64,000 nt of DNA, from positions 22,661-86,660 of the forward strand of contig CAYVLY010000002.1 of assembly GCA_964452565.1 (NCBI GenBank), read 5' to 3'. The notes beneath the pieces are model-generated. The model worked only from the letters and a program-made list of their open reading frames with translations, searched no databases and was not told the DNA's origin. Of the stretch, positions 1-64,000 are shown in pieces. The translations under genes were made by a program, and so were the position numbers. The stretch comes from an uncultured Gammaproteobacteria bacterium. GTDB lineage: Bacteria; Patescibacteriota; Patescibacteriia; UBA9934. Position 1 is the stretch's first letter. Each line of letters starts with the position of its first letter.

Positions 1-1
1 A

Positions 2-295
2 GGAATAAGGGCTGTAAAAGGCTCATATAGATTGGTTCATGGACGATTCTGGAAAACATTCTGGCGACTTCTTATTACAAAAATAGTATTTGGCATTGGA
101 GCAGGACTCTTGCATGTAATAATCATCATGTTAGTTGTTGGTATAGAATTTGCCTTTTTCCCGCTAGCTAGCGGGTCTGAGGCTGCGCTTTCGATTGTGT
201 CGCTATTTTTGGAAACTGGAGTAATGGTACTGACAGTGCCAATCTTCATAATTGTTGACTACTTCCTCTATGACAGCCTTATCAAAACCAGATAA
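2..295 (+). CDS. C-terminal fragment of a polytopic membrane protein (gene begins upstream of window); paralogous to next gene
   Basis: Frame open to window start (listed ORF starts at TTG 32); hydrophobic helices; shares the GRFW(K/T)..F motif with the C-terminal region of the following protein. Confidence 0.4.
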   Translation, partial: GIRAVKGSYRLVHGRFWKTFWRLLITKIVFGIGAGLLHVIIIMLVVGIEFAFFPLASGSEAALSIVSLFLETGVMVLTVPIFIIVDYFLYDSLIKTR

Positions 296-299
296 AAGC

Positions 300-1013
300 A
301 TGGAGCCAGTCTTCACATTAGTAAAAAACACATGGGGACTATACCGTTCCCATGTTAGTCTTTTTATTGGATATAGCACATGGATGCTCATCCCAATGGT
401 TCTTAATGTACTTTTAACTGTAACATTTGGAGCAGACTATACGTACATCATAGAACCGATCGTATTAGTGCTTGATATTTTAATAATGACCTGGGTCATA
501 ATTTCTTTGATTCAAGTCACGCCACTTGCACAAAGTAAAAAGCGCATTGATACCCGTAAGGTAGGCGCTAGCTCATGGCATCTAGCAGTTCCCTTTCTGC
601 TTTTAACACTCCTTCTTTCTGTGCTAACTGTAGTCGGTTTTGTGCTGTTTATTATTCCAGGTATAGTTTTTGCAATCTATATCACCTTTGCGTCAGCCAT
701 TCTTGTTCTTGAACGCACAAAAATCATTGAATCAATAAAAAAGAGTTTTGTATTAGTGCAAGGTCGCTTTTGGACAGTATTGCACCGCGTATTCTTTGGA
801 AATCTCATCCTCCTAATACCCTACCTTGTTGCCATGATTATTATTGCCAGCATTCTTTTGATGGCACATAACGGAGATGTGGATGCATTGGTGAGCAGTC
901 CTGCCACACTTATGGAACAAATTCTGGTCCGCGTAATCGATGCATGTTTGATACCTCTATTTGTGATTTTTGGTGTTATCCTGTACCAAAACGCAAAGAA
1001 GACTCAATCATAG
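300..1013 (+). CDS. polytopic integral membrane protein, hypothetical (likely start ATG 300 inside listed ORF 252..1013)
   Basis: Multiple hydrophobic segments; ...VQGRFWTVLHRVFFGNL... motif duplicated from upstream paralog. Confidence 0.5.
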   Translation: MEPVFTLVKNTWGLYRSHVSLFIGYSTWMLIPMVLNVLLTVTFGADYTYIIEPIVLVLDILIMTWVIISLIQVTPLAQSKKRIDTRKVGASSWHLAVPFLLLTLLLSVLTVVGFVLFIIPGIVFAIYITFASAILVLERTKIIESIKKSFVLVQGRFWTVLHRVFFGNLILLIPYLVAMIIIASILLMAHNGDVDALVSSPATLMEQILVRVIDACLIPLFVIFGVILYQNAKKTQS

Positions 1014-1048
1014 ACTACTATAGTTGCATGTGATAATATCAGCCTCGT

Positions 1049-2560
1049 ATGAACCTACAGCCAATCATTGGATTAGAAACTCATGTACAGCTCAAAACAA
1101 ACACAAAAATGTTTTGTGCATGTTCTGCGCGTGGACAAGATGATAAGCCAAATACACATGTGTGCCCTGTTTGTTTGGGCCACCCCGGAGTATTGCCTGT
1201 GCCAAATGAACAAGCTATTCGTTGGGCTATTCTTGTAGGACTTGCATTGCGGGGGAAAATTGCAACTAGATCGAAATTCGATAGAAAGAACTACTTTTAT
1301 CCTGACCTTCCAAAGGCATACCAAATTTCTCAGTTCGACTTACCCGTCATGGAAGATGGTGAGGTTGAGCTAGAGATCCCAGGCCAAGAACGTCCGACCA
1401 TTGTGCGGCTCGAACGTCTTCACCTTGAGGAGGATGCAGCAAAGAACATTCACGGAGACGATGGGAAAACATATGTTGACTTTAACCGTGGCGGAACAGC
1501 ATTGTGCGAGATAGTTACACGGCCTGATATCCATTCAGCCGAGGAGGCGAAAGCTTATACGCAGGAACTTCGGTTGCTTGTTCGATCGCTTCGAGTGTCA
1601 GATGGTGATATGGAAAAAGGTCAGCTTCGATGTGATGTGAATATCTCACTTCGTGAGGTTGATGATAATGGAGAACCGCTTGATGATCTGCTGCATCCAA
1701 AAACTGAGATTAAAAATGTAAACTCATTTAAGGCAATCGGGCGTGTGATCGAGCACGAAATCCAACGTCAAACAAAGCTTTGGGAAATGGGCACACCACC
1801 AGCTGAAACTACAACGCGTGGATGGAATGATGTAAGGCAGATTACAGTTGAGCAGCGTGTAAAAGAAGGCTTTGCTGACTATCGGTACTTCCCTGAGCCA
1901 GACATACCGCCACTTGATTTGACTGAAATGACTGAGGAAGTTAAACGAACTCTACCTGAGCTGCCATGGGATCGGCGTAAGAGATTTGCTGATGAGTACG
2001 GGTTCAAAAAGGAAGACATAAAGCAGATGATAGATGATCCCGCGCTTGCAGACTTTACTGAGAACGCCATGAGCGAGCTCTCAGCTTGGTTGCAGTCGCG
2101 TGAGGATGTTAATGAAGACAATGTACTTGAGGCACGAAAGAAGTTGAACAAAATCTTCTCAAGCTGGCTTTTGAACAAGCTGATGGGACTTTTAACTGAA
2201 CGTAAGATCGATATTCGAACAATGAAAGTCACTCCAGAGAACTTTGCCGAATTCATTGTCATGCTTGCTGAAGGCAAGGTCACCGGAACTAAAGGACTTG
2301 AGGTGCTGGGGGCGATGCTTGACTCAGGGGCTGACCCAGAGCATGTAGTTGATGACCTTGGAGCATCTCGAATGGACGATATGGACGCACTTATTTCAAT
2401 CGTAGATACTGTAATCGAAGAAAATCCAAGTGAAGTAGGGCGTTTCAAAAATGGTGAAGAAAAGCTTATGCAATTCTTCCTTGGGCAAATCATGAAAGCC
2501 ACTAAAGGCAATGCTGATCCAGGCGCAAGCGCTAAGGTTTTGAAACAAAAGTTGAAATAA
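1049..2560 (+). CDS. gatB: Asp-tRNA(Asn)/Glu-tRNA(Gln) amidotransferase subunit B
   Basis: N-terminus IIGLETHVQL..MFCACS.. and overall 503 aa length match GatB; C-terminal YqeY-like helical tail. Confidence 0.9.
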   Translation: MNLQPIIGLETHVQLKTNTKMFCACSARGQDDKPNTHVCPVCLGHPGVLPVPNEQAIRWAILVGLALRGKIATRSKFDRKNYFYPDLPKAYQISQFDLPVMEDGEVELEIPGQERPTIVRLERLHLEEDAAKNIHGDDGKTYVDFNRGGTALCEIVTRPDIHSAEEAKAYTQELRLLVRSLRVSDGDMEKGQLRCDVNISLREVDDNGEPLDDLLHPKTEIKNVNSFKAIGRVIEHEIQRQTKLWEMGTPPAETTTRGWNDVRQITVEQRVKEGFADYRYFPEPDIPPLDLTEMTEEVKRTLPELPWDRRKRFADEYGFKKEDIKQMIDDPALADFTENAMSELSAWLQSREDVNEDNVLEARKKLNKIFSSWLLNKLMGLLTERKIDIRTMKVTPENFAEFIVMLAEGKVTGTKGLEVLGAMLDSGADPEHVVDDLGASRMDDMDALISIVDTVIEENPSEVGRFKNGEEKLMQFFLGQIMKATKGNADPGASAKVLKQKLK

Positions 2561-2598
2561 AAACAAATCAAAGATCAGCCGCAAGGCTGGTCTTTTGC

Positions 2599-3393
2599 TT
2601 ACAAAAAATTCTTTATTAATTTAATTCCTTCTTCCACTTTTTCAATCCACTTAATGCGATCATCGCGCTTGAACCAGGTCATCTGACGCTTGGCATAGTG
2701 CCGAGTGTCGCGCTTAAGGTTCTCAATAGCAGTCTCGAGCGAAACATCACCATTCAAGTACTCGCAAATCTGCCGATAGCCAATTCCAGTCATTGATTTA
2801 ATCTCGCAACCGTACTTATCATTCAGCTTGCAAACTTCATCTACAAGTCCTTCGTCGACCATCTCATCAACCCGCTTATTGATCCGATCATACAAAACTT
2901 CGCGATCAACCTTTATGCCAATTTGCAAAACATCAAACTTTGACTTACCTGCTTTACCTCCCTCAAAATCAAAGTTGTCAACCAGCCCTGCTACATACAA
3001 ACCTGTCCCACCGGCAACAATCGGTACTTTGCCTTGAGAAACAATATCCTTGATTTTAGCCTCGGCAAACTCTTTAAAATCAAATGCTTGAAAATGCTCA
3101 TCAGGTTCAACAATGTCGAAACCATAGTGCACAACCCCTTCAACAAGATATAAATCGTCATCCTGAGGAGTCGTAGACGCCGAAGGATCTACTCGAATAG
3201 ATTCTTCGCTGCGCTCAGAATGACAGACACCATCCCTCTCTGGCTTGGCTGTTCCAATACTCATCTCCCTGTATATCGCTCGTGAGTCAGCTGAGATGAT
3301 CTCACCATCGAACTGCTTAGCAGCCTTAATGGCAAGTGAGGTCTTGCCACTTGCTGTCGGTCCAATGATTACAATGACTTTTGGTTTGTTCAT
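2599..3393 (-). CDS. miaA: tRNA dimethylallyltransferase
   Basis: P-loop VIVIIGPTASGKTSLAI, SADSRAIYREMSIGTAKP motif; contains ~30-aa insertion (ERDGVCHSERSEESIRVDPSAS...) encoded by a dispersed repeat. Confidence 0.85.
   Translation of the reverse strand: MNKPKVIVIIGPTASGKTSLAIKAAKQFDGEIISADSRAIYREMSIGTAKPERDGVCHSERSEESIRVDPSASTTPQDDDLYLVEGVVHYGFDIVEPDEHFQAFDFKEFAEAKIKDIVSQGKVPIVAGGTGLYVAGLVDNFDFEGGKAGKSKFDVLQIGIKVDREVLYDRINKRVDEMVDEGLVDEVCKLNDKYGCEIKSMTGIGYRQICEYLNGDVSLETAIENLKRDTRHYAKRQMTWFKRDDRIKWIEKVEEGIKLIKNFL
3203..3225. repeat. copy A of short dispersed repeat (core tcgctgcgctcagRatgaca), inserted in-frame inside miaA
   Basis: Near-identical cores at 3203-3225, 33491-33514 and 46801-46819. 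Confidence 0.5.
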
Positions 3394-3445
3394 GCGCTTA
3401 TACTAGCCAAAAATACAACTTTTATCAAGACTATGGATAACTATT

Positions 3446-3670
3446 TTGACGCTAATCATGGGTCAGGGTAAGCTAGTGGTAGGAGGAACGTTATTCTTTA
3501 CGTTTTTATATATGTCATGGTTTAAGCGACTTTTCGGCAAGTGTGGCGATGATTGCGATTCTTGCTGTGGTGATGAGAAACAGGAGACAAGTACACCAGA
3601 TCCAGTTGATGAGCCTGTAACCGAAGGCGAAGAGCAAGCTGGCGAAGGAGAGACTCCAATAATGGAATAG
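3446..3670 (+). CDS. small Cys-rich membrane protein (FeoB-associated Cys-rich membrane protein-like)
   Basis: One N-terminal TM helix followed by CGDDCDSCCGDE cluster and acidic tail; 74 aa. Confidence 0.4.
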   Translation: MTLIMGQGKLVVGGTLFFTFLYMSWFKRLFGKCGDDCDSCCGDEKQETSTPDPVDEPVTEGEEQAGEGETPIME

Positions 3671-3675
3671 AATTC

Positions 3676-3712
3676 AAAAATCCCCACTTCGATCGTGAAT
3701 GGGGATTTTTGT
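3676..3712. terminator. bidirectional rho-independent terminator hairpin between small Cys-rich gene (+) and thrS (-)
   Basis: aaaaatcccca..ttcgatcgtgaa..tggggattttt stem flanked by A/T runs on both sides. Confidence 0.5.
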
Positions 3713-3713
3713 T

Positions 3714-5528
3714 TTACCCAACCTCAGGAAGTTCAACTTCAGGAATCCTAGCTCGTTTTAGTACCTCGTCTACAAAAATATCTTGAGCAATGCCAAGGTC
3801 CTTATCATCTCCAAACACATTCACAATGAAGTCGCCACCCTTAACTTCCTTCTCGCCGATTACCACGGTCCATGGGATCTTATCCATTGCAGACTTACGA
3901 ATCTTTTTTCCAACCCCTTCAGAGCTCATATCAAGATACACACGAACCCCCGCACCCTTAAGCTGACGTTCAATCTCACTAGCATACTTCAGAAAATCAT
4001 CACTAACTGGCACAAGTCGAACCTGCTCAGGCATTGCCCACATTGGAAGTGACCCTGCAGTATGTTCGATAAGTACAGCGGCAAACCTTTCGATAGCACC
4101 CATGATTGCAGCATGGACCATTACAACTGGCTCTTCATCCCCCTTCTCATTAACACACGTCAGCTCAAACCTCTCTGGCATATTACGATCAACCTGGATT
4201 GTAGCCACCTGCCACGCACGACCAAGTGCATCCTTAGCAATAAAATCTACTTTTGGCCCATAGAAAGCGGCCTCCCCCACTCCATACTCATAATCTTTAA
4301 CACCGCGCTCATCCAACCATGTCTTCAAAACCTCAACGTTCTTATCCCATTGATCAATTGTTCCGAGATAGGCCTTCATGTTATCTGGATCATGTGCGGA
4401 TAACATAATGTGAAGATCAAACCCGAACTGGCCATAAAACGCTTCAACTATATTCCAAATCTTAAATGCCTCAGTACGTACTTGAGACTCACGACAAAAC
4501 ACATGTGCATCGTCCTGGGTAATGCTTCTGACACGAGTCAAACCTGCCAACTCCCCAGATTGCTCATCGCGATACACCATTGTTGTCTCAGCATATCGCT
4601 GTGGAAGATCACGATAACTTCGTTGCTGCGCAGCATAAATCTGAGTGTGATGCGGGCAGTTCATTGGCTTCATTGCAAACTCATGCCCTTCACGTGTAAC
4701 AATCTTGAAAAGATCGTCCTTAAACTTCTCCCAATGCCCACTAGTCTCATATAAATCCTTCTTTGTTATGTGTGGGATAGTCACCTTTTCATACCCATAT
4801 TGACTGCGAAGACTCCAGATAAAATCATCAAGAGCATTGCGCACGATAGTTCCTCGCGGAGTCCAAAGTGGCAAACCTTGTCCAACAAGATCCGAGAAGG
4901 TCACCAGATCCAGTTCCTTGATAAGCTTTCGATGATCACGTTTCTTAGCTTCTTCAAGCATCTGCATGTACTCTTTTAATTCTTCCTTAGATCCAAAGCA
5001 AACACCATACACACGTTGCATTTGAGCTTTTTGATCATCTCCGCGCCAATAAGCACCAGCAACTTTTGTCAGCTTAAATGCTCCAACTTGACCTGAGTGA
5101 TCAACATGAGGACCACGGCAAAGATCTACGAACTCACCTGTGTGATAAATCGATACTTGATCGGGATTCTCAGTATCGATCTCATCGGACAAATCCTCGC
5201 CAATCTTTGTAGTCCCGCGTTTTTTAAGATCTTTCAAAAGCTCAACCTTAAACTCCTGATCTTTCTCTTCAAAAAACTTGATAGCATCGTCAAGTGACAT
5301 TTCTTCACGCACCATTTCCAACTTCTGACCCATGAGCTTTTTCATGGTCTTTTCAATCTTTTTCAGATCACCCTCGGAGATCGTCTCAGAAAGTGATATA
5401 TCATAATAGAATCCATTATCTACTGCAGGGCCCACTCCAAACTTTGCATCTGGGTAAAGCTTTTGCACAGCAGCCGCAAGTAGATGAGCACAACTATGCC
5501 GCATCTTTTGTAGTTCGTCTTTTTGCAT
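3714..5528 (-). CDS. thrS: threonyl-tRNA synthetase (no N-terminal TGS extension)
   Basis: HSCAHLLAAAV editing-domain motif, class II core motifs (FRDE..., GPxIENGFYYD), 604 aa. Confidence 0.9.
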   Translation of the reverse strand: MQKDELQKMRHSCAHLLAAAVQKLYPDAKFGVGPAVDNGFYYDISLSETISEGDLKKIEKTMKKLMGQKLEMVREEMSLDDAIKFFEEKDQEFKVELLKDLKKRGTTKIGEDLSDEIDTENPDQVSIYHTGEFVDLCRGPHVDHSGQVGAFKLTKVAGAYWRGDDQKAQMQRVYGVCFGSKEELKEYMQMLEEAKKRDHRKLIKELDLVTFSDLVGQGLPLWTPRGTIVRNALDDFIWSLRSQYGYEKVTIPHITKKDLYETSGHWEKFKDDLFKIVTREGHEFAMKPMNCPHHTQIYAAQQRSYRDLPQRYAETTMVYRDEQSGELAGLTRVRSITQDDAHVFCRESQVRTEAFKIWNIVEAFYGQFGFDLHIMLSAHDPDNMKAYLGTIDQWDKNVEVLKTWLDERGVKDYEYGVGEAAFYGPKVDFIAKDALGRAWQVATIQVDRNMPERFELTCVNEKGDEEPVVMVHAAIMGAIERFAAVLIEHTAGSLPMWAMPEQVRLVPVSDDFLKYASEIERQLKGAGVRVYLDMSSEGVGKKIRKSAMDKIPWTVVIGEKEVKGGDFIVNVFGDDKDLGIAQDIFVDEVLKRARIPEVELPEVG

Positions 5529-5814
5529 ACTGTTTAAATGTTTAACATGTCTAAATTGTTGACGGTTAGTGAACCAACGACAACACTTTCAACAAGTGAG
5601 GCCAGAGGCCGAATGATTGGACAATTTCAACATTTGAAATAAATAACCGAGCTCGATCTAATAGATCGACCCCGGGGCTCCGACAAATGTCGAAACGGTT
5701 CCACCCGAGTTTGCCAATCGAACTTTCTCAATCAAAAGGCATCTCTTGTTTCTGTAGAAAGTGCTACAGGTCACAGCTCCAGGGTTGGTGAGGCCCTTTC
5801 ATCGCGTACTAAAC
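5529..5814 (-). promoter_or_regulatory. candidate T-box-type leader (Thr specifier ACC) preceding thrS
   Basis: Minus-strand leader of 286 nt contains aaCUCGGGUGGAACCGuuucg (matches T-box core GGGUGGNACCG) followed by nested hairpins and a U-rich tract; upstream CUCACCAAC loop offers an ACC specifier; AGUA near 5' end. Confidence 0.35.
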
Positions 5815-5844
5815 ATAATACGCCTTACTTGTTTTTTCTGTCAA
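5815..5844 (-). promoter_or_regulatory. sigma70-type promoter for thrS leader (TTGACA -18- TATTAT)
   Basis: Minus-strand ttgacagaaaaaacaagtaaggcgtattat; -35 at 5839-5844, -10 at 5815-5820. Confidence 0.4.
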
Positions 5845-5847
5845 ATC

Positions 5848-5876
5848 AAAAACCCCGATCGCTCGGGGCTTTTTAT
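5848..5876 (-). terminator. rho-independent terminator of the 5877..7022 gene
   Basis: minus strand aaaaagccccgagcgatcggggttttt immediately after stop. Confidence 0.55.
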
Positions 5877-7022
5877 TTAATCGATTATAATCTTGATATG
5901 GTCTTTAAGCGTTGGAACGCGCTTAAGCCAGAATGGTGTAAACGCCACTGATACGCTTTCGATAAGCTCAGAGGCCTCGAGAATGGTCATAACTTCTGTT
6001 GGTGATCGACCCACAAGCCGGTCTTTATCAAGCACATCGCTTGAAGTCGATATAACCGCAGTACCATCGATATAAACATTCAATGTTGCTTCTTCATTCT
6101 CGGCGTCTGCTGAACGAACGTCAACTTGTGCTCCATCCTCACTTACCTCTGCCAGATCATAGTTCTCTGAAATGCGCGATTGTAAATCAGCCACAGCAAA
6201 CTCCTGCAACATCTCATCGCTGTAATACACAGCTGTAACACTGAGGGTTAAAGATGCGCTGAACGATCCAACCTCAGCACCTGGCTCTTGATCTGCCAAA
6301 CGCTCGGTCTCCTCAATAAGATATGTAACACCGTCAAACTCTTCAGCATCCACCAATGCTGCGAGCTCTTCCTTGGCACCTTCAAGAATCTCTGCTTCAA
6401 GTGACACAGCAGCGTCCTCCAAGTCAGACTCTGCAAGTATGCGCACATACTCAACACCGCCGGTCATTGAATCAATGCTGACCGCATAAACTACCTCCTG
6501 CATTGAAGTTGAAAGCCCCGGAATTGTGAACTGTGTTGGTCCAATCTCACCTGACAATCCTTGCTCATCAGCATGTGCCATAGCTTCAACTTGGCCTTCG
6601 GCCGGTACAATCACCTGCTCATCCAACCTGAACAAAACCCCCTCTTCTGACAAGAGCCGTGTCGTTGCAACAAGCGTTTGCTCACTAGTTGTTTCATTGA
6701 TAAGTGTCACCATGCCTCCTGCGCTTCCTTCAATCGGAGTCGCGCCCTCCTCTGGTAAGTAGAATGTTTGCGCCTGTTTGAAGTCAGCACTTAGTACATA
6801 TCCGCTAATCTGGCCCTCTTGCAAGGCTTCGGGGACTACCTCAACTGACAAATTCGAACTCACTACCTGTGGCACAGGTGTAATTCGAATGGTGGCTGAC
6901 GAGACTGATAGATATAGTACAAACAATAAAAGGATGAATGACACAATCACAAAGGCAATTGCGATCTTTTGATAGACGCGCAATGATCGTGAAAGCGGCT
7001 TTCCTGAAGTTTTAGCAGTCAT
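5877..7022 (-). CDS. membrane-anchored acidic protein, hypothetical (ATG at 7022; listed ORF starts at TTG 7043)
   Basis: Single N-terminal TM helix (IAIAFVIVSFILLLFVLYL) then 350-aa acidic soluble domain; no motif I can assign. Confidence 0.5.
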   Translation of the reverse strand: MTAKTSGKPLSRSLRVYQKIAIAFVIVSFILLLFVLYLSVSSATIRITPVPQVVSSNLSVEVVPEALQEGQISGYVLSADFKQAQTFYLPEEGATPIEGSAGGMVTLINETTSEQTLVATTRLLSEEGVLFRLDEQVIVPAEGQVEAMAHADEQGLSGEIGPTQFTIPGLSTSMQEVVYAVSIDSMTGGVEYVRILAESDLEDAAVSLEAEILEGAKEELAALVDAEEFDGVTYLIEETERLADQEPGAEVGSFSASLTLSVTAVYYSDEMLQEFAVADLQSRISENYDLAEVSEDGAQVDVRSADAENEEATLNVYIDGTAVISTSSDVLDKDRLVGRSPTEVMTILEASELIESVSVAFTPFWLKRVPTLKDHIKIIID

Positions 7023-7066
7023 ATGAATACATTTATTATTCAACCCCCTAGTTCAATATACACATC

Positions 7067-10000
7067 TTACCTTACATTCCCCTGTCCAACAATCTCAGCA
7101 ACCCCCTCGAGCAAATGACGATCCTTGGTAACCGAATATTCAGTAGAAACCTTTTTTACTTGATCACCTGACTCGACCAATAGATAAACGCGTTCACGGC
7201 CTGGATGATCTTTCAATAATGATCGAAGTTCGACAATTATGTTGTGATCTGGGCTTTCTGGAACAGTAATATACACCCCCTCATCATCAATACCCTCCAC
7301 TACCTCTGACCCTTTATTATCTTCCTCCCACATAGATCCCTGCTTTAAATGCTCGACAACTTCGTCAAAATCTTTTTCTGTGAAAGCTGAGATCTTATCA
7401 GCAAGAACTGAGTACTCCTCACGTTCATCCCAAATGCGTATTGAGACCTTTCCTTCAACAAGAACCATCTTCCCCTCTTCGAGCCAACTAGACACAGTAC
7501 GATACAATCTTGGAAATACAACAATATCAGTCGGCCCGTTTGCATCTTCAAACCGCGCAAACGCCATTGGCTCTTGCCTTTTCTTTGTAAGAATCTTGCG
7601 GATACCCACTATTACTCCTGCCATTTTTACAATAGTGTCTTTTTCTTTTTCAGCGATCTGATTCGTCATTGTGACTAAATCACCTACCTTTTCTTTTATA
7701 ATCTTTGCGGGATGATCTGAAATATAAATACCTAAAAGCTCACGCTCCCAATCTAAAATCTGTTCTTTTGATAACTCTGGCGAAGGCCTGAGTGTTATCT
7801 TATGTTCTGCAACATCGGGTGCAAAATCAAACATTGAAACCTGATTCTGTTCCTTGTCCTTTTGCGCCTGCTTATTCAAAAGTAAAAGCTGATCCATGTT
7901 TGCTGCTAACTGGCCACGGTCAGCGAACCTATCCAGTGCACCTGCTTTGATAAGCGACTCAAGTGCTTTCTTGTTGAAATACTTTGAAGGAACACGCGAG
8001 ACAAAATCAGCCAAGTCTTCATAAGGTCCATTTTCTTTTCGCTCTCGTTGGATTGCTTTACCGATCTCATACCCAAAATTCTTAATTGCAGCCAATCCCC
8101 AACGTATATTTCCACTCTCAGGCACAACCGCAAAACCAGGATACGACTCATTTACATCTGGTGCCAGGACATCGATACCCATGCGCTTGCATTCCTCAAC
8201 TTCAATTGTAATTCGATCAATCGAATTTATATCTGAGTTCATAACAGCAGCCATAAACTCAGGTGGATAGTGTGCCTTTAGATATGCGGTGCGATATGCA
8301 ATCATTGCATAACATGCTGCGTGCGACTTGTTGAATCCATATGCAGCAAAATCCTCAAGCTTTTGAAAAACCTGTTCTGCTATCTCTTTTTTAACACCCT
8401 TCTCTACTGCACCATCGATAAATTCGATGCGCATCTTAGCCATGAGCTCAACAATCTTCTTACCCATCGCCTTTCGAAGTGTATCCGCCTTACCCCCAGT
8501 AAAGCCAGCCATGTCTTTGGAGACTTGCATCACCTGCTCCTGATAAACTGGAATACCATATGTCTCACGAAATGCATTTTCCATGAGATTATGCTCATAT
8601 GTGATCTCTTCTTTTCCATGCTTACGGCGAATAAAACTATCAATGAACTGCATTGGTCCTGGGCGATACAGTGACACCATCGCGATAATATCTTCAAACT
8701 GCGAAGGTCTAAGATCTCGAATGTAGCGCTTCATTCCGTCTGACTCAAGTTGGAACACTCCAGTTGTTTCACCTCGTCCCAGAAGCTGGAAAGTCTTCTT
8801 ATCATCAAGAGGCACGTTCTCAATGTCGATATTAACGTGATGCACAGCTTCGATAATCTCAAGAGCGTCCTGAATGATAGTAAGGTTTGAAAGCCCCAAG
8901 AAATCCATCTTTACCAAGCCCGCAGCTTCTGCTGAGTTCAATGAATACTGTGAGACATATGCCATGTCTTCTTTTTGACCCTCTTGTATTGGTACGCGAT
9001 CAACAAGCGGCAAGTCACCAATCACGATTCCACACGCATGCTGCGAAGTGTGCCGTGGATTTCCTTCAACCTTTTTAGCAAGATTAATAACACGACGGGC
9101 CATCGGATTTGATCTAAGTAACTCCCGGAGCTCAGCATGCTCAACCTCTGCAACCCTGAGTGGCGTATGACGACCCTGGACAGGTTCTGGTACACACTTA
9201 GCAATCAAATCAGCCTCATCAAACGTTAGTCCCAAAACACGGGCCATGTCACGGACAGCCAAACGCGGCATCATTGTTCCAAATGTGATGATTCCCGCAA
9301 CCTTGTCCTCACCGTATTTTTGCTTAACATAATCAAGCACCTCTCCACGTCGAGCATCAGCAAAGTCCAAATCAACATCAGGTATTGAAATACGGTCTGG
9401 GTTTAGAAATCGCTCAAACAGCAATCCATACTCAAGCGGATCCAGGTCTGTAATCTTCAGAGCATACGAAATGATCGAACCTGCAGCTGATCCACGCCCA
9501 GGCCCTACTAAAATCCCCCTGTCTTTTGCCCAGTTGACAAAGTCCTGGACGATAATGAAGTACGAGGCAAATCCCATATCCTTGATCACCCCAAATTCAT
9601 ATTCAAATCGCTCCTTTATCTCCGGTGTTATCTCATCATAACGTTTTCGCAAACCCTCCCAAGCAAGTTCATGGAGATAATCCTCATCTGATTTCCCCTC
9701 TGGCATTGGGAATATTGGCAAGTAGTTATTACCCAGGTCCATTTCGAAATCAACTCTATCTGCGATTCTTTTTGTATTCTCAAGCGCTTCTGGGACGTCT
9801 TTGAAGTATTCGATGATCTCGGCGGGGTTAATCATTGACAGATCTACATCTTCAGTGCTTGTCCGTCGGAAATCCTCAAGTGTCCTGCCGCGCATGATAC
9901 ACATCTGTGCCTCATATCCCTCACGGTCATCAGGATCAAGATAAAAAATATTCTTAGTCGCCACCATCTGGGTTTTGGTTCGCTCTGCGATAGCTTTGAT

Positions 10001-10576
10001 AAGATCATTCACTTCTACCTGACGTGGAAAGTCTGGATGATGAATGAGCTCAAGGTAGAAGTTTTCCTTACCAAAGATCTTTTGGTGCGTCTTGATAAGC
10101 TCCTCAGCCTTTTTCTGGTCGCCAAGCAAAAGAGCATCAGGCACCTCGCCTCGCACACCACCTGACAGCGCGATCAGACCTTCTGAATGCTCAGCAAGAA
10201 ACTCCTTATCAACTCGCGGCTTATAATAGAACCCGTCCAAAAAACCTGAAGTAGAGATCTTTAAAAGGTTCTTATATCCTGCCTCGCTATATGAGAGAAG
10301 CGTTAGGCGATAAGGCCTGTCGTCGATTCGTGCCCGCTTATCAGTCATCCGATTTTGTGCAACATAAATATCAAGCCCGATGATTGGCTTGATATCTTCT
10401 GCTTTGCAGGCCTTAAAAAACTCAACAGCGCCATACATGGCACCATTGTCAGTAAGTGCCAAAGCCTTTACCCCCTGCTCTTTTGCACGCGCAACAAGCG
10501 CCTTTGGGCTTGGAAGAGCCTCAAGAAGCGAATAGTGCGAATGTACGTGTAGATGAACAAAATCTTCTGGCATCAT
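7067..10576 (-). CDS. dnaE: DNA polymerase III alpha subunit
   Basis: PHP domain N-terminus HLHVHSHYSLLEA, 1169 aa, polymerase core motifs, C-terminal OB region. Confidence 0.9.
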   Translation of the reverse strand: MMPEDFVHLHVHSHYSLLEALPSPKALVARAKEQGVKALALTDNGAMYGAVEFFKACKAEDIKPIIGLDIYVAQNRMTDKRARIDDRPYRLTLLSYSEAGYKNLLKISTSGFLDGFYYKPRVDKEFLAEHSEGLIALSGGVRGEVPDALLLGDQKKAEELIKTHQKIFGKENFYLELIHHPDFPRQVEVNDLIKAIAERTKTQMVATKNIFYLDPDDREGYEAQMCIMRGRTLEDFRRTSTEDVDLSMINPAEIIEYFKDVPEALENTKRIADRVDFEMDLGNNYLPIFPMPEGKSDEDYLHELAWEGLRKRYDEITPEIKERFEYEFGVIKDMGFASYFIIVQDFVNWAKDRGILVGPGRGSAAGSIISYALKITDLDPLEYGLLFERFLNPDRISIPDVDLDFADARRGEVLDYVKQKYGEDKVAGIITFGTMMPRLAVRDMARVLGLTFDEADLIAKCVPEPVQGRHTPLRVAEVEHAELRELLRSNPMARRVINLAKKVEGNPRHTSQHACGIVIGDLPLVDRVPIQEGQKEDMAYVSQYSLNSAEAAGLVKMDFLGLSNLTIIQDALEIIEAVHHVNIDIENVPLDDKKTFQLLGRGETTGVFQLESDGMKRYIRDLRPSQFEDIIAMVSLYRPGPMQFIDSFIRRKHGKEEITYEHNLMENAFRETYGIPVYQEQVMQVSKDMAGFTGGKADTLRKAMGKKIVELMAKMRIEFIDGAVEKGVKKEIAEQVFQKLEDFAAYGFNKSHAACYAMIAYRTAYLKAHYPPEFMAAVMNSDINSIDRITIEVEECKRMGIDVLAPDVNESYPGFAVVPESGNIRWGLAAIKNFGYEIGKAIQRERKENGPYEDLADFVSRVPSKYFNKKALESLIKAGALDRFADRGQLAANMDQLLLLNKQAQKDKEQNQVSMFDFAPDVAEHKITLRPSPELSKEQILDWERELLGIYISDHPAKIIKEKVGDLVTMTNQIAEKEKDTIVKMAGVIVGIRKILTKKRQEPMAFARFEDANGPTDIVVFPRLYRTVSSWLEEGKMVLVEGKVSIRIWDEREEYSVLADKISAFTEKDFDEVVEHLKQGSMWEEDNKGSEVVEGIDDEGVYITVPESPDHNIIVELRSLLKDHPGRERVYLLVESGDQVKKVSTEYSVTKDRHLLEGVAEIVGQGNVR

Positions 10577-10658
10577 AACGCCTTGAATCTTATCAAAAAT
10601 GAGCCTCTAGAGCCAGGAAACAAAAACCCCAGCCTGAGCTGGGATTTTGATCTTACTC

Positions 10659-10949
10659 TTAGGCTGCCTTCTCATCTACTCCGAACTTCTCGGCATATCC
10701 AGCAACATTGCTTTCAACTGTTCCAAGATCAGTCTTACCCATCTTCATGATACTCTCACCCTTTGGATCAAAGAGCTCGAATGATTCAATAGATCCATCA
10801 AATCCCACTTCAATAAGACCATCTACTCCATTTTTTGAAAGCTTATACTTGCCAGCTTCCATTCCGTATTCCATCCCATGTTCATCTGATATTTTTCGAA
10901 GCTCTTCGGATGTCATCTCTATTGGGGGCATCCCCTCTCGTTCTCTCAT
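10659..10949 (-). CDS. hypothetical small protein
   Basis: 96-aa ORF co-directional and tightly spaced in dnaE-pheT array; no recognisable motif. Confidence 0.35.
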   Translation of the reverse strand: MREREGMPPIEMTSEELRKISDEHGMEYGMEAGKYKLSKNGVDGLIEVGFDGSIESFELFDPKGESIMKMGKTDLGTVESNVAGYAEKFGVDEKAA

Positions 10950-10959
10950 AAAATAATTG

Positions 10960-11220
10960 TTATTTTTTAGGCTTTTTTGAAACGTAAGATTTAATGTGGT
11001 CCGTCAGCTTTGCCAGATGTCCGCTGCCGGTTTCGAACTTGGATTTCATTCCATTCAACGCCTGTTCGATCTTCTCAACTTGCCACTTAAGCTCAGACAC
11101 CAAATCATTAATATGTTTTAGTACCACAGCAAGCTGATAGATAAACCAGCAGATGAATGCTGTGATCCATAACGCACAAAATGCGATTACTATATAAAGA
11201 ATATCAATTGTATCAAGCAT
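10960..11220 (-). CDS. small membrane protein with coiled-coil tail (DUF948-like architecture)
   Basis: N-terminal TM helix then amphipathic helix; 86 aa. Confidence 0.4.
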   Translation of the reverse strand: MLDTIDILYIVIAFCALWITAFICWFIYQLAVVLKHINDLVSELKWQVEKIEQALNGMKSKFETGSGHLAKLTDHIKSYVSKKPKK

Positions 11221-11243
11221 AGGGGGTTTTGGTTATAAGTTGA

Positions 11244-13631
11244 TTATCTCACTTTGGCCTCGAATTGATCAACTAGTACTCTTGAGATCTTTTCTACTAC
11301 AGCATCAGCGTCTTCTGATGAAAGAGTCTTCTCATCTGATCGAATCGTTAATGAGAGTGTTAGGCTCTTCCTACCCACTTCGATCTTTTCACCTTGATAA
11401 ACCTCCTTTAGACCAACATCGTGAAGTAATTTGTCCATGTCGACTAGCTTTGATCGAATCTTATCGAATTCGAGCCTCTGATCAACTTCGATAGCCACAT
11501 CACGAACAACAGCTGGAAACTCTGGGATTGGCTCATAGCAACGTTTAATTATCATGTCTGGTGCTAGAGCTTCGAAATCGATGTCTGCAAGTACAACTGG
11601 TCGCTCAATACCAAATGCTTGTCTATATTGATCTGCTACTTGTCCTATAGTTCCGATGCGCTTATTTTGATACATGATTGCTGCTGAGCGTGTTGGATGC
11701 CAATATACGTCATCCTTGATACGCTCTATCGATAGATCTAGCCCTACAGATTCTGCCCAAAGCTCCAGCATACCCTTTTGCTCCAAGAAACTCTGATTAA
11801 CGTCCCTTACTCCAAACTCACCAAACACCAGTCGTGTCTCTTCTTTTGGCAGATCACCTTCCTGTTTTAGATAAACGCACTGGAGCTCGAAAACACATCC
11901 ACCTGGAGTTTCACCTTGGTTCATCTCTATATCCTTAAGAACTGACGGCGTGAGCGAAGTTCTCATGTGCGTGAGCTCTGATGAAAGTGGGTTATGTAGG
12001 ATTACCGCACTCGCTGGATCAAGATCATATCGCTCTAAATCGTTAGCTGAGACAAATGAGTATCCAAAGAACTCAGTATAGCCATGGGAGCTGAACAACT
12101 TTTTTGTTCGATCTTCCCATGCCAATTCTGGATCCTCATAAACAGTTGGTGGCTCTTGGTTTGGAAGAGTGATTGGGATGTTGTGATAGCCATAAACGCG
12201 TGCAATCTCCTCTGTAAAATCTATCTCAGCCTCAATGTCATGATCACGCCAGAATGGAACAGTCACATTATACTCACCATCAACTCCGGCGACCTCGCAC
12301 CCAAGACGTTTGAGAATATCAATCATTTCCTCATCTGAAAGATCAACGCCCATGATGTCTCGTGTCTTTTGTGACCGCCATGGAAACTGCAAAGGCTTGT
12401 AATCTTCTGATTGGACATCGTAGACTGGGCTCGCAACCGATCCGCCTGCAACTTCAAGCGTCAGTTCGACCGCGTGCTTGAGCGCCACCTCTGGTGACTG
12501 TACTGAAAGCCCTTTTTCGAAAAGTAACTGAGAGTCAGAGTAAAGACTTAATGCACGCGAAGTTCTTCGTACTGATACTGGATCAAATGTCGCTGCTTCA
12601 AATACGATCGTGGTTGTTCTGTCTTGAGTCCCAGTAGGCTCACCCCCCATCACCCCAGCAACAGCTACTGGCTTTGATGCGTCTGCAATAACAAGCTGGT
12701 GATCCTTTAGTTTATAGGTATTTTCGTCTAATGCCTCCATCTCTTCACCCTCTCGTGCCTTACGAACAACAATGGTATTACCATCTAACTTTTCATAATC
12801 AAATGCATGTAACGGCTGTCCGTATTCATGCAAAATGTAATTTGTAATGTCTACGATATTATTGATCGGTCTATGACCAGACAAAAGTATCTTGTTCTGC
12901 AACCAAAGCGGAGATGGACCAACTTTAACATCTTCGATCACTACTGCCATGTATCGTGGGCATAAATCAGGATCATCAACCTTTACAGCAAGCTCCTTGC
13001 CAGAGCCTTCTTGGATCCCAGCGGGCTCTTTGAATCTGAACTCGCCATCTGCCACAACTCCTCCCTCTCGAGCCAGTCCGACGATACTCATTGAATCAAC
13101 TCGATTTGAAGTTACCTCTATATCGAAGATCACATCGTCCAAGTCCATTGCTTCGACAAATGGGGTGCCAGCTGGTGCCTCGGTCAGATCAGACAGATCC
13201 CAGATACCTCCAGTTGGACACGGGGCCTTTTCAAATCCCAGCTCATCTGGAGCGCAGATCATTCCATGGCTTTCAACACCTCGAACTTTGGTAGCCTTCA
13301 GCTCAACCCAATCTCCTTCTCCATGCCAGAGAACTTTTGAACCAGGAAGCGCCACAACAACCCTCATGCCTGAACACAAATTTTGTCCACCACAAACAAT
13401 CTCAACTTGCTGATCACCAACATCTGTTACGGCTATCTTGAGCTTGTCAGCATCAAGATGATCCTTTAGCTCTTTTACTTCACCGATGACCATATTCTCA
13501 AATCGATCCTTAAGATATTCAATGGATTCAACAGACATGGATTTCAAACTCATCTCCTTGGCAAACTCCTCAGGAGTCGCGTCAATCTGTAGATACTCCT
13601 TAATCCAATTGTAACTTGCTAATATATTCAT
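11244..13631 (-). CDS. pheT: phenylalanyl-tRNA synthetase beta subunit
   Basis: 795 aa, N-terminal tRNA-binding domain, B3/4 and B5 regions, follows pheS with 1-nt gap. Confidence 0.9.
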   Translation of the reverse strand: MNILASYNWIKEYLQIDATPEEFAKEMSLKSMSVESIEYLKDRFENMVIGEVKELKDHLDADKLKIAVTDVGDQQVEIVCGGQNLCSGMRVVVALPGSKVLWHGEGDWVELKATKVRGVESHGMICAPDELGFEKAPCPTGGIWDLSDLTEAPAGTPFVEAMDLDDVIFDIEVTSNRVDSMSIVGLAREGGVVADGEFRFKEPAGIQEGSGKELAVKVDDPDLCPRYMAVVIEDVKVGPSPLWLQNKILLSGHRPINNIVDITNYILHEYGQPLHAFDYEKLDGNTIVVRKAREGEEMEALDENTYKLKDHQLVIADASKPVAVAGVMGGEPTGTQDRTTTIVFEAATFDPVSVRRTSRALSLYSDSQLLFEKGLSVQSPEVALKHAVELTLEVAGGSVASPVYDVQSEDYKPLQFPWRSQKTRDIMGVDLSDEEMIDILKRLGCEVAGVDGEYNVTVPFWRDHDIEAEIDFTEEIARVYGYHNIPITLPNQEPPTVYEDPELAWEDRTKKLFSSHGYTEFFGYSFVSANDLERYDLDPASAVILHNPLSSELTHMRTSLTPSVLKDIEMNQGETPGGCVFELQCVYLKQEGDLPKEETRLVFGEFGVRDVNQSFLEQKGMLELWAESVGLDLSIERIKDDVYWHPTRSAAIMYQNKRIGTIGQVADQYRQAFGIERPVVLADIDFEALAPDMIIKRCYEPIPEFPAVVRDVAIEVDQRLEFDKIRSKLVDMDKLLHDVGLKEVYQGEKIEVGRKSLTLSLTIRSDEKTLSSEDADAVVEKISRVLVDQFEAKVR

Positions 13632-13632
13632 A

Positions 13633-14700
13633 TTAGAACTGCTTCAAGAATCTAAGATCATTTTTATACAAAACACGAATGTCATCGATATTCATCCCGG
13701 ATTTCATCATCATGGTTCGCTCAACACCCCAACCAAAGGCAAAACCATTGTATTCATCTGAATCCAGGCCGCCTGCCTTAATCACGTTTGGATGCACCAT
13801 TCCAGCGCCTCCAAGCTCAAGCCAACCTTCTTTACACATCCGGCATCGCTTGCCATCACGCTTACCGGAACCACCACACATATTACAACTTATATCGAGT
13901 TCGAAACTTGGCTCAGTAAAACGGAAGTGATGTGGACGCAATCGAACTTCCCGCTCTGGACCAAAGAAACGCTTTACAAAAAAATCAAACACACCCTTGA
14001 GCTGCGCAACTGTGACTTTCTTGTCGATCATTAGTCCTTCAAACTGATAAAACATTGGTACATGCGTAACATCCGCCTGCCTTCGATAACACTTATTTAT
14101 ATTCATCATCCTGATAGGCATGTATCCCTTTTCCATCTCTCTAACCTGTCCATTGCTTGTGTGAGGAGTTAGAACGACTTTACCCTTCTCGCCAGTCATG
14201 ACCTTGTCGCCATCTGCAATAAAGAACGTTTCCCATTCATCACGTGCAGCATGATTCTTTGGCATGTTGAGTGACTCAAATGCGTAGTAGTCCCAATCAA
14301 CCTCAGGATGACGCACACGTACAAAGCCAAGCTGCTTAAAGATATCAACCACTTCATCAATAGCCTGTGTTGTTATATGAAGATGTCCACCTTCAGGCGA
14401 AGCACCTGGGGCAGTAACGTCAATCCACTCATCTTGCGCTTTAGAACCTGCAAGTTCGTGCGAAAGCTCTGTTTTCTTACGCTCAAAAGCGGCTTCAAGC
14501 TCAGTTTTCATCTGATTTGCAAAAGATCCGACCTCTTTTTTCTCGTCTGCAGAAAGATCTTTAAGACCTTTCAAAAGATCTCCAAGCTTCCCCTTTCGAC
14601 CCAAGTACTCGACACGAAGCCCCTCAAGACTTTGGTCATCTGTGATCGTATCAAGGGCCGTAAGAAATTCGGTCTTTAATTGCTCTAACTTTGGTTTCAT
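13633..14700 (-). CDS. pheS: phenylalanyl-tRNA synthetase alpha subunit
   Basis: class II motifs ...FRFTEPSFE..., GGAGMVHPNV, GFAFGWGVERTMM; contains a Cys4 insertion (CNMCGGSG..CRMC). Confidence 0.9.
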   Translation of the reverse strand: MKPKLEQLKTEFLTALDTITDDQSLEGLRVEYLGRKGKLGDLLKGLKDLSADEKKEVGSFANQMKTELEAAFERKKTELSHELAGSKAQDEWIDVTAPGASPEGGHLHITTQAIDEVVDIFKQLGFVRVRHPEVDWDYYAFESLNMPKNHAARDEWETFFIADGDKVMTGEKGKVVLTPHTSNGQVREMEKGYMPIRMMNINKCYRRQADVTHVPMFYQFEGLMIDKKVTVAQLKGVFDFFVKRFFGPEREVRLRPHHFRFTEPSFELDISCNMCGGSGKRDGKRCRMCKEGWLELGGAGMVHPNVIKAGGLDSDEYNGFAFGWGVERTMMMKSGMNIDDIRVLYKNDLRFLKQF

Positions 14701-14721
14701 ATGTATCTAATTCTGGATGTT

Positions 14722-15810
14722 TTACTTAAATAATCCTAGCACGTCCTTATACGTTATGAAAAGTATCAGTAGCATCAAAAGCAAAAACCCAATGTTATGT
14801 ACAGCTGCCTCAATCCTGGAGTTAACCGGCCTTCTAATAATGCTTTCGATGATCAAAAATAGTATTCTTCCTCCATCGAGCGCTGGAACTGGCAATATAT
14901 TCAAAATCGCAAGGTTGATTGAAAGTATCGCCCCGAACTGCAAGATATATACAAAGCCAAGCTGTGCAGCCTCTCCAGTCATAACAGCAATTCCTACTGG
15001 CCCTGACACTTCTATTCCAAGTCCATTGCCAGAAATTAGGCTCTTTGCCATACCATAGAACCCAGCGCAAATCTGTTTTGTATACCACACAGTTGTTTCA
15101 ACTCCATGCCACGGCAAGCTATACCATGGATAGTGAACAATTCCTGTTTCATAGATCGCGACTCCAAGTCCAATATCATCGATCTCCTCAACGTATGACG
15201 GCACCGCAGTAATTCCGATGACCTCACCAGTTCGATAAATCTCAAACTCGACAATAGAATCAGCATCAAGTTCCATTAGATACGCACGTAGGTCATCACC
15301 AGATTCAAAAACCTGGCCATTAATCGAAATAATCGAATCCCCCATCTGCAGCCCTGCAGTGTCTGCTGGAGAATCAGGCAAGAGCTGTGTTACTTGCAAA
15401 GATCGATCCTCAATTGTTGCAGAGCCCTCATAGCCCTCTACAATCGCCGCTGTTCCCATGCCAAGTGCGATAGAGAAAAATACAGCAGCCGCAACCATGT
15501 TCATTAGCACTCCAGCAACAAGTACAGTAAACCTCTGCCAGATCGGGCGTTTGCAAAAGCTATCTTCTGTTCCAACGCAATCTTCGCCATTCTCACCTTC
15601 GAGTTTTACAAAGCCACCGATTGGTATCAGATTGAATGACCAGCGGACACCAGTTTTCTTCGAAGTCCACGAAAAAAGCTTTGGAGGATATCCCAGTCCA
15701 AACTCCTCCACCTTCATCTTCAATCTGCGTGCAGTAAAATAATGCCCCCATTCATGGGCAAGTACCAAAACAGAAAGAAGGATTAAAAAAAGAATCACTG
15801 TCCAAATCAT
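14722..15810 (-). CDS. rseP: RIP zinc metalloprotease (site-2 protease) with PDZ domain
   Basis: HEWGHYF HExxH motif in first TM, PDZ region, C-terminal LDGG motif. Confidence 0.85.
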   Translation of the reverse strand: MIWTVILFLILLSVLVLAHEWGHYFTARRLKMKVEEFGLGYPPKLFSWTSKKTGVRWSFNLIPIGGFVKLEGENGEDCVGTEDSFCKRPIWQRFTVLVAGVLMNMVAAAVFFSIALGMGTAAIVEGYEGSATIEDRSLQVTQLLPDSPADTAGLQMGDSIISINGQVFESGDDLRAYLMELDADSIVEFEIYRTGEVIGITAVPSYVEEIDDIGLGVAIYETGIVHYPWYSLPWHGVETTVWYTKQICAGFYGMAKSLISGNGLGIEVSGPVGIAVMTGEAAQLGFVYILQFGAILSINLAILNILPVPALDGGRILFLIIESIIRRPVNSRIEAAVHNIGFLLLMLLILFITYKDVLGLFK

Positions 15811-15831
15811 AGTGACTACATTCTATCGTTT

Positions 15832-16638
15832 TTATAAGCTAACATCAACATGCTCAAATCTTACCTGCAAGCCCATCAACTGCTGTGAAAGCTCTGTTGC
15901 ATGCTTTGCATCTCCAGTTGTGCAGTATCTAATATTCTGATGGGTGCTGATCTTCTGTGCATACTCTGGATGACGATGAAGATAATCTTGCAATGACAAC
16001 GCTACGATCTCACCCTGGGCTACAACTTGAATCTCTTTTGGCACAACGGATCGAACAGCTTTGAAAAGTACTGGGTAATGCGTACATGCTAGAACGATTA
16101 CTTCGACCCCTGGCAATGTCTTTAACGCCTGCTCAACATCGACTTTGACCTGATCCAATTGTTCATCCGTCACCTTTCCAGATTCGATCAAAGGTACCCA
16201 TGATGGAAATGAGTGGCAAGATAGCTCAAGCTTTGGGTCAGTCTTTCTAAGCTCAACTTCGTATGCCCTTGATCTACAAGTAGCTTCAGTTGCAAAAAGC
16301 GCAGCCTTTTTAAATCCCTGTTCCAACATCCACTCATCTGTTGGTCGGATAACCCCTAAAACATTTCGGCCAGGATACTCGCTTAACTTTTCTTGTTGGA
16401 TCCTACGAAGTGCACGCGCCGAGGCTGAGTTGCAGGCTAAGATCACAATCACGCACCCTTGATCAAACATCCACTTCACTGCGTTCCATGTTGACTCAAA
16501 AATCTCATCATGTGACTTCTCACCATAAGGCACATTCTTATGGTCACCTAAATAAAAGATATCAATCTCTCCAAATCGCCTTCGAACCGATTGCAGCACT
16601 GTAAGACCCCCAATCCCTGAATCAAAAATTCCTAACAT
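15832..16638 (-). CDS. murI: glutamate racemase (probable start at internal Met; listed ORF extends to 16701)
   Basis: GIFDSGIGGLTV and ILACNSASA catalytic Cys motifs, second Cys motif VLACTHYP. Confidence 0.85.
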   Translation of the reverse strand: MLGIFDSGIGGLTVLQSVRRRFGEIDIFYLGDHKNVPYGEKSHDEIFESTWNAVKWMFDQGCVIVILACNSASARALRRIQQEKLSEYPGRNVLGVIRPTDEWMLEQGFKKAALFATEATCRSRAYEVELRKTDPKLELSCHSFPSWVPLIESGKVTDEQLDQVKVDVEQALKTLPGVEVIVLACTHYPVLFKAVRSVVPKEIQVVAQGEIVALSLQDYLHRHPEYAQKISTHQNIRYCTTGDAKHATELSQQLMGLQVRFEHVDVSL

Positions 16639-16737
16639 AAGATATTTATCAAACTCATTGACTTTTACCATCAAAATTATAGAATATAGAAGTAATGCCA
16701 ACCTATATTACCTTATTCTTTTTTAAGATTCAAAACT

Positions 16738-17289
16738 ATGATTGCTCTATATATAATTATCGGTGTTGTCGTGGTGGTCGTTCTATGGCTTATTGTAGTC
16801 TTTAACGGTCTGATTCGCCTACGAAACCGCACTGATGAAGCATGGTCAGACATCGAGGTGCAACTAAAGCGACGATACGATCTGATCCCAAACTTGGTAA
16901 ACACCGTAAAGGGGTATGCGAAGCATGAGGACAAAGTCTTCAAGCAAGTAACTGAGGCTCGATCAAATGCAATGCAAGCTAAAACACCTGCCGAGCATGC
17001 AAAGGCTGAGAACATGCTAACTGAGACCCTTAAATCTTTATTCGCTGTTTCTGAGAACTATCCAGATCTTAAGGCTTCAGGAAACTTCCTACACCTACAG
17101 CAGGAGCTAGTTGACGCTGAGGACAAAATTCAGGCAGCTCGACGATTTTACAATGGAAATGTTCGAGACTTCAATACAAAGATGCAAGTATTCCCTACAA
17201 ATATGATTGCTGGAATCCTTGGATTTAAAAAGTACGAATTCTTTGATGCTCCTGATGAGGTCAATGCCGCTCCAGAGGTCAAATTCTAA
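16738..17289 (+). CDS. lemA: LemA family protein
   Basis: N-terminal TM, LIRLRNRTDEAWSDIEVQLKRRYDLIPNLV signature. Confidence 0.85.
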   Translation: MIALYIIIGVVVVVVLWLIVVFNGLIRLRNRTDEAWSDIEVQLKRRYDLIPNLVNTVKGYAKHEDKVFKQVTEARSNAMQAKTPAEHAKAENMLTETLKSLFAVSENYPDLKASGNFLHLQQELVDAEDKIQAARRFYNGNVRDFNTKMQVFPTNMIAGILGFKKYEFFDAPDEVNAAPEVKF

Positions 17290-17364
17290 TTTCGAAACGA
17301 AATGAAAGACGGGCTAACTCGGGAGATCGGGTTAGTCTTGTTACTTTGATGGTAAAACTGAATT

Positions 17365-18252
17365 ATGTACAAAGAAATAACCTCCAATAAACGCAGAACT
17401 TGGATTCTAGTTTCGCTGTTTTCGATAATCGTCATGGGACTCTTTTTGGCGCTAGCTTATGGCTCGGGGTTTGATCCATATGCAGCTGTTGCTTTTGGAC
17501 TTGTGTTTTCGATCTTCTACTCATTGATTAGCTTCTACCTGGCTGACAAGGCTGTGCTCTTAACGCATGGCGCAAAACAAATTGATAAACAAAATGGAAA
17601 AGAGATCTATTTACTGGTTGAGAATCTCACCATTGCAAGTGGTATGCCAATGCCAAAGGTATATTTGATTAATGAGGATGTTCCAAATGCATTTGCCACA
17701 GGGCGCGATCCTGAGCATGCTTCGATTGTTTTTACTACTGGTATCTTGAGTAAACTAAATAAGTTGGAGCTCGAGGGTGTGATTGCTCATGAGCTTTCGC
17801 ACATTAAAAACTATGATATTCGATTGATGACCTTAATCGTTGTGCTTGTTGGGTTAATCGCTCTTATGGCTGACATTATGGTTCGAATTGGGCTTAGAGG
17901 TAATAACCGAAAAATGCCATGGCCTGTGATTGTTGGAGCCCTAATCCTTGCAGGACTTTCACCATTTATAGCTCAGGCCATAAAACTCGCAGTATCACGT
18001 ACCCGAGAGTATCTAGCAGATGCATCTGGCGCACTTATGACTAGACACCCAGACGCGCTTGCGTCAGCGCTTAAAAAGATAAGGGATCACGAGGGTAAGA
18101 TGAAACGGGCTAATCACGCAACAGCGCATCTATTCTTAACAAGTCCATTTGGCGAAAAGCGTGGCACAAAGCGAAAGTTCTTCGCCAATCTATTTGCAAC
18201 CCACCCACCAATTGATGATCGTATTGCTCGACTCACAAGCATGGGCCGATAA
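17365..18252 (+). CDS. htpX: M48 family zinc protease HtpX-like
   Basis: HELSHIKNYD (HExxH) between TM helices; classic LemA-HtpX gene pair. Confidence 0.8.
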   Translation: MYKEITSNKRRTWILVSLFSIIVMGLFLALAYGSGFDPYAAVAFGLVFSIFYSLISFYLADKAVLLTHGAKQIDKQNGKEIYLLVENLTIASGMPMPKVYLINEDVPNAFATGRDPEHASIVFTTGILSKLNKLELEGVIAHELSHIKNYDIRLMTLIVVLVGLIALMADIMVRIGLRGNNRKMPWPVIVGALILAGLSPFIAQAIKLAVSRTREYLADASGALMTRHPDALASALKKIRDHEGKMKRANHATAHLFLTSPFGEKRGTKRKFFANLFATHPPIDDRIARLTSMGR

Positions 18253-18255
18253 TCT

Positions 18256-20493
18256 ATGCAAGAAATCACAGCAAAATTTACAAACCACTTAAAAGAAGCT
18301 TTAGCGAAGAGTTTGGCTTTTGTTGTTGAGTCTAAACAGAACACAGTAAATCCGATCCACCTCTTGTGGGCACTCGCCTTACAGCCAGATTCGGTTGCAG
18401 CCAAAATCTTACAAAATGCAGGTGTAACACGATCAAAGCTTGAGACCTACATCTCAAACCAACAGATGAAGCCACAAAAACCACTTTCGATTCCAAACTT
18501 GGCAGAGGATACAAAGATCATTATTGAAAAGGCGGTCATTACTGCCAACATGTACAATCACTCCTACATAAGTACTGAGCATTTATTGTCTGGTCTTTTG
18601 CAAGTGCAATCTGATGAAATAATGCGGTTCTTTGCTAATGAAAAAATCGATACAAGTGATGTGCAAACGCAGATCAAGCAGACATTGAACATGACGATCC
18701 AAATCCCAATGCAGCAGCCACAAGAAGAATTCATGATTGAACAGGAAGAACTAAGTGAATCCGAGCGTGCGCTGGAGTTCTTTGCTCAAGAGCTCACTCA
18801 TCCTGAATATCTTAAAGAACAAACTCCGGTAATCGGTCGTGACAAGGAGATCTATAGACTCTGCACAATTCTTGGTCGCAAGACAAAAAACAACCCTGTC
18901 TTGGTTGGCGATCCTGGTGTTGGAAAAAGTGCCATTGTCGAAGGTCTTGCTCAACGCATTGCAAAAGGTAAAATCAAAACTCTCAAGGGTCACACTGTCC
19001 ACTCACTGAATCTTGCTTCGCTCTTAGCTGGCACAATGTATCGTGGATCATTTGAGGCACGCATACAACAGTTGATCGATGAGCTCAAAGAAAACAACAG
19101 TGCTATCTTGTTCATAGATGAGATGCATACCATTGTTGGTTCTGGGGCGAATAGTGGTTCACTTGATGCTGCAAATATTCTCAAGCCGGCACTGGCACGC
19201 GGTGACATCCGGTGTATTGGAGCCACAACTTTTGAGGAGTACAAAAAATGGATTGAGTCTGATGGTGCACTTGAGCGTAGGTTTCAAAAGATACAAGTTG
19301 AGGAGCCAAGCAAAGAAGAAACTCGTACCATACTCAAAGGCATTAAAAAGTCCTATGGTGCCCATCACGATGTGAGCTATTCTGATTCAGTGCTTGATCT
19401 TATTCTCGAACTTTCTGATGTTCACTTCCCTGACAAATGTTTCCCAGACAAAGCCATTGATGTTATGGATGAAATTGGAGCATTTGCAACTCAAAAAACA
19501 AAACGGGTTAAAACGATCACACAGTCTCTTGTCATCGAAGCTATCTCACACATGACCGGGCTGCCAAAAGCAACACTTAAGCAACAGAAGACGCAAACCC
19601 TTCGCAACCTACCAAAACAACTTTCTGAAGCTATCATCGGTCAGGATAATGTAATTCGATCAGTCTCCCATACACTTCAAAGGGCGCACATTGGACTTTC
19701 TGATAAACACAAGCCACTTGCGAGCTTCTTATTCGTAGGGCCTTCTGGAGTTGGAAAAACTGAGCTTGCAAAGCAAATCGCAAAGCACTATTTCAAAGGA
19801 CCGCGGCCTTTGTTGCGCTTAGATATGTCTGAGTACAAGGAAAGTTTTAATGCGAGCAAGTTACTTGGATCCCCTGCTGGTTATGTTGGATATAAAGACA
19901 CAAACGTGCTTGCTGACCATATTCGCAACTACCCGCACAGCGTTATCTTGTTTGATGAGATCGAAAAGGCTCATCCTGACATTCACAATCTTTTACTTCA
20001 AATTCTTGAAGAAGGGTCTATTCGCGATGCAACTGGCCGTGAGCTAAGCTTTGCGCATTCGATTATTGCCCTAACAAGTAATGCCGGGCAAGAGCTGTTC
20101 ACTCGGGGTGCTGTTGGCTTTGGGTCTAATGATTCGATCCATGAAACTGAGGTTCGATCTAAACTCGAAGAGATCCTGCGACCCGAGCTTTTAAATCGAC
20201 TGGATTCGATCTGCGCTTTTGATGCACTCGGGATCAATACACTAAAGAAGATCGCAAAACAGCAGTTAGATCGGCTCTCTGAGAAGCTCGCTGATCGAAA
20301 TATTGAGTGCGCATTTGCACCGTCAACGATTAACACGATCATCAAAGGCGCATCAAAACAGCACAACGCCCGCGGAATTCATCAATTTATCGCGCAAAAT
20401 ATCGAATCCTTGATTGTCCAACAAATCCTAGACAATAAAAAGCAAAAAACTCTGAAAATTTCTCCAAGAGGATCAATTTTTGAAATTAACTAG
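18256..20493 (+). CDS. clpC: Clp/Hsp100 AAA+ ATPase, ClpC/ClpA-type (two AAA modules, Clp_N repeats, short middle region)
   Basis: Walker [16 protein letters not shown] and second [12 protein letters not shown]; Walker B ILFIDEMH and [11 protein letters not shown]; N-terminal Clp_N repeat. Confidence 0.85.
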
Positions 20494-20573
20494 TTTAAGA
20501 ATAAAAGACCTGAGCTATTGCTCAGGACGCGTTTGCCACCCAAGTGCCAATAGAGGGGTGGGCTTTTTGTAGT

Positions 20574-21098
20574 TCACTGATTGTTGATCTTCTGACGAAC
20601 CGCCTCCATGGCCGCATTGCTCAGGTAGGTATTGAGCTTGAGGCCCAGCTTGGCCAGCGCAACGCGGATCTCCCCCACATCCCCATGGGACACATCTGGG
20701 TACTTCATCAGATCGACTTCGCGTCTCAGGATGACCAGCTGCCAGGTGTGGGTGATCGAAGTGTGGGCTGAACGTGACTGGCATGCTGTCAATGCTTTGA
20801 GGACACGGGTTTGCAGACCCAGATCTCCGATCGGCTTGGCCAGGTTGGCGACGGTCTCGTTGTCGGGATCCACAATCTGTGTTCTCCCAAAACCCCCTAG
20901 GATCACCTGATACATATCCATGGCAACCTTGTCGCCTTCCCCCAGAAACACGATCGAGTGGACAGATCTCTCCAGCAGAGCAAGGGCAACTGGATCCTCA
21001 AGGTTGAGATGCACAGTGCCGCCGTGATTGCGCCCTGCTTCCGCAGTTGAAAAACGAATGTTGCCGAGCCTGGGTACAGACCCCATGAAAACCTCCAT
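20574..21098 (-). CDS. hypothetical protein in high-GC island (function unknown)
   Basis: Longest ORF in a ~0.9-kb stretch whose GC content (~58 %) far exceeds flanking DNA; overlapping shorter ORFs on both strands considered spurious. Confidence 0.35.
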   Translation of the reverse strand: MEVFMGSVPRLGNIRFSTAEAGRNHGGTVHLNLEDPVALALLERSVHSIVFLGEGDKVAMDMYQVILGGFGRTQIVDPDNETVANLAKPIGDLGLQTRVLKALTACQSRSAHTSITHTWQLVILRREVDLMKYPDVSHGDVGEIRVALAKLGLKLNTYLSNAAMEAVRQKINNQ

Positions 21099-21388
21099 TG
21101 CCAGCTAACCAAGGCTGACCGGGTCGGGTATCGACGCCTCATATTAGCACAAGATCACTGCTGTGTCAATGGTAAGCCAAATAACCCACATTTTCCCTAA
21201 CACAGGGCGCGAATCTACGCTATAATGTAGCCATGGCGTTTAATGCCACGCAAACTGCAAATGCAATGGCCCGCACGCAGTTAAATAAAGAAAAGACTGC
21301 TGCACGCCGGGCAAGAACAGTAATCCCTCGTGCCAGTAGGGCTACTTTGCCTTCTAGAAAAAAACGTCGCTCCCGATCGCAAGTAAAC

Positions 21389-22270
21389 ATGTCAGCAGAG
21401 GATCCCTTCTCAGGAATGCCCCAAGAAAATCCTGAGTTAATACCAGATGGACTTCCCGGAGAACATAGAGCTGTCAATGTGATCTATCACACCGTGAGCG
21501 CAGAGGTTCGGAAAGAGTTAGAAGCCCAAGCGCGTACCAGACTTATGGCTGAACGCCAAAGAATCCGCGCTGAGATGAAATCATACCAGTTGCCTGAAAT
21601 GAAGACTGGTGGATACGAGGAGCCTGGACAGCTTGATGACATGAAAACCGCATACGAAGATGAATTCAAAAAACAAGTTCAAACTCCTGAGTTCATGAAG
21701 GCAGCCAAAGAAAAGACTGAGGGCATATACAGTAAAATGGATGCACAGCTGCGAAATAAAAAACTGAAAAAGGGAGCAAAGGCAGCTGGAAAGAAAGCTC
21801 AAGAAGCAGCTGATAAAGCTAAAAAAGTCGGCCAGGCAGGTCAAGCTGCAGGGAAACTTGGTTGGGATGCAGAGAATGCTATCAGTCTTCTTGACACAGC
21901 TGAACCAGCAGACCTTGAGATTCCGACTATCTTCACTGTAATGGTGCAGATGTACAGGGCTTGTACAGCACTATTTAATAACGGTGAGAAAATTATAAAA
22001 GGATTCCTGGGATTTCTAGAACCTACCCCGCTTTTTAGATTCTGGCATCCAAAGGATATACAAAGGGCGATTGATGAAAGCATTGATGATCCCTTGTTGG
22101 GTGGTGGTACCGAGCTGGAGAATACCATCGAATCGTTCTGTCTTGGATGGCCTGAAGCAATTATCGGATGGTTTGTGGTTGGAGTTTCAATCCTTCTAAT
22201 CGCTGGGGCAGCTATCTTCTTATTCGTTGTGGTTATGCTAGCAATAGCAACCATTGGAGCAATATTATAA
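21389..22270 (+). CDS. hypothetical protein: coiled-coil/Lys-rich region plus C-terminal double TM (start probably ATG 21389 rather than 21233)
   Basis: First gene of tight 5-gene plus-strand block; 5' 150 nt of listed ORF lies in the GC-rich island. Confidence 0.45.
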   Translation: MSAEDPFSGMPQENPELIPDGLPGEHRAVNVIYHTVSAEVRKELEAQARTRLMAERQRIRAEMKSYQLPEMKTGGYEEPGQLDDMKTAYEDEFKKQVQTPEFMKAAKEKTEGIYSKMDAQLRNKKLKKGAKAAGKKAQEAADKAKKVGQAGQAAGKLGWDAENAISLLDTAEPADLEIPTIFTVMVQMYRACTALFNNGEKIIKGFLGFLEPTPLFRFWHPKDIQRAIDESIDDPLLGGGTELENTIESFCLGWPEAIIGWFVVGVSILLIAGAAIFLFVVVMLAIATIGAIL

Positions 22271-22276
22271 CGTCAT

Positions 22277-23494
22277 ATGTTGGACATGCTTACATACAAT
22301 CAAAAACGCTTACTCGGAGTCTTTGCCCTCCTGATCTCAACTGTGGCCATCGGCCTATTCCTTTTCTGGCTTTTCACAGCGCCGCCAATAATTGTTGAGG
22401 AAGAAGAGGTCATTATTGAAGAGGAAGAGCCAATAGGTGTGCTTACTGGAGCCGAAGAGGCGGAGGAACTCGTCGCTATCGAAGAAGAGGAGGAAGTTGG
22501 TCTACCAACCGCAATCGCAGTAGGCGTTGAAACATTTACACAGCAGCTAACATCTTCTGCTGTAATGTCCCCTACCATGATAGACGGGACAGGAATTGCG
22601 TTTTACAACCCACTTGATGGAAGATTCTACATGATTGATGACAGCGGTGAACTGATTGCCATGTCTTTGGAGCAATTTCCTGATGCAGAGACTGTTGTGT
22701 TTGCAGATACTGCAGATGTTGCTGCTATTGAATTTCCTGATGGAAGCAACATCATCTACGATTTTGAAACAGAAACACAAACCACCCTACCAAGTCACTG
22801 GGAAGACTTTGATTTCTCTTCGGACGGAGAAGAGGTCGCATCAAAGAGCATTAGCTCTGACCCTACGCAAAACTCACTAGTTGTAACATCAACCGATGGA
22901 TCAAAGACCGAGGTACTCACAGCGCTTGGTTCAAATGACGATAAAGTAACGGTTAACTGGTCAACTAATAATAACGTTGTTGGGTTCTCGGAAACTGGAG
23001 GAACCTCGCTGGGCTTTGGTCGTTATGAAATATATGTTATTGGAAGCGATGGACAGGAGTCTGGGAATTTGATTGTGGAAGGTGGGAACTTCTCTGCGAT
23101 TTGGTCACCAAGTAGCTCAAAGATTCTCTACTCTGTTGCATGGACTGCAAATGATGAACGCCCTTCTCTTTGGATAGTGGACGGAACAGGCGACATTGGA
23201 TCTAGTCGTGAAAACCTTGGAGTTGAGACTTGGGTGGAGAAATGCACATTCAAAAGTGACTCTGTGATCATCTGTGCAGTTCCAGATGAGGTCACTAGTG
23301 GCTCTGGCTTGGATCATAGGCTAATTGATTCGACCGACTCACTTTACGAAATCAACATAACTACTGGTTCGAAAAAGCTATTAGGATATCCCGTACTTGA
23401 TATGGAAATATCCAATCTGTACGTAAGTGATGACAACTCGATTCTATACTTTACAGATGAATACGGTCGACTTAACTACATGCGACTAGAATAA
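22277..23494 (+). CDS. membrane-anchored TolB-like/WD40-like beta-propeller protein
   Basis: N-terminal TM, poly-Glu linker, then repeated ...S.DG..I..S....G...I... blades (SDGEEVASKS, STDGSK, GSDGQESGNL, VDGTGDIG, SDDNSILYFTDEYG). Confidence 0.55.
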   Translation: MLDMLTYNQKRLLGVFALLISTVAIGLFLFWLFTAPPIIVEEEEVIIEEEEPIGVLTGAEEAEELVAIEEEEEVGLPTAIAVGVETFTQQLTSSAVMSPTMIDGTGIAFYNPLDGRFYMIDDSGELIAMSLEQFPDAETVVFADTADVAAIEFPDGSNIIYDFETETQTTLPSHWEDFDFSSDGEEVASKSISSDPTQNSLVVTSTDGSKTEVLTALGSNDDKVTVNWSTNNNVVGFSETGGTSLGFGRYEIYVIGSDGQESGNLIVEGGNFSAIWSPSSSKILYSVAWTANDERPSLWIVDGTGDIGSSRENLGVETWVEKCTFKSDSVIICAVPDEVTSGSGLDHRLIDSTDSLYEINITTGSKKLLGYPVLDMEISNLYVSDDNSILYFTDEYGRLNYMRLE

Positions 23495-23495
23495 T

Positions 23496-24140
23496 ATGAC
23501 CCAAGCAAAAAAAATCGTTACCATCTTCTCCGTACTCTTTGGAATAGTTTTTTTCGCAATGCTACTCTCATTTATTCCAGGAGATAGAATTGAGTTTACA
23601 AACCTCCCAACAGATGAGGATAGTGAACTAACCATAGATGACCGTGATCCGATTTATGGTAGCAACAATCCTGATGTATTGATTTATCATTTTGGAGATT
23701 TTTCAAACTCATCAAGTGCTGAAGTGGCAGAGTCATTAAAGAATATCGCAGATTCAACAGACAATGTGACAATAGTTTGGAAGGACTTTCCTAATACAAG
23801 CCTTGATCCAGAATCATGGAACGCATCGATTGCAGCCAGGTGTGCACAAAAACAGGATGCATTTTGGGAATTCCATGACTATCTATTTGTATACCCAAAC
23901 CAACTGTCAAATGAGCTTTATGGTGACATTGCCACTGAGCTTGGGCTATGGCAATGGTCATTTAATCGATGTTTAAGTGGTGAAAAAACTACTGACTGGG
24001 TTGAAGATAGTTACAATCAAGGTATGGATCTTTCATTAACTGCAGCGCCAACGCTATTCATCAACAGCCAACCCTATGCTGGCTATATGAGCCAATCTGA
24101 TATCGAATCTATTATTGACTCTATTCTGCTTGGGCTTTAA
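23496..24140 (+). CDS. DsbA/BdbD-family thioredoxin-fold protein with degenerate active site
   Basis: N-terminal TM; DsbA-like ...DVLIYHFGDF-SNSS-SAE... where CPxC is replaced by SNSS; conserved downstream AARCAQKQDAFWEFHDYLF helix. Confidence 0.55.
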   Translation: MTQAKKIVTIFSVLFGIVFFAMLLSFIPGDRIEFTNLPTDEDSELTIDDRDPIYGSNNPDVLIYHFGDFSNSSSAEVAESLKNIADSTDNVTIVWKDFPNTSLDPESWNASIAARCAQKQDAFWEFHDYLFVYPNQLSNELYGDIATELGLWQWSFNRCLSGEKTTDWVEDSYNQGMDLSLTAAPTLFINSQPYAGYMSQSDIESIIDSILLGL

Positions 24141-24149
24141 GACGAACAT

Positions 24150-25502
24150 ATGAGGAAATTATTTCTAGCACTTCTTCTTCTACTTACACTGCCTTTACCA
24201 GTGCTTGCTGAGGACTATGAGGATTGTGATGAGGGAACAGCCGAATGCTCATGCCCGCAAGTGGATGCCTCTGGTGTAGACCAAGATGCCGTTACTTCGA
24301 TTGAGGGATGCCAGGAAGCATGTACTGCACTCGAGCCTTACGGTGAAGAGGTCTTTGGCGCGGAGATAACAAGCTATTCAGTTCAGTGCGAGATAGACGG
24401 AGTTGTTACAACTATTGGACAAGGAGCACTAACCTCAGACGAGGAGCTTATAACAATAACCACAACCGATCCGATTGCACCCGAGCTTAGTGTTGAAATC
24501 CCTGGATTGGAATTTGAGGACCCTATAGTCGTCGATGGATTTGTTGAATACAATCTTGTGGGACTCTATATTGAAGCTATGTACAAATGGGTTCTCGGTG
24601 CAGCATCTTTGTTAGCTATAGTAATGCTGATGCTTGGAGGTCTACAGTACATGCTTGCTCGTGGTAAACCCGAAGGGATTGGAAAAGCCAAAAAACGCAT
24701 CAGAAACTCGATCACTGGAATAGTACTGCTGTTTGCAGCGTTCTCTATTGCATATATGGTAGACCCTGGGAGTACGACTTTTGACAGCCTCAAAGTTACA
24801 GATCTTGAACCACTAGCCTTTGACTTCCCAAATGAAACTCCGCTAGACTTCCCTGCGGTAAGCTCATATGCACTTTCAAGTACTGCAGCAGAAGGTGGAA
24901 TTGGATGGGATGATGTTGTTATATATGATCAAAAAGCATGGCCTGATGTAGCATATGGTGAGGATGAATGTTTAACGTCATCAACTGGTAGTATTATGTC
25001 ATCTGGTTGCGGAGTTGCATCTTTTGCAATGGTTGCATCTACTATTTTGGGAGAGAGTGTTGATCCACCCTATGTTGCTGGATACTGGAAACAAGCAGGG
25101 TCATGTGAAGATGTGGGGATCGAAGGATACAGTGATAAATGCAGAGCCTGTCCAGACTCAAACGTATGCGATGGTTGTAATGGAACTTTTGGAAGCGCAA
25201 TGACACATTCAGAGCTCACACAAGCATTAGGAATCGAGGGGAGCCCAATCGGAACAGATGGATATACACTATCATCAGATGACATGTCTGATATGTATGA
25301 TAAGCTGGCCTCGGGTGACTATCTAGTAATAAGCTCTTACACAACATCATCAGGCGGTGGTCACTTTGTAGTCCTGGTTGGGGTAGATTCTGATGGAAAC
25401 TTTATGATAAACAATCCATACGGAGCAATCATGGAAACTCGTGATCCTGAAACATACTACAGTACGATGAAATCTGGATATATATTTGAAAGATACCAAT
25501 AG
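24150..25502 (+). CDS. secreted protein: signal peptide, Cys-rich N-domain, VirB2/TrbC-like two-helix membrane hairpin, C-terminal papain-like (C39/CHAP-type) Cys/His domain
   Basis: MRKLFLALLLLLTLPLPVLA signal; WVLGAASLLAIVMLMLGG-loop(KPEGIGKAKKRIRNS)-ITGIVLLFAAFSIAYMV; catalytic-type SSGCGVASFAMV and GGGHFVVLVGVDSDGNFMINNPYG. Confidence 0.5.
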   Translation: MRKLFLALLLLLTLPLPVLAEDYEDCDEGTAECSCPQVDASGVDQDAVTSIEGCQEACTALEPYGEEVFGAEITSYSVQCEIDGVVTTIGQGALTSDEELITITTTDPIAPELSVEIPGLEFEDPIVVDGFVEYNLVGLYIEAMYKWVLGAASLLAIVMLMLGGLQYMLARGKPEGIGKAKKRIRNSITGIVLLFAAFSIAYMVDPGSTTFDSLKVTDLEPLAFDFPNETPLDFPAVSSYALSSTAAEGGIGWDDVVIYDQKAWPDVAYGEDECLTSSTGSIMSSGCGVASFAMVASTILGESVDPPYVAGYWKQAGSCEDVGIEGYSDKCRACPDSNVCDGCNGTFGSAMTHSELTQALGIEGSPIGTDGYTLSSDDMSDMYDKLASGDYLVISSYTTSSGGGHFVVLVGVDSDGNFMINNPYGAIMETRDPETYYSTMKSGYIFERYQ

Positions 25503-25505
25503 TCT

Positions 25506-26795
25506 ATGCACAACTGTTCACACTGCGATTCGCAATTTTCAAAATGGCAGGGACGATGCACAGAATGTGGAAAATGGGGGACGATTTCTGAAGGGCAAAC
25601 ATCGCAAAGTAAAACAACTAAATCAAAAGGAGGCGCCGCACCGGCGCCGACTTTGTCTCTTGTAGATGCTGCTACTCACAATGTAAAGCATATATCAACA
25701 AATGTTGGTGAGCTTGATCGAGTTCTCTCCGGTGGACTTGTTCCCGGGTCTGTAACCCTTTTGGCTGGTGAGCCTGGTATTGGAAAGTCGACTCTAGTAG
25801 CGCAGATCGCTTACTTATTTTCATCAAAGCAGCCAGCTTACTATGTTTCAGGTGAAGAATCTCAGGGTCAGGTCGCAATGCGAATGCAGCGCCTCAAGAT
25901 TGATCCGAAAAATATAAACTTTTCAAATAGCGTCGAAGTTGATGCGATAATTAGTGCCGCACGGAAACTTAACCCATCTCTTATAATCATAGATTCGATA
26001 CAGACAATGATCGCAGCAGAGATAGATAATCTTCCCGGTACACCAACAGCGGTAAGGGCAGCAACAGCGCAATTGATCGGGTATTCAAAAGAATCCAATG
26101 TTCCGGTTTTGATTATTGGTCAGATGACTAAGGATGGGTCTGTTGCAGGTCCAAAAACACTTGAACACCTAGTTGACACAGTGCTGACGCTCGAAGGTGA
26201 CCAACAAAGTGCTTATCGGCTTTTGCGTGCTGGGAAGAATCGATTTGGCACAACAGATGAAGTTGGGATCTTTGAAATGTTGCAAACAGGGCTCCAGGGT
26301 GTTGAAAATCCTTCAGCTCGATTCCTGGAAGAACGCACACAAAACCCAGGATCAGCAGTAACTTGCATCATGGAAGGAACGCGGCCCATATTAGTTGAGG
26401 TTCAAGCTCTAGCTGAAAAAAGCTTTTTTGCTAATCCAATCCGCCGAACATCAGGCTATGATGGTTCAAGACTACAGATGCTACTTGCGATCATAGGACG
26501 CCGCGCAGGAGTGGCTGTCTCTGGATTTGATGTATATGTAAATGTAGTTGGTGGAATGAAAATCAAAGAACCTGCTGCTGATTTGGCGATCTGTGCCGCA
26601 ATCATCTCATCGATAAAAGACAAAGCTCTGCCTCAGGATTCGATAGTGTTCGGTGAGCTAGGCTTAAGCGGTGAAGTTAGATCAGTTCCCTTTTTGGAAA
26701 GACGCATCAAAGAGGCTGAGCGCCTGGGATTCTCCAAAGTCCTCTCTCCCAAAACAACAAAACAAATTTCAGAACTAAAAAACAGCCTTTCGTAA
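25506..26795 (+). CDS. radA: DNA repair protein RadA/Sms
   Basis: N-terminal C4 zinc finger CSHCDSQFSKWQGRCTECGKW, RecA-like Walker A GEPGIGKST, KNRFG motif, Lon-like C-domain. Confidence 0.9.
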   Translation: MHNCSHCDSQFSKWQGRCTECGKWGTISEGQTSQSKTTKSKGGAAPAPTLSLVDAATHNVKHISTNVGELDRVLSGGLVPGSVTLLAGEPGIGKSTLVAQIAYLFSSKQPAYYVSGEESQGQVAMRMQRLKIDPKNINFSNSVEVDAIISAARKLNPSLIIIDSIQTMIAAEIDNLPGTPTAVRAATAQLIGYSKESNVPVLIIGQMTKDGSVAGPKTLEHLVDTVLTLEGDQQSAYRLLRAGKNRFGTTDEVGIFEMLQTGLQGVENPSARFLEERTQNPGSAVTCIMEGTRPILVEVQALAEKSFFANPIRRTSGYDGSRLQMLLAIIGRRAGVAVSGFDVYVNVVGGMKIKEPAADLAICAAIISSIKDKALPQDSIVFGELGLSGEVRSVPFLERRIKEAERLGFSKVLSPKTTKQISELKNSLS

Positions 26796-26812
26796 TCACA
26801 CAAAGGCTGTTT
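26775..26812. terminator. bidirectional terminator between radA (+) and recG (-)
   Basis: aaaaacagcctttcgtaatcacacaaaggctgtttttt. Confidence 0.5.
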
Positions 26813-26816
26813 TTTC

Positions 26817-28916
26817 CTACTCAAAATGAATCTCTTCGATATACTCCTGGACACGGTCGCGAAGTGAGGGCCAAGGATCTAAGTCTGGGCTCTCGTCAAG
26901 AATCTCTTTTGCATAATCGCGCGCAGCTGTGATCAAATCCATATCCGCATAGCTACCAAGCTTGAACTGCTCAAAGCCTGACTGGGTTGTGCCAAAAATA
27001 TTACCACCACCGCGAAGTTTCAAATCCTTATCTGCTAGTTTAAATCCATCATGCGACTCGACCACTGCTAATAGCCGCTCCTTAGCAAGCGGTGTTAGCC
27101 TTTCAGATGGATGCAAAAAACAATAACTTTGGTATTCATCACGCCCAACACGTCCTCGCAGCTGATGCAGCTGAGCCAACCCAAACCGCTCTGCCCCTTC
27201 AATAAACATCACTGTCGCATTCGGAATATCCACTCCAACCTCTACAACAGTAGTTGCGACCAACACATTAATTTCGTTGTTCAAAAACGATCGCATTACA
27301 TCATCCTTCTCCTCAGTTTTCATCTTACCGTGCAACATACCCACTGAATAATTCTTAAACGGCCCCTTTTTATACTTATCATGGATCTCATTCACAGACT
27401 TTACTCCGAGTGCATCAGACTCTTCAATGAGCGGGCACACTACAAATACTTGATGGCCGGCCTCAATCTGATCACGCATCTTTTGATAATAAGTACGCTC
27501 CTTGCCAGGGTGTACAATGTGGGTCTCGATGATCTTACGGCCTGCTGGATATTCATCCAGAATCGAGCAATCAAGATCCCCATACAAAACCAATGACAAC
27601 GATCGCGGAATCGGAGTCGCAGTCATCGATAATAAATGCGGGATGCCGTCCTTATCGCCTTGACGGTCCTTGAGCGCCTGACGTTGTTTAACCCCAAAGC
27701 GATGCTGCTCATCAACAATGATGAATCCCAGACGATTGAAAAGCACATTGTCTGACAAGAGCGCGTGGGTTCCAATAACAAAATCGATCTTGCCGTTTTT
27801 CAGAGCATCAAGCATTTGCTTCTTTGTGACCTTTTTCCCAGACACCCAACGTTTTGTGCGCGTAAACAAAGCAATGGTCAGCTTATCGCCAAACATTTCC
27901 TCCAAACCGTTTGCATGTTGTTCTGCAAGGATCTCTGTCGGAGCCAGAAGCGCTGACTGCCAACTTGCTTTAGCTGTGTTGATCGCAGCCAAAGCAGCTA
28001 CGATTGTCTTACCTGTTCCAACATCACCCTCAAGCAACCTATTCATTGGCTCTTCACGCTCCATATCCTTATAGATTGCAAACAAAGACTTCTTTTGCGC
28101 CCCAGTAAGCTCGAACGGGAGTTCACTAACAACTTTCTTAATATAGCTCTCATCAAACTTAACAGCTGATGCTTTCTTTTTCTTTAGCTCCCTTCGAGCC
28201 TTGCCGTGCAAAATCTGGTGTAGAAAAAACTCATCAAACTTCAGTCTTCGAAGGGCTTTTTCCTGTGTCGCAGTCGTATTTGGGAAATGCATGGCCCGCA
28301 TGGCTGTATGTAGATCGATAAACTTTTCTTGGTCGATAATGTCAGATGGTAGATAATCGACAACTTCATCATCGATCGACTTGAGAGCCTCTTCGGTCAC
28401 CAGGCGTCGAACCTTTTGAGTCAAACCTCCGCATAATCGATAGATTGGAACTATGCGACCAGTGTGCATAGTCTTGCGTGAGTTTCCTACAATCTCATAA
28501 GTCGGGTTCACAAGAGAGAGTCCGTACTTATCATCGATCTTTCCTGAAAGTGAAACGTTCGTACCTGTTCGAAGAGTCTTAGTAAGAAATCCTTGATGAA
28601 ACCAGATTACTTTTATCGCCCCTGTTCCATCCTGCACAATCGCCTCAGTTACAACCATACGACGATTCTTATTGCTGCGACGATTTGTGATACTCGCAAT
28701 CGTACCGCCGATAGTCACCTTCTGGCCTGGCCTTACATCAGAGATTTCGAGCTTATTAGAAAGATCATCATATCGGAATGGAAAATCATACAGAGCATCG
28801 TGCAAGGTTTTAACATTCATGCGCGAAAAATCCCGGGCCTTAACCTGCCCGATTCCCTTCACGTAACGAACTTCTTTATCTAAATTCATAACTTTAGCTT
28901 CATATAAGTGTAGCAA
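26817..28916 (-). CDS. recG: ATP-dependent DNA helicase RecG
   Basis: wedge/OB N-domain, helicase motifs GDVGTGKT, DEQHRFG, C-terminal helicase domain; 699 aa. Confidence 0.9.
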   Translation of the reverse strand: MLHLYEAKVMNLDKEVRYVKGIGQVKARDFSRMNVKTLHDALYDFPFRYDDLSNKLEISDVRPGQKVTIGGTIASITNRRSNKNRRMVVTEAIVQDGTGAIKVIWFHQGFLTKTLRTGTNVSLSGKIDDKYGLSLVNPTYEIVGNSRKTMHTGRIVPIYRLCGGLTQKVRRLVTEEALKSIDDEVVDYLPSDIIDQEKFIDLHTAMRAMHFPNTTATQEKALRRLKFDEFFLHQILHGKARRELKKKKASAVKFDESYIKKVVSELPFELTGAQKKSLFAIYKDMEREEPMNRLLEGDVGTGKTIVAALAAINTAKASWQSALLAPTEILAEQHANGLEEMFGDKLTIALFTRTKRWVSGKKVTKKQMLDALKNGKIDFVIGTHALLSDNVLFNRLGFIIVDEQHRFGVKQRQALKDRQGDKDGIPHLLSMTATPIPRSLSLVLYGDLDCSILDEYPAGRKIIETHIVHPGKERTYYQKMRDQIEAGHQVFVVCPLIEESDALGVKSVNEIHDKYKKGPFKNYSVGMLHGKMKTEEKDDVMRSFLNNEINVLVATTVVEVGVDIPNATVMFIEGAERFGLAQLHQLRGRVGRDEYQSYCFLHPSERLTPLAKERLLAVVESHDGFKLADKDLKLRGGGNIFGTTQSGFEQFKLGSYADMDLITAARDYAKEILDESPDLDPWPSLRDRVQEYIEEIHFE

Positions 28917-28937
28917 ATATCAAGGTTTTATCAAAAA

Positions 28938-28960
28938 CTACCAACGTGTAACGTTGGTAG
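28938..28960. repeat. solo IS200/IS605-type palindromic hairpin (ctaccaacgtgtaacgttggtag)
   Basis: Near-identical to the hairpins bounding the IS200-like element at 45018 and 45669. Confidence 0.45.
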
Positions 28961-28966
28961 TTGGGG

Positions 28967-28995
28967 TTGCCAAAATCCCTTTTTTAAGCTATTCT
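28967..28995 (+). promoter_or_regulatory. putative promoter for tRNA-Ser(GCU) (TTGCCA-17-TATTCT)
   Basis: -35 28967-28972, -10 28990-28995, about 19 nt upstream of tRNA 5' end. Confidence 0.3.
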
Positions 28996-29014
28996 ATCGG
29001 GGCAAATAACAAAT

Positions 29015-29105
<91 letters not shown>

Positions 29106-29107
29106 AA

Positions 29108-29138
29108 AAAACTCACAGCTTCTGCTGTGGGTTTTTTA
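29108..29138 (+). terminator. terminator module T1 (cacagcttctgctgtg + T-run); same module repeated at 32572-32607
   Basis: hairpin followed by gttttttatt. Confidence 0.5.
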
Positions 29139-29154
29139 TTGTTGAGATGTTGGA

Positions 29155-29280
29155 TGAGAACCCGAGAGGATAGGGTTCGTACTGCTACGAAGTGAGGAAA
29201 GAGAGTGTTTACATTCTTTTTCTGAACGAGGACGCAGTCAACAGGCCAGCAGAGCTGGCCGCATCCCTCCCTCTCCGCCA
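29155..29280 (+). repeat. tRNA-3'-end-containing repeat X1 (ends ...GGCCAGCAGAGCTGGCCGCATCCCTCCCTCTCCGCCA)
   Basis: ~85 % identical to X2 at 32624-32746; last 18 nt identical to 3' end of both tRNA-Ser genes. Confidence 0.5.
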
Positions 29281-29285
29281 AAAAA

Positions 29286-29308
29286 CCAGCGTTTATCGCT
29301 GGTTTTTT
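29286..29308 (+). terminator. terminator hairpin after X1 (ccagcgtttatcgctgg + T6)
   Basis: perfect 6-bp stem, T-run. Confidence 0.45.
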
Positions 29309-29523
29309 GATTATAAGGCTTATTACATGTTTTAATCCCGCAAGATGATCATCGCTGCATCATAGTATTCTTTCACAAACTTATTTCCATAATCTGAGAG
29401 CTTCTTATAGCTTCTTTGCATACCGCACAACCGGTTGAAAATGCTCTGTGAAGCATCCTTGAAATATATTCGTCCCCTTCTCAGACTCCTCCTTTACATG
29501 TTCTTGAACTATTTTCGTGATAT

Positions 29524-29952
29524 TCATAAATTAAATTTTTCTATTACTTGATAAAAAACTTCCCTCAAATCATCAAACGTAAGCGCATCTCGTGCCTCCG
29601 ATGCGCTCATCCATGTAGCACTCTTTAATTCGCTTGTAGGCGCAATTTGATCAGTGTCCGATATGTCTGCTAAGAAAACTTTGTATTCGCCCTTTGATCC
29701 AACTCGATCTTTTTTCCACTCTCCAAAAATAAACTCATGAACAAGGTCTGTTTCTTGTAGCTCATATTGATCAGGCTTGAGGCCTAACTCTTCCTTAACT
29801 TCACGCTGTGCAGTTTCGATCAGTGAATCGTCAATCTCATCAGCTGCACCGCCTACAAAACTAAAATTGCCAGTCTTGGCATTCTCTACAACTAAAAACC
29901 GAAGCCCTTGCTCGGTTTTTTTATAGAAAATAACAATAGCGCCTTTCATCAT
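29524..29952 (-). CDS. NUDIX hydrolase
   Basis: Nudix box GGAADEIDDSLIETAQREVKEELGL. Confidence 0.8.
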   Translation of the reverse strand: MMKGAIVIFYKKTEQGLRFLVVENAKTGNFSFVGGAADEIDDSLIETAQREVKEELGLKPDQYELQETDLVHEFIFGEWKKDRVGSKGEYKVFLADISDTDQIAPTSELKSATWMSASEARDALTFDDLREVFYQVIEKFNL

Positions 29953-30030
29953 ACCCCTACATCTTACTCTATCCGATCAAATCAAAAAAGACCCCACGGC
30001 CTCGACAAACTCGATGGCAACCCCCTCCAG

Positions 30031-30051
30031 CTCCCCCTTGGGAAGGGGGAG
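30031..30051. repeat. GC-rich palindromic hairpin ctcccccttgggaagggggag (same family as hairpin 2 of E1/E2 elements)
   Basis: Matches ctcccccttNcgaagggggag at 59419-59439 and 60620-60640 except loop. Confidence 0.4.
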
Positions 30052-30070
30052 AGGCAAGTCGCTTGTTTGA

Positions 30071-30946
30071 TTAAATTGATTCAGCTAGAAGCTTTGAGGT
30101 CGATACAACCGATAAGAACTTGAGCTTGTTCTTTTGAGGAATGGTATCTGTTACAACGATCCGACTCATACTAGACCGTTTGAGATTCTTAAGTGCGTTT
30201 TTCGAAAAGATGCCGTGCGTTGCTACAACGCTAACCGATAGTGCACCGCGGCGTTTCAGAAGTTTAGCAGCAGCAATGAGTGTCCCACCAGTGTCGATCA
30301 TGTCGTCGACGATCACTGCGTCCCTACCCCTCACATTTCCTGTGAGCTTCGTAGCTACAACCTTTCCTGGCTTTGGCCTTTTCTTCTCAACTACTGCAAC
30401 TGACTTGGTTCCATACAGCTTTGCCATGGCCTTGGCTCTTTTGATTGCGCCTTTGTCAGGTGAGACGAACACAGGGTCCTTGAGTTTCCAACTCTTGATC
30501 TTTGGTAAAAACAGAGGTAAGGCCGACATATTAACCACTGGGATCTTGAAGTATGAAATGGCCTTGTCGCTGTGCGCATCGACTATGACGACCTTCTTAA
30601 CTCCAGCAGATTCAATCATGCCGGCAACAACCTCTGCAGCCACAGAGCTCATTATCCGATCGGTTCGATCTTGTCGTGCATATCCAAGGTACGGAACAAC
30701 CGCGATAGGCTTCTTTTTACCTTTATGTCTTACAGCGTTCGACAAAAGTAAAAAATCAAAAAAATTCTGATCAGGCTGCTGGAGTGATCCAAAGACTACA
30801 GGCTGATCTCGCAAGGATCTTGCAACGATCTGAGCGCATCGTTCTCCGCATGCAAATGTCTGAAATCGCGCAACCTCGACCTTGGTCTTTGCAGCCTTGG
30901 CCACTTTACGCGCAAGTTGCGGATTTGATTGTGTAGATAAGATCAT
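30071..30946 (-). CDS. prs: ribose-phosphate pyrophosphokinase
   Basis: PRPP-binding VVIVDDMIDTGGTL, 291 aa, Prs N-domain motifs. Confidence 0.85.
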   Translation of the reverse strand: MILSTQSNPQLARKVAKAAKTKVEVARFQTFACGERCAQIVARSLRDQPVVFGSLQQPDQNFFDFLLLSNAVRHKGKKKPIAVVPYLGYARQDRTDRIMSSVAAEVVAGMIESAGVKKVVIVDAHSDKAISYFKIPVVNMSALPLFLPKIKSWKLKDPVFVSPDKGAIKRAKAMAKLYGTKSVAVVEKKRPKPGKVVATKLTGNVRGRDAVIVDDMIDTGGTLIAAAKLLKRRGALSVSVVATHGIFSKNALKNLKRSSMSRIVVTDTIPQKNKLKFLSVVSTSKLLAESI

Positions 30947-31566
30947 ACCCCCTTCATTATTTTTGTAACTTCATCATCTTCAGTCTGGTCGAAAACTTTA
31001 TAATAAGCACCAACGGCGTAGTACATGATGGGCTCATCAAGTGCTATGACCCCATCAACCTCTTTGCGAATTTGATCCAAGGAATCTCTAGCACCATGTG
31101 GTACAGCAACAATCAGTTTTGCAGGCTGTTCTGCCTTAGCGGTTTTTACAGCCGCCATCATGGTAAGACCTGTTGCTACTCCATCATCGACGATTATCGC
31201 AATCTTGTCCTTCAAATTTCGAGGAGCACAATCCCCGCGGTACAGATCTAACCTGCGCTTTGCCTCTTTCTTCTCATCTTCGATGGCCTTTTCAAGATAC
31301 TCTGGATTAGAACGCGCACGTTCAGCCTCATTCCACACAACTTCACCAGTCTCTGTTATTGCTCCAATTGCATACTCGGGGTTAAGCTCATCGCCAATCT
31401 TACGAGGTACGATTAGATCGAGTGGCAGGTTCAGTTCTTTTCGAATCTCATCAGCAACCACCACCCCGCCTCGAGGAAGCGCCAACAATATCGCTGACCC
31501 ATCATCTTTATAATCAGAGAGTACTTTAGCTAGCTGCTTGCCAGCATCAACTCGATCCTCAAACAT
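30943..31566 (-). CDS. phosphoribosyltransferase-family protein
   Basis: PRTase fold motifs LALPRGGVVVADEI and IAIIVDDGVATGLTM; overlaps prs start by 4 nt. Confidence 0.7.
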   Translation of the reverse strand: MFEDRVDAGKQLAKVLSDYKDDGSAILLALPRGGVVVADEIRKELNLPLDLIVPRKIGDELNPEYAIGAITETGEVVWNEAERARSNPEYLEKAIEDEKKEAKRRLDLYRGDCAPRNLKDKIAIIVDDGVATGLTMMAAVKTAKAEQPAKLIVAVPHGARDSLDQIRKEVDGVIALDEPIMYYAVGAYYKVFDQTEDDEVTKIMKGV

Positions 31567-31618
31567 ATGATTTCATTATAGCAAACAACCCCGATTAGGG
31601 GTTGGTTTATGTTATATC

Positions 31619-31695
31619 TGGCGCGCCCGGCACGACTCGAACGTACGGCCTTCAGCTCCGCAAGCTGACGCTCTATCCAACTGAGCTACGGGCGC
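31619..31695 (-). tRNA. tRNA-Arg (anticodon GCG by hand folding), CCA encoded
   Basis: GCGCCCG acceptor, D-loop AGTTGGATAG, anticodon stem TCAGC/GCTGA loop TTGCGGA, T-loop TTCGAGT. Confidence 0.7.
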
Positions 31696-31710
31696 GTTTT
31701 GCTCAAAAGC

Positions 31711-32238
31711 CTACATTTTATACACTCTCCGGAGTATGTCTGTCAAGGTCTCGTCCTCCCGTTCAAGATTCTCAAAAACATACGGAAGCAATGATTCGCG
31801 GATTGCATTTGGATCTGCATCTTCAAGGGGGATCGATATCATTGGCTTCAGAACACTATTGAAATCCACATATAGAGTTTTGACAATCGGTGGTTCATAC
31901 ACTAAGGCAAACTCTTTGATATCTTTGTAATCATGATATGTCTCACCCACAACGATCCCCATATCTGTGACATGAACCTCCATACGCTTTGGGTGCTTCA
32001 GACCATTCATAAGGAGTATAACTCCAGTCATGAGAACAATGATCGCAAACAGATAATTACTTGTAATTATTGAGTAGACAAGTAATGCAGCTCCAATAAC
32101 TGAGGCTATGATGTACCAGCTCTTTGATCTATCATTCGGGGTGTATTCAAAAGCCTCCCAGGACACTATAGGTGTCCCAACATCCTCAATCTCATCGTAA
32201 TGCTCAACAGATTCTTGTTTTTCTTTATTTTTAGGCAT
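31711..32238 (-). CDS. hypothetical membrane protein (two TM helices, acidic N- and C-regions)
   Basis: ORF directly upstream of and co-directional with tRNA-Arg. Confidence 0.45.
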   Translation of the reverse strand: MPKNKEKQESVEHYDEIEDVGTPIVSWEAFEYTPNDRSKSWYIIASVIGAALLVYSIITSNYLFAIIVLMTGVILLMNGLKHPKRMEVHVTDMGIVVGETYHDYKDIKEFALVYEPPIVKTLYVDFNSVLKPMISIPLEDADPNAIRESLLPYVFENLEREDETLTDILRRVYKM

Positions 32239-32284
32239 AAAAAACGTTCACCAATAGTATATCATGATTTAGAGCTTATGGGGC

Positions 32285-32313
32285 TTGATTTTTCCACGTA
32301 AATGGTGTATCCT
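32285..32313 (+). promoter_or_regulatory. putative promoter for tRNA-Ser(UGA): TTGATT-17-TATCCT-7-(+1 = tRNA 5' end)
   Basis: -35 32285-32290, -10 32308-32313, tRNA begins 32321. Confidence 0.4.
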
Positions 32314-32320
32314 TCTGCAC

Positions 32321-32411
<91 letters not shown>

Positions 32412-32413
32412 CT

Positions 32414-32441
32414 AAAAGTCACAGCGCAAGCTGTGACTTTT
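32414..32441 (+). terminator. terminator hairpin after tRNA-Ser(UGA)
   Basis: aaaagtcacagcgcaagctgtgactttt. Confidence 0.45.
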
Positions 32442-32498
32442 AGATGGCTACAAACCGATAGGTTTGTCTGGATTACTCCGGGTCTTTACGGTAAGACA

Positions 32499-32571
32499 GG
32501 AGAGGAGGGATCCTGCCGAGTGGAGGAAGTTTACTTCCGAGAACGAGGCAATATCATCTCCCTCTCCGCCA
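32499..32571 (+). pseudogene. tRNA-like fragment (GGAGAGG...CTCCCTCTCCGCCA) with non-tRNA interior related to X repeats
   Basis: Shares 5' and 3' acceptor halves of tRNA-Ser but interior cannot form cloverleaf; followed by duplicate of terminator module T1 (32572-32607). Confidence 0.4.
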
Positions 32572-32623
32572 TAAAAAACTCACAGCAATCCAGCTGTGGG
32601 TTTTTTATATTGGAATGGGGTAT

Positions 32624-32746
32624 CGAACCCGAGGGACAGGGTTCGTACAGCTACGAAGTGAGGGGAGAGAAAGTTTACTTTTTCTGTCCGAACGAGGACG
32701 CTGTTCCTAGGCCAGCATAGCTGGCCGCATCCCTCCCTCTCCGCCA
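32624..32746 (+). repeat. tRNA-3'-end-containing repeat X2
   Basis: Aligns over ~120 nt with X1; ends with GCATCCCTCCCTCTCCGCCA. Confidence 0.5.
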
Positions 32747-32780
32747 TGAGATAGTCTCGACTTTGTCGAGGCCTTTTCGT

Positions 32781-33437
32781 CTACCCCTTAGCCAATGTGT
32801 ACTTCCAAATTTGATCAATGCCTGCGTTTTGAAGAACTTGAGCTGCGGCATTGATGGTAGCGCCAGTGGTCCAGACATCGTCGATGAGGAGTATCGAATT
32901 CAGTGTATCCTTCGGCTGGGCCTCAGGATGACAAATGAATGGGCTTTTTTTCATCGACTCAATGCGCTCGTGAACTTCGCGCTCGGTTTGGTGGCCGGTT
33001 GATCGTACGCGTTTGATTAGATTGACGACTGGTATATCAAGTTCCTCGGAAACAAACTCAGCTATCATTGCAGCTTGATCAAAACCACGCTTACAGCATC
33101 TTACCGAATGGAGTGGCACGGGCACTACCGCCTCGATCGAATGAATATGAACCAAATGCCTGAGTCCGATTAATGAGGACTGAAGTTTTAATCTAATGAT
33201 CTTCCAGGCGCTTTGATCAAAGTGATACTTCCATGAACATATTAATTGACGAACGATTGGATCGGCATACTGCCATGAATGCATATGTTGATCCTTGTCG
33301 ATAATTTGAAGCTTGCCTGGCTGCCAATATACAAAACACTCTTCACACAGCAGCGAACCTTCTTTGTTGCATTGAATACAAAAACGCGGGAAAACCGCGT
33401 CCTTGATTGTTTTTTTGATCTTATCGAATATCTTCAT
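32781..33437 (-). CDS. comFC: ComF family protein (double zinc ribbon + PRTase domain); listed ORF extends to 33536
   Basis: CIQCNKEGSLLCEEC zinc ribbon, PRTase motif ILLIDDVWTTGATINAA. Confidence 0.7.
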   Translation of the reverse strand: MKIFDKIKKTIKDAVFPRFCIQCNKEGSLLCEECFVYWQPGKLQIIDKDQHMHSWQYADPIVRQLICSWKYHFDQSAWKIIRLKLQSSLIGLRHLVHIHSIEAVVPVPLHSVRCCKRGFDQAAMIAEFVSEELDIPVVNLIKRVRSTGHQTEREVHERIESMKKSPFICHPEAQPKDTLNSILLIDDVWTTGATINAAAQVLQNAGIDQIWKYTLAKG

Positions 33438-33490
33438 ATACTCGTCATTCTGAGGCCTATGGCCGAAGAATCTACTCATCTCGAGTGGAT

Positions 33491-33514
33491 CCTTCGCTGC
33501 GCTCAGGATGACAC
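33491..33514. repeat. copy B of short dispersed repeat (ccttcgctgcgctcaggatgacac)
   Basis: see 3203-3225. Confidence 0.45.
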
Positions 33515-34056
33515 TAGTCCACCCATTCAAAATCATCTACAAGCCACTCCTCGCCTTCTTTGACAAGTGTGACTTCTATGGTTTGATACTTAACTGATGT
33601 GTTTTCTGGACTCTCGATTGACTCCTCACGCTGTGTTAAGACTTCTAGAACTTCTTGCGTATCAGAGACTTCTATCTGAGTAATCGATATAACATAGGTT
33701 GATACTCCATAGTAAACAGCATTACCATCACCTGATGCATCTTCTGCTAAATCTTCTAACCTACTTTGCAATGAACTAGTGGCAATGTCCATCACAGCAT
33801 CCACATTCTCGTAATCACCGTGGTTTGAAAAGCTTCCAAACCTCTCAACAAACACTCGGGCAATGGTTGAAGCATCTTCCTCATAGCCATCTAGGTCCAG
33901 TGGCTCAATAGATTCAAAATCCTGCATTTGACCATCATCTGTAAACGACCCTTGGTCATTCACTGGCTCTGGTCTTAATAACCACCAAACTACTCCAACC
34001 AACAAGATGATTAGTATGATTGCAAACAGTATTTCAAACTTGCGTTTTCTTTCCAT
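33514..34056 (-). CDS. membrane-anchored acidic protein, last gene of T4SS-like operon (possible VirB8-like)
   Basis: N-terminal TM then 150-aa periplasmic-type domain; positional analogy only. Confidence 0.35.
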   Translation of the reverse strand: MERKRKFEILFAIILIILLVGVVWWLLRPEPVNDQGSFTDDGQMQDFESIEPLDLDGYEEDASTIARVFVERFGSFSNHGDYENVDAVMDIATSSLQSRLEDLAEDASGDGNAVYYGVSTYVISITQIEVSDTQEVLEVLTQREESIESPENTSVKYQTIEVTLVKEGEEWLVDDFEWVD

Positions 34057-34058
34057 AA

Positions 34059-35999
34059 TTATTCACTTTTAGGTTGTTCGGGTTTTTCAGTTGGAGCACT
34101 AAATGACTCTTCAAACTCTTTTCGCGCACGCTCGATCTCTAGGAGTTGCTCTGGATTTGTAGTAATTAGCTGATCCTCATTATATGAAGCAACGACTTTG
34201 ACTGCTGCGTGCTTAGCACCTGCAAAGAAAATCCCTTCTCCAATGGCAGCTTCGAGCAATAAATACCGCTCGCTTTGAGTTAGGTTAAATGTCTCCGCGA
34301 TGATATCGATTCCTGCTGGAGACTGTTTCATCAAAAGCTGCAAAGCTGAGTTTGTAACAATCGCCTGGCCATAGGCACTTCGCAAAAAGTCATTCACATC
34401 CTGAGTAATTGTTGTAACTCCCAAGAAGTACTTTCGCGCACGCTTTACTAGAGCAAAGATGAACTTTGCAGAATCCTCATGCGTCATTAGCCACCAAGCC
34501 TCATCAATTGCCAGTATTCTCTTCTTTCGAACCGAACGCACAACATTCCAAATGTAGTTAACAATCGTATAGATTGCCATTGGCCGTAGCTCGTCCTCAA
34601 GATCACGAACAGAGAAGATAACAAGCTGATTGTCCATCTCTACAGTTGTAGGTGAATTCAAAAGACCAGCAAATGTTCCTTCTGTGTACTTTCTAAGTCG
34701 ATCGACAAGGTCGCCAGATCCTTCCATTCCTTCTAGAATCTCCTGCAAATCCTGCAAAATAGGATATTCAACTCCGTCTAAATTTGTAAGGTCAGGTGTT
34801 ATATCCTTTTTTGCATATGCTTCTAGGATTGCTCTATCAAGCATTGAATCCTCTGCTGGTGTGAACCCCATCTTTCCAGCTGCTCCGATTGGTTGACCCA
34901 TCATGATCCGCAAGAGACCTTTGATTGTGATAACAGCGCTTCGTAAGATATCTTCAACAGAAGCTTCATCACCAACAGCACGAGGTAGATCAAACGGATT
35001 AATCTTACTTTCTGAAGCCAATGACACATTGATATATGTTCCTCCCACAGCATCTGACAACGTCTTGTATTCCATCTCAGGGTCAATGACGATCACATCA
35101 GTTCCCATCATCATTGAACGCAAAATCTCAAGCTTAATTGCATAACTTTTTCCAGCACCAGATGTAGCGAATACAACAGCGTTTGCGTTTTGCAATGAAA
35201 ACCTATCAAACAAAATCAACGAGTTGTTATGACGATTGATTCCATACAGAATTCCCTTATCGCTTGTAAGATCTGATGATATGAATGGGAATGAAGAAGC
35301 AATCGGCGATGTGCTCATGTTAAATGTAATCATGAGCTCGTCATTACCAAGTGGAATCGTTGAGTTAAATCCTTGTTCAGCTTGGTAGAAACCTCGTTTT
35401 GTGTAAATCAGCTTTGAACCAAGAATTGATTCAAGTTGACTTGTGCGCTTATCAAGCTCCTCCTTGTCATTAGCATAAATCGTAATGTAAAACGCAAACT
35501 GGAAAAAGTGCTCAATTCCCTGCGTAAGATCATCGCGCAATTGCTCAACATCACGCAGAGCAGTCTCGCGGATTGGATCACGCGGCGCTCCTTTTTCATT
35601 ATCTGACACAATCTGTGCCTCCAAAACTCCAGTCTTATCTCGCAACTGCTTCAGAATCACCTCAGATGGAATTGGATAGAAAAACATCCCAATGTCGAGC
35701 GTTCCACTGTAGTTAATAACTGGCGCACCCCATCCAATAGTCACATATCGCGGATAGGTCACGATGAAAAGTGTTCGAACAAATGTGTCACCAATCTTTA
35801 AAAAGTCTGGATTCACCTGGAATGATGCAGGTGCAATAAGATCGCGGACTGTAACAGTCCCACGTCGATACACATACTCTTCTTCAAGCGTCTTTTTTTC
35901 CTGCAAAGCCTTTTCCTGATCAGGTGTAAGTTTTTTTGGCTTTTCTGCCTTTTTATCAGGCGTTTGGGCTTGCTTTAGTTGTTCTAACTCAATTGACAT
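34059..35999 (-). CDS. VirB4/TrbE/CagE-family type IV secretion ATPase, C-terminal (NTPase) portion
   Basis: Walker A ATSGAGKSYAIK, Walker B-like VIVIDPE, conserved ...ILAIDEAW... region; 646 aa. Confidence 0.8.
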   Translation of the reverse strand: MSIELEQLKQAQTPDKKAEKPKKLTPDQEKALQEKKTLEEEYVYRRGTVTVRDLIAPASFQVNPDFLKIGDTFVRTLFIVTYPRYVTIGWGAPVINYSGTLDIGMFFYPIPSEVILKQLRDKTGVLEAQIVSDNEKGAPRDPIRETALRDVEQLRDDLTQGIEHFFQFAFYITIYANDKEELDKRTSQLESILGSKLIYTKRGFYQAEQGFNSTIPLGNDELMITFNMSTSPIASSFPFISSDLTSDKGILYGINRHNNSLILFDRFSLQNANAVVFATSGAGKSYAIKLEILRSMMMGTDVIVIDPEMEYKTLSDAVGGTYINVSLASESKINPFDLPRAVGDEASVEDILRSAVITIKGLLRIMMGQPIGAAGKMGFTPAEDSMLDRAILEAYAKKDITPDLTNLDGVEYPILQDLQEILEGMEGSGDLVDRLRKYTEGTFAGLLNSPTTVEMDNQLVIFSVRDLEDELRPMAIYTIVNYIWNVVRSVRKKRILAIDEAWWLMTHEDSAKFIFALVKRARKYFLGVTTITQDVNDFLRSAYGQAIVTNSALQLLMKQSPAGIDIIAETFNLTQSERYLLLEAAIGEGIFFAGAKHAAVKVVASYNEDQLITTNPEQLLEIERARKEFEESFSAPTEKPEQPKSE

Positions 36000-36008
36000 A
36001 AGTAACGA

Positions 36009-36716
36009 TTAAAATCCTTCTTCGACCCTTAACTCGTTAAGAGGCGCGAGTCGTTGCGTATCAAATACGTCTGGATTATAAACTGTGTAAAAAAGTTCAA
36101 TAAGGCCTTGGGTATCAAGCATAGCGCTCTGTAGTCCCATTCCAACAAGCCCACCCTGAATAATGTTCATCCGTCCCATTAGTGAATCTCTGCGTTCCTT
36201 AAATTTCTTTTCATTCAGCTTTACAACAGAAGCTGGCATGATTGCTGCTGAAAGCTTTGTCATAAATCCCTTTTTCTTATCTGTTGCGGGATCATAAGGA
36301 ACAACAACATAGAACTTCTTCTGCATAATCTCTCCCAATTCAACAAGTTCATTCACAAATCCACGATAATCAATAATCTGTGTTCTCAAAAGATCGTTCT
36401 TTATAGTTCTCTCCTGCTCCTTAAGTGCCTCCATGTATGCATCAATGTTCATCTTTCTTGACTGAACAACAACCTGGATCGGATATTCAAGTCCGTTTAA
36501 GAACTGCATATATGACTGCACTGTTGCTTGTTGCTCGTCTTCTGACTTAAGTGCAAAGTTTATACTTGAAACCATGAAAACACCCCTCAAAGTTCCATCT
36601 TTTAGCACAACTGCATCTTCGCGGATCTCAGCAATGTCCAAAAATCTCTGAGTTGGTGGCCCTGGCTTTGCCTTGGCTAATTTTTTTGATTGCATTTCTT
36701 CCTGCTTTTTTTGCAT
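36009..36716 (-). CDS. VirB4-family N-terminal domain encoded as separate ORF (same frame as 34059..35999, interrupted by in-frame TAA)
   Basis: ...FLDIAEIREDAVVLKDGTLRGVFMVSSINFALKSEDEQQATVQSYMQFLNGLEYPIQVVVQSR... resembles N-terminal region of Gram-positive VirB4 homologues. Confidence 0.55.
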   Translation of the reverse strand: MQKKQEEMQSKKLAKAKPGPPTQRFLDIAEIREDAVVLKDGTLRGVFMVSSINFALKSEDEQQATVQSYMQFLNGLEYPIQVVVQSRKMNIDAYMEALKEQERTIKNDLLRTQIIDYRGFVNELVELGEIMQKKFYVVVPYDPATDKKKGFMTKLSAAIMPASVVKLNEKKFKERRDSLMGRMNIIQGGLVGMGLQSAMLDTQGLIELFYTVYNPDVFDTQRLAPLNELRVEEGF

Positions 36717-36719
36717 ATA

Positions 36720-37157
36720 CTAATCTTTTTCTGGATTATAAACTCCGCCTGTATTTACTACTAAGGCGATATCAGATAGCCGAGATCTCTCTAGCGGTCT
36801 CTTCTTTGGGGTGGGTGGGACTGGCTTTTCTTCTTCTTTCTTTAGCCCTTCTCTCAGCTGTGAATCGGAGAGTGCCTTATCCCAGACACGAACCATTGGC
36901 CTCCTCAAGGTCTGTATCATGCTAAGAACCACGTAGTGAAACGCTTGGCCGTTAACCTTCGCAAAGGCAAAAGTGACTCCAATCGCCAAGATTGGAATTC
37001 CGATTCCGACTACTGCGAAGATGTTCAAGAATATCCGATATACTAAAAAGTCTGCTAAAATCGTTCCCAACATTATCAAAAACTGACGCAGTGTAACTGG
37101 CCCTATAATCTTTGTCTCAACGTCTAGAAATTGTGGTACAACAAATTGTTCCGGCAT
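36720..37157 (-). CDS. small two-TM membrane protein, VirB3/PrgI-like candidate
   Basis: VPQFLDVETKIIGPVTLRQFLIMLG... then two hydrophobic helices; immediately upstream of VirB4 as in Gram-positive T4SS. Confidence 0.45.
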   Translation of the reverse strand: MPEQFVVPQFLDVETKIIGPVTLRQFLIMLGTILADFLVYRIFLNIFAVVGIGIPILAIGVTFAFAKVNGQAFHYVVLSMIQTLRRPMVRVWDKALSDSQLREGLKKEEEKPVPPTPKKRPLERSRLSDIALVVNTGGVYNPEKD

Positions 37158-37172
37158 AGACTCAGTATATCA

Positions 37173-39047
37173 TTAAAAGCTTATCTTATTATTAAAAGTC
37201 ACGATCGCTTCAATCTCAGCCGCGCTAAGGCTCTCTTCGCCAGTGTTACGCCTTTGTGTAGCGGCATCAGCGACAGTCATTCCTTTTGTAAGCGCCTCCT
37301 GAACTAATGCAATGTATAGATTATTAAGCGGGCTTTTGCGCCAAGCCTGAATTCCACGCACACGATCTTCATAATCAGTTTCTTCAAGTAACTCTAAGGT
37401 ATTGATCATTTTATTGGTTGCTTCTTTTGGATCAGATGACAACCGTCTGAATTCTGCAACCCCCATTGTTCCCAACTCCTCAATCGGACCAATAAGCTTT
37501 GAAACCTTCTTTACATCTGCAACCTTAACTGACGGCTCTGCCTGACGCTTTGGTGGTGCACTTGGTGCACTCAATCGAATTTTGGCTTTCTGAGGCCTTG
37601 CCTTTTCCTGAGCCTGCTTAACCTTTTCTTTATCTACTCTTGCGCGCTGACCCTCAAGCTCCTCTTTCTTTGATCTAGCCGCACTAACCCTTGCCTTTGG
37701 CAAAACTGGCTCAATAGACTCTGTTGGAACCGAGGAAGTAAGTGCAGCATGGCGCTCGTCTAGAACAGTCTTTTCCTGCTTTTTGACATCCACTTTGGGT
37801 TTTACTAACTTTTCTTTTTGTGGCTTGTGCAGCTCTGCATACCCTTTCTTTAGTATCAAAATTGTCTCATGGGATTGCTCTGCGCTCATTCCATACTTGT
37901 CCTGCAATAATGCGTCAGCTCTTTGCTCATTCAATCTTCCTCGAACAAAAGCCTCTGCAACCGATCTTGCTGACTTTTGTGACTGCTTCGCTGACTTAAA
38001 AATCAAACTAAGTTTTTCTGTTGCGCTATCTACAACCTTTAAGAGCTTTTGATCATGGGTTTTATTTTCATACAATCCTTTTTTCTGAAGATCTTTAGCA
38101 TGTGCTTTTACTTCAGCCTCTTCGTGCTCAAATAGATGACCAGAAATAACTGGAACATCAGTTGTAAGTGCATGTGGTACTGCTTTGATTGGAAGCGTCT
38201 CACGCTTTCGAGTTGCCTTTTCTGGTTTTGATTCTAGTTTAGGCCTTTCTACTGGCTCAGGCTTTTTCGGCTCTGGTCTTATTCTGGGAACTTTGGGAAC
38301 CGGAGGTTTTGACTGCTTTGGTTCTTCTGATTCGATCGAATCCGATATTTCTTGATCACTGGCAACCACCCCCTGCCCCTCCTTGGGAATGAGGGGAGCC
38401 GCGCCGCCCTTCTCCTGATTTTTGCGACTGGGTTCTGTAGTCTGTGTTCTGGGTTCTGCATCCTTACCACCCCCAAACCTTTCATCCAACACTGCAAGAA
38501 GCTTCTCAATCTGCTTGTCGTTGAGCTCCAAACCACCAATATTCATTGGCCGCTTCATCAAGGTCAAGGTTGACTCACGGTCGCGCTCCTTTTCAATATA
38601 TCCTTTTGAAAGATAAATAAAACGCTTCATGAGATTTTCTGGAAGCTCTAAGCCAATCTCGCGGGCATATTCTAGAAGCTCATCTTGCAATCCAGGCTTC
38701 TCAATCCTTAACTCAGGATAATTTGCCACATCACCACCCCAGGCCTTTATCGAATCCTCAATCCCTTTGATAAATGCGCTCAAAGGCAAAAGTCTAAATC
38801 CTACAACGTCTGCAGCAATCGCCTTTGCTTTTGTAGCATCAACGCCAAATGCCTTTTCGATAAACTCAGGGATCTGATCAACTTTTACTTGATCATTGAT
38901 GACTGCATCGGATAAATCCAAAAGCTCTTCCAAACGCTCTGGTGGAAGCTTATGCCTTGCCACAACTCCTTCTAGTTGATCAAAGATCTTAATGTCTAGA
39001 AGATAATCGCGAACTCTTGGTAATTTTCTAAATCCTCCGCTTGGCAT
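37173..39047 (-). CDS. hypothetical highly charged/low-complexity protein (624 aa) within T4SS-like operon
   Basis: No TM; K/E/P-rich central region; embedded GC-rich 16-mer shared with 45962-45978. Confidence 0.45.
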   Translation of the reverse strand: MPSGGFRKLPRVRDYLLDIKIFDQLEGVVARHKLPPERLEELLDLSDAVINDQVKVDQIPEFIEKAFGVDATKAKAIAADVVGFRLLPLSAFIKGIEDSIKAWGGDVANYPELRIEKPGLQDELLEYAREIGLELPENLMKRFIYLSKGYIEKERDRESTLTLMKRPMNIGGLELNDKQIEKLLAVLDERFGGGKDAEPRTQTTEPSRKNQEKGGAAPLIPKEGQGVVASDQEISDSIESEEPKQSKPPVPKVPRIRPEPKKPEPVERPKLESKPEKATRKRETLPIKAVPHALTTDVPVISGHLFEHEEAEVKAHAKDLQKKGLYENKTHDQKLLKVVDSATEKLSLIFKSAKQSQKSARSVAEAFVRGRLNEQRADALLQDKYGMSAEQSHETILILKKGYAELHKPQKEKLVKPKVDVKKQEKTVLDERHAALTSSVPTESIEPVLPKARVSAARSKKEELEGQRARVDKEKVKQAQEKARPQKAKIRLSAPSAPPKRQAEPSVKVADVKKVSKLIGPIEELGTMGVAEFRRLSSDPKEATNKMINTLELLEETDYEDRVRGIQAWRKSPLNNLYIALVQEALTKGMTVADAATQRRNTGEESLSAAEIEAIVTFNNKISF

Positions 39048-39069
39048 GTGTTTTTACATTCATGCGTTA

Positions 39070-41742
39070 TTACATTTCTCTACGTGCAAGATCCATCTGT
39101 CTTGCCATATTATTTAATTCACGGTTGGTCACTGTACGATCGGCTGCGGGTCTATTTCCTTCTGCCGCTACTGCAGAACGCATTTGATCAACAATATTTC
39201 GCACATTGTCTCTATCAGCATCGGTTTGCGCCGCATTGTACTGCTGTAGCAGTCTATCAACATCTTGACGACTGTATGATTCAGTAACTGCCCTGGTCAC
39301 ATCATTACCTGCCCCTGCATTAACTGCATTTTGAATATGATTTTGGAAATTGACAATAACATCTGGGTTACCTCGTGATGCCTCACGCAATGTTGCCGTA
39401 GCATTGGCATCCATTGAACCATCCGCAGCCACTTGTATTACATCTGTTGCAGCTTCTCCAGACCTTAGACGTGCTGTGTCATACATACGCCTATCATTTA
39501 CGCTGGCTGCAGCGGTACTAAGATCTCGCAATGCAGCCTGAATGTTAGCCTGAGCCGCAGCGTCAATGCCTTCCATATTATGTCCGCCACGTGCAAGCCC
39601 ATTAGCAACTTCTTGCGCACGTGCAGGGTCTGCAACATGATCTGCAGTAATATTCCCAGCATCAACCACACCAGCTCGCACTGCCTCAGCGATTTGATCA
39701 GCAGATGCCTGATCCAGGTTTACATCACCAGTAAATCCAGTAAGTGCCGCGTTCTTAACTTCATCTTTAACACCACGACCAGCCTTAAGCTGATCAAGCA
39801 TGTTCTCCGTGCGCTGCGATCCATCCGGGGCAGTCCATGAACGAACTGTTTTATTCTCAAGCGCCTGTCGAATTTCTGGATCTGCAATATCATCTGCTGA
39901 GAGTTGATTCACCTTAAAGTCGCTATCGGAGACAATATCGTTGAGCTCTTTCTGAGTATCAAAATTGGGATCTGCTGCGACCTTACCATCAATCCATTCA
40001 CGCAAGTTTCCAGCCTTTGTCTTCTTGAAATCCTTTTTCTGCTTGTCATCCGTGAGCAACTCATTTTTGTTCTTGTCAACATGCTGCATAGAAGCTCGCA
40101 TGAATTGCTTGTATGCATCTGGATCCATGTCCTTCTTGAGTTTCTTTCTAAAAGTAGAATCTGTTGTAGCGTCAAGCATAAGAGCTTCTTGCCTTCTTTG
40201 CTCCGATAGAGTCATTGCTTGAGGTTTTCCAGTTCTTGGATCAACCTGCACAGAACCAGCTCTTGCTACACGCTCCTCTATTGTCATTCCCTGAACCTCC
40301 TCACGTGCCTTTTCGCGACCTGCAATATCTGGAGCTGCAGCACCACGTCTCACAGCGCCTGCTGCTCCCATAACACGCGTTCCAACAGCACGGCCAATAA
40401 AGCCACCCCTTTCCGCCATTGCCTGTCCAGCACCCATTAAACCTTTGCTAAGCTTCTGACCAACTCCGAACCTTCCCTCGATCTGTCTTCCAGCCTGCTT
40501 TCCGGTCCATCTAGCTCCTCGATATGCAGTAGAGGCCGGTAGAGTAAGTGCACTTTTTACCATCTTCTTTCCAACGTCTTCGGTTACAAGCTTTCCTGCA
40601 ATATTTCCAAGTTGCTGCGCTGCAGAGCTGGCAACTTTAAATCCAGTCATGATGAGAATCAGGGCGATACCCAAACTTACAAGCTTTTCTGATAGGAAAA
40701 TCTCAGCTAATAGCGTAGGGATATCCTCAGTTCCTTCAAAGTCCAATCCCTCAGATACGGCAATTGGACCTGCTGAGGCCGCTGCCAGACCAAGCCATAG
40801 GAAAAAGGTTAGAATCGGGCCAAGTGTCAAAGCTGCTGTAAACATGTTCCACCACTCCTTATAGCGACCGCCAGCTTCACCAAACAATTGTGTAATACCT
40901 CCCAAGAAAAATGCAATTGGTGACAGGATCACTAGCACCCAGAGAACAATGATTCGATATAAATAAACAACTGCCAATATGATAAGTACTCCTAGGACAA
41001 CCAAGAGCAGCGACAAAACAACAAAGAATTCCGCAAACATTGTATAGAGTTCAACCCCTGTTTGACCTAGAGCTGTTTGGGTGTCCCCCATCACTACAAA
41101 ATCATTGAGCTGGAACAAGCTCATAAAGTTACCGGCAGCTATATCACGCAAAGCATTCACAAAAGTGAACATGATTACCTGCGAAACATCGATCATGATA
41201 AGACAAATCGTTCGACTAAAGTTTACAAGAACAACAGCTGTGAAGAATCGGGGTAGTTGAGCTTCCCACTGGGCCTTTGAGTATCCAATGATTGTCTGCA
41301 GTGCGATAACCAATAGCACAACAATTACAAACATGTTTACAACATCTCTAACTAGCGGCCATCCAATGTCAATTATTGCGCTGTCACCAAAGTTGTTATA
41401 ACCAAGAATCGGGATGATTAATGCACCTAAGACCATTACAATCAGTTTTCCAACGACTGAGAGTAAAACAGCTAGCATTTGGGCTAGTAGTCCAAGAACA
41501 GCCTCAAACAGTGTTGATAGTGAGCTGGAGAGTATATCATCCAGATCTGACGCAAAGGCCACGCTTGGCAGTGATGCCAAAACTACGAAAATAAACGCAA
41601 AAAATACAATGCCCGATCTGTGTATTGTTACCCATTTACACAGTTGCAATGCACCCAATTTTATTTTTTCCATACTGTGAGTATTATAGCACGGCAGAGT
41701 CGTTTTTTTGAGTGTACTTTGTTGGTTTGAGGATAAAAACAT
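39070..41742 (-). CDS. VirB6/TrbL-like polytopic membrane protein with long hydrophilic C-terminal extension
   Basis: Signal/TM at N-terminus (start may be internal Met), ~8 hydrophobic helices over first 380 aa, then 500-aa Ala/Asp/Arg-rich domain. Confidence 0.5.
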   Translation of the reverse strand: MFLSSNQQSTLKKTTLPCYNTHSMEKIKLGALQLCKWVTIHRSGIVFFAFIFVVLASLPSVAFASDLDDILSSSLSTLFEAVLGLLAQMLAVLLSVVGKLIVMVLGALIIPILGYNNFGDSAIIDIGWPLVRDVVNMFVIVVLLVIALQTIIGYSKAQWEAQLPRFFTAVVLVNFSRTICLIMIDVSQVIMFTFVNALRDIAAGNFMSLFQLNDFVVMGDTQTALGQTGVELYTMFAEFFVVLSLLLVVLGVLIILAVVYLYRIIVLWVLVILSPIAFFLGGITQLFGEAGGRYKEWWNMFTAALTLGPILTFFLWLGLAAASAGPIAVSEGLDFEGTEDIPTLLAEIFLSEKLVSLGIALILIMTGFKVASSAAQQLGNIAGKLVTEDVGKKMVKSALTLPASTAYRGARWTGKQAGRQIEGRFGVGQKLSKGLMGAGQAMAERGGFIGRAVGTRVMGAAGAVRRGAAAPDIAGREKAREEVQGMTIEERVARAGSVQVDPRTGKPQAMTLSEQRRQEALMLDATTDSTFRKKLKKDMDPDAYKQFMRASMQHVDKNKNELLTDDKQKKDFKKTKAGNLREWIDGKVAADPNFDTQKELNDIVSDSDFKVNQLSADDIADPEIRQALENKTVRSWTAPDGSQRTENMLDQLKAGRGVKDEVKNAALTGFTGDVNLDQASADQIAEAVRAGVVDAGNITADHVADPARAQEVANGLARGGHNMEGIDAAAQANIQAALRDLSTAAASVNDRRMYDTARLRSGEAATDVIQVAADGSMDANATATLREASRGNPDVIVNFQNHIQNAVNAGAGNDVTRAVTESYSRQDVDRLLQQYNAAQTDADRDNVRNIVDQMRSAVAAEGNRPAADRTVTNRELNNMARQMDLARREM

Positions 41743-41751
41743 CTGCTAACT

Positions 41752-41779
41752 GGGTCTGACCCTAGTTGGGTCTGACCCC
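41752..41779. repeat. REP-like units gggtctgaccc x2 flanking RAYT
   Basis: same 11-12-mer recurs at 42358-42369 on other side of transposase. Confidence 0.45.
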
Positions 41780-41791
41780 CTGCATTAAAGC

Positions 41792-42340
41792 CTATAAACC
41801 ACCTAAAACAAAATCTCGATATTTTCCTACAGCAACTTTGTGATTGTACGAGAATAGCCTCAAAATATCCCCTATATCTAACCAATCATTAGGTCTGCAA
41901 TAATCTGCAGTGCTTCTGTAACTACTCCACTGCCAGGCCGCGGGATGACTCACAATACCAGCTCGCACGGGATTTAAAACAATATACCTAATAGCTTCCA
42001 GAAAATATTCGTCATTAGCAATAAGTGAAGAGTGGAAACGACCCTGAAAAACATGACCTTTGCAATTTATTTTCTTACTATACAATCGACCAAACTGACC
42101 ATTTATATACTGAATGCTACTCGATATATTGGCTCTTGGAGTTTCTATTAAGGCATGGTAATGGTTGGGCATAATGCAATATGCATACACTCTAATCGCA
42201 TATTTACGAACAGCTTTGTTTAACAGCCCAAGTAGGTCTTTCTTATTTTGGTCGGATCGAAAAATGGACCTCTTCCAATTGCCCCGTGCGCTTATGTGAT
42301 ACATTGCGTGCTTAAATTGTATCCTCGAAGGTCTTGGCAT
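41792..42340 (-). CDS. REP-associated tyrosine transposase (IS200/IS605 TnpA-like, HuH Y1); start at internal Met, listed ORF extends to 42577
   Basis: YHISARGNWKRSIF..., HuH motif YAYCIMPNHYHALIE, catalytic Tyr region WQWSSY. Confidence 0.75.
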   Translation of the reverse strand: MPRPSRIQFKHAMYHISARGNWKRSIFRSDQNKKDLLGLLNKAVRKYAIRVYAYCIMPNHYHALIETPRANISSSIQYINGQFGRLYSKKINCKGHVFQGRFHSSLIANDEYFLEAIRYIVLNPVRAGIVSHPAAWQWSSYRSTADYCRPNDWLDIGDILRLFSYNHKVAVGKYRDFVLGGL

Positions 42341-42357
42341 ATATCTTTCTTTATTTT

Positions 42358-42369
42358 GGGTCTGACCCC
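42358..42369. repeat. REP-like unit gggtctgacccc within 7-bp-stem hairpin ttttggg..cccaaaa
   Basis: direct repeat of units at 41752-41779. Confidence 0.4.
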
Positions 42370-42426
42370 AAAATATTAGGCATTGATGCGGGCCGTGAGA
42401 CGGCCCGCTACGTACTCGAATACAAG

Positions 42427-44331
42427 TTATTCGAGGGTTCGGCAATCTGAGCTTGAAAGTGTATACACTTCCCCATCCTCTACCTCGAAGCACAGTGCAT
42501 ACGAACCATCTGTGTTTTCGTGACACAGGTCCGAAGTACTTGAGCTCGAAGCACAGTAATGGTTGTAGATCGCCCACTCAGATGAGGTGCGCATGGTCAT
42601 TCGATACCAGCCGTCGTAAAGCCCGTACCAAGCCATGTCTGTTTCGCTGTCATATTCTGCGAGGTCTGCGCTGCTGTATCCCCAGCCGGAATCGACACCA
42701 ACGCCGGTTGCTGCGACGTCATTGCCGTTGACGGATGAACTGAAGGTCTCACTGACCTGCAGGCCAATCCAAGGACCATCAATGCGAACCCATGATAGGC
42801 CCTCGCCAAGATTATCAGCAAGATAATCGCTGGGATCATCCTGCTCTCTCCCATCATCTGAAGGATCATCTTGCACGTCAGGCTCTCCAGTGTCAGGATC
42901 GTCCTGATGATCATCTGGCTCATCCAATGGATCACCAGTATCATCGGGTTCGTCGTCCTGTCGTTCATTGCTGTAGTCGCCTGTGTCCTCCGGCTCATAG
43001 TCCTCAGGTTCATCGTCGTAGTCATCCGTATCTTCCCATTCACCAGTGTCACCACTGCCGTCCCACGATTCTCCGCCGCAGTAGAGTAGATCGTCATAGG
43101 TAATGCACCCGAGTGAGCGATCACAGTCCCCGACTGACCCTTGGATATCACGGACTGCGCCATCATCGAGTAGGATGACTTCGCGGGCCCAAAACCCAAG
43201 CGCCAAGTAGGTGTCCCAATCAAAAATTGGGTATGCAGCTCCCTGCATGATGACGTATACGTCTGAGGTTGAGGTCTCTGTGACGAGCGTGCCCGCGCGC
43301 AATGTGGCTGTTTCGACACTCTCGTAGTAGTAGTCGAAGAGCTCAGTGTTGGTTGAGAGGTCGTCGTATGTTGAGGCGCTGATGCCCCAGCTTTTGAGTA
43401 TGGCCTGCCAGTGATCAGACGGTACGCGGTAGCGCAAGTAGTCCTCTCCATCCTGTGCGCCAACAAGTAGCCACACTACCCCCTCATCATAGACAGCCGT
43501 GATCTGAGTCTCATCGCTGAAGTTGGCGCCAGTCATGTAGCATGCGAGCTCTGTCTCGTCGACATATGCCACCTGTGAAAAATCCCAGTTGTAACTCCAG
43601 AATACACCCTCATCCTCAATGAGATGCTTGTAGCCATCATTGAGCATGTACACGTCAGGTGAATTCGGCGTCATGACCAGGGTTCCATCTGGATGCCAGA
43701 CAGGTGTTTCCATCCGAGATGAGTAGAGGTGTCCGCCCGACAGGTCACAGACGAACTCAGAGGTGAGATATGCGTCATAGTTGCCGGTGTTGGCATCATA
43801 GGCCTCGATCATCAGACCTTCGATCGACGTACCCTGAAGGCCATCATCTGAGGCGTATCCACTATGGCGACCGATGTGAAGATGGTCGCCAGATGAATCG
43901 CCTGTGGTGCCCTCGATGGCAATGAGCTGACCCTGCGCTACTTCCTCGCCGCTCTGGATCAGTACGTCATCAAGGTGCGCCAGGATGATGTAGGTGCCAT
44001 CTGACATATCGATGTTTACGTGGATACCAAATCCACTTGATTCATCGCTGTGCACATAGGCGGTGCCGCTGATAGGCGCGTAGATGTAGTCATCGCTGTC
44101 ATTAGGTGTATCCAAATCCAGATCGTAGCGTGTTGAGGTGTAGGTGTGCGAGTATTCGCCGTCTGCGCCTTGCGTACACAGCGAGGTGTAGCCATAGGCG
44201 AAAGGCATCTGAATGGTCACAACATCCTGACCACCTCCACCAAAGCCCTCGCAGCCATGTGCCAGCGCGAAGGTCATGAATGTGATGAAAACGATGAGAA
44301 ACGAGTAAAGGGCGTGACGAAAGTTGAACAT
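42427..44331 (-). CDS. secreted M23 (LytM/lysostaphin-type) metallopeptidase with acidic low-complexity C-terminal region; start at Met 44331
   Basis: Signal peptide MFNFRHALYSFLIVFITFMTFALA; M23 motifs YAPISGTAYVH, GFGIHVNID, ILAHLD, GDHLHIGRH; GC content visibly higher than backbone. Confidence 0.75.
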   Translation of the reverse strand: MFNFRHALYSFLIVFITFMTFALAHGCEGFGGGGQDVVTIQMPFAYGYTSLCTQGADGEYSHTYTSTRYDLDLDTPNDSDDYIYAPISGTAYVHSDESSGFGIHVNIDMSDGTYIILAHLDDVLIQSGEEVAQGQLIAIEGTTGDSSGDHLHIGRHSGYASDDGLQGTSIEGLMIEAYDANTGNYDAYLTSEFVCDLSGGHLYSSRMETPVWHPDGTLVMTPNSPDVYMLNDGYKHLIEDEGVFWSYNWDFSQVAYVDETELACYMTGANFSDETQITAVYDEGVVWLLVGAQDGEDYLRYRVPSDHWQAILKSWGISASTYDDLSTNTELFDYYYESVETATLRAGTLVTETSTSDVYVIMQGAAYPIFDWDTYLALGFWAREVILLDDGAVRDIQGSVGDCDRSLGCITYDDLLYCGGESWDGSGDTGEWEDTDDYDDEPEDYEPEDTGDYSNERQDDEPDDTGDPLDEPDDHQDDPDTGEPDVQDDPSDDGREQDDPSDYLADNLGEGLSWVRIDGPWIGLQVSETFSSSVNGNDVAATGVGVDSGWGYSSADLAEYDSETDMAWYGLYDGWYRMTMRTSSEWAIYNHYCASSSSTSDLCHENTDGSYALCFEVEDGEVYTLSSSDCRTLE

Positions 44332-44411
44332 GGTAACCTCACGTTCTAAGGGATTGTGAGGCGGTGATCCATTATTGGTTGACCGTCTCTGCCTACATAG
44401 GAGTACGTTAT

Positions 44412-44572
44412 GGGACTGTTTCCGAATACTCTTTTGAGAATAAATCTCAGAAATTCGAGCGGATTTCTTCAAAGATTTTTGAAGGAATGCCGGGGCATTA
44501 TTGAAAAAATATTTGAAGAAATATGCCGGATTTATGAGGTTTAGGCCAAAAACGGTATTTGGAAACAGTCCC
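44412..44572. repeat. 17-bp inverted repeat pair (gggactgtttccgaata / tatttggaaacagtccc) enclosing ~127 bp upstream of M23 peptidase gene
   Basis: 16/17 complementary arms at 44412-44428 and 44556-44572. Confidence 0.3.
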
Positions 44573-45017
44573 ACTGTAGACAGAGACGCTCTTTAGTTCG
44601 CAGGCGCTTGAGGACGCGAGTTTCACGCGCCCGCTCACTAAAGAAAATAGAAGTTGTACGGACATGTGTGCTTCCCACTCCCCTAAAGAAACACATTTTG
44701 AAACGTATCGGGCCACAGCATCGTTTGCCAATGCGCAAAGTTCTCTCCTCTTAATACACATTAGGTTACGGGTGGTGCAGTCGCAATACGTTAATCAAAC
44801 CTGGCTCGAGATTTGGTTTGATCGGGTGCTGTGCAGAATGCAAAGCTGCGAACGTTCTATATCTATTGCACTCGAGATCGCGGTGGCTCGCAATAGGCAA
44901 AATGGGTGAAAATGGCAAAAAAGGTGTTGAAGGGCTTCAACACCTTTTTGATTCGCGCCGAGCCTTAGCTCGAAATCCTGTCTAACGCCCTTTGACACCC
45001 AATGGGGATAAGTCAAA

Positions 45018-45691
45018 CTACCAACGTTACACGTTGGTAGTTTTTGAAACAATGTGTTGTAATATAAAAACACTCCCTACTAATTATTAGCTGGGAGTTT
45101 ATGCGTCCATATACTTTTCTCACAGGAGACTACTACCATATATACAATCGGGGTGTCGATAAACGAGATATATTCTTAGATCAATATGACTATCTTAGAT
45201 TTATGAAATCTCTTTATACTATCAATAACAAAGTTCACAAACCCGGCAATTCGATTTCCAAGTATTCATCAAAGCTACTTCTCAAAAATGACCTTTTTGC
45301 ATCTGTGCACTGCTTCTGTCTAATGCCAAATCATTATCACCTGCTCGTCGAGCAAGTTAATGATAATGGAATTACTAAATTGATGAATAGACTTGGCAAT
45401 AGTTACACAAAATACTTTAACGAAAAATATAAACGTAAGGGTAGATTGTTCTCGAGCAGCTTTCAGTCAGTATCGGTTAAAAGCACGGAGCAGCTCATCC
45501 ACCTTTCAAGATATATTCACAACAACCCAAAAAAGATAAATGAGCGTATCAGCTCATATACCTGGTCAAGCCTTAGGGCATATCTCAACGACAAGATCTA
45601 TCCCTTTATATCGACGAACAAAATAATGAGTCACTTCATAAGTAAAGACGATTACTTGCAATACATAACTACCAACGTTTAACGTTGGTAG
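45018..45691 (+). mobile_element. IS200/IS605-family-like insertion element (left hairpin, tnpA, right hairpin)
   Basis: ctaccaacgttacacgttggtag at 45018-45040 and ctaccaacgtttaacgttggtag at 45669-45691 bracket a HuH transposase gene. Confidence 0.6.
45101..45682 (+). CDS. tnpA: IS200/IS605 family Y1 (HuH) transposase
   Basis: YHIYNRGVDKRDIF, HuH motif CLMPNHYHLLVE, Tyr region TWSSLRAY. Confidence 0.8.
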   Translation: MRPYTFLTGDYYHIYNRGVDKRDIFLDQYDYLRFMKSLYTINNKVHKPGNSISKYSSKLLLKNDLFASVHCFCLMPNHYHLLVEQVNDNGITKLMNRLGNSYTKYFNEKYKRKGRLFSSSFQSVSVKSTEQLIHLSRYIHNNPKKINERISSYTWSSLRAYLNDKIYPFISTNKIMSHFISKDDYLQYITTNV

Positions 45692-45853
45692 TTGGTCAAG
45701 CATAGGAGGGGGTTAGTTGTCAACATGTTTTGCAGTGTTTTATCCACAGCTTGTGTGTATGCGAAATCCGCCGGATGGCGGATTTTTGGCGAAAGTTGCG
45801 GAAATATCGAAGCTCGGGCTCGAGTTTGACTTTTTTAAAAAAAACTTGACAGA

Positions 45854-45882
45854 TTGACAAAAGCCCTAAAATGGGCTATAGT
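45854..45882 (+). promoter_or_regulatory. sigma70-type promoter TTGACA-17-TATAGT upstream of GC-rich lipoprotein gene
   Basis: -35 45854-45859, -10 45877-45882; AGGAGG RBS at 45979-45984. Confidence 0.4.
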
Positions 45883-45989
45883 TAGGACAGTTAGTCCCTT
45901 CTGAAGTTCCTGTGCAGGTCACATTCTGTGAGCCCGCACCGCAGCCGCGCTACTTCAGGCGCACCACCCCCTGCCCCTAAGGAGGCAAC

Positions 45990-46670
45990 ATGTTCCGCAC
46001 CTACGCGTTCATGCTCATCGCTCTCCTCGCGGCCCTGGTGGGCTGCGAGAACACCAACCCCGACACCGGCGACACGCCCGACGACACCAACATCCCGGTC
46101 GAGGTCGTGACCATCACCGTGCAGGCCACGCTCGACGGCATCGAGGTCGAAAAGCAGCCTGTCTCGCTGGTCGACACCGCAGACGAGAGCCTGGCCGATG
46201 GCATCACCGGCGAGCCCATCTCCGTCGAGCTGCGCGGCACCGCCCAAGTCAAGGTCGGCCCCACCGATGCCTACGTCACCGCCGACGGCTACCGCATCCA
46301 CGAAATCGGCGACGCCGAGTACGTGCACCGCGCTGCCTACGTCGACACCGACACCTCGGAGGACCCGGTCACGGTGAGCCTGAACCGCTACGTCTACGGC
46401 GAGGACGTCGAGTGCGACGTGTACCGCGATGGCGCCTACATGACGACCTTCGACGAGGGCACCATCGAGACCCAGGACGGCTACAAGCTGGCCTTCCCCG
46501 AGATGACGGGCGACGGAAGCTGGTTCGAGTTCGACGGCAACAGCGTCGAGTTCGTAGGCGACCTGCCGGACGACGGCTTCTACCTGATCGACTTCGAGGT
46601 CCAGGACTCCGCGATCGTCTTCAGCTACGGCTCAGAGATGTACACGAACGAGATCACCTGCCACCTCTAG
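45990..46670 (+). CDS. putative lipoprotein in very high-GC island (~63 % GC)
   Basis: Signal + lipobox LAALVGC; codon third positions almost all G/C unlike rest of window; overlapping ORFs in other frames are GC artefacts. Confidence 0.55.
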   Translation: MFRTYAFMLIALLAALVGCENTNPDTGDTPDDTNIPVEVVTITVQATLDGIEVEKQPVSLVDTADESLADGITGEPISVELRGTAQVKVGPTDAYVTADGYRIHEIGDAEYVHRAAYVDTDTSEDPVTVSLNRYVYGEDVECDVYRDGAYMTTFDEGTIETQDGYKLAFPEMTGDGSWFEFDGNSVEFVGDLPDDGFYLIDFEVQDSAIVFSYGSEMYTNEITCHL

Positions 46671-46733
46671 CCGACACGTCGGGACCCTTCTACGGCCCAC
46701 CCATCCTCTCGGATGCGGTGGGCTCTCTGCTTT

Positions 46734-46770
46734 AAAAGAACCCTCACAAGGAGGGTTCTTTCTTTTTTTA
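46734..46770. terminator. bidirectional terminator (gaaccctcacaaggagggttc + T9) shared by lipoprotein gene and giant gene
   Basis: 8-bp stem followed by tttcttttttta. Confidence 0.55.
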
Positions 46771-46800
46771 TTCGAACAGATCCTTCGACTCGCCCTTTAG

Positions 46801-46819
46801 GCTCGCTCAGGATGACACA
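46801..46819. repeat. copy C of short dispersed repeat (gctcgctcaggatgacaca)
   Basis: see 3203-3225. Confidence 0.4.
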
Positions 46820-46825
46820 ATCTTC

Positions 46826-49800
46826 TTACTCTTCAACTGTTATAAATCCATCATAGTAAATCCACGGATCATAGCCTGCATAAAATTCTGGGTAGTAGTC
46901 ATAGCTGCATTCACTGTCAGATGCCTGACTGCTCAAATCTCCATACGCGTCAAAGCATCCGGCTTCGTCGCAAACTCCAGCGCACCATCCCCAGTTGTCT
47001 CGGACATGAACACGTGGTTGATAGATACATGATTCACCGTCATTGCTACATGGGCTGTTTGTTAAGTTGCCATTGTCATCAGTAACACACACTGGCAATC
47101 CACCTGGATCTGTACATCGATATGAGTGCTGGTATAAGAAGTAGTTTGGATCACATGAATCTCCAGTAAGCCCCCACTCTGTATCAAGACTACACTTAGA
47201 TAGTACTGTAGTATCCTCCTCGCCACCATCAGTACCGTCTTGCAAACCACGGTGGTTTTTATAGTAGTTCTCGTCATCATCAGATCCTGACTCATCACCA
47301 TCCCCCCAATCCACAATCACCCTTCGAAGCGGCAGCTGATCCTTATCTGCTGCAGCATAGAACTTGATAGTTGCACGGTAGAATCCTTCACTACCCTCTT
47401 GGTCTCCAGTGCTTTGGTTGTTCAATGTGATGGCACTCTCAGTTCCCTCTGAACAATACCGAGCTCCACAATCATCAGAGTCTACTGCCCAAACAGTCGG
47501 AGGTGTGCCAGTGTCACGAATATCATAATCATATTCGGTGTAATCCGTTGTATCATAGGTTGGATCTCCAACATCTGACAGATCAGATACTGCGGTATAA
47601 ACATCGTTATCATCGATATTACCTGGCCAAGTCCACATACTTCCCAGTCCGAGAGGATTTGCAAACAACTGGTTTATACGATCAAACACATCGTCCAAAT
47701 CCTCTGAATTCGTATCCCATGGAGTTGCCTCGCTCGCATCCGGAATGTACTCAAAGTAGATATATGATCTCCCATCTGGAGCTGTAGGATCATAACTAGT
47801 TCGCTCATAAAAGTCTGTGGCGTTGTACAGTTCATAATCACATACCTCGTCATTACCCTCATCATGGATGGAAATCTTAGAGGTCTTTGATGTCCCACCT
47901 GCGCAGGACGCAACTATTTCTGGACCATATGAGTAAATATCGTTTTGATCAAAATCACTGTATTGTTCAGGATTTATGGCTGATCCAAATGGTGAGTTGG
48001 TTGTTTCATACGTATATTGCAAGGCGGTCTCTCTTTCTGATATCACCTCTTCTGCAGCTGCATAGAACATGCTAGTTAATGGTGCGGTTACACCGTCGCT
48101 AGATGAACCGGTCTGCAGTATATCTCTACATCCAGGATATGGTGTATATAGATCTGGAATGTCTAAGTATCTATAGCCCTGTGTTCCAGAATCAGAATAC
48201 CCATCGCTTCCTCCACTAAAGGAAACCATATCCCAAATACTCATATCACGCTCAATTCCAAATGACACACAGTCGTCATAGTCACTCAGCATTAATGTAA
48301 ACTCTTCATAGTCAGTAGGATCATCATCACTTTCATATTCATTCCCGCTGTCAAATGCGCGGTGTGACCATATATAATAGTAAGTTTCAGTATAATTACT
48401 GCTCTTCATGCTACCCTCTTGGTCATAGTTCCAGCCTTGACCACGTATTTTACTGTCCTCACTTGATAAAAAGTCGTCATAGCAGGACTCCCCCTGTTCT
48501 CCATCATCCTCACTCGCATGAATGGCGTCTTCTGGAATACACACATATGGACAGTCATTCTGAGCTTCAACACATGCCTGAGCAGCCATGTCAGTCCAAT
48601 TCAATGTACTTCCGTTATCAATGTCATAATCATCGTGACCACACCTTCCCAAGATGGCAAAGTACCCTTCTGGACATGTGAGATTACCTGCGCATTCATT
48701 TATTCCTGTCCATTGATTACCTTTATTACAGCTGCTTTCTATTTCAGCACAGGCAACACCCCCGCCACTGTAACCATATTCATCATTGTAATTCTCACTT
48801 AACAAATCTAGGTATGGGCTCACATATGTACACATGTACATGTCATTGAAAAATCCTGCAGTCTTGTACTTAGCATACAAGTCAGTTGCACCTGATAGCT
48901 GATCAACTGGGAACCATGTCAGACATGCTCCAGTGTATTGATCGCCTTCAATATTTAATCCTGTATCTCGCTCCAAACAGTATCCCTCAAGTCCGTATAG
49001 TGTATTCTCCTCAGTAATACGATCGCAAGTTGCATCTGCCTCTGCTGTAGTTGCATCAGGACTGATACAGTCAGATGGATCTGTACATATTGCACCAGCA
49101 ACCGGACTTGTTGCTGAACAAATCCCAATGAATGATTCAGCCAAGTATGAGGAAGATGGGCTTAGATATACAGATACTCCACCACTATTAGTAACCTTTG
49201 CATATGAACAAACACAGTCCTCAGAGGCAGCACAGGTCTCCACCTGTCCAAAGCCAGACAAGAACGACCGAGGAGTAGCTGCCCCGAAGCCAGTGCTAAG
49301 AAGTAATGACTCTTCCATGTCGGTTGTAGTGCTCAGCGTGGATGCCAATGAATTTGTGTAACTCCACTCACTTATAACACCCTCACCGAACGGACTATTT
49401 ATTTCAGGCTGTGCTCGGCAAGCCTGACCTTCGTACATTGCCTCTTCAAATGGCTCGCCATCCATTGCCAAGAAACATGAACCGCTATAACAGCTTCCTT
49501 GTTTATATGCGACAGATGTGAAGCAGCTCTCGCCAGACTCACAACTCAAGTCGCTCAAATCACAATAATCACCTTCGATAACACAGGTTCCAGAGAGACA
49601 CTCTTCGCCAGAGGCGGTGTCACAATCATCATCGTCATTACATACATCCGCTCCAACTGTGTAACAGACACCTGGGACACACTCAGCGCCTGAAGTTTCA
49701 CAATCATCTTCGTCAGTACATGCAGATCCATTATCTGTACAGTATCCGACCGCACAATCCTCTGAATATTCATCAGTACATGCCCCTGCTATGTATCCAA

Positions 49801-52800
49801 GCCTGTAGTCTTCTTCACTTTCATCCTCTGTCACACAATCTCCATCACCACATTCTGAATCATCTTCACATGGCTCACCATGGTAGCTGGTCCAATCAGA
49901 ATCATCTTCATCATTACTACTTGATAGATCACAATATCCAACTGGTGCTGCAATATCGATCTGATTTAGGTGCTGCAATGGTAGTACATCTGGAACTGAG
50001 TATCCTGAGTATTCTTCTCCATACCAAGTCACATCACGTGATACATACTTGTCTGCATCTAGGACTACGGCTGGATCATCTGGATCCCATGCGCTACAGA
50101 ATGATGGATGACCTTCAGCTGAATATGCAGTGCACAGATCGATTCCATCACAAATTGTTCGATATCGCCCTGCGTCTTGATCCCAAATGGAGTAGGAACT
50201 TGAGCAACTCAACCACTCAGAACACACGCGATCTTGATTAACACTAATTACACGATTAGTGTCATTTTCTAATCGCTCCATTTCATCATATGTTACTGCA
50301 AAGCCTTCTGTATAAGAGAATGTGAGAACTGGGATTTCGTCATAACAAGTACCTGAGACAATATCCCCTGTGTAACCTTCATAGTTAGGGCAGTCCTCAT
50401 CTGTGTAACATGACTGACCTATTGCATAAACTCCATCATCAGTTGAACCAACAAGGTCTATATTTGCATACAAACATCGGCTTGCACATGGATCGTATGT
50501 GGTGATCCCATCTGGAAGAACGATCTGTGAAGTTGTCTCACTGGTACAATCAATCGCACTTACAAGTGAGAATGGCTCTTCACCCAAAACCTCATCAGCA
50601 TGCGTACTTACAACATAAGACGCGCTTGCATTGTATTCCAAGCTTGTGTCGCCATTATCATAGAACAATGTGCATCCTTCCTTTTGTGAAACTTGACCAT
50701 TGCATCGCTGTGATGAAAGCAAGCTATCGTCATCAAGCTGATCGTCATCAATATAGTAATACATTGTTCCGTCAGCATCTCCATAGAACTCATCATCATC
50801 AACATCAAGTGGATCCTCAAATGCACTACATCCATCATACTCGGCCTCACAGTGCCCAACCCATCCATCATAGTCTTCATCACCATTTCTCCAAATTCCA
50901 CTTTCTGTTCCTCCGATTAGATAATCACTGTCAGTGATATTACAAGTTCCATAGTCATATGTGCTGGAGATACAATCTGAATCTTTAGAACAAGTTACTG
51001 AATCATCATCAGAACATGTTCCTGTTCCATAACAGAAATCACTTGTTCCCTCACGGAACCAACCAGTGTAGCTTTCGCCACTAATAGTCACATCAGTCTT
51101 GTATTCACATTCATGACCGATCGGAGCCTTAAAGTACCAAGTTCCTTCATTGGTTGACTCAAACGCTCGACAGAACAATTCATCGTGACTACATAGAATG
51201 TCATCGTAGTCATCTGGTTCGTTTAGATAGTAAACACTTGTCCATTCTAAAATCTTTGAATGATCCATGCTCATCGTCGGCTCTCCAAGCTCAGTACACC
51301 CTGCAACATCTGATGATGAGCACTCAAGATCTTCACTGTAGATCATGTACACATCTGTATCAGCCTTCACGAATGTTGCATCTGGTCCGTAATTCAAATG
51401 GTAAAGCTCTGGGATATTTGTTTCGTCTGAGATATCAGCCTGTGGGATAAACCAATCCTCAAAATCAAACTGACAAGAATTCTTTCCGGCAATAATTGTA
51501 CAAAGCTCAGGCGAGTCTGTTTCAAATGCTGTACGACCAGAATTGGCATACATATAACAACTTGTACGATCTGTAGCATAGTCTGCCTCACCATCGCCGC
51601 CATCTTCTACATCAAGGTTGTAGCAAGTCGCATTGTAAACAGCCACATACTCAGAATCTGACTGCTCTGTTGTGTAGTAATCAGTACACCCCACTGCATC
51701 TGACTCACACAAATCACGGAATGATCTTAGATAGTAGGTTGTGCCATTTTGATCCATATACTCCTGACATCCAAGATGGAATTGAGCAGAAGTCTCACCT
51801 TCCCATGACTGATCACACTCACCTGGAGTAGTCCATGAATCTTTGATGAGGGTTAGCTCGTCCTCACCTTCGCGCAACGTAACATTATCAATATAGAAAT
51901 CTCCGGTTGAATCTGGGACAAACGCCAAGACAGAACCAGCTCCAAAGGCTGAATAGTCATTAGCGTTCATATCAAACGGACCAATAGAGTAATAAGTCCA
52001 TTCGCTTGTAAGCTCAGCACTTGGCACTGAACCATCAACTAATGAATCAATGCTAATTGATGAAGTTGCTTCTATATCAAATCCAACCTGGACATCTGTA
52101 TCTCCCTTTGCCCAGAAAGTTAATGTATAAGTCTTATCAGTGTAAAGCTCATTTTCAAGTGTTCCGCAGTACTGATCTTCATATGAAACAGTACAGCTGC
52201 CGCCCAAAGTTCCGGTTGATGAATCACATCCAGCCTCGGTCGCACAGGCTGATCCATAATCATATATGTGACTCCATACAACCTCACCTTCTGACTTTAA
52301 TGAGTGTCCATCCACTGCAACTGATTCGTTTGAAAGTGTAACAGCGCTTGCGCTATCTGCCTCCCAATTTATTAATGATCCTGTTTCAAATAGATCTTCA
52401 AGTACAAGTCGACTGTTAGCACTGCGTCCACCTGTAAATTCTCGACAACCATTTACTGAATCTGAACACTCTGTACTTTCTACGTTGTATCCATAGAATC
52501 TACAGAATGCTGCACTAGAATCATAATATCCAGCAGCTGCATCACACGCTGCCTCCCAGTCAGTTGCGTCCTCGCCCACCAGATCTGTTAGCCGATAAGA
52601 AACACATGAATCGTTGATTGTAACTGTGTCATCCCAAACGCGGTAGTGGATACCTCCTCGAGTGTCATAGAACTCTCTACACTCAGGGTTTGTGAGAATG
52701 TCTGTGTGTTCATCACAGTCTTCATTGTCTGTATCAATTACTGCATCTCCATCAGCATCATCAGCACAGGAAACTCCATCTACACCCGTGACCCAATTAG

Positions 52801-55800
52801 TACAAGGCGCTAGGCCAGGCCGTGTGTCAGTCTCACCGCTAGTTGCATATGTATAGTTATAGTAAGCACCATCATCAAGGTCTGATTCGATTAGTCGCCA
52901 AGTTCGAAGCTGATAGCCTTCCTCATCTGATCCTTCCCATGTGTAGAAGGTCGCTGCCTGATCTCCTGAGACATTTGCGCGTGCCTGACTTTCAGTCACG
53001 CAAGTTCGTAAGTATGTGTAGTACTCCAATCCCTCAGTGTCTAGATTTGTGAATTCTGTACATCCAACATCGCTTTCAGTACATGCTTCTGCGCTTGATG
53101 GAATAAAGTAAAGTGGGAAATCACCATAAGGCTCATATGTTGTAGCCTCCTGTCGATACGTGTCATATCCATCACAAGAACTTGGGCATTGATCTACCAA
53201 GCTCACAACCGCAGTCACACTTGGATCGCCATTAACTGGAGTAAACTCGCCACAGCCCGCATCCTGCTCAGAACACATGGTTGCATAGCTTGCACAATCT
53301 GCAGCATCATCATCTGAACCAGTACATCCAAGATAGTCAGGAGCGACCTTCATGTAAACAGACGATAGTTCCTCGCTATAACCATCAGCATATGCATCGG
53401 TGTCAGCGTCCTGCTCAAGCATGATGTCATCCATATAAACATCAACCCCCTCCAATGTGAGCTTAGCGTAAATGTCTAAAGATCGATCAGTAAGCGTTGG
53501 TGTTGTAAATATGCACTCAAAGCGGCTGTAACTATCCGAATCATTCGGATAAAACTCTATACTAATCTCATCCCCTGATGCGCTACATGTGATACTACAA
53601 TCATCACCAGTACAACTTTCATTAACGCTCTGATTCGTCATCGTTAGCGCATTACCCCCCTCATCTGCAAATGAAAGTGTTGCATATCCCTGATCACCAG
53701 CTAATGCATAACCATAAAATGATAATGCGTAGTAACGAGTCTGATTAAGAACAATGCCATACCGCTCAACCATCTCTCCGCTATTATCCATAATATGCAG
53801 CGCATCTGCTCCTGACCGTACATAATCGCCATCTGTGTCGTAAATATCAGTACCACTTATCACCCACCCATCTGGATGGCCATCTTCATCTTCATCGGTT
53901 TCAAAGCTTGAGTTTGAAAGAATGTTAAGCGTGGTCTCTGAACCTCGCGAGTAAAGCTCCTCACATCCAGCATCTTCTGACTCACAGGATTCAACCTCAG
54001 AATTAACATAAAGTCGATTTTGATAAGCATCAGTCTCCTCATCAGCAGATTCAACATTAATAATTGTAGGCCAGTCGTAAACATCGTCAGTATCTTCCTT
54101 TTGTGTTGCATACCACATGCATCCCATGTTTGATGCGCTACAATCACCGTAATCAATTGTATTTGTTAAAAAGTCCACTGTGATGCCAGCTTGATTCTCA
54201 AACGACATACAGCTCGCATAGTGCTCTGGACATTCTGATCCGCGGAACTTCCACGTGTTTTGCTCGCGCACACAATAGCCATAGCCTCCATCACAATTTC
54301 CATTTGTGTCTTCTGAGATACAACTTTGAATATCAACACACTCCTCTGCTCGCTGGTCTGTTCCTGGAGCAGACAAAATCTGACCATACGCCAGTGTGCG
54401 ACATTGTGTCTCTGGAAACTTAAGAACCCAGTTTGGATCAACCAAGTGACACCATGGATGCTCATCATCAAGTTCACCGTCACTATTACATGAGTAGAAT
54501 CCATCTATTACCTCCTGCAATGTTACTGGATCTGTTTCAGAGTTGTGATCTGACTCTGCTGCCATCTCCCAACCAATTGAGATGATTCGCGCCTTTCGCA
54601 ACTTAACGATGTTGCTATGACAGAATCCATAGGTGTAACACTTTGGATCTTGGTTACGAGCTGTATCAGCTGAAGGAATTAAAGGCCAACCGCCGTCGAC
54701 ATAGCCCTCATCAATTGCATCCTGCAAGGTTATAGTGTTCCCTGCCCTTGAAAGTGCAATGGCTGATACAAAAGATGAATCAATCGCACAGTTATATAGT
54801 TGAGCAGATGCCCCACGAGAAACTGACGGACAAGTTGCAAGCTCAGACAATAAACTATAATCAGTAATCTCAAGTGGCTTAAATGCTGTAACGCTCTTAA
54901 ATATCTCTGCAATGCGACTACGTGAATACTCAAAAGAGCTATCTGGATCAAATGGGTCAGAATCATCAAACACAATATCTTCAAAAAGCCCGCCTTGGAT
55001 TTTGTTCATCAACTCTGAGAACAGTGTGTTTGTAAAAATGGTTCCTGCGTTTATTCCGATCGAAATCAATGTGTCTGAGTTTGACATCAGTGCAGTGCTC
55101 AAATTAAATGGTAGTTCCTTCTGAATCTCCATTGCCGTTTCAAGTTCATCTCTAACCATCCCAGCTGAGGTTTCAATCTGACCAGTAATATAGTGTTCAA
55201 TTGCAGAAAAGCCATCATTGGCAATAAGTGAAGTCTCTTCAGTCTGTGCCTCACTAAACGACTGGATTACTGCATACATTTGCAACTGAGTTACAGCTGA
55301 CATCTCGTTTACATCTGGATCAAATGCTTCTGACATTACTGAAAGTACCATTGCAGTCTTTTCCTCAGGCTCTAACTCCTCTGCACTTAGGGATGCGAGA
55401 TATGCTGACCAATTATCTTTAATGCTTGGATATTCAAAACTAATCTCAGGCGCTACTGCCATGCCCTTTATACCTTGGCGAATTGCCTGCAAGACTTCTG
55501 GATCTGTTGGCAGATAAATATTCAGAGTTGGGAACATCCCATCCTCTAAATTATCAATCGCAACTTCATTATAAATTTCGGAAAGCACTCGTGCTCCAGC
55601 GTACTTAAAGTAGTCAGATGGTGGCAATGAATTAAAAAGTGGACTTTCGGCATTTCCACCAGAGGCTATCCATACAGCAGAGTTATATGCAAGCTCATTT
55701 GCCATCATTGAAAGCAGGTTGACCATCTCAGCCGAAAGAGCTGCTATTAACGCATCTTTTAGCTTTACTTTTACCGTATCGATAACATCATCAGCGGTCA

Positions 55801-55954
55801 TCTGCGCGATAAGATCCGGGCTAGCGGTCACAAGTTGAGCATGCGCTTTTGGCGCAATCGATACCCCCAAACTTAAAGCCAAGAGCACAGCAAGTAGGCT
55901 GCGCGTCAATTTATTAAAAACCTTGCGGTGTTTCATATTGCTCCTAATGATCAA
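46826..55954 (-). CDS. giant secreted cysteine-rich surface protein (3042 aa)
   Basis: Uninterrupted 9.1-kb ORF, N-terminal signal peptide (LLAVLLALSLGVSIAPKAHA), very high Cys/Asp/Gly/Tyr content with recurring CxxDxDC-type spacings. Confidence 0.7.
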   Translation of the reverse strand: MIIRSNMKHRKVFNKLTRSLLAVLLALSLGVSIAPKAHAQLVTASPDLIAQMTADDVIDTVKVKLKDALIAALSAEMVNLLSMMANELAYNSAVWIASGGNAESPLFNSLPPSDYFKYAGARVLSEIYNEVAIDNLEDGMFPTLNIYLPTDPEVLQAIRQGIKGMAVAPEISFEYPSIKDNWSAYLASLSAEELEPEEKTAMVLSVMSEAFDPDVNEMSAVTQLQMYAVIQSFSEAQTEETSLIANDGFSAIEHYITGQIETSAGMVRDELETAMEIQKELPFNLSTALMSNSDTLISIGINAGTIFTNTLFSELMNKIQGGLFEDIVFDDSDPFDPDSSFEYSRSRIAEIFKSVTAFKPLEITDYSLLSELATCPSVSRGASAQLYNCAIDSSFVSAIALSRAGNTITLQDAIDEGYVDGGWPLIPSADTARNQDPKCYTYGFCHSNIVKLRKARIISIGWEMAAESDHNSETDPVTLQEVIDGFYSCNSDGELDDEHPWCHLVDPNWVLKFPETQCRTLAYGQILSAPGTDQRAEECVDIQSCISEDTNGNCDGGYGYCVREQNTWKFRGSECPEHYASCMSFENQAGITVDFLTNTIDYGDCSASNMGCMWYATQKEDTDDVYDWPTIINVESADEETDAYQNRLYVNSEVESCESEDAGCEELYSRGSETTLNILSNSSFETDEDEDGHPDGWVISGTDIYDTDGDYVRSGADALHIMDNSGEMVERYGIVLNQTRYYALSFYGYALAGDQGYATLSFADEGGNALTMTNQSVNESCTGDDCSITCSASGDEISIEFYPNDSDSYSRFECIFTTPTLTDRSLDIYAKLTLEGVDVYMDDIMLEQDADTDAYADGYSEELSSVYMKVAPDYLGCTGSDDDAADCASYATMCSEQDAGCGEFTPVNGDPSVTAVVSLVDQCPSSCDGYDTYRQEATTYEPYGDFPLYFIPSSAEACTESDVGCTEFTNLDTEGLEYYTYLRTCVTESQARANVSGDQAATFYTWEGSDEEGYQLRTWRLIESDLDDGAYYNYTYATSGETDTRPGLAPCTNWVTGVDGVSCADDADGDAVIDTDNEDCDEHTDILTNPECREFYDTRGGIHYRVWDDTVTINDSCVSYRLTDLVGEDATDWEAACDAAAGYYDSSAAFCRFYGYNVESTECSDSVNGCREFTGGRSANSRLVLEDLFETGSLINWEADSASAVTLSNESVAVDGHSLKSEGEVVWSHIYDYGSACATEAGCDSSTGTLGGSCTVSYEDQYCGTLENELYTDKTYTLTFWAKGDTDVQVGFDIEATSSISIDSLVDGSVPSAELTSEWTYYSIGPFDMNANDYSAFGAGSVLAFVPDSTGDFYIDNVTLREGEDELTLIKDSWTTPGECDQSWEGETSAQFHLGCQEYMDQNGTTYYLRSFRDLCESDAVGCTDYYTTEQSDSEYVAVYNATCYNLDVEDGGDGEADYATDRTSCYMYANSGRTAFETDSPELCTIIAGKNSCQFDFEDWFIPQADISDETNIPELYHLNYGPDATFVKADTDVYMIYSEDLECSSSDVAGCTELGEPTMSMDHSKILEWTSVYYLNEPDDYDDILCSHDELFCRAFESTNEGTWYFKAPIGHECEYKTDVTISGESYTGWFREGTSDFCYGTGTCSDDDSVTCSKDSDCISSTYDYGTCNITDSDYLIGGTESGIWRNGDEDYDGWVGHCEAEYDGCSAFEDPLDVDDDEFYGDADGTMYYYIDDDQLDDDSLLSSQRCNGQVSQKEGCTLFYDNGDTSLEYNASASYVVSTHADEVLGEEPFSLVSAIDCTSETTSQIVLPDGITTYDPCASRCLYANIDLVGSTDDGVYAIGQSCYTDEDCPNYEGYTGDIVSGTCYDEIPVLTFSYTEGFAVTYDEMERLENDTNRVISVNQDRVCSEWLSCSSSYSIWDQDAGRYRTICDGIDLCTAYSAEGHPSFCSAWDPDDPAVVLDADKYVSRDVTWYGEEYSGYSVPDVLPLQHLNQIDIAAPVGYCDLSSSNDEDDSDWTSYHGEPCEDDSECGDGDCVTEDESEEDYRLGYIAGACTDEYSEDCAVGYCTDNGSACTDEDDCETSGAECVPGVCYTVGADVCNDDDDCDTASGEECLSGTCVIEGDYCDLSDLSCESGESCFTSVAYKQGSCYSGSCFLAMDGEPFEEAMYEGQACRAQPEINSPFGEGVISEWSYTNSLASTLSTTTDMEESLLLSTGFGAATPRSFLSGFGQVETCAASEDCVCSYAKVTNSGGVSVYLSPSSSYLAESFIGICSATSPVAGAICTDPSDCISPDATTAEADATCDRITEENTLYGLEGYCLERDTGLNIEGDQYTGACLTWFPVDQLSGATDLYAKYKTAGFFNDMYMCTYVSPYLDLLSENYNDEYGYSGGGVACAEIESSCNKGNQWTGINECAGNLTCPEGYFAILGRCGHDDYDIDNGSTLNWTDMAAQACVEAQNDCPYVCIPEDAIHASEDDGEQGESCYDDFLSSEDSKIRGQGWNYDQEGSMKSSNYTETYYYIWSHRAFDSGNEYESDDDPTDYEEFTLMLSDYDDCVSFGIERDMSIWDMVSFSGGSDGYSDSGTQGYRYLDIPDLYTPYPGCRDILQTGSSSDGVTAPLTSMFYAAAEEVISERETALQYTYETTNSPFGSAINPEQYSDFDQNDIYSYGPEIVASCAGGTSKTSKISIHDEGNDEVCDYELYNATDFYERTSYDPTAPDGRSYIYFEYIPDASEATPWDTNSEDLDDVFDRINQLFANPLGLGSMWTWPGNIDDNDVYTAVSDLSDVGDPTYDTTDYTEYDYDIRDTGTPPTVWAVDSDDCGARYCSEGTESAITLNNQSTGDQEGSEGFYRATIKFYAAADKDQLPLRRVIVDWGDGDESGSDDDENYYKNHRGLQDGTDGGEEDTTVLSKCSLDTEWGLTGDSCDPNYFLYQHSYRCTDPGGLPVCVTDDNGNLTNSPCSNDGESCIYQPRVHVRDNWGWCAGVCDEAGCFDAYGDLSSQASDSECSYDYYPEFYAGYDPWIYYDGFITVEE

Positions 55955-55964
55955 ATTACTCTTA

Positions 55965-56612
55965 TTACTCTAATAACTGAAACTCTTCGCTGCTTTCCAA
56001 GTCACCCATAACTTCTAGAATCAAAGCCTCCAGATCTTCATCTGGTATTTCGGCAACCATTTCTGGATCTGCACCAGCTGTAACTAACAACTCCCTAATC
56101 TCCTCAGCTGTTAATTCTCTAATAGCTTCCTGAATGTCTGACAAAGATGTTCCTGAGCTTGGAGTAATCTCAGCTGCATCAGGTGCAACGTCATCAAACA
56201 GGTCGGTTGTCGAAGCTATGTCAGCATCAGAACAATCCTGACCCGCAGCACAGTCCACATCAGTACCAGCCAATATCTCTGTATCATCGTTGTATCCATC
56301 GCCATCTGTATCCATCAAATATGGTGACGATCCATATACATACAACTCATCATAATCTGTGAGAGTATCCCCGTCCGTGTCCTTAAGCTGCTGCTCCATC
56401 ATTTGGATAGTAGCCTCTTGCTCTTGTGTGAAATAAAACTCGCCCGAGTATTCAATGAAAAACGGACTTGCAATGTGGCGGACTAAATAAAATCCTCCGA
56501 GTACTAATGCAACGCACCCGGCAATAATAACAAGCGTTAAAGAAGCCTTTTGTTCTTTAGTAAACGAAGGCTTAGTCTTACGAATAACAATCCGCTCTCT
56601 TGGTTGATTCAT
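55965..56612 (-). CDS. membrane-anchored protein with thrombospondin type-3-like Ca-binding repeats, immediately upstream of giant gene
   Basis: N-terminal TM; DTDGDTLTDYDE and DTDGDGYNDDTE repeats; 10-nt gap to giant ORF. Confidence 0.55.
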   Translation of the reverse strand: MNQPRERIVIRKTKPSFTKEQKASLTLVIIAGCVALVLGGFYLVRHIASPFFIEYSGEFYFTQEQEATIQMMEQQLKDTDGDTLTDYDELYVYGSSPYLMDTDGDGYNDDTEILAGTDVDCAAGQDCSDADIASTTDLFDDVAPDAAEITPSSGTSLSDIQEAIRELTAEEIRELLVTAGADPEMVAEIPDEDLEALILEVMGDLESSEEFQLLE

Positions 56613-56661
56613 GATATCTAACTTCGTAACTATTATACCAAAAAATGAGCACTTATCGCAC

Positions 56662-57417
56662 TCATCTTTTCAACAGTTCGATTAATTGTACCCACTGCTC
56701 TACTGAGAGCTCTTGAGCCCTGGCCGTAGGCTTTAGCTTTAAATCAGTTAGGGCTTTTTTGACTAGATCTGATAAGGCTATTCCTGCGTCTGCTAGGTTT
56801 CGATGTAATTGCTTTCTACGAGATGAAAATCCGATCTTTGCTAGTGCAATAATCTCCTCGGCATTGTCTGGCGCATCTCGAGGTTCAAGCTTCAAAACAA
56901 CAGAATCAACCTTTGGCGGTGGCGTGAAACTTCCTGGTTTAACTTTGCATATTCGACTTGGCTGCGTGTAGATTTGAGCTGCGACTGATAAGACCGACAT
57001 ATCGCCCGGCTGAGCAACAATCTTATCACCAACTTCTTTCTGAACCATGACGATGCTCTTGCTTGGCGGATTCTTTGCAGTAAGCATGTTCATGAGGATT
57101 GCATTGGCTGCATTGTACGGCAGGTTGCTTACAAAAATCCATGGTTGATCTTCTACGATTTGGGCAATATCGATCTGGGCAGCGTCGGCATGAATAATCT
57201 GAGCTTTGGGAAAATTAGTTTCTAAATCGGGGATCAGATCCTGATCGGCCTCGATCAAAACTAACTGATCAACCTCATCCATTAATTCACCGGTCAAAGC
57301 CCCTGCTCCAGGTCCAACCTCTACAACGAAATCGCCAGAACTTAAATCAGCTGCTGCAATAATCTTTGCGACAACTGATCGGTCTTTTAAAAAATGCTGG
57401 CCATAGGATTTTTTCAT
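56662..57417 (-). CDS. rsmA: 16S rRNA (adenine1518/1519-N6)-dimethyltransferase
   Basis: GQHFLKD, SAM motif VVEVGPGAGALT, NLPYN. Confidence 0.85.
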   Translation of the reverse strand: MKKSYGQHFLKDRSVVAKIIAAADLSSGDFVVEVGPGAGALTGELMDEVDQLVLIEADQDLIPDLETNFPKAQIIHADAAQIDIAQIVEDQPWIFVSNLPYNAANAILMNMLTAKNPPSKSIVMVQKEVGDKIVAQPGDMSVLSVAAQIYTQPSRICKVKPGSFTPPPKVDSVVLKLEPRDAPDNAEEIIALAKIGFSSRRKQLHRNLADAGIALSDLVKKALTDLKLKPTARAQELSVEQWVQLIELLKR

Positions 57418-58013
57418 AACTCGACTTCAACACTCCCCTGTCGTAGGATTTCAATCTCATCACCATCAATCTTAACGGTTGTTGATGGGGGCAACTCAGG
57501 AAGATCGCCGCCGTCGATTATACAATCCGGCTTATCTGGACGATCAGCAAATGCATCCTGAACTTCTTTTATCGAATAAGCTGCATCCTTCCCGGAAACA
57601 TTAGCGCTTGATGCAACAATAGGCTTGCCAAATCTACGGGCAATCGTTGCACAAAACGGGTGTGATGAAACTCGTACAGCCTGTGTGCCTGAATGGCCAC
57701 ATTGATCTACAATAGGCGAATCTGATCTTATCGGTCCAATAATATTTAGCGGCCCTGGCCAATACTTATCCATGAGTTGACGAGCTTGATCATTGATTTC
57801 GATATAATCAGATGCTGAATCCTGGTCCGGAATAATCAACGGCGTTCCCTTTTCATCCGGTCGGCCCTTGATTAGAAAAACTCGAGCAACCGCATCAATA
57901 TTAGTTGCATCACATCCAATCCCATATGATGTTTCTGTTGGAAATATAATAACCTCGCCTTTTTCTAGGCATTCAACAGCATGATCTATGTCTTGTGATG
58001 TGATTTTTAGCAT
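57414..58013 (-). CDS. tsaC: L-threonylcarbamoyladenylate synthase (YrdC/Sua5 family)
   Basis: GEVIIFPTETSYGIGCDA motif, 199 aa. Confidence 0.8.
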   Translation of the reverse strand: MLKITSQDIDHAVECLEKGEVIIFPTETSYGIGCDATNIDAVARVFLIKGRPDEKGTPLIIPDQDSASDYIEINDQARQLMDKYWPGPLNIIGPIRSDSPIVDQCGHSGTQAVRVSSHPFCATIARRFGKPIVASSANVSGKDAAYSIKEVQDAFADRPDKPDCIIDGGDLPELPPSTTVKIDGDEIEILRQGSVEVEL

Positions 58014-58420
58014 ATGTAAAACTTATCCTTCAAATAACACTCTACGCACTGGGCACTTGCATTAAAGTGTGGTTGCGGAAGATTGCGTGGATCCGCCCAG
58101 ATCAATTCTTCACACTTTTCTGGCTCCATGTTCTTTAATTCTCCCTCAAATTCATCCACTAGCAACCCAACTGCAACATCATGCTTACCCTCTTCCTGAT
58201 ATGTCTGCAAATCATTTGTAAGTGCGATCACTCTTGGATTCTTAATCTTGAGATTTGTCTCCTCTTCAACCTCACGTACAGCACATTCTTCAAATGTCTC
58301 GCCAGGATCAAGGCTTCCGCCGGGGATAGAATAATAAGGAGCATGAGCATTCATCCGCTTCTTAAGCAAAATTCTACCCTCATTATTTACAATGATTATT
58401 CCAACCCCTATGCTTACCAT
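58007..58420 (-). CDS. NUDIX hydrolase
   Basis: Nudix box GGSLDPGETFEECAVREVEEETNL. Confidence 0.75.
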   Translation of the reverse strand: MVSIGVGIIIVNNEGRILLKKRMNAHAPYYSIPGGSLDPGETFEECAVREVEEETNLKIKNPRVIALTNDLQTYQEEGKHDVAVGLLVDEFEGELKNMEPEKCEELIWADPRNLPQPHFNASAQCVECYLKDKFYIC

Positions 58421-58422
58421 AC

Positions 58423-59361
58423 CTATATATTCTCACGATACCACGCGATTGTCTCCTTTATACCTTCATCGATACTAACTTGCGGCTCCCAACTTAATAA
58501 TTCACGTGCTTTGCTGACGTCTAAATAAATATGCTTAAGAGCATCTTGCTGTAGTTCATTGTATTCCGGAGTAACGCCCACACCAACAGCATCGCGAACC
58601 TTTTCAAAAACCTCCCGAGTCTCTGTTGGCGCACCTGTACCAAGGTTCAAAAATCCAACAAACTCAGACTCTGCGGCTTTCAGAAGTGCATCAACTACGT
58701 CACCAATGTACACATAATCACGTGTGGTTTTTCCATCATTATTAATAATCGCTTGTCCACCCTTTAAGAGTCGCGATGAGAATATCCCTACAACACCTGA
58801 CTCTGCGCTTGAATCCTGACGAGGCCCATAAATATTCCCAGGACGCACTGAAACGTATGGAATACCAAATGTCTTATAGTAAAACCGGAGGTAATTCTCA
58901 CCAACAAGCTTTGAAATCCCGTAAGGTGTTAGAGGTTTTGGCTCATGAAGTTCTGAAATAGGTAGATCGTCATGTTTGCCATAAACAGCACATGAAGATG
59001 TAAAGATGAACTTGCCCTTACTAGTCTGTCGATTTGCCTCGCAAACATTCAAAAGCCCAATAACATTATCCATGGCATTGCCAATTGGCATCTCGATCGA
59101 CTCGCGGTCATGTAAGTGTGCAGCCAAGTGAAAGACAACATCAGGTTGATACTTTTCAAAAACCTGCAAAACATCTGAATCTTGGACATTCATCTTAATG
59201 TACTTTGCCTTGCGATTCTTACGATTCTTCTGTGGCTTAACCTTATCGATTACAATTACTTTTTTCGAAATACTAACTAGCTGGTCAACTAAGTGTGAAC
59301 CAATAAACCCTGATCCACCTGTTACAATTATATTTTTGTATTGCTTTGTCATAGTATTCAC
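58423..59361 (-). CDS. NAD-dependent nucleotide-sugar epimerase/dehydratase (GalE-like)
   Basis: Rossmann GGSGFIGSH, catalytic YxxxK (YGISK), 312 aa. Confidence 0.8.
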   Translation of the reverse strand: MNTMTKQYKNIIVTGGSGFIGSHLVDQLVSISKKVIVIDKVKPQKNRKNRKAKYIKMNVQDSDVLQVFEKYQPDVVFHLAAHLHDRESIEMPIGNAMDNVIGLLNVCEANRQTSKGKFIFTSSCAVYGKHDDLPISELHEPKPLTPYGISKLVGENYLRFYYKTFGIPYVSVRPGNIYGPRQDSSAESGVVGIFSSRLLKGGQAIINNDGKTTRDYVYIGDVVDALLKAAESEFVGFLNLGTGAPTETREVFEKVRDAVGVGVTPEYNELQQDALKHIYLDVSKARELLSWEPQVSIDEGIKETIAWYRENI

Positions 59362-59368
59362 ATTAGTG

Positions 59369-59448
59369 ACCTCCCCCTACCCCCTCCTTCGTAAGGAGGG
59401 GGTCTTGATTTCGATCCTCCCCCTTGCGAAGGGGGAGATAGAGGGGGT
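59369..59448. repeat. composite GC-rich palindromic element E1 (outer arms + two hairpins) downstream of prfB
   Basis: cctcccccta / cccctccttcgtaaggaggggg / ctcccccttgcgaagggggag / tagaggggg; paralogue E2 at 60572-60650. Confidence 0.5.
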
Positions 59449-59450
59449 TA

Positions 59451-60563
59451 TTAATTTGATTGATCTGAAACTTGTTTTCTTAAATATTCTTCGATGAAGT
59501 CCTGTAAATCACCATCAAGCACTTTTTCAACGTCTTGAACCTGATGATCGGTGCGGTGGTCTTTTACCATTTTATATGGATGCAGTACATAACTTCGAAT
59601 CTGGTTACCCCACTCTGGTGACTTGTGACCGCCCTTTAGTTCATCAAGCTTTTCTGCACGCTCCTCTAACATGCATTGGAACAATCTCGACTTTAGTACG
59701 CGCATTGCAGTCGCCTTGTTCTGCAGTTGCGACCTTTCGTTCTGGCAAGTTACCACTGTGTTCGTCGGAACGTGAGTGATTCGAACTGCAGAATATGTAG
59801 TGTTTACTCCCTGCCCTCCATGACCTGATGCCATAAAAGTGTCTATCCGCAGATCTTTCTCATCTATCTCAATGCCACTCTCAGACAGCTCATCAAGCTC
59901 TGGAATAACTTCTACAAGCGCGAAAGCTGTGTGCCTCATCTTCTCTGCATCAAATGGTGAGATACGTACCAATCGGTGAACACCAGCTTCTGATTTAAGG
60001 TATCCATATGCATATCGTCCTTTGATCGACAATTCGACGCTCTTGTATCCAGCTTCCTCACCTGGTGATGACTCCAACACATCCACGCTCCAGCCCTGAG
60101 CTTCTGCAAATCGCGTGAACATTCTTAGCAACATCCCGGCCCAGTCCATTGCATCTGTTCCTCCTGCACCGGCATGAACTGTAAGAATCGCATTGTTAAC
60201 ATCTTGATTTTCTGAAAGAAGGGTTTGCAACTCAAGTTTATCAAATCGCTTTTGAAGATCATTAGTAGTTGACATGACTTCTTCCTGCACCTGCTCATTC
60301 TCTTCCTGCTCAGCGAGAGCCAACATCTCAATCGCATCCTCAACATCTTTAATCAAATTCTGCCAAATCTCGACTTGATCCTTACGCTCAGCCACCTCTT
60401 GTGATACTTCTTTTGCCCTATCTTGATCAGACCAAAAGTCAGCAGCGCCCATCTGAATCTCAAACTCATGCACGCGCTCTTGAGATGAGTCCAGATCCAA
60501 CATCACCCAAGCATCTTGGGCCTTTTTCTGTAATTCTTTCAGTTGTTTATCAAGTGCTGACAT
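59451..60563 (-). CDS. prfB: peptide chain release factor 2, single uninterrupted ORF
   Basis: SPF tripeptide, GGQ motif (SGHGGQGVNTTYSAVRITH), 370 aa with complete N-terminus and no frameshift site. Confidence 0.9.
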   Translation of the reverse strand: MSALDKQLKELQKKAQDAWVMLDLDSSQERVHEFEIQMGAADFWSDQDRAKEVSQEVAERKDQVEIWQNLIKDVEDAIEMLALAEQEENEQVQEEVMSTTNDLQKRFDKLELQTLLSENQDVNNAILTVHAGAGGTDAMDWAGMLLRMFTRFAEAQGWSVDVLESSPGEEAGYKSVELSIKGRYAYGYLKSEAGVHRLVRISPFDAEKMRHTAFALVEVIPELDELSESGIEIDEKDLRIDTFMASGHGGQGVNTTYSAVRITHVPTNTVVTCQNERSQLQNKATAMRVLKSRLFQCMLEERAEKLDELKGGHKSPEWGNQIRSYVLHPYKMVKDHRTDHQVQDVEKVLDGDLQDFIEEYLRKQVSDQSN

Positions 60564-60571
60564 GATTAGAA

Positions 60572-60650
60572 ACCTCCCCTATCCCCTCCTTCGTAAGGAG
60601 GGGTCGAACCTACTCGCCCCTCCCCCTTACGAAGGGGGAGTAGGAGGGGG
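60572..60650. repeat. composite GC-rich palindromic element E2 upstream of prfB
   Basis: cctcccctatcccctccttcgtaaggagggg...cccctcccccttacgaagggggagtaggaggggg; spurious 62-aa ORF 60566..60754 runs through it. Confidence 0.5.
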
Positions 60651-60705
60651 TTCTTATAATTCAAATACAGGGCTATCATGCCCTGTATTTTTGATAAAAT
60701 CAAGC

Positions 60706-61056
60706 TCAGATCTTTAACTTCTTTGCATAGTCTCCCAATACTGGCATCTCCCACATTTCACCCTCAAGAGCCTTCAAGATTCCGACAATTGATGCAACAA
60801 CCACTGCAAGGTACAAAACCATCATCACGAACCACCCTAGAATCGGAATAAAGATCAAAATGTTGGACACGACCATCAAAATTACTTCAACAATGAACAG
60901 CACCAAGCCTTGTTTTGCATGGAATTGCGCGTACTTAGAATCCTTTGCCATTAATAGCGGAATAAAGCAAAGAATGAATACATAACCAATGGCTGCAAGC
61001 GCCTTATTATCGTTGACATCCTTTTTATCAACGGCTGGTTTTTTTGTTTCTGACAT
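60706..61056 (-). CDS. small membrane protein (DUF4870/Tic20-like topology)
   Basis: ALAAIGYVFILCFIPLLMA..FHAKQGLVLFIVEVIL.. pattern, 116 aa. Confidence 0.45.
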   Translation of the reverse strand: MSETKKPAVDKKDVNDNKALAAIGYVFILCFIPLLMAKDSKYAQFHAKQGLVLFIVEVILMVVSNILIFIPILGWFVMMVLYLAVVVASIVGILKALEGEMWEMPVLGDYAKKLKI

Positions 61057-61130
61057 AAATAATAAGTTTAGTTTTTACAAACTTATTATAGCGCAGGTAG
61101 TAGCAAGTAGCTAGTAGGTAGTAGATGCAA

Positions 61131-61222
61131 AAGAACCGATCTTACGATCGGTTCTTTATTTGGGTTCTGTGCCACAACCCGCCTTCGCATAAAGCTTCGG
61201 CGGGTGATCCGGCTACGCCGGA

Positions 61223-61224
<2 letters not shown>
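61131..61224 (-). terminator. array of three hairpins downstream of groEL; distal one (61131-61157) followed by T-run is the likely groESL terminator
   Basis: tgatccggctacgccggatca; cccgccttcgcataaagcttcggcggg; aagaaccgatcttacgatcggttcttt. Confidence 0.4.
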
Positions 61225-63159
<1,935 letters not shown>

Positions 63160-63193
63160 AATATATGTTATTTACAGACCCAATCTTAGATAA

Positions 63194-63220
63194 TTAGCAG
63201 TCTTATGTCAAGAATGCCAA
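63194..63220. promoter_or_regulatory. degenerate CIRCE-like inverted repeat upstream of groES (TTAGCAGTC-N9-GAATGCCAA)
   Basis: 8/9 and 7/9 matches to TTAGCACTC-N9-GAGTGCTAA, 35-60 nt upstream of groES start. Confidence 0.3.
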
Positions 63221-63339
63221 CAAAACAAAAAACCACGCTGTCCTCGAGGGAACAACGCGGAGGGGGACGGGTCCAGCCATTATCAAAATCATTCGTCTAT
63301 TAAATCGAATGATTTATAAAATGCCTGGATACCGATGAT

Positions 63340-63942
63340 CTAGTCTACTGGGATCCACCCACCTGGACAGCCCTTAAGGCGCCAGCGATCATAGTGGTTG
63401 GAACAGTACCCACTTGCGTAGTGGGGTTGCTCACAGACGGTGCCGCAGCACTCGTTCTGGCCACGCTTGCCATGCTTGGGCTTCCTGCTGTGTTCCACAA
63501 AGCCGGGCTCTCCTCTTCGTGGCGGACGCACCCACCCTTCTGGTCGACCAGCACGAGTCCATCCTTGGTAGCAGTTGCGGCAGTAGCCCTTGCAGTACAC
63601 CCTACCATCACAGCCCTTGCTCTTGCAGGGCTTGGGCTTGGGAAGGTTCTTCCACCCCTCAGGGTGAGCATTGGAATGCTGGAACCAAGGCACAGGCCTG
63701 CCAACTCTCCTCCATGCACGTACGTGGTCTTTGCAGTAGCCGCTCGCTTCGTGTGGGTACTCACACCCTGGGATACTGCATGTGTTGGGCCTTACCTTTG
63801 GCCGATCTGGCTTCCAGTCACCGGGCATGCCAAGCCGGTACCATGCCTGGTAGTGTGCTCCGCAGTACCCAGCACACATGTGACCATCATTTTTGGTCTT
63901 TTTGCACCAAGATACCTTACAGGTCTCCTTTCTTTGTGGCAT
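63340..63942 (-). CDS. tandem Cys4 zinc-ribbon-repeat protein in high-GC island (four ~35-aa repeats C-x3-GC-x(6-9)-GYC-x2-HY-x2-W-x-R-x-G-x-P-x2-W)
   Basis: Repeats CKVSWCKK..GYCGAHYQAWYRLGMP, CSIPGCEY..GYCKDHVRAWRRVGRP, CKSKGCDG..GYCRNCYQGWTRAGRP, CCGTVCEQ..GYCSNHYDRWRLKGCP; GC ~60 %; overlapping ORFs in other frames are artefacts. Confidence 0.5.
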   Translation of the reverse strand: MPQRKETCKVSWCKKTKNDGHMCAGYCGAHYQAWYRLGMPGDWKPDRPKVRPNTCSIPGCEYPHEASGYCKDHVRAWRRVGRPVPWFQHSNAHPEGWKNLPKPKPCKSKGCDGRVYCKGYCRNCYQGWTRAGRPEGWVRPPRRGEPGFVEHSRKPKHGKRGQNECCGTVCEQPHYASGYCSNHYDRWRLKGCPGGWIPVD

Positions 63943-64000
63943 GACTCCTCCTGAGTCATAAGGTCGAACTCGGAATTGAGATTCGACGACTAATTAGACC

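Follow-up and report, generated by a model that had tools for sequence, protein, structure and literature searches.

The fourth gene of a tightly packed operon ending in radA encodes a putative peptidoglycan peptidase held in the membrane by a VirB2-like hairpin, and its C-terminal domain is, on sequence comparison, a replaceable cassette among peptidoglycan-hydrolase families. We favour the reading, with a probability of roughly 45%, that this hairpin-anchored wall hydrolase and its accessory proteins would open the cell's own wall for the comF/VirB4 DNA-uptake/T4SS machinery. The swappable catalytic domain is the informative feature, and goes beyond the initial annotation, which had a single sequence in view. 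No published description of the gene 1-gene 2-gene 3-gene 4-radA operon was found in the literature.

Layout and conservation of the operon

The window, i.e., the whole 64-kb stretch of DNA that was analysed, contains the following features in this region:

21197..21226, + strand: promoter-like site CTAACA-18-TATAAT, 7 nt 5' of the gene 1 ATG, by consensus match only
21233..22270, + strand: gene 1, 345 aa, with an N-terminal region (about 300 aa) that is basic, coiled and of low complexity, and a hydrophobic C-terminus of 40-45 aa (residues 302-345)
22277..23494, + strand: gene 2, 405 aa, with a TM helix (residues 7-34), an acidic disordered linker and an all-beta propeller (residues 84-404)
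23496..24140, + strand: gene 3, 214 aa, with an N-terminal TM anchor and a DsbA-like thioredoxin fold
24150..25502, + strand: gene 4, 450 aa, hairpin-anchored disulfide-rich putative peptidoglycan peptidase (PF18895 and PF13529 above gathering cut-offs)
25506..26795, + strand: radA/sms, 429 aa, last gene of the operon (TIGR00416, 490 bits vs. a cut-off of 403; E value 6e-147)
26817..28916, - strand: recG, convergent with radA and a conserved neighbour (Pfam RecG_wedge, DEAD and Helicase_C; synteny)

The five ORFs were confirmed, all on the + strand and with intergenic gaps of 6, 1, 9 and 3 nt, which agrees with the tight packing described in the initial annotation. Gene 1 had been given a start at 21389; because its additional 52 N-terminal residues are kept in the orthologues L006 and L008, the start is placed at 21233. 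The module had also been called fused to radA, a term that is better replaced, since the genes are co-oriented and nearly abutting and there is no protein fusion. In a scan of the region, terminator-like sites did not exceed the level of shuffled sequence, and none lies between the five genes. Promoter-like sites showed no excess (18 vs. 14.3 +/- 3.6 in shuffles); a leaderless transcript may possibly arise from the site ending at 21226.

The source is an ultra-small Uhrbacteria-type bacterium, with relatives in the Uhrbacteria/ABY1 class. The module is syntenic in more than 100 such loci. In 36 of 38 informative metagenome loci, and in every Uhrbacteria-type GTDB representative found, the order is gene 2-gene 3-hairpin protein(s)-radA and recG is encoded on the other strand, so that the four genes, as the initial annotation had grouped them, stand together in essentially all relatives. 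For gene 2, more than 225 homologues were found, 120 of them with E values of 1e-98 or below; together with the recurrent gene order, this indicates that gene 2 and the other ORFs are real genes rather than chance ORFs.

The conserved block comprises lemA-htpX-clpB-genes 1 to 4-radA-recG and lies amid the housekeeping genes pheST, rseP, murI and glmM. Since the synteny from pheST to recG is clade-wide, the adjacency of the module to radA and the T4SS genes could be largely inherited order rather than function. The conservation of the whole block in such surroundings speaks for a general wall-maintenance or division module, in which gene 4 and its tandem paralogues would be ordinary tethered autolysins, genes 2 and 3 folding or regulatory helpers, and the hairpin a common CPR anchor, with the gene order merely inherited. 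We regard this alternative as rather unlikely, for where synteny breaks, gene 2 moves with comF: in four rearranged loci (L081, L104, L110 and L112) it is directly followed by comF, and in L110 and L112 the pair faces the type IV pilus genes PilM and PilB. In support of the favoured reading, a DsbA-type thioredoxin adjoins a gene like that of the 180-aa protein (p180) described below in L081, L020, L023 and L024 have pairs of a thioredoxin and a hairpin protein at another locus as well, and comF, p180 and VirB4 lie 4-9 kb from the module in all loci whose sequence extends that far.

Nearly all domain assignments of the initial annotation (membrane protein, TM propeller, redox-dead DsbA fold, VirB2-like hairpin, papain-like Cys/His domain) were borne out. 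Gene 1 has no signal peptide and no match in Pfam, NCBIfam, PHROGs or the PDB, and evolves fast (55% identity to L006 vs. 82% for gene 2); its product is predicted to reside mostly in the cytoplasm, with a tail anchor. Gene 2 is the most conserved of the four genes upstream of radA. Its AF2 model (pLDDT 89.8) is a 7-bladed beta-propeller, predicted to be membrane-anchored and extracytoplasmic, with Foldseek matches to 7-bladed WD40, tricorn and oligogalacturonate-lyase propellers. It is a generic propeller: the comparison with TolB made earlier holds only loosely, as far as being a propeller goes (TIGR02800, 13.8 bits vs. a cut-off of 343).

The gene 3 product matches PF13462 Thioredoxin_4 (E value 1.8e-14) and PF01323 (E value 2e-5). 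SNSS takes the place of the CxxC (residues 70-73; nt 23703..23714), while the Cys116/Cys159 pair is retained, as is the Pro of the conserved AAPT motif at the expected cis-Pro position. Among 14 syntenic orthologues, 11 have the CxxC, which is absent only in the window, L006 and L008. The description as a catalytically dead DsbA-fold protein therefore fits this protein and not the module at large; the loss is, as judged from these orthologues, recent and limited to the subclade of the window. No second thioredoxin was seen in the 64-kb window.

Gene 4: a membrane hairpin with an exchangeable catalytic domain

The following parts of gene 4 were distinguished, all on the + strand:

24150..24209: signal peptide, residues 1-20, MRKLFLALLLLLTLPLPVLA followed by ED (...PVLA/ED), read from the sequence; the hydrophobic segment spans residues 1-23
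24210..24551: N-terminal extracytoplasmic Cys-rich domain, residues 21-134 (alignment of 108 representatives)
24552..24767: VirB2/TrbC-like two-helix hairpin, residues 135-206 (PF18895, AF2)
24900..25499: C39_2-type papain-like domain, residues 251-450 (PF13529, Foldseek, residue conservation)
24930..24932, 25008..25010, 25362..25364 and 25410..25412: Gln261, Cys287, His405 and Asn421, respectively

Orthologues of gene 4 include P0002, P0005 and P0006. The N-terminal domain has six Cys, of which C33, C35, C54, C58 and C80 are near-invariant among the 108 representatives; it has no Pfam or PDB match and is duplicated in L008 and P0003. The hairpin matches PF18895 T4SS_pilin (40.9 bits vs. a cut-off of 26.6; E value 2.2e-10; residues 142-202) and, below the cut-off, NF045849 (Mbov_0395 pilin-like; E value 6e-5). 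AF2 places helices at residues 136-169 and 174-204 (whole-model pLDDT 49, low confidence), and between these two hydrophobic helices lies the basic loop LARGKPEGIGKAKKRIRNS, predicted to face the cytoplasm. The signal peptide, Cys-rich module and VirB2-like hairpin with basic loop first read from the letters alone are thus confirmed, and a lineage-specific HMM detects no other VirB2-like hairpin in the 64-kb window.

A profile of the N-domain plus hairpin retrieves 250 cluster representatives at E values of 1e-30 or below, nearly all of 400-500 aa, and some relatives match PF04956 TrbC (best E value 1.1e-7). The architecture had been considered unusual; by this profile, the fusion of a pilin hairpin to an enzyme is the rule in the family and no oddity. 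With 41,874 cluster representatives at E values of 1e-3 or below, the hairpin itself is a very common element. In addition, secG and uvrA flank the gene of a paralogous hairpin protein, at a distance from all T4SS genes, so that the hairpin alone is no proof of T4SS membership. Both observations suit a wall-maintenance role. Against such a role, in CPR bacteria the hairpin family is classed as the VirB2 of the T4SS and often occurs near virB4 (PMC12102498), and the hairpin matches a Mycoplasma ICE pilin-like family, the partner being the VirB4 family of that ICE.

The C-terminal domain matches PF13529 Peptidase_C39_2 (31.3 bits vs. a cut-off of 24; residues 284-424). Gln261, Cys287, His405 and Asn421 are conserved in 100% of 23 C39_2-type relatives, and the Foldseek PDB matches of a low-confidence model are all papain-like, in support of the Cys/His dyad fold proposed initially. 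As to whether the domain is C39-like or CHAP-like, which had been left between the two, the same low-confidence model is nearer to C39 (target-normalised TM of 0.64 to the ComA C39 domain, 3k8u) than to the NlpC/P60-type amidase Tse1 (about 0.30), no CHAP structure being among the comparators. The Gln-Cys-His-Asn set, the ComA C39 peptidase domain as the nearest well-aligned solved fold, and weak PF03412 matches in P0005 and P0006 would also suit a processing protease that trims leaders of secreted peptides or pilins instead of cleaving peptidoglycan. This seems very improbable to us: the domain is extracytoplasmic and without an ABC transporter fusion, no double-glycine peptide genes were seen nearby, and the domains that replace it in relatives (M23, NlpC/P60, M15, Amidase_2 and SLT) share wall cleavage, not leader processing.

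Among 107 cluster representatives sharing the N-domain and hairpin, catalytic domains were assigned to C39_2 (17), M23 (16), NlpC/P60 (15), VanY (7), M15_4 (5), M15 (4) and SLT (1); these are counts per family, and M15-type matches may overlap. At the radA-adjacent locus itself, the heads are C39_2, M23, NlpC/P60, M15_4 and Amidase_2, and they form at least five unrelated sequence clusters. The DNA identity to the closest relatives, L006 and L008, is 70-80% in gene 2 and radA; it drops to 28-39% from about 24830 to about 25430, then recovers to 60-64% in the bin at the gene 4/radA junction and 75-80% from 25583, which places the probable cassette boundaries at about 24830 and 25430. Between species with 82-88% identity in the adjacent genes, housekeeping autolysins seldom change their catalytic class, a further point against wall maintenance.

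A constant N-terminal part for delivery or anchoring, followed by a variable enzymatic C-terminal head, is the layout of polymorphic toxins, and gene 4 might also be a surface- or pilus-displayed lysin directed against the wall of a host or neighbour, fratricin- or effector-like, with released DNA and nutrients processed by the uptake machinery and RadA, and with the head tracking the target wall chemistry. In VirB2-type filaments both termini face outward. Gene 4 also evolves faster than its neighbours, tandem gene 4-type copies with differing heads are found in L005, L010, L012 and L021, and the best PDB folds for the low-confidence model are the toxins 9l5u (papain-like) and CdiA-CT 8ssm, with Tse1 lower in the list. 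Competence-coupled fratricins such as CbpD offer a precedent (PMC9910801, PMC13192262). We nevertheless hold an outward weapon to be improbable: no immunity gene follows gene 4, radA beginning 3 nt on; genes 2 and 3 show no co-variation with head type; a TM hairpin embedded in the membrane of the producer restricts reach unless gene 4 forms polymers or is set free; and a VirB2-type helical lattice may have no room for subunits that each carry about 430 residues of additional domains.

Neighbouring T4SS genes and a possible role in opening the wall

The cluster on the T4SS side lies on the - strand:

32781..33536, - strand: comF-like, first gene of the cluster, with a phosphoribosyltransferase domain (PF00156, E value 9e-7)
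33514..34056, - strand: p180, 180-aa bitopic membrane protein, TM at residues 4-32, co-occurring with comF and VirB4 in relatives
34059..35999, - strand: VirB4-like T4SS ATPase, CD1110 family (NF045971, 345.5 bits vs. a cut-off of 325; PF19044, E value 2.7e-26)
36009..36716, - strand: TrsD-like, resembling the N-terminal part of VirB4 (NF045975, E value 1.4e-8; NF041427 TrsD, E value 4.6e-5; both below cut-off)
36720..37157, - strand: PrgI, VirB3-like (PF12666, 31.8 bits vs. a cut-off of 27)
39070..41742, - strand: 890-aa polytopic membrane protein with at least 7 hydrophobic segments in residues 37-375

The zinc ribbon of the comF-like product is below threshold (PF18912; E value 0.0066, 16.7 bits vs. 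a cut-off of 27). The 180-aa protein has no significant family match and is, by its position in the cluster, a VirB8-like candidate; the 890-aa protein, with no family match, is a candidate extended VirB6. ABY1-class T4SS loci commonly include comF, recG and radA, and in CPR bacteria VirB1 homologues are rarely near virB4 (PMC12102498). The link to T4SS or DNA-uptake genes suggested in the initial annotation is plausible and has gained support (comF to VirB4 at 4-9 kb; gene 2 abutting comF when rearranged), while the attack on a host envelope suggested with it is no better supported than self-wall remodelling.

In the mechanism that we favour, the signal peptide would direct gene 4 out of the cytoplasm and the VirB2-like hairpin would keep it in the membrane, loop inward, a topology that would leave the Cys-rich N-domain and the papain-like C-domain, both disulfide-rich, outside the cell. 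The C-domain would cleave the peptide part of peptidoglycan, because the heads found there in relatives (NlpC/P60, M23, M15/VanY, Amidase_2 and SLT) all belong to wall-hydrolase families. Gene 3 would be a dedicated DsbA-like partner of the Cys-rich ectodomains in the gene 4 family; with the CxxC lost in this subclade, it may serve here only as a non-redox chaperone or scaffold. The gene 2 propeller might provide a platform for docking or regulation at the outward side of the membrane, and gene 1 a tail-anchored cytoplasmic partner; as neither has functional annotation, these two roles are guesses. The module would then open the wall locally, after which the apparatus (comF, the VirB8-like candidate, VirB4, TrsD, PrgI and the VirB6-like candidate) would assemble or extend. 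Gene 4 would act as the VirB1-like hydrolase, its hairpin possibly docking it at the translocon, and co-transcription with radA, with recG as a conserved neighbour, would tie expression to the recombination of incoming DNA. Several observations count against this mechanism. By the T4SS genes a separate candidate hydrolase is encoded, an M23 protein with a TM anchor (42427..44574), which also speaks for wall maintenance as the role of gene 4; gene 4 keeps 13 Cys although the CxxC of gene 3 is gone; and no characterised wall-cleaving Peptidase_C39_2 member was found in the literature, two endolysin surveys listing it as a catalytic domain from annotation only.

Comparison with known systems

The constant part of gene 4 resembles VirB2/TrbC pilins and the PF18895 arrays of Patescibacteria (Southlakia, TM7x) in its signal peptide, two hydrophobic helices and short basic loop. 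Such arrays in CPR bacteria are essential and are classed as VirB2 (PMC10633639, PMC12102498, PMC12857230). Unlike them, gene 4 does not form part of an array beside virB4, and its mature product of about 430 aa has folded domains on both sides of the hairpin. Polymorphic toxins and the X-Tfe wall hydrolases of Xanthomonas likewise combine a constant N-terminus, interchangeable wall-degrading C-domains and a T4SS association (PMC6536674), whereas gene 4 lacks an adjacent immunity gene or XVIPCD-type secretion signal and is predicted to be anchored in the producer's membrane.

Gene 3 may be compared with F-plasmid TraF and TrbB as a thioredoxin-fold accessory near a T4SS, and F components are also Cys-rich. 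TraF has a CXXC-less thioredoxin fold and acts in pilus extension, while TrbB keeps the CXXC (PMC11315126). Most gene 3 orthologues keep the CxxC and this subclade does not. In contrast to TraF and TrbB, gene 3 is of the DsbA-like Thioredoxin_4 family, is TM-anchored and occurs in a monoderm. In F-like systems, a non-redox TraF is reported not to occur on its own (PMC11315126), whereas here the CxxC-less gene 3 stands without a second thioredoxin in the window.

A putative hydrolase in the radA operon and near comF recalls LytF, CbpD and ScrM, the competence-induced murein hydrolases of streptococci that are expressed with DNA-uptake genes; LytF promotes pilus extrusion (PMC13192262). Those enzymes are secreted and wall-binding (choline-binding, Bsp or SH3b modules), while gene 4 is hairpin-anchored; moreover, the uptake machine here is a T4SS rather than a type IV pilus only.

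Gene 4 further resembles PrgK (pCF10), TraG (pIP501) and Orf14 (Tn916), the VirB1-like hydrolases of MPF_FATA T4SSs, in being membrane-anchored, extracytoplasmic and modular. Such Gram-positive hydrolases are built from LytM, SLT and CHAP modules (PMC12857230) and are believed to clear a way through the wall for the secretion channel (PMC12857230, PMC12102498). Gene 4 differs from them in its anchor, a hairpin after a cleaved signal peptide and a Cys-rich domain rather than a single N-terminal TM helix; in having one peptidase domain (C39_2) and no glycosidase domain; in its position, 8.5 kb from virB4, on the opposite strand and in the radA operon; and in the exchange of its catalytic domain between close relatives. 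The catalytic pool of the gene 4 family is nevertheless shared with PrgK, TraG and Orf14 (LytM/M23, CHAP or NlpC/P60, and SLT; PMC12857230, PMC12102498), and the neighbouring T4SS is of the same monoderm type, with a VirB4 of the CD1110 family, PrgI and TrsD.

Gene order and conservation around radA

The window belongs to a Patescibacteria (CPR) chromosome of Uhrbacteria / GTDB ABY1 type, and its proteins have their closest named counterparts in Candidatus Uhrbacteria MAGs. Four genes (g1 to g4) and radA form five co-oriented ORFs, with intergenic gaps of 6, 1, 9 and 3 nt:

Promoter-like CTAACA-18-TATAAT (consensus match), ending 7 nt before the ATG at 21233
21233..22270, plus strand, ORF, g1
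22277..23494, plus strand, ORF, g2
23496..24140, plus strand, ORF, g3
24150..25502, plus strand, ORF, g4
25506..26795, plus strand, radA/sms (TIGR00416, 490 bits), the fifth gene

A scan found no terminator-like sites between the five genes, the frequency of such sites here being not above that in shuffled sequence. The g1 start had initially been placed at 21389, which is an internal Met; the true start is at 21233, the 52 upstream residues are kept in the orthologues at the related loci L006 and L008, and g1 relatives are called at 342–345 aa. The recG gene is convergent with radA, and three tRNAs are all that Rfam finds in the window.

The order lemA-htpX-clpB-g1-g2-g3-hairpin protein-radA, followed by recG on the opposite strand, is present in every Uhrbacteria-type species representative found, with one to three copies of the hairpin protein (a member of the g4 family). 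The same order occurs in 36 of the 38 metagenome loci with enough flank, and the co-occurrence of the four genes in relatives, on which the initial annotation made its proposed module depend, is thereby confirmed. Wherever the fetched sequence reaches that far, comF, the gene for p180 (a 180-aa bitopic membrane protein) and VirB4 lie 4–9 kb further on. Identity to the closest relative, L006, is 88% for radA, 82% for g2, 67% for g3, 60% for the N-part of g4 and 55% for g1, while the C-part of g4 is unrelated to its counterpart. At L030 (8711..13214), one of the syntenic loci that diverge most, g3 is missing and radA is preceded by two hairpin proteins of much greater size (about 857 and 649 aa stop-to-stop), whose expanded N-terminal parts contain 18 and 15 Cys. 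The 740-nt gap between the clpB-like gene and g1 contains a GC-rich ORF of 174 aa (20574..21098, minus strand) with its own promoter-like site (21169..21141) and terminator-like hairpin (20526..20509). It has no match in Pfam, NCBIfam or PHROGs, and looks like a single-gene insertion, since g1 directly follows clpB in L008, L009 and L010.

Gene 4 and its exchangeable C-terminal head

The g4 product (450 aa) begins with the following elements:

Residues 1–20, signal peptide
Residues 21–134, Cys-rich domain (114 aa); C33, C35, C54, C58 and C80 near-invariant in 108 representatives
Residues 143–170 and 186–206, hydrophobic helices with the basic loop LARGKPEGIGKAKKRIRNS between them

After the second helix, a linker leads to the papain-like domain at the C-terminus. 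Residues 142–202 match PF18895 (T4SS_pilin) with 40.9 bits against a cut-off of 26.6, which upholds the description of a VirB2-like hairpin. The TrbC profile PF04956 scores 10.8 bits in the window g4 (cut-off 27.9) and reaches E 1.1e-7 in some relatives, and the 'Mbov_0395 pilin-like' family of Mycoplasma ICEs gives a sub-cut-off match to the hairpin. The loop region 169–187 contains seven Lys/Arg, and the low-confidence AF2 model places helices at 136–169 and 174–204. By the positive-inside rule, both large domains are predicted to lie outside the membrane. A PDB sequence search with the N-domain-plus-hairpin profile gave nothing significant. In the 64-kb window g4 is the only hairpin protein detected by a lineage-specific HMM, which very divergent small pilins may escape.

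The head, i.e., the C-terminal enzymatic domain, matches PF13529 (Peptidase_C39_2) at residues 284–424 (31.3 bits; cut-off 24). Gln261, Cys287, His405 and Asn421 are 100% conserved in 23 C39_2-type relatives, and the head therefore looks catalytically competent. The full-length AF2 model is poor (pLDDT 49, 8 sequences) and was used, with caution as to its matches, for fold class only; all its significant PDB fold matches are papain-like cysteine peptidases, including the toxin 9l5u, the CdiA-CT toxin 8ssm, AvrPphB, the ComA C39 domain 3k8u and AvrRpt2. The family match, the invariant residues and these folds agree with the Cys/His papain-like domain first read from its motifs. As to whether the head is C39-like or CHAP-like, this low-confidence model is closer to the ComA C39 domain (TM on target 0.64) than to the NlpC/P60-type amidase Tse1 (about 0.30), the comparison being with C39 and NlpC/P60-type structures. 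No significant match was obtained in a PDB sequence search with the C-domain, and PF03412 has no match to the window g4 at E<=1.

This domain is a catalytic cassette that differs between relatives at the same syntenic position (a and b denote tandem hairpin proteins at one locus):

C39_2 heads: window, L001, L005b, L011, L012b
M23 heads: L005a, L009, L010a, L012a, L021a
NlpC/P60 heads: L006, L008, L010b
M15-type heads: L015–L017
Other heads at the locus: include Amidase_2

DNA identity to L006 and L008 is 70–80% in g2 and radA and 60–70% in the hairpin, drops to an unalignable 28–39% from about 24830 to 25430, and is back up at the start of radA (60–64% in the bin spanning the g4/radA junction, 75–80% from 25583). 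A search of 1.84 billion cluster representatives with the N-domain-plus-hairpin profile returned 250 matches at E<=1e-30, nearly all of 400–500 aa, so that the fusion of a pilin element to an enzyme is not the unusual architecture it was first taken to be. A third, word-index homologue search with alignment added only three proteins. In a Pfam scan of 107 representatives the assignable heads were C39_2 (17), M23 (16), NlpC/P60 (15) and SLT (1), together with the M15-type families VanY (7), M15_4 (5) and M15 (4), these being per-family counts that may overlap. The head of P0003, a relative of g4, appears VanY-like from its motifs; a PDB sequence search with its C-domain gave nothing significant, and VanY/M15 heads were confirmed by Pfam in other relatives. 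Tandem pairs with unlike heads are found at L005, L010, L012 and L021, and the pattern could thus have arisen either by cassette exchange or because old paralogues were lost differentially.

All the head families that could be assigned are peptidoglycan-hydrolase families, and replacement at this position by NlpC/P60, M23, M15, Amidase_2 or SLT suggests that the C39-like head of the window would likewise cut the wall and not a leader peptide. On the same ground, it is most improbable that g4 is a leader-processing protease. Two endolysin surveys give Peptidase_C39_2 as a catalytic domain, from annotation only. The constant N-terminal part and variable C-terminal domains of the family are also the layout of polymorphic toxins, and g4 might be an outward-directed lysin, fratricin-like or pilus-displayed. 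The cognate immunity gene of such a toxin is absent, however, as radA or a second hairpin protein directly follows in every locus, and we regard an outward-directed lysin as unlikely.

Partner proteins encoded by g1, g2 and g3

The g3 product (214 aa) is a TM-anchored DsbA-like thioredoxin (PF13462, E 1.8e-14, 54.7 bits vs 23.2; PF01323, 24.9 bits, just under the cut-off of 25.6). It shares the fold profile of the DsbA-like oxidoreductases (Thioredoxin_4/DSBA) but lacks their CxxC active site, which is replaced by SNSS (residues 70–73); the window protein is thus a catalytically dead DsbA fold, as had been supposed. The CxxC is present in 11 of the 14 syntenic orthologues; the three that have lost it are those of the window and of the two loci closest to it, L006 (ASPS) and L008 (SNQA). 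A second Cys pair and the Pro of an 'AAPT' motif, at the expected cis-Pro position, are invariant.

For the g2 product (405 aa) the AF2 model is confident (pLDDT 89.8) and comprises a TM helix (7–34), a disordered acidic linker (50–72) and an all-beta propeller (84–404), whose best fold matches are 7-bladed propellers of many functions. The TM anchor and propeller of the initial annotation are therefore retained and its likeness to TolB is not: TIGR02800 gives 13.8 bits, where the cut-off is 343. TolB has an N-terminal alpha/beta domain, a propeller and Tol-Pal partners, whereas the g2 model consists of the TM helix, linker and propeller only, without the alpha/beta domain, and the window showed neither tol nor pal genes. 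TolB was rejected for g2 on score and architecture.

The g1 product (345 aa), which lacks a signal peptide, consists of about 300 aa of basic coiled sequence and then a hydrophobic C-terminus of 40–45 aa. It has no family match and no PDB match, also when the g1 profile was used. A defence or phage origin of g1 to g4 was rejected, on a PHROGs search that gave none of them a match. Neither g2 nor g3 co-varies with head type, and both were therefore rejected as immunity proteins for g4.

The T4SS neighbourhood and comparison with known systems

The T4SS-comF-recG-radA neighbourhood is already published, and ABY1 T4SS loci often include comF, recG and radA (PMC12102498); the same paper makes no mention of thioredoxin, NlpC, M23, C39 or pilin fusions. 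The cluster in the window is a monoderm-type T4SS as described for Patescibacteria:

32781..33536, minus strand, comF
Rest of the cluster, minus strand: p180, VirB4, a TrsD-like protein, PrgI, and proteins of 624 and 890 aa

VirB4 is of the CD1110 family (345.5 bits; cut-off 325), the 890-aa polytopic protein is a VirB6-like candidate and the 624-aa protein has no match. In the TrsD-like gene (36009..36716, minus strand) the N-terminal region of VirB4 appears to be encoded separately, immediately upstream of the ATPase gene, as a split VirB4; PHROGs gives this gene a single match, to a family of terminase large subunits (E 1.2e-8), which probably reflects a shared fold. At the far end of the cluster, a TM-anchored M23 peptidase of 715 aa (42427..44574) adjoins IS200/Y1-transposase-like ORFs (41792..42577, minus; 45101..45682, plus) that flank GC-rich patches at 42–44 kb and 46–48 kb (GC 0.51–0.52 vs about 0.43). 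An ORF of 3042 aa (46826..55954, minus), with a weak CBM_4_9 (carbohydrate-binding) match as its sole hit, is probably a giant surface protein; the protein after it (215 aa) carries a bacterial TSP3 repeat.

A VirB2/TrbC-type pilin gene is expected within the T4SS cluster, beside virB3/virB4. A VirB1-like wall hydrolase of the monoderm type, an extracytoplasmic enzyme needed for channel assembly, would likewise be encoded together with the T4SS. The g4 gene lies close to the T4SS genes yet outside their cluster: the 8.5 kb that separate it from virB4, which is on the other strand, contain radA, recG, tRNAs and metabolic genes, and all fetched loci that extend to virB4 show the same spacing. 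Since synteny covers the entire region, adjacency by itself says little in favour of a link. Support beyond adjacency comes from a rearranged lineage (L081, L104, L110, L112) in which comF directly follows g2, with no g3, g4 or radA, and the g2-comF pair of L110 and L112 faces PilM and PilB; from L081, where a DsbA-type thioredoxin adjoins a p180-like gene; and from pairs of thioredoxin and hairpin protein at a second locus (L020, L023, L024). At L110 (943..8904; L112 is the same) g2-comF is divergent from the PilM and PilB/T2SSE genes, a GH130 phosphorylase follows the pair, and there is no thioredoxin, hairpin protein or radA nearby. The thioredoxin that precedes the second hairpin protein in L020, L023 and L024 has a single-Cys CPxS/T motif.

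Against a strict T4SS role stand a conserved hairpin paralogue between secG and uvrA, whose C-domain has 18–20 Cys and no Pfam match, and the TM-anchored M23 protein beside the T4SS genes. Both would fit a rival reading, which we consider rather unlikely, of a general autolysin module whose gene order is simply inherited. The paralogue (PF18895, about 500 aa) occurs at L033 (695..2245), L034 (10001..11488), L019 and L022–L028, its position being seen where the flanks are annotated, in L033 (this genome) and L034.

Domain content, intact catalytic residues, predicted topology elements, cassette behaviour and the conserved neighbourhood are established here. From sequence and context, we put at roughly 45% the overall reading that the module makes a local opening in the wall for the DNA-uptake/T4SS apparatus, in a VirB1-like role. 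In this mechanism g4 would be a membrane-tethered wall peptidase that its VirB2-like hairpin could dock at the translocon; g3 would be its dedicated folding partner, with redox activity in most relatives but acting here as a chaperone or scaffold without it; g2 may serve as a platform for docking or regulation on the outer face, and g1 as a cytoplasmic tail-anchored partner; and expression with radA would couple the module to processing of incoming DNA. A bolder proposal, which we think improbable, is that the hairpin proteins are true VirB2-type subunits in or at the tip of the T4SS filament of monoderm epibionts and display the wall-cutting enzyme outside. The exchangeable head (C39-like, NlpC/P60, M23, M15, amidase or SLT) would be matched to host peptidoglycan, and the host wall would be breached and DNA and nucleotides drawn in via comF/T4SS, to be handled by RadA and RecG.

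Patescibacteria depend on other cells, and the T4SS and predicted pilins were essential in one tested case (PMC10633639, PMC12102498, PMC12857230). VirB1-type wall hydrolases are mostly missing near virB4 in these bacteria (PMC10633639, PMC12102498, PMC12857230), VirB1 homologues being seldom found there (PMC12102498). The candidate offered here is a family of at least 250 cluster representatives in which a pilin-type hairpin is combined with a wall hydrolase that changes class from one near relative to another, encoded by a gene co-oriented with radA and close to comF and VirB4. A real link would account for the way in which these monoderm machines get through the wall and would connect the ABY1-class T4SS to DNA uptake; head type would then be a readable marker that may reflect wall chemistry, either the cell's own or that of its host. 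PF18895 counts as 'VirB2 pilins' in CPR surveys include enzymes of 400–500 aa besides small pilins.

Each part is of a known kind: VirB2-like hairpin, papain-like/M23/NlpC/P60 hydrolases, DsbA fold, propeller and RadA. The searchable literature yielded no description of the fusion of a pilin-type hairpin and Cys-rich domain to an exchangeable wall-hydrolase head, of the fixed partnership of a hairpin hydrolase with a DsbA-like protein and a tethered propeller, or of its operon with radA. With VirB2/TrbC pilins g4 shares the signal peptide, two hydrophobic helices, short basic loop and PF18895 match. Those pilins are small (roughly 70–120 aa when mature) and without other domains, whereas mature g4 has about 430 aa, the Cys-rich domain preceding the hairpin and about 245 aa coming after it. 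Peptidase C39, the double-glycine leader peptidase, shares the Gln/Cys/His/Asp(Asn) set and papain-like fold; it is, however, the cytoplasmic N-terminal domain of an ABC exporter, whereas the g4 head has no ABC transporter and is predicted outside the membrane because it follows the signal peptide and hairpin. A parallel to g3 is offered by TraF of the F plasmid, which lacks CXXC yet acts in pilus extension, while TrbB keeps the motif (PMC11315126). Precedents for the proposed wall opening are the modular LytM/SLT/CHAP hydrolases of Gram-positive T4SSs (PMC12857230) and the competence-induced hydrolase LytF, which promotes the extrusion of pili (PMC13192262).

Follow-up and report, generated by a model that had tools for sequence, protein, structure and literature searches.

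Patescibacteria rely on host cells, and the 64,000-nt stretch of DNA analysed in this study (the window) raises the question of what a giant, cysteine-rich, secreted protein encoded at the edge of a type IV secretion system (T4SS) locus is for. The T4SS is essential for epibiotic growth in the sole genetically tractable member of the Patescibacteria (reviewed in PMC12857230), and a systematic survey of the T4SSs of this group found no adhesin (PMC12102498). From the sequence evidence presented below, we lean slightly towards the view that the giant protein forms a surface or host-contact structure, stiffened by disulfides and able to bind glycans, which would be retained by a partner protein and would possibly serve the T4SS.

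The giant gene and its product

The initial annotation described a single ORF encoding a secreted, giant, Cys-rich protein of 3042 residues, located 10 nt from an upstream gene referred to here as the partner. The ORF, whose full span including the region before the ATG is 46826..55954 on the minus strand, is a real gene: an AGGAG ribosome-binding site lies 5 nt ahead of the ATG at 55936, and public gene calls from the NCBI and Logan assemblies yield an identical product of 3036 residues. Since translation starts at this ATG, the protein comprises 3036 rather than 3042 residues, and the partner stop codon is separated from the giant ATG by 28 nt rather than 10. The description as secreted, giant and Cys-rich is borne out by the signal peptide, the length and the 132 Cys (4.35%), which amount to about five times the local background, the mean Cys content of the 35 other genes in the window being 0.84%. 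The protein is further composed of 11.2% D, 10.1% S, 8.1% E, 7.8% G, 7.8% T and 6.7% Y, with K+R reaching 4.1%. The recurring C-x-x-D-x-D-C spacing noted earlier does occur, five times, but is outnumbered by a C-x5-9-C-aromatic hairpin found 21 times, in which nearly every Cys is 100% conserved.

The probability that the giant ORF arose through an error of assembly or annotation, for instance by the joining of separate genes or as a frameshifted pseudogene, is close to nil. Two independent assemblies give the same protein, full-length collinear homologues number in the hundreds, and the gene contains neither internal stops nor DNA tandem repeats. The concatenation envisaged in the initial annotation as a ground for dismissal is thus contradicted by an architecture that is the same across homologues, GTDB stretches and sequence clusters.

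Domain architecture of the giant protein

The features of the locus are listed in Table 1. The signal peptide and its cleavage site were judged from the sequence and not from a predictor; the signal peptide is the sole hydrophobic segment of the giant protein in a TM scan, and all homologues begin in the same way. No LPx[TSA]G motif is present anywhere in the protein, nor is a C-terminal TM helix, and the GGxGxD (RTX) and YD motifs are absent.

Table 1 Features of the giant gene, its product and the surrounding locus (positions in the window)
Feature	Position	Strand	Basis
Giant protein gene, 3036 aa + stop	46826..55936	-	start = ATG at 55936
Sec signal peptide, residues 1-33, cleavage motif AHA/Q	55838..55936	-	read directly from sequence
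N-terminal domain, Cys-free, all-helical, residues 34-368	54833..55837	-	no Cys before 369; AF2
Most conserved Cys-rich core, residues 369-690	53867..54832	-	conservation, AF2
Unit 1, residues 644-898, Cys hairpin + CBM_4_9-like jelly roll	53243..54007	-	hhalign
Unit 2, residues 1150-1420, Cys hairpin + CBM_4_9-like jelly roll	51677..52489	-	Pfam, PDB
Densest Cys region, residues 2002-2173, CxxDxDC-type spacings	49418..49933	-	motif list
Hypervariable, indel-rich region, residues 2400-2800	47537..48739	-	93 homologues
Conserved C-terminal domain, residues 2801-3036	46829..47536	-	conservation
Partner protein, 215 aa	55965..56612	-	sequence + TM helix
Terminator-like hairpin between giant and lipoprotein genes, 11-bp stem	46735..46761	.	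listed on + strand
Convergent lipoprotein gene, 226 aa, lipobox LVGC	45990..46670	+	sequence
M23 peptidoglycan peptidase	42427..44574	-	Pfam PF01551, NCBIfam
890-aa protein, 7 TM helices, long hydrophilic tail	39070..41742	-	TM scan, collinear in T4SS block
Conserved 624-aa Cys-free charged protein (o624) of T4SS block	37173..39047	-	
Protein resembling TrsD + VirB4 N-terminal domain	36009..36716	-	NCBIfam VirB4_plasma E 1.4e-8, TrsD E 4.6e-5
VirB4-family T4SS ATPase	34059..35999	-	NCBIfam conju_CD1110; Pfam P-loop_TraG
180-aa TM protein (o180) + ComF-like phosphoribosyltransferase, closing T4SS block	32781..34056	-	

With regard to the N-terminal domain, the AF2 model is all-alpha and of low confidence (pLDDT 56, 31-sequence alignment); the alignments used for structure prediction were built from trimmed homologue sequences. 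The domain gave no match in a PDB profile search, and a Foldseek search of the PDB returned none at E<=0.001, which at this pLDDT is a weak test.

The core at residues 369-690 shows a mean identity of homologues to the window protein of about 0.6 in 50-residue windows. Residues 396-505 are modelled as a small alpha/beta domain with a pLDDT of 93 or higher, carry invariant charged residues (K, R, D, E) and find no match in the PDB with Foldseek. The model indicates a core of novel fold, of ~110 residues, without a counterpart among solved structures. A scavenger receptor (SRCR) identity of the core, taken as a ~110-aa domain with a conserved pattern of 6-8 Cys, was considered and rejected. The match to PIT54 (PDB 9h0m_E, E 4.4e-6) was the sum of four partial matches with E-values of 1-1600 each, and SRCR homology was dismissed because the Cys columns do not align, about 50 residues being covered; Foldseek gave no SRCR fold for the core against the PDB.

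No domain of the giant protein had been considered nameable, and this does not hold: two CBM_4_9-like jelly rolls can be named. Residues 1262-1324 of the window protein match CBM_4_9 (PF02018) with an E-value of 9.2e-5 and 23.3 bits, below the cut-off of 25.9; the family is matched by 14 of 16 homologues (best E 2.6e-10), many database homologues carry a precomputed PF02018 annotation, and the family profile matches the laminarinase CBM of PDB 1gui (E 7.6e-4). The two units, of which unit 1 opens with an NSSFE motif, constitute an internal duplication (hhalign probability 94%). This was the only one that hhalign brought to light, the protein being otherwise non-repetitive.

Further towards the C-terminus, 21 Cys fall within residues 2001-2200, and among 93 homologues residues 2400-2800 drop to an identity to the query of 0.09-0.22 with a gap fraction of 0.2-0.5. 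The C-terminal domain carries a VDWGDG motif and terminates in W-x-YYDG-x-I-x-V. NCBIfam gave no match to the giant protein.

Conservation of the family

Comparison with related genomes, as proposed in the initial annotation, revealed a strongly conserved, collinear family on alignment of 93 full-length homologues. The same collinear architecture is found in at least 120 homologues at 28-62% identity, and likewise in 368 GTDB species-representative stretches. A profile of the core domain matches 1155 clusters (50% identity), always at about residues 400-700 of proteins of ~3000 aa. Among the 93 full-length homologues, 117 of the 132 Cys are at least 90% conserved, and the Cys count of the mature protein is even in 103 of 109 homologues. 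As judged from these sequences, the giant protein is a fixed-length, collinear, non-repetitive scaffold with ~117 near-invariant Cys.

The family is confined to Uhrbacteria and their near relatives among the Patescibacteria, with a locus of the ABY1 type. Each locus examined contains one copy of the giant gene, and tandem paralogues on one contig, sought for P0096 and P0101, were not found. In the literature on Uhrbacteria with cysteine-rich, giant or large proteins, we found no paper describing the family. The earlier assignment to the typical giant surface proteins of episymbionts holds in part: there is a precedent of large Cys-rich proteins in CPR bacteria (PMC4736985), but the family does not consist of fast-evolving, repetitive adhesins.

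The partner protein and the convergent lipoprotein

The protein encoded upstream had been described as TM-anchored with two TSP3-like repeats, and both the TM helix and the two loops are present in its sequence. It is a single-pass membrane protein of N-in orientation (TM residues 26-44) with two TSP3-like Ca-binding loops, DTDGDTLTDYDE and DTDGDGYNDDTE; a pair of Cys is conserved, and the C-terminal tail is acidic. Its match to Pfam TSP3_bac (PF18884; E 3.6e-4, 20.8 bits) lies below the cut-off of 25. Two TSP3 loops occur in 58 of 73 partner orthologues, whose precomputed matches are graded 'faint' or 'weak', and the core DTDGD..DYDE..DTDGDG is conserved. The suggestion that this protein is a dedicated partner is supported: in 75 of 78 loci its gene immediately precedes that of the giant protein, the median intergenic gap being about 4 nt for the 73 orthologues, and the adjacency persists in loci with an otherwise different neighbourhood.

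On the other side of the giant gene, a convergent lipobox ORF equivalent to the lipoprotein gene of the window follows in 34 of 49 loci; its sequence diverges fast while its position is kept. Neither this gene nor the T4SS context was mentioned in the initial annotation. A DsbA-like neighbour was considered as the oxidative-folding enzyme of the giant protein and rejected because it lacks a CxxC motif.

The small, fast-evolving adjacent gene recalls an immunity gene and, together with CBM-like modules, which usually accompany glycoside hydrolases, and with the invariant K, R, D and E of the core, which could form a catalytic site, would suit the idea that the giant protein is secreted as an enzyme, perhaps one that degrades glycans, or as a toxin, for instance a polymorphic one delivered to the host. 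We regard this as highly improbable, given that searches of Pfam, NCBIfam and PDB profiles with the giant protein gave no catalytic or toxin family, that its C-terminus is conserved rather than polymorphic, and that the lipoprotein gene is convergent rather than co-directional.

The type IV secretion locus

The giant/partner pair heads a T4SS block that lies downstream on the same strand and comprises the genes for M23, the 7-TM protein, o624, TrsD, VirB4, o180 and ComF; metagenome loci contain this block in the same gene order. The likely start of the M23 gene is the ATG at 44331, which gives the protein a lipobox. In the window, VirB4 exceeds the conju_CD1110 cut-off of 325 with 345.5 bits (E 6e-103), TrsD-like matches are present, and recG, comF and ksgA lie nearby. 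In class ABY1, ksgA, comF and recG neighbour the T4SS, with comF and recG near virB4, and a role of TrsD in the Patescibacteria T4SS has been described (PMC12102498). By its gene content, the locus, as distinct from the giant protein, qualifies as a Patescibacteria ABY1-type chromosomal T4SS locus with an MPF_FATA-like VirB4. Within it, only topology and position make the 7-TM protein a VirB6-like candidate. A VirB6 identity found no support in Pfam, which matched none of 11 family members, or in hhalign against TrwI of R388, which was not significant (probability 0.9%).

Of 35 Uhrbacteria loci with at least 9 kb of downstream sequence, 29 have the block within 10 kb, M23 lying 1.3-9.4 kb downstream in the same orientation as the giant gene. 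In most Uhrbacteria, the giant gene is set apart from the block by variable genes spanning 1.3-9.4 kb and by a hairpin resembling a terminator. Conversely, the giant gene is present in 9 of 23 T4SS loci having 10 kb of upstream sequence; in six T4SS loci no giant gene occurs within 10 kb upstream. In the distant lineages L167, L159 and L155, the giant gene is the immediate neighbour of the 7-TM gene, and in the distant homologues L005 and L006 the pair is present with no T4SS within 6 kb. Its location at the edge of the T4SS locus makes the giant protein a candidate for the component of the system that contacts the host, and there is a real, if somewhat less than even, chance that the giant/partner pair is a contact or adhesion element of the neighbouring T4SS.

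A stricter version of this proposal treats the giant protein as a T4SS component proper, in which the N-terminal domain would dock on the 7-TM platform or a VirB2-like pilus in the manner of VirB5/TraI, with the other 2700 residues serving as a tip adhesin. It draws on DUF4141 (PF13605), the only Pfam family that recurs in the N-terminal domain, CBM_4_9 being the one that recurs in the full-length protein. Sub-threshold matches to DUF4141 were obtained at E<=1 for 4 of 31 N-termini (best E 5.4e-5), and in Bacteroides conjugative transposons DUF4141 genes lie between traG and traJ (PMC10434189). The VirB2-like pilin gene within the window (24150-25502) and the adjacency to the 7-TM gene in the three distant lineages point in the same direction. 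These matches, however, span only the signal peptide and about 15 residues and stay below the gathering score of 30 bits, the best score being the 20.9 bits (E 2.3e-4) of the N-terminus of P0007, and the window protein itself has no DUF4141 match. A VirB5-like N-terminal domain was moreover rejected on the hhalign probability of 0.5% against TrwJ, the VirB5 of R388; Foldseek gave no match, albeit with a poor model, and the 7-TM protein is not demonstrably VirB6. We thus consider this stricter reading quite unlikely.

The giant protein could also be a structural envelope protein, such as an S-layer-like or cell-wall scaffold, that the cell requires for its own architecture. It would then take no part in secretion or in contact with hosts, and its T4SS proximity would be inherited synteny only. 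With its extremely well-conserved collinearity, its constant length and a copy number close to one, the family looks more like a core structural gene than like an adhesin, the terminator-like hairpin follows the giant gene, and no T4SS is found near the L005 and L006 pairs. The giant gene is, furthermore, surrounded by housekeeping genes, namely groEL, a prfA-like release factor gene, tsaC and ksgA; since the last two, its upstream neighbours, are equally conserved, synteny alone is no sign of function in these genomes. In contrast, the hypervariable residues 2400-2800 and the fast-evolving lipoprotein point to a changing external target, the CBM-like modules suggest ligand binding, and the giant gene adjoins the 7-TM gene in distant lineages. 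The family is also limited to one Patescibacteria lineage, whereas the need for an envelope would be general. An envelope role is therefore judged unlikely.

Proposed function

Returning to the glycan-binding surface or host-contact structure, we infer disulfide bonds, surface retention, glycan binding, adhesion and T4SS coupling, and the following course can be proposed. The giant protein would be co-produced with its partner, probably through translational coupling, and Sec export followed by cleavage of the signal peptide would yield an extracellular protein that itself carries no anchor for membrane or cell wall. From the N- to the C-terminus, it would present the helical Cys-free domain, the core, two hairpin and jelly-roll units, disulfide-knotted modules, the hypervariable region and the C-terminal domain. 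With about 60-66 putative disulfides, this non-repetitive scaffold would be rigid and resistant to proteases; enzymes that form disulfides outside the cytoplasm are widely encoded in CPR bacteria (bioRxiv 10.1101/335083). Retention of the giant protein, which is very acidic, on the cell surface may fall to the partner, perhaps together with the lipoprotein, and depend on Ca. The resulting complex would be a surface or host-contact structure in which the CBM-like modules bind glycans and the variable region sets specificity.

More tentatively, and with doubt prevailing, the giant protein and its TSP3 partner, possibly with the lipoprotein, may represent the missing host-contact module of the ABY1/Uhrbacteria T4SS. 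Its disulfide-rigid, glycan-binding tip or adhesin would choose the host cell, and its N-terminal domain would be docked on the 7-TM protein or the VirB2-like pilus.

The giant family provides a concrete, widely conserved candidate for T4SS host contact, whose partner is clear and whose variable region is delimited. Even if it were unrelated to the T4SS, ~117 conserved Cys over 3000 non-repetitive residues are a large investment for a genome of ~1 Mb, and the protein offers structural biology, and the study of extracellular oxidative folding in ultra-small bacteria, an unusual subject.

Comparison with known systems

With CBM family 4/9, exemplified by CBM4-2 of the Thermotoga laminarinase (PDB 1gui), the giant protein shares two jelly-roll-type modules and a sequence-profile match. 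Unlike in CBM 4/9 enzymes, no glycoside hydrolase is attached and each module has extra conserved Cys; carbohydrate binding is putative.

Giant adhesins of the RTX/BIg type consist of tens of tandem Ig-like repeats, carry a C-terminal signal for type I secretion and are Cys-poor. The giant protein differs from them in its Sec signal, its 4.35% Cys and its lack of RTX motifs and tandem repeats, but resembles SiiE, LapA, MpIBP and the Omnitrophota giants (PMC10066038) in being a giant, acidic, likely Ca-associated surface protein of attaching bacteria.

As in VirB5/TraI (DUF4141), a signal peptide is followed by a helical domain, the gene lies near VirB6-type genes, and weak DUF4141 matches occur. 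The giant protein is, in contrast, 13 times larger and shows no significant profile or fold similarity.

PrgB of pCF10, too, is exported to the surface and encoded alongside a T4SS of the monoderm type (MPF_FATA), and the giant protein, like it, would join two cells. A PrgB-type adhesin has been reported missing in Patescibacteria (PMC12102498, PMC12857230). Unlike PrgB, the giant protein has neither an LPxTG sortase signal nor a polymer-adhesin domain, its only Pfam match being CBM_4_9; it is Cys-rich and three times larger, and a T4SS operon is not always shared.

The closest descriptions concern the large Cys-rich extracellular proteins of Peribacteria, another CPR group, for which a role in attachment was proposed (Anantharaman et al. 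2016, PMC4736985). Both families belong to host-dependent ultra-small bacteria and comprise large proteins with a signal peptide, several percent Cys and no functional annotation. The Peribacteria proteins have a mean length of about 1650 aa, occur in several copies, including a cluster of 14 genes, and differ from strain to strain (PMC4736985). The giant family, as far as the descriptions set the two apart, is about 3000 aa long and collinear, with ~117 near-invariant Cys, and is distinguished by its dedicated TSP3 partner and its position at a T4SS locus.

A large and rigidly conserved protein family

This analysis revealed that the family to which the Cys-rich secreted giant protein of Uhrbacteria belongs is real, large and rigidly conserved. 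At least 120 homologues of about 2900-3600 aa were recovered by a word-indexed search, with 28-62% identity that mostly spans the full length; the named ones among those listed are annotated as "hypothetical protein" and come from Candidatus Uhrbacteria or Patescibacteria. Relatives are encoded by 368 stretches when each GTDB species is represented by one genome, and the core-region profile matched 1155 clusters at 50% identity in an exhaustive search (1058 at E<=1e-30). In the best 150 of these 1155 clusters, the core always occupies roughly residues 400-700, the protein being either about 3000 aa long or a fragment of such a protein. The family has no entry of its own in Pfam or NCBIfam, and the literature searched does not describe it. 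Assembly concatenation, raised in the initial annotation, is excluded by this collinear family, and the probability that the ORF is an artefact is negligible.

The ORF starts mechanically at a TTG, with an ATG 18 nt further on at 55936. As this ATG is preceded by AGGAG at the proper distance and public gene calls give exactly a 3036-residue product, the protein comprises 3036 aa, with 28 nt to the stop codon of its partner gene, instead of the 3042 aa and 10 nt initially proposed. The described richness in Cys, Asp, Gly, Tyr and Thr was confirmed: the protein contains 132 Cys (4.35%; mean of 35 other window genes, 0.84%), 11.2% D, 10.1% S, 8.1% E, 7.8% G, 7.8% T, 6.7% Y and only 4.1% K+R. It is Sec-exported and anchorless: residues 1-33 read as a typical Sec signal peptide, with AHA before Q, this is the sole hydrophobic segment, and a motif scan detected neither LPxTG nor RTX motifs.

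Across 93 aligned full-length homologues, conservation reaches at least 90% for 117 of the 132 Cys, and the mature protein has an even Cys count in 103 of 109 homologues, for which about 60-66 disulfides would be the simplest reading. Extracytoplasmic thiol-disulfide oxidoreductases are widely encoded in CPR bacteria (bioRxiv 10.1101/335083). The scaffold is under strong purifying selection, with one variable region. GC content rises to 0.52 at 46001-48000, where the giant gene encodes its conserved C-terminus, and to 0.51 at 42001-44000, where the M23 gene encodes its acidic C-terminus, compared with 0.42-0.45 elsewhere.

Features of the giant protein and its locus (window positions unless stated otherwise)
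Feature	Position	Strand	Remarks
Giant protein ORF	55954 to 46826	-	Single uninterrupted ORF
N-terminal domain	Residues 34-368		Cys-free; predicted all-helical; poor model, pLDDT 56
Core	Residues 396-690		Most conserved part
Variable region	Residues 2400-2800		Hypervariable, indel-rich
C-terminal region	Last 236 residues		Conserved; VDWGDG motif; ending ...WxYYDGxIxV
TSP3-type partner, 215 aa	55965-56612	-	Upstream of giant gene
Convergent lipoprotein gene	45990-46670	+	Directly after giant-gene stop
Hairpin	46735-46761		Between convergent giant and lipoprotein genes
M23 peptidase ORF	42427-44574	-	Mechanical GTG start
IS200/Y1 transposase-like ORFs	45101-45682; 41792-42577	+; -	Bracket M23 gene
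Y1_Tnp-like ORF, related locus L004	16942-17532		Same relative position
624-aa protein	37173-39047	-	Unannotated
180-aa TM protein	33514-34056	-	Unannotated
VirB2-like pilin fusion, 450 aa	24150-25502	+
Thioredoxin/DsbA-like protein	23496-24140	+	Directly upstream of pilin gene
Two unannotated proteins	21233-23494	+	Precede thioredoxin-like and pilin genes
Giant gene next to 7-TM gene	L167 1-12874; L159 26-648; L155 146-10464		No M23 between; 24-33% identity

Domain architecture

The giant protein is modular and is not a repeat array. The recurring CxxDxDC spacing seen in the initial annotation is present five times, and a repeat check by profile self-comparison yielded only one internal duplication, relating residues 644-898 to residues 1150-1420 (probability 94%); the gene contains no DNA tandem repeat. 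Each copy opens with a 'C-x6-GC-x-E-F' hairpin, after which comes a CBM_4_9-like jelly roll. The CBM_4_9 score of the window protein is just under the Pfam cut-off, 14 of 16 homologues match this domain (best E 2.6e-10), and the family profile matches the CBM of Thermotoga laminarinase (PDB 1gui, E 7.6e-4). That the giant protein is a secreted enzyme or toxin appears highly improbable. Along the chain, 21 'C-x5-9-C-aromatic' hairpins carry almost fully conserved cysteines. Residues 396-505 of the core are predicted to form a small alpha/beta domain (pLDDT >=93), with no Foldseek match in the PDB; this model and that of the N-terminal domain were both built from shallow alignments. An apparent SRCR match of the core was spurious.

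Partner protein and convergent lipoprotein

The TM-anchored, TSP3-like partner with two loops was correctly recognized at the outset. This Ca-loop membrane protein is basic at its N-terminus and acidic in its tail, with a single TM helix (residues 26-44), a Cys pair and the loops DTDGDTLTDYDE and DTDGDGYNDDTE; its TSP3_bac match is under the Pfam cut-off. It is obligately linked to the giant protein: the TSP3 gene lies directly upstream in 75 of the 78 loci with enough sequence, with a median gap of about 4 nt in 73 orthologues, and the adjacency is kept in the distant locus L006, where all other neighbours differ. Directly downstream of the giant gene, 34 of 49 loci have a convergent lipobox ORF of about 190-290 aa, whose position is conserved and whose sequence can hardly be recognised from one genome to another (best pairwise E 1e-5 to 1e-7). 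This lipoprotein may co-evolve with the variable region of the giant protein. Upstream of the partner-giant pair lie housekeeping genes (ksgA, tsaC/sua5, NUDIX, epimerase, release factor, groEL), in an order which recurs in other genomes.

The type IV secretion locus

The giant gene is located at a type IV secretion (T4SS) locus, a context missed by the initial annotation. Downstream on the same strand are an M23 peptidase, an 890-aa 7-TM protein with a long tail and a 624-aa charged protein, followed by a TrsD/VirB4-N-terminal-like protein, a VirB4 ATPase (matching NCBIfam conju_CD1110 above cut-off), a 180-aa TM protein and ComF, in that order; RecG, RadA and a VirB2-like pilin gene lie beyond. 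For class ABY1, a chromosomal T4SS neighbourhood with ksgA, comF and recG near virB4 has been described, and this block is an instance of it; that study detected no adhesin and showed unannotated genes in grey (PMC12102498).

The M23 gene lies 1.3-9.4 kb downstream of the giant gene on the same strand in 29 of the 35 Uhrbacteria loci whose downstream sequence extends 9 kb or more, and the remaining block follows as far as sequence extends. In metagenomes, searched from the 7-TM gene, the genes from M23 through the 7-TM, 624-aa, TrsD, VirB4 and 180-aa proteins to ComF are collinear essentially everywhere. Within the 10-kb flanks covered by these synteny counts, the giant gene is present in 9 of 23 metagenome T4SS loci with 10 kb upstream, and six T4SS loci have none within 10 kb. 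In three distant lineages it directly adjoins the 7-TM gene; the L167 ORF (at least 3252 aa, 5.8% Cys, 24% identical to the window protein) is separated from it by 10 nt ORF to ORF, and L159 and L155 are similar. As adjacency recurs, yet six loci lack the giant gene in this range, the link is recurrent and not obligatory. Inherited synteny could account for part of it, given that the upstream housekeeping genes are equally conserved.

Several further observations concern this block. The 624-aa protein is Cys-free and K/E-rich, the 180-aa protein has a weak Rv0361 C-terminal-domain match, and both belong to the block in nearly every related metagenome locus. The M23 ORF probably does not begin at its GTG; starting from the ATG at 44331 gives a lipobox N-terminus (FALAHGC). 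Its last 250 residues are extremely acidic and include further Cys. The transposase-like ORFs lie in the interval that separates the giant gene from the T4SS block. Many third-party MAG contigs with a Uhrbacteria-type locus (L011, L012, L015, L020 and others) are titled 'uncultured Gammaproteobacteria bacterium' and look like mislabelled records.

The product of the pilin gene has a signal peptide and is Cys-rich in its N-terminal region, with 13 Cys in the whole protein; it also contains a VirB2-like T4SS_pilin domain with two TM segments (PF18895, E 2.2e-10) and a domain resembling C39 peptidases. This fusion is an unusual pilin architecture. The adjacent TM-anchored thioredoxin/DsbA-like protein (Thioredoxin_4, E 1.8e-14) has FSNS in place of a CxxC active site, and presumably resembles TraF, a CxxC-less thioredoxin-fold protein needed by the F plasmid for pilus assembly. 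Of the two preceding proteins, which may belong to the same T4SS sub-cluster, one (345 aa) has a C-terminal TM helix; the other (405 aa) has its TM helix at the N-terminus and gives a weak TolB-propeller-like match.

Several homologue N-termini of the giant protein read 'AQ-x-VV-T/S-DP...', and 4 of 31 gave sub-threshold matches to DUF4141 (best E 5.4e-5); the window protein itself gave none. In conjugative transposons of Bacteroides, DUF4141 genes are flanked by traG and traJ (PMC10434189). The N-terminal-domain profile did not match R388 TrwJ/VirB5 (hhalign probability 0.5%), and the domain had no match in the PDB by sequence or by fold, the latter searched with the poor model. As these searches gave nothing, the giant protein was not assigned to VirB5, and the comparison is retained solely as an analogy of function. 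A true VirB5-like component, which would overlap with a T4SS host-contact module, is rather improbable. The 7-TM family matched neither Pfam nor TrwI/VirB6.

Proposed role and comparison with known proteins

We slightly favour a retained surface or host-contact structure. Disulfides would make the giant protein a rigid extracellular structure, and the partner, perhaps with the lipoprotein, would retain it at the membrane, possibly via Ca bridging since giant protein and partner are both very acidic. The parts in contact with glycans or proteins on another cell would be the CBM-like modules and the variable region. A purely structural envelope protein is unlikely. Within the retained-surface reading, functional coupling with the T4SS is a tentative possibility.

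Large Cys-rich extracellular proteins with a proposed role in attachment have been reported from CPR bacteria (PMC4736985), so this kind of protein is already known. The giant family differs from these in its size, strict collinearity, number of invariant Cys and lack of repeats, as well as in its dedicated TSP3 partner, convergent lipoprotein and T4SS neighbourhood.
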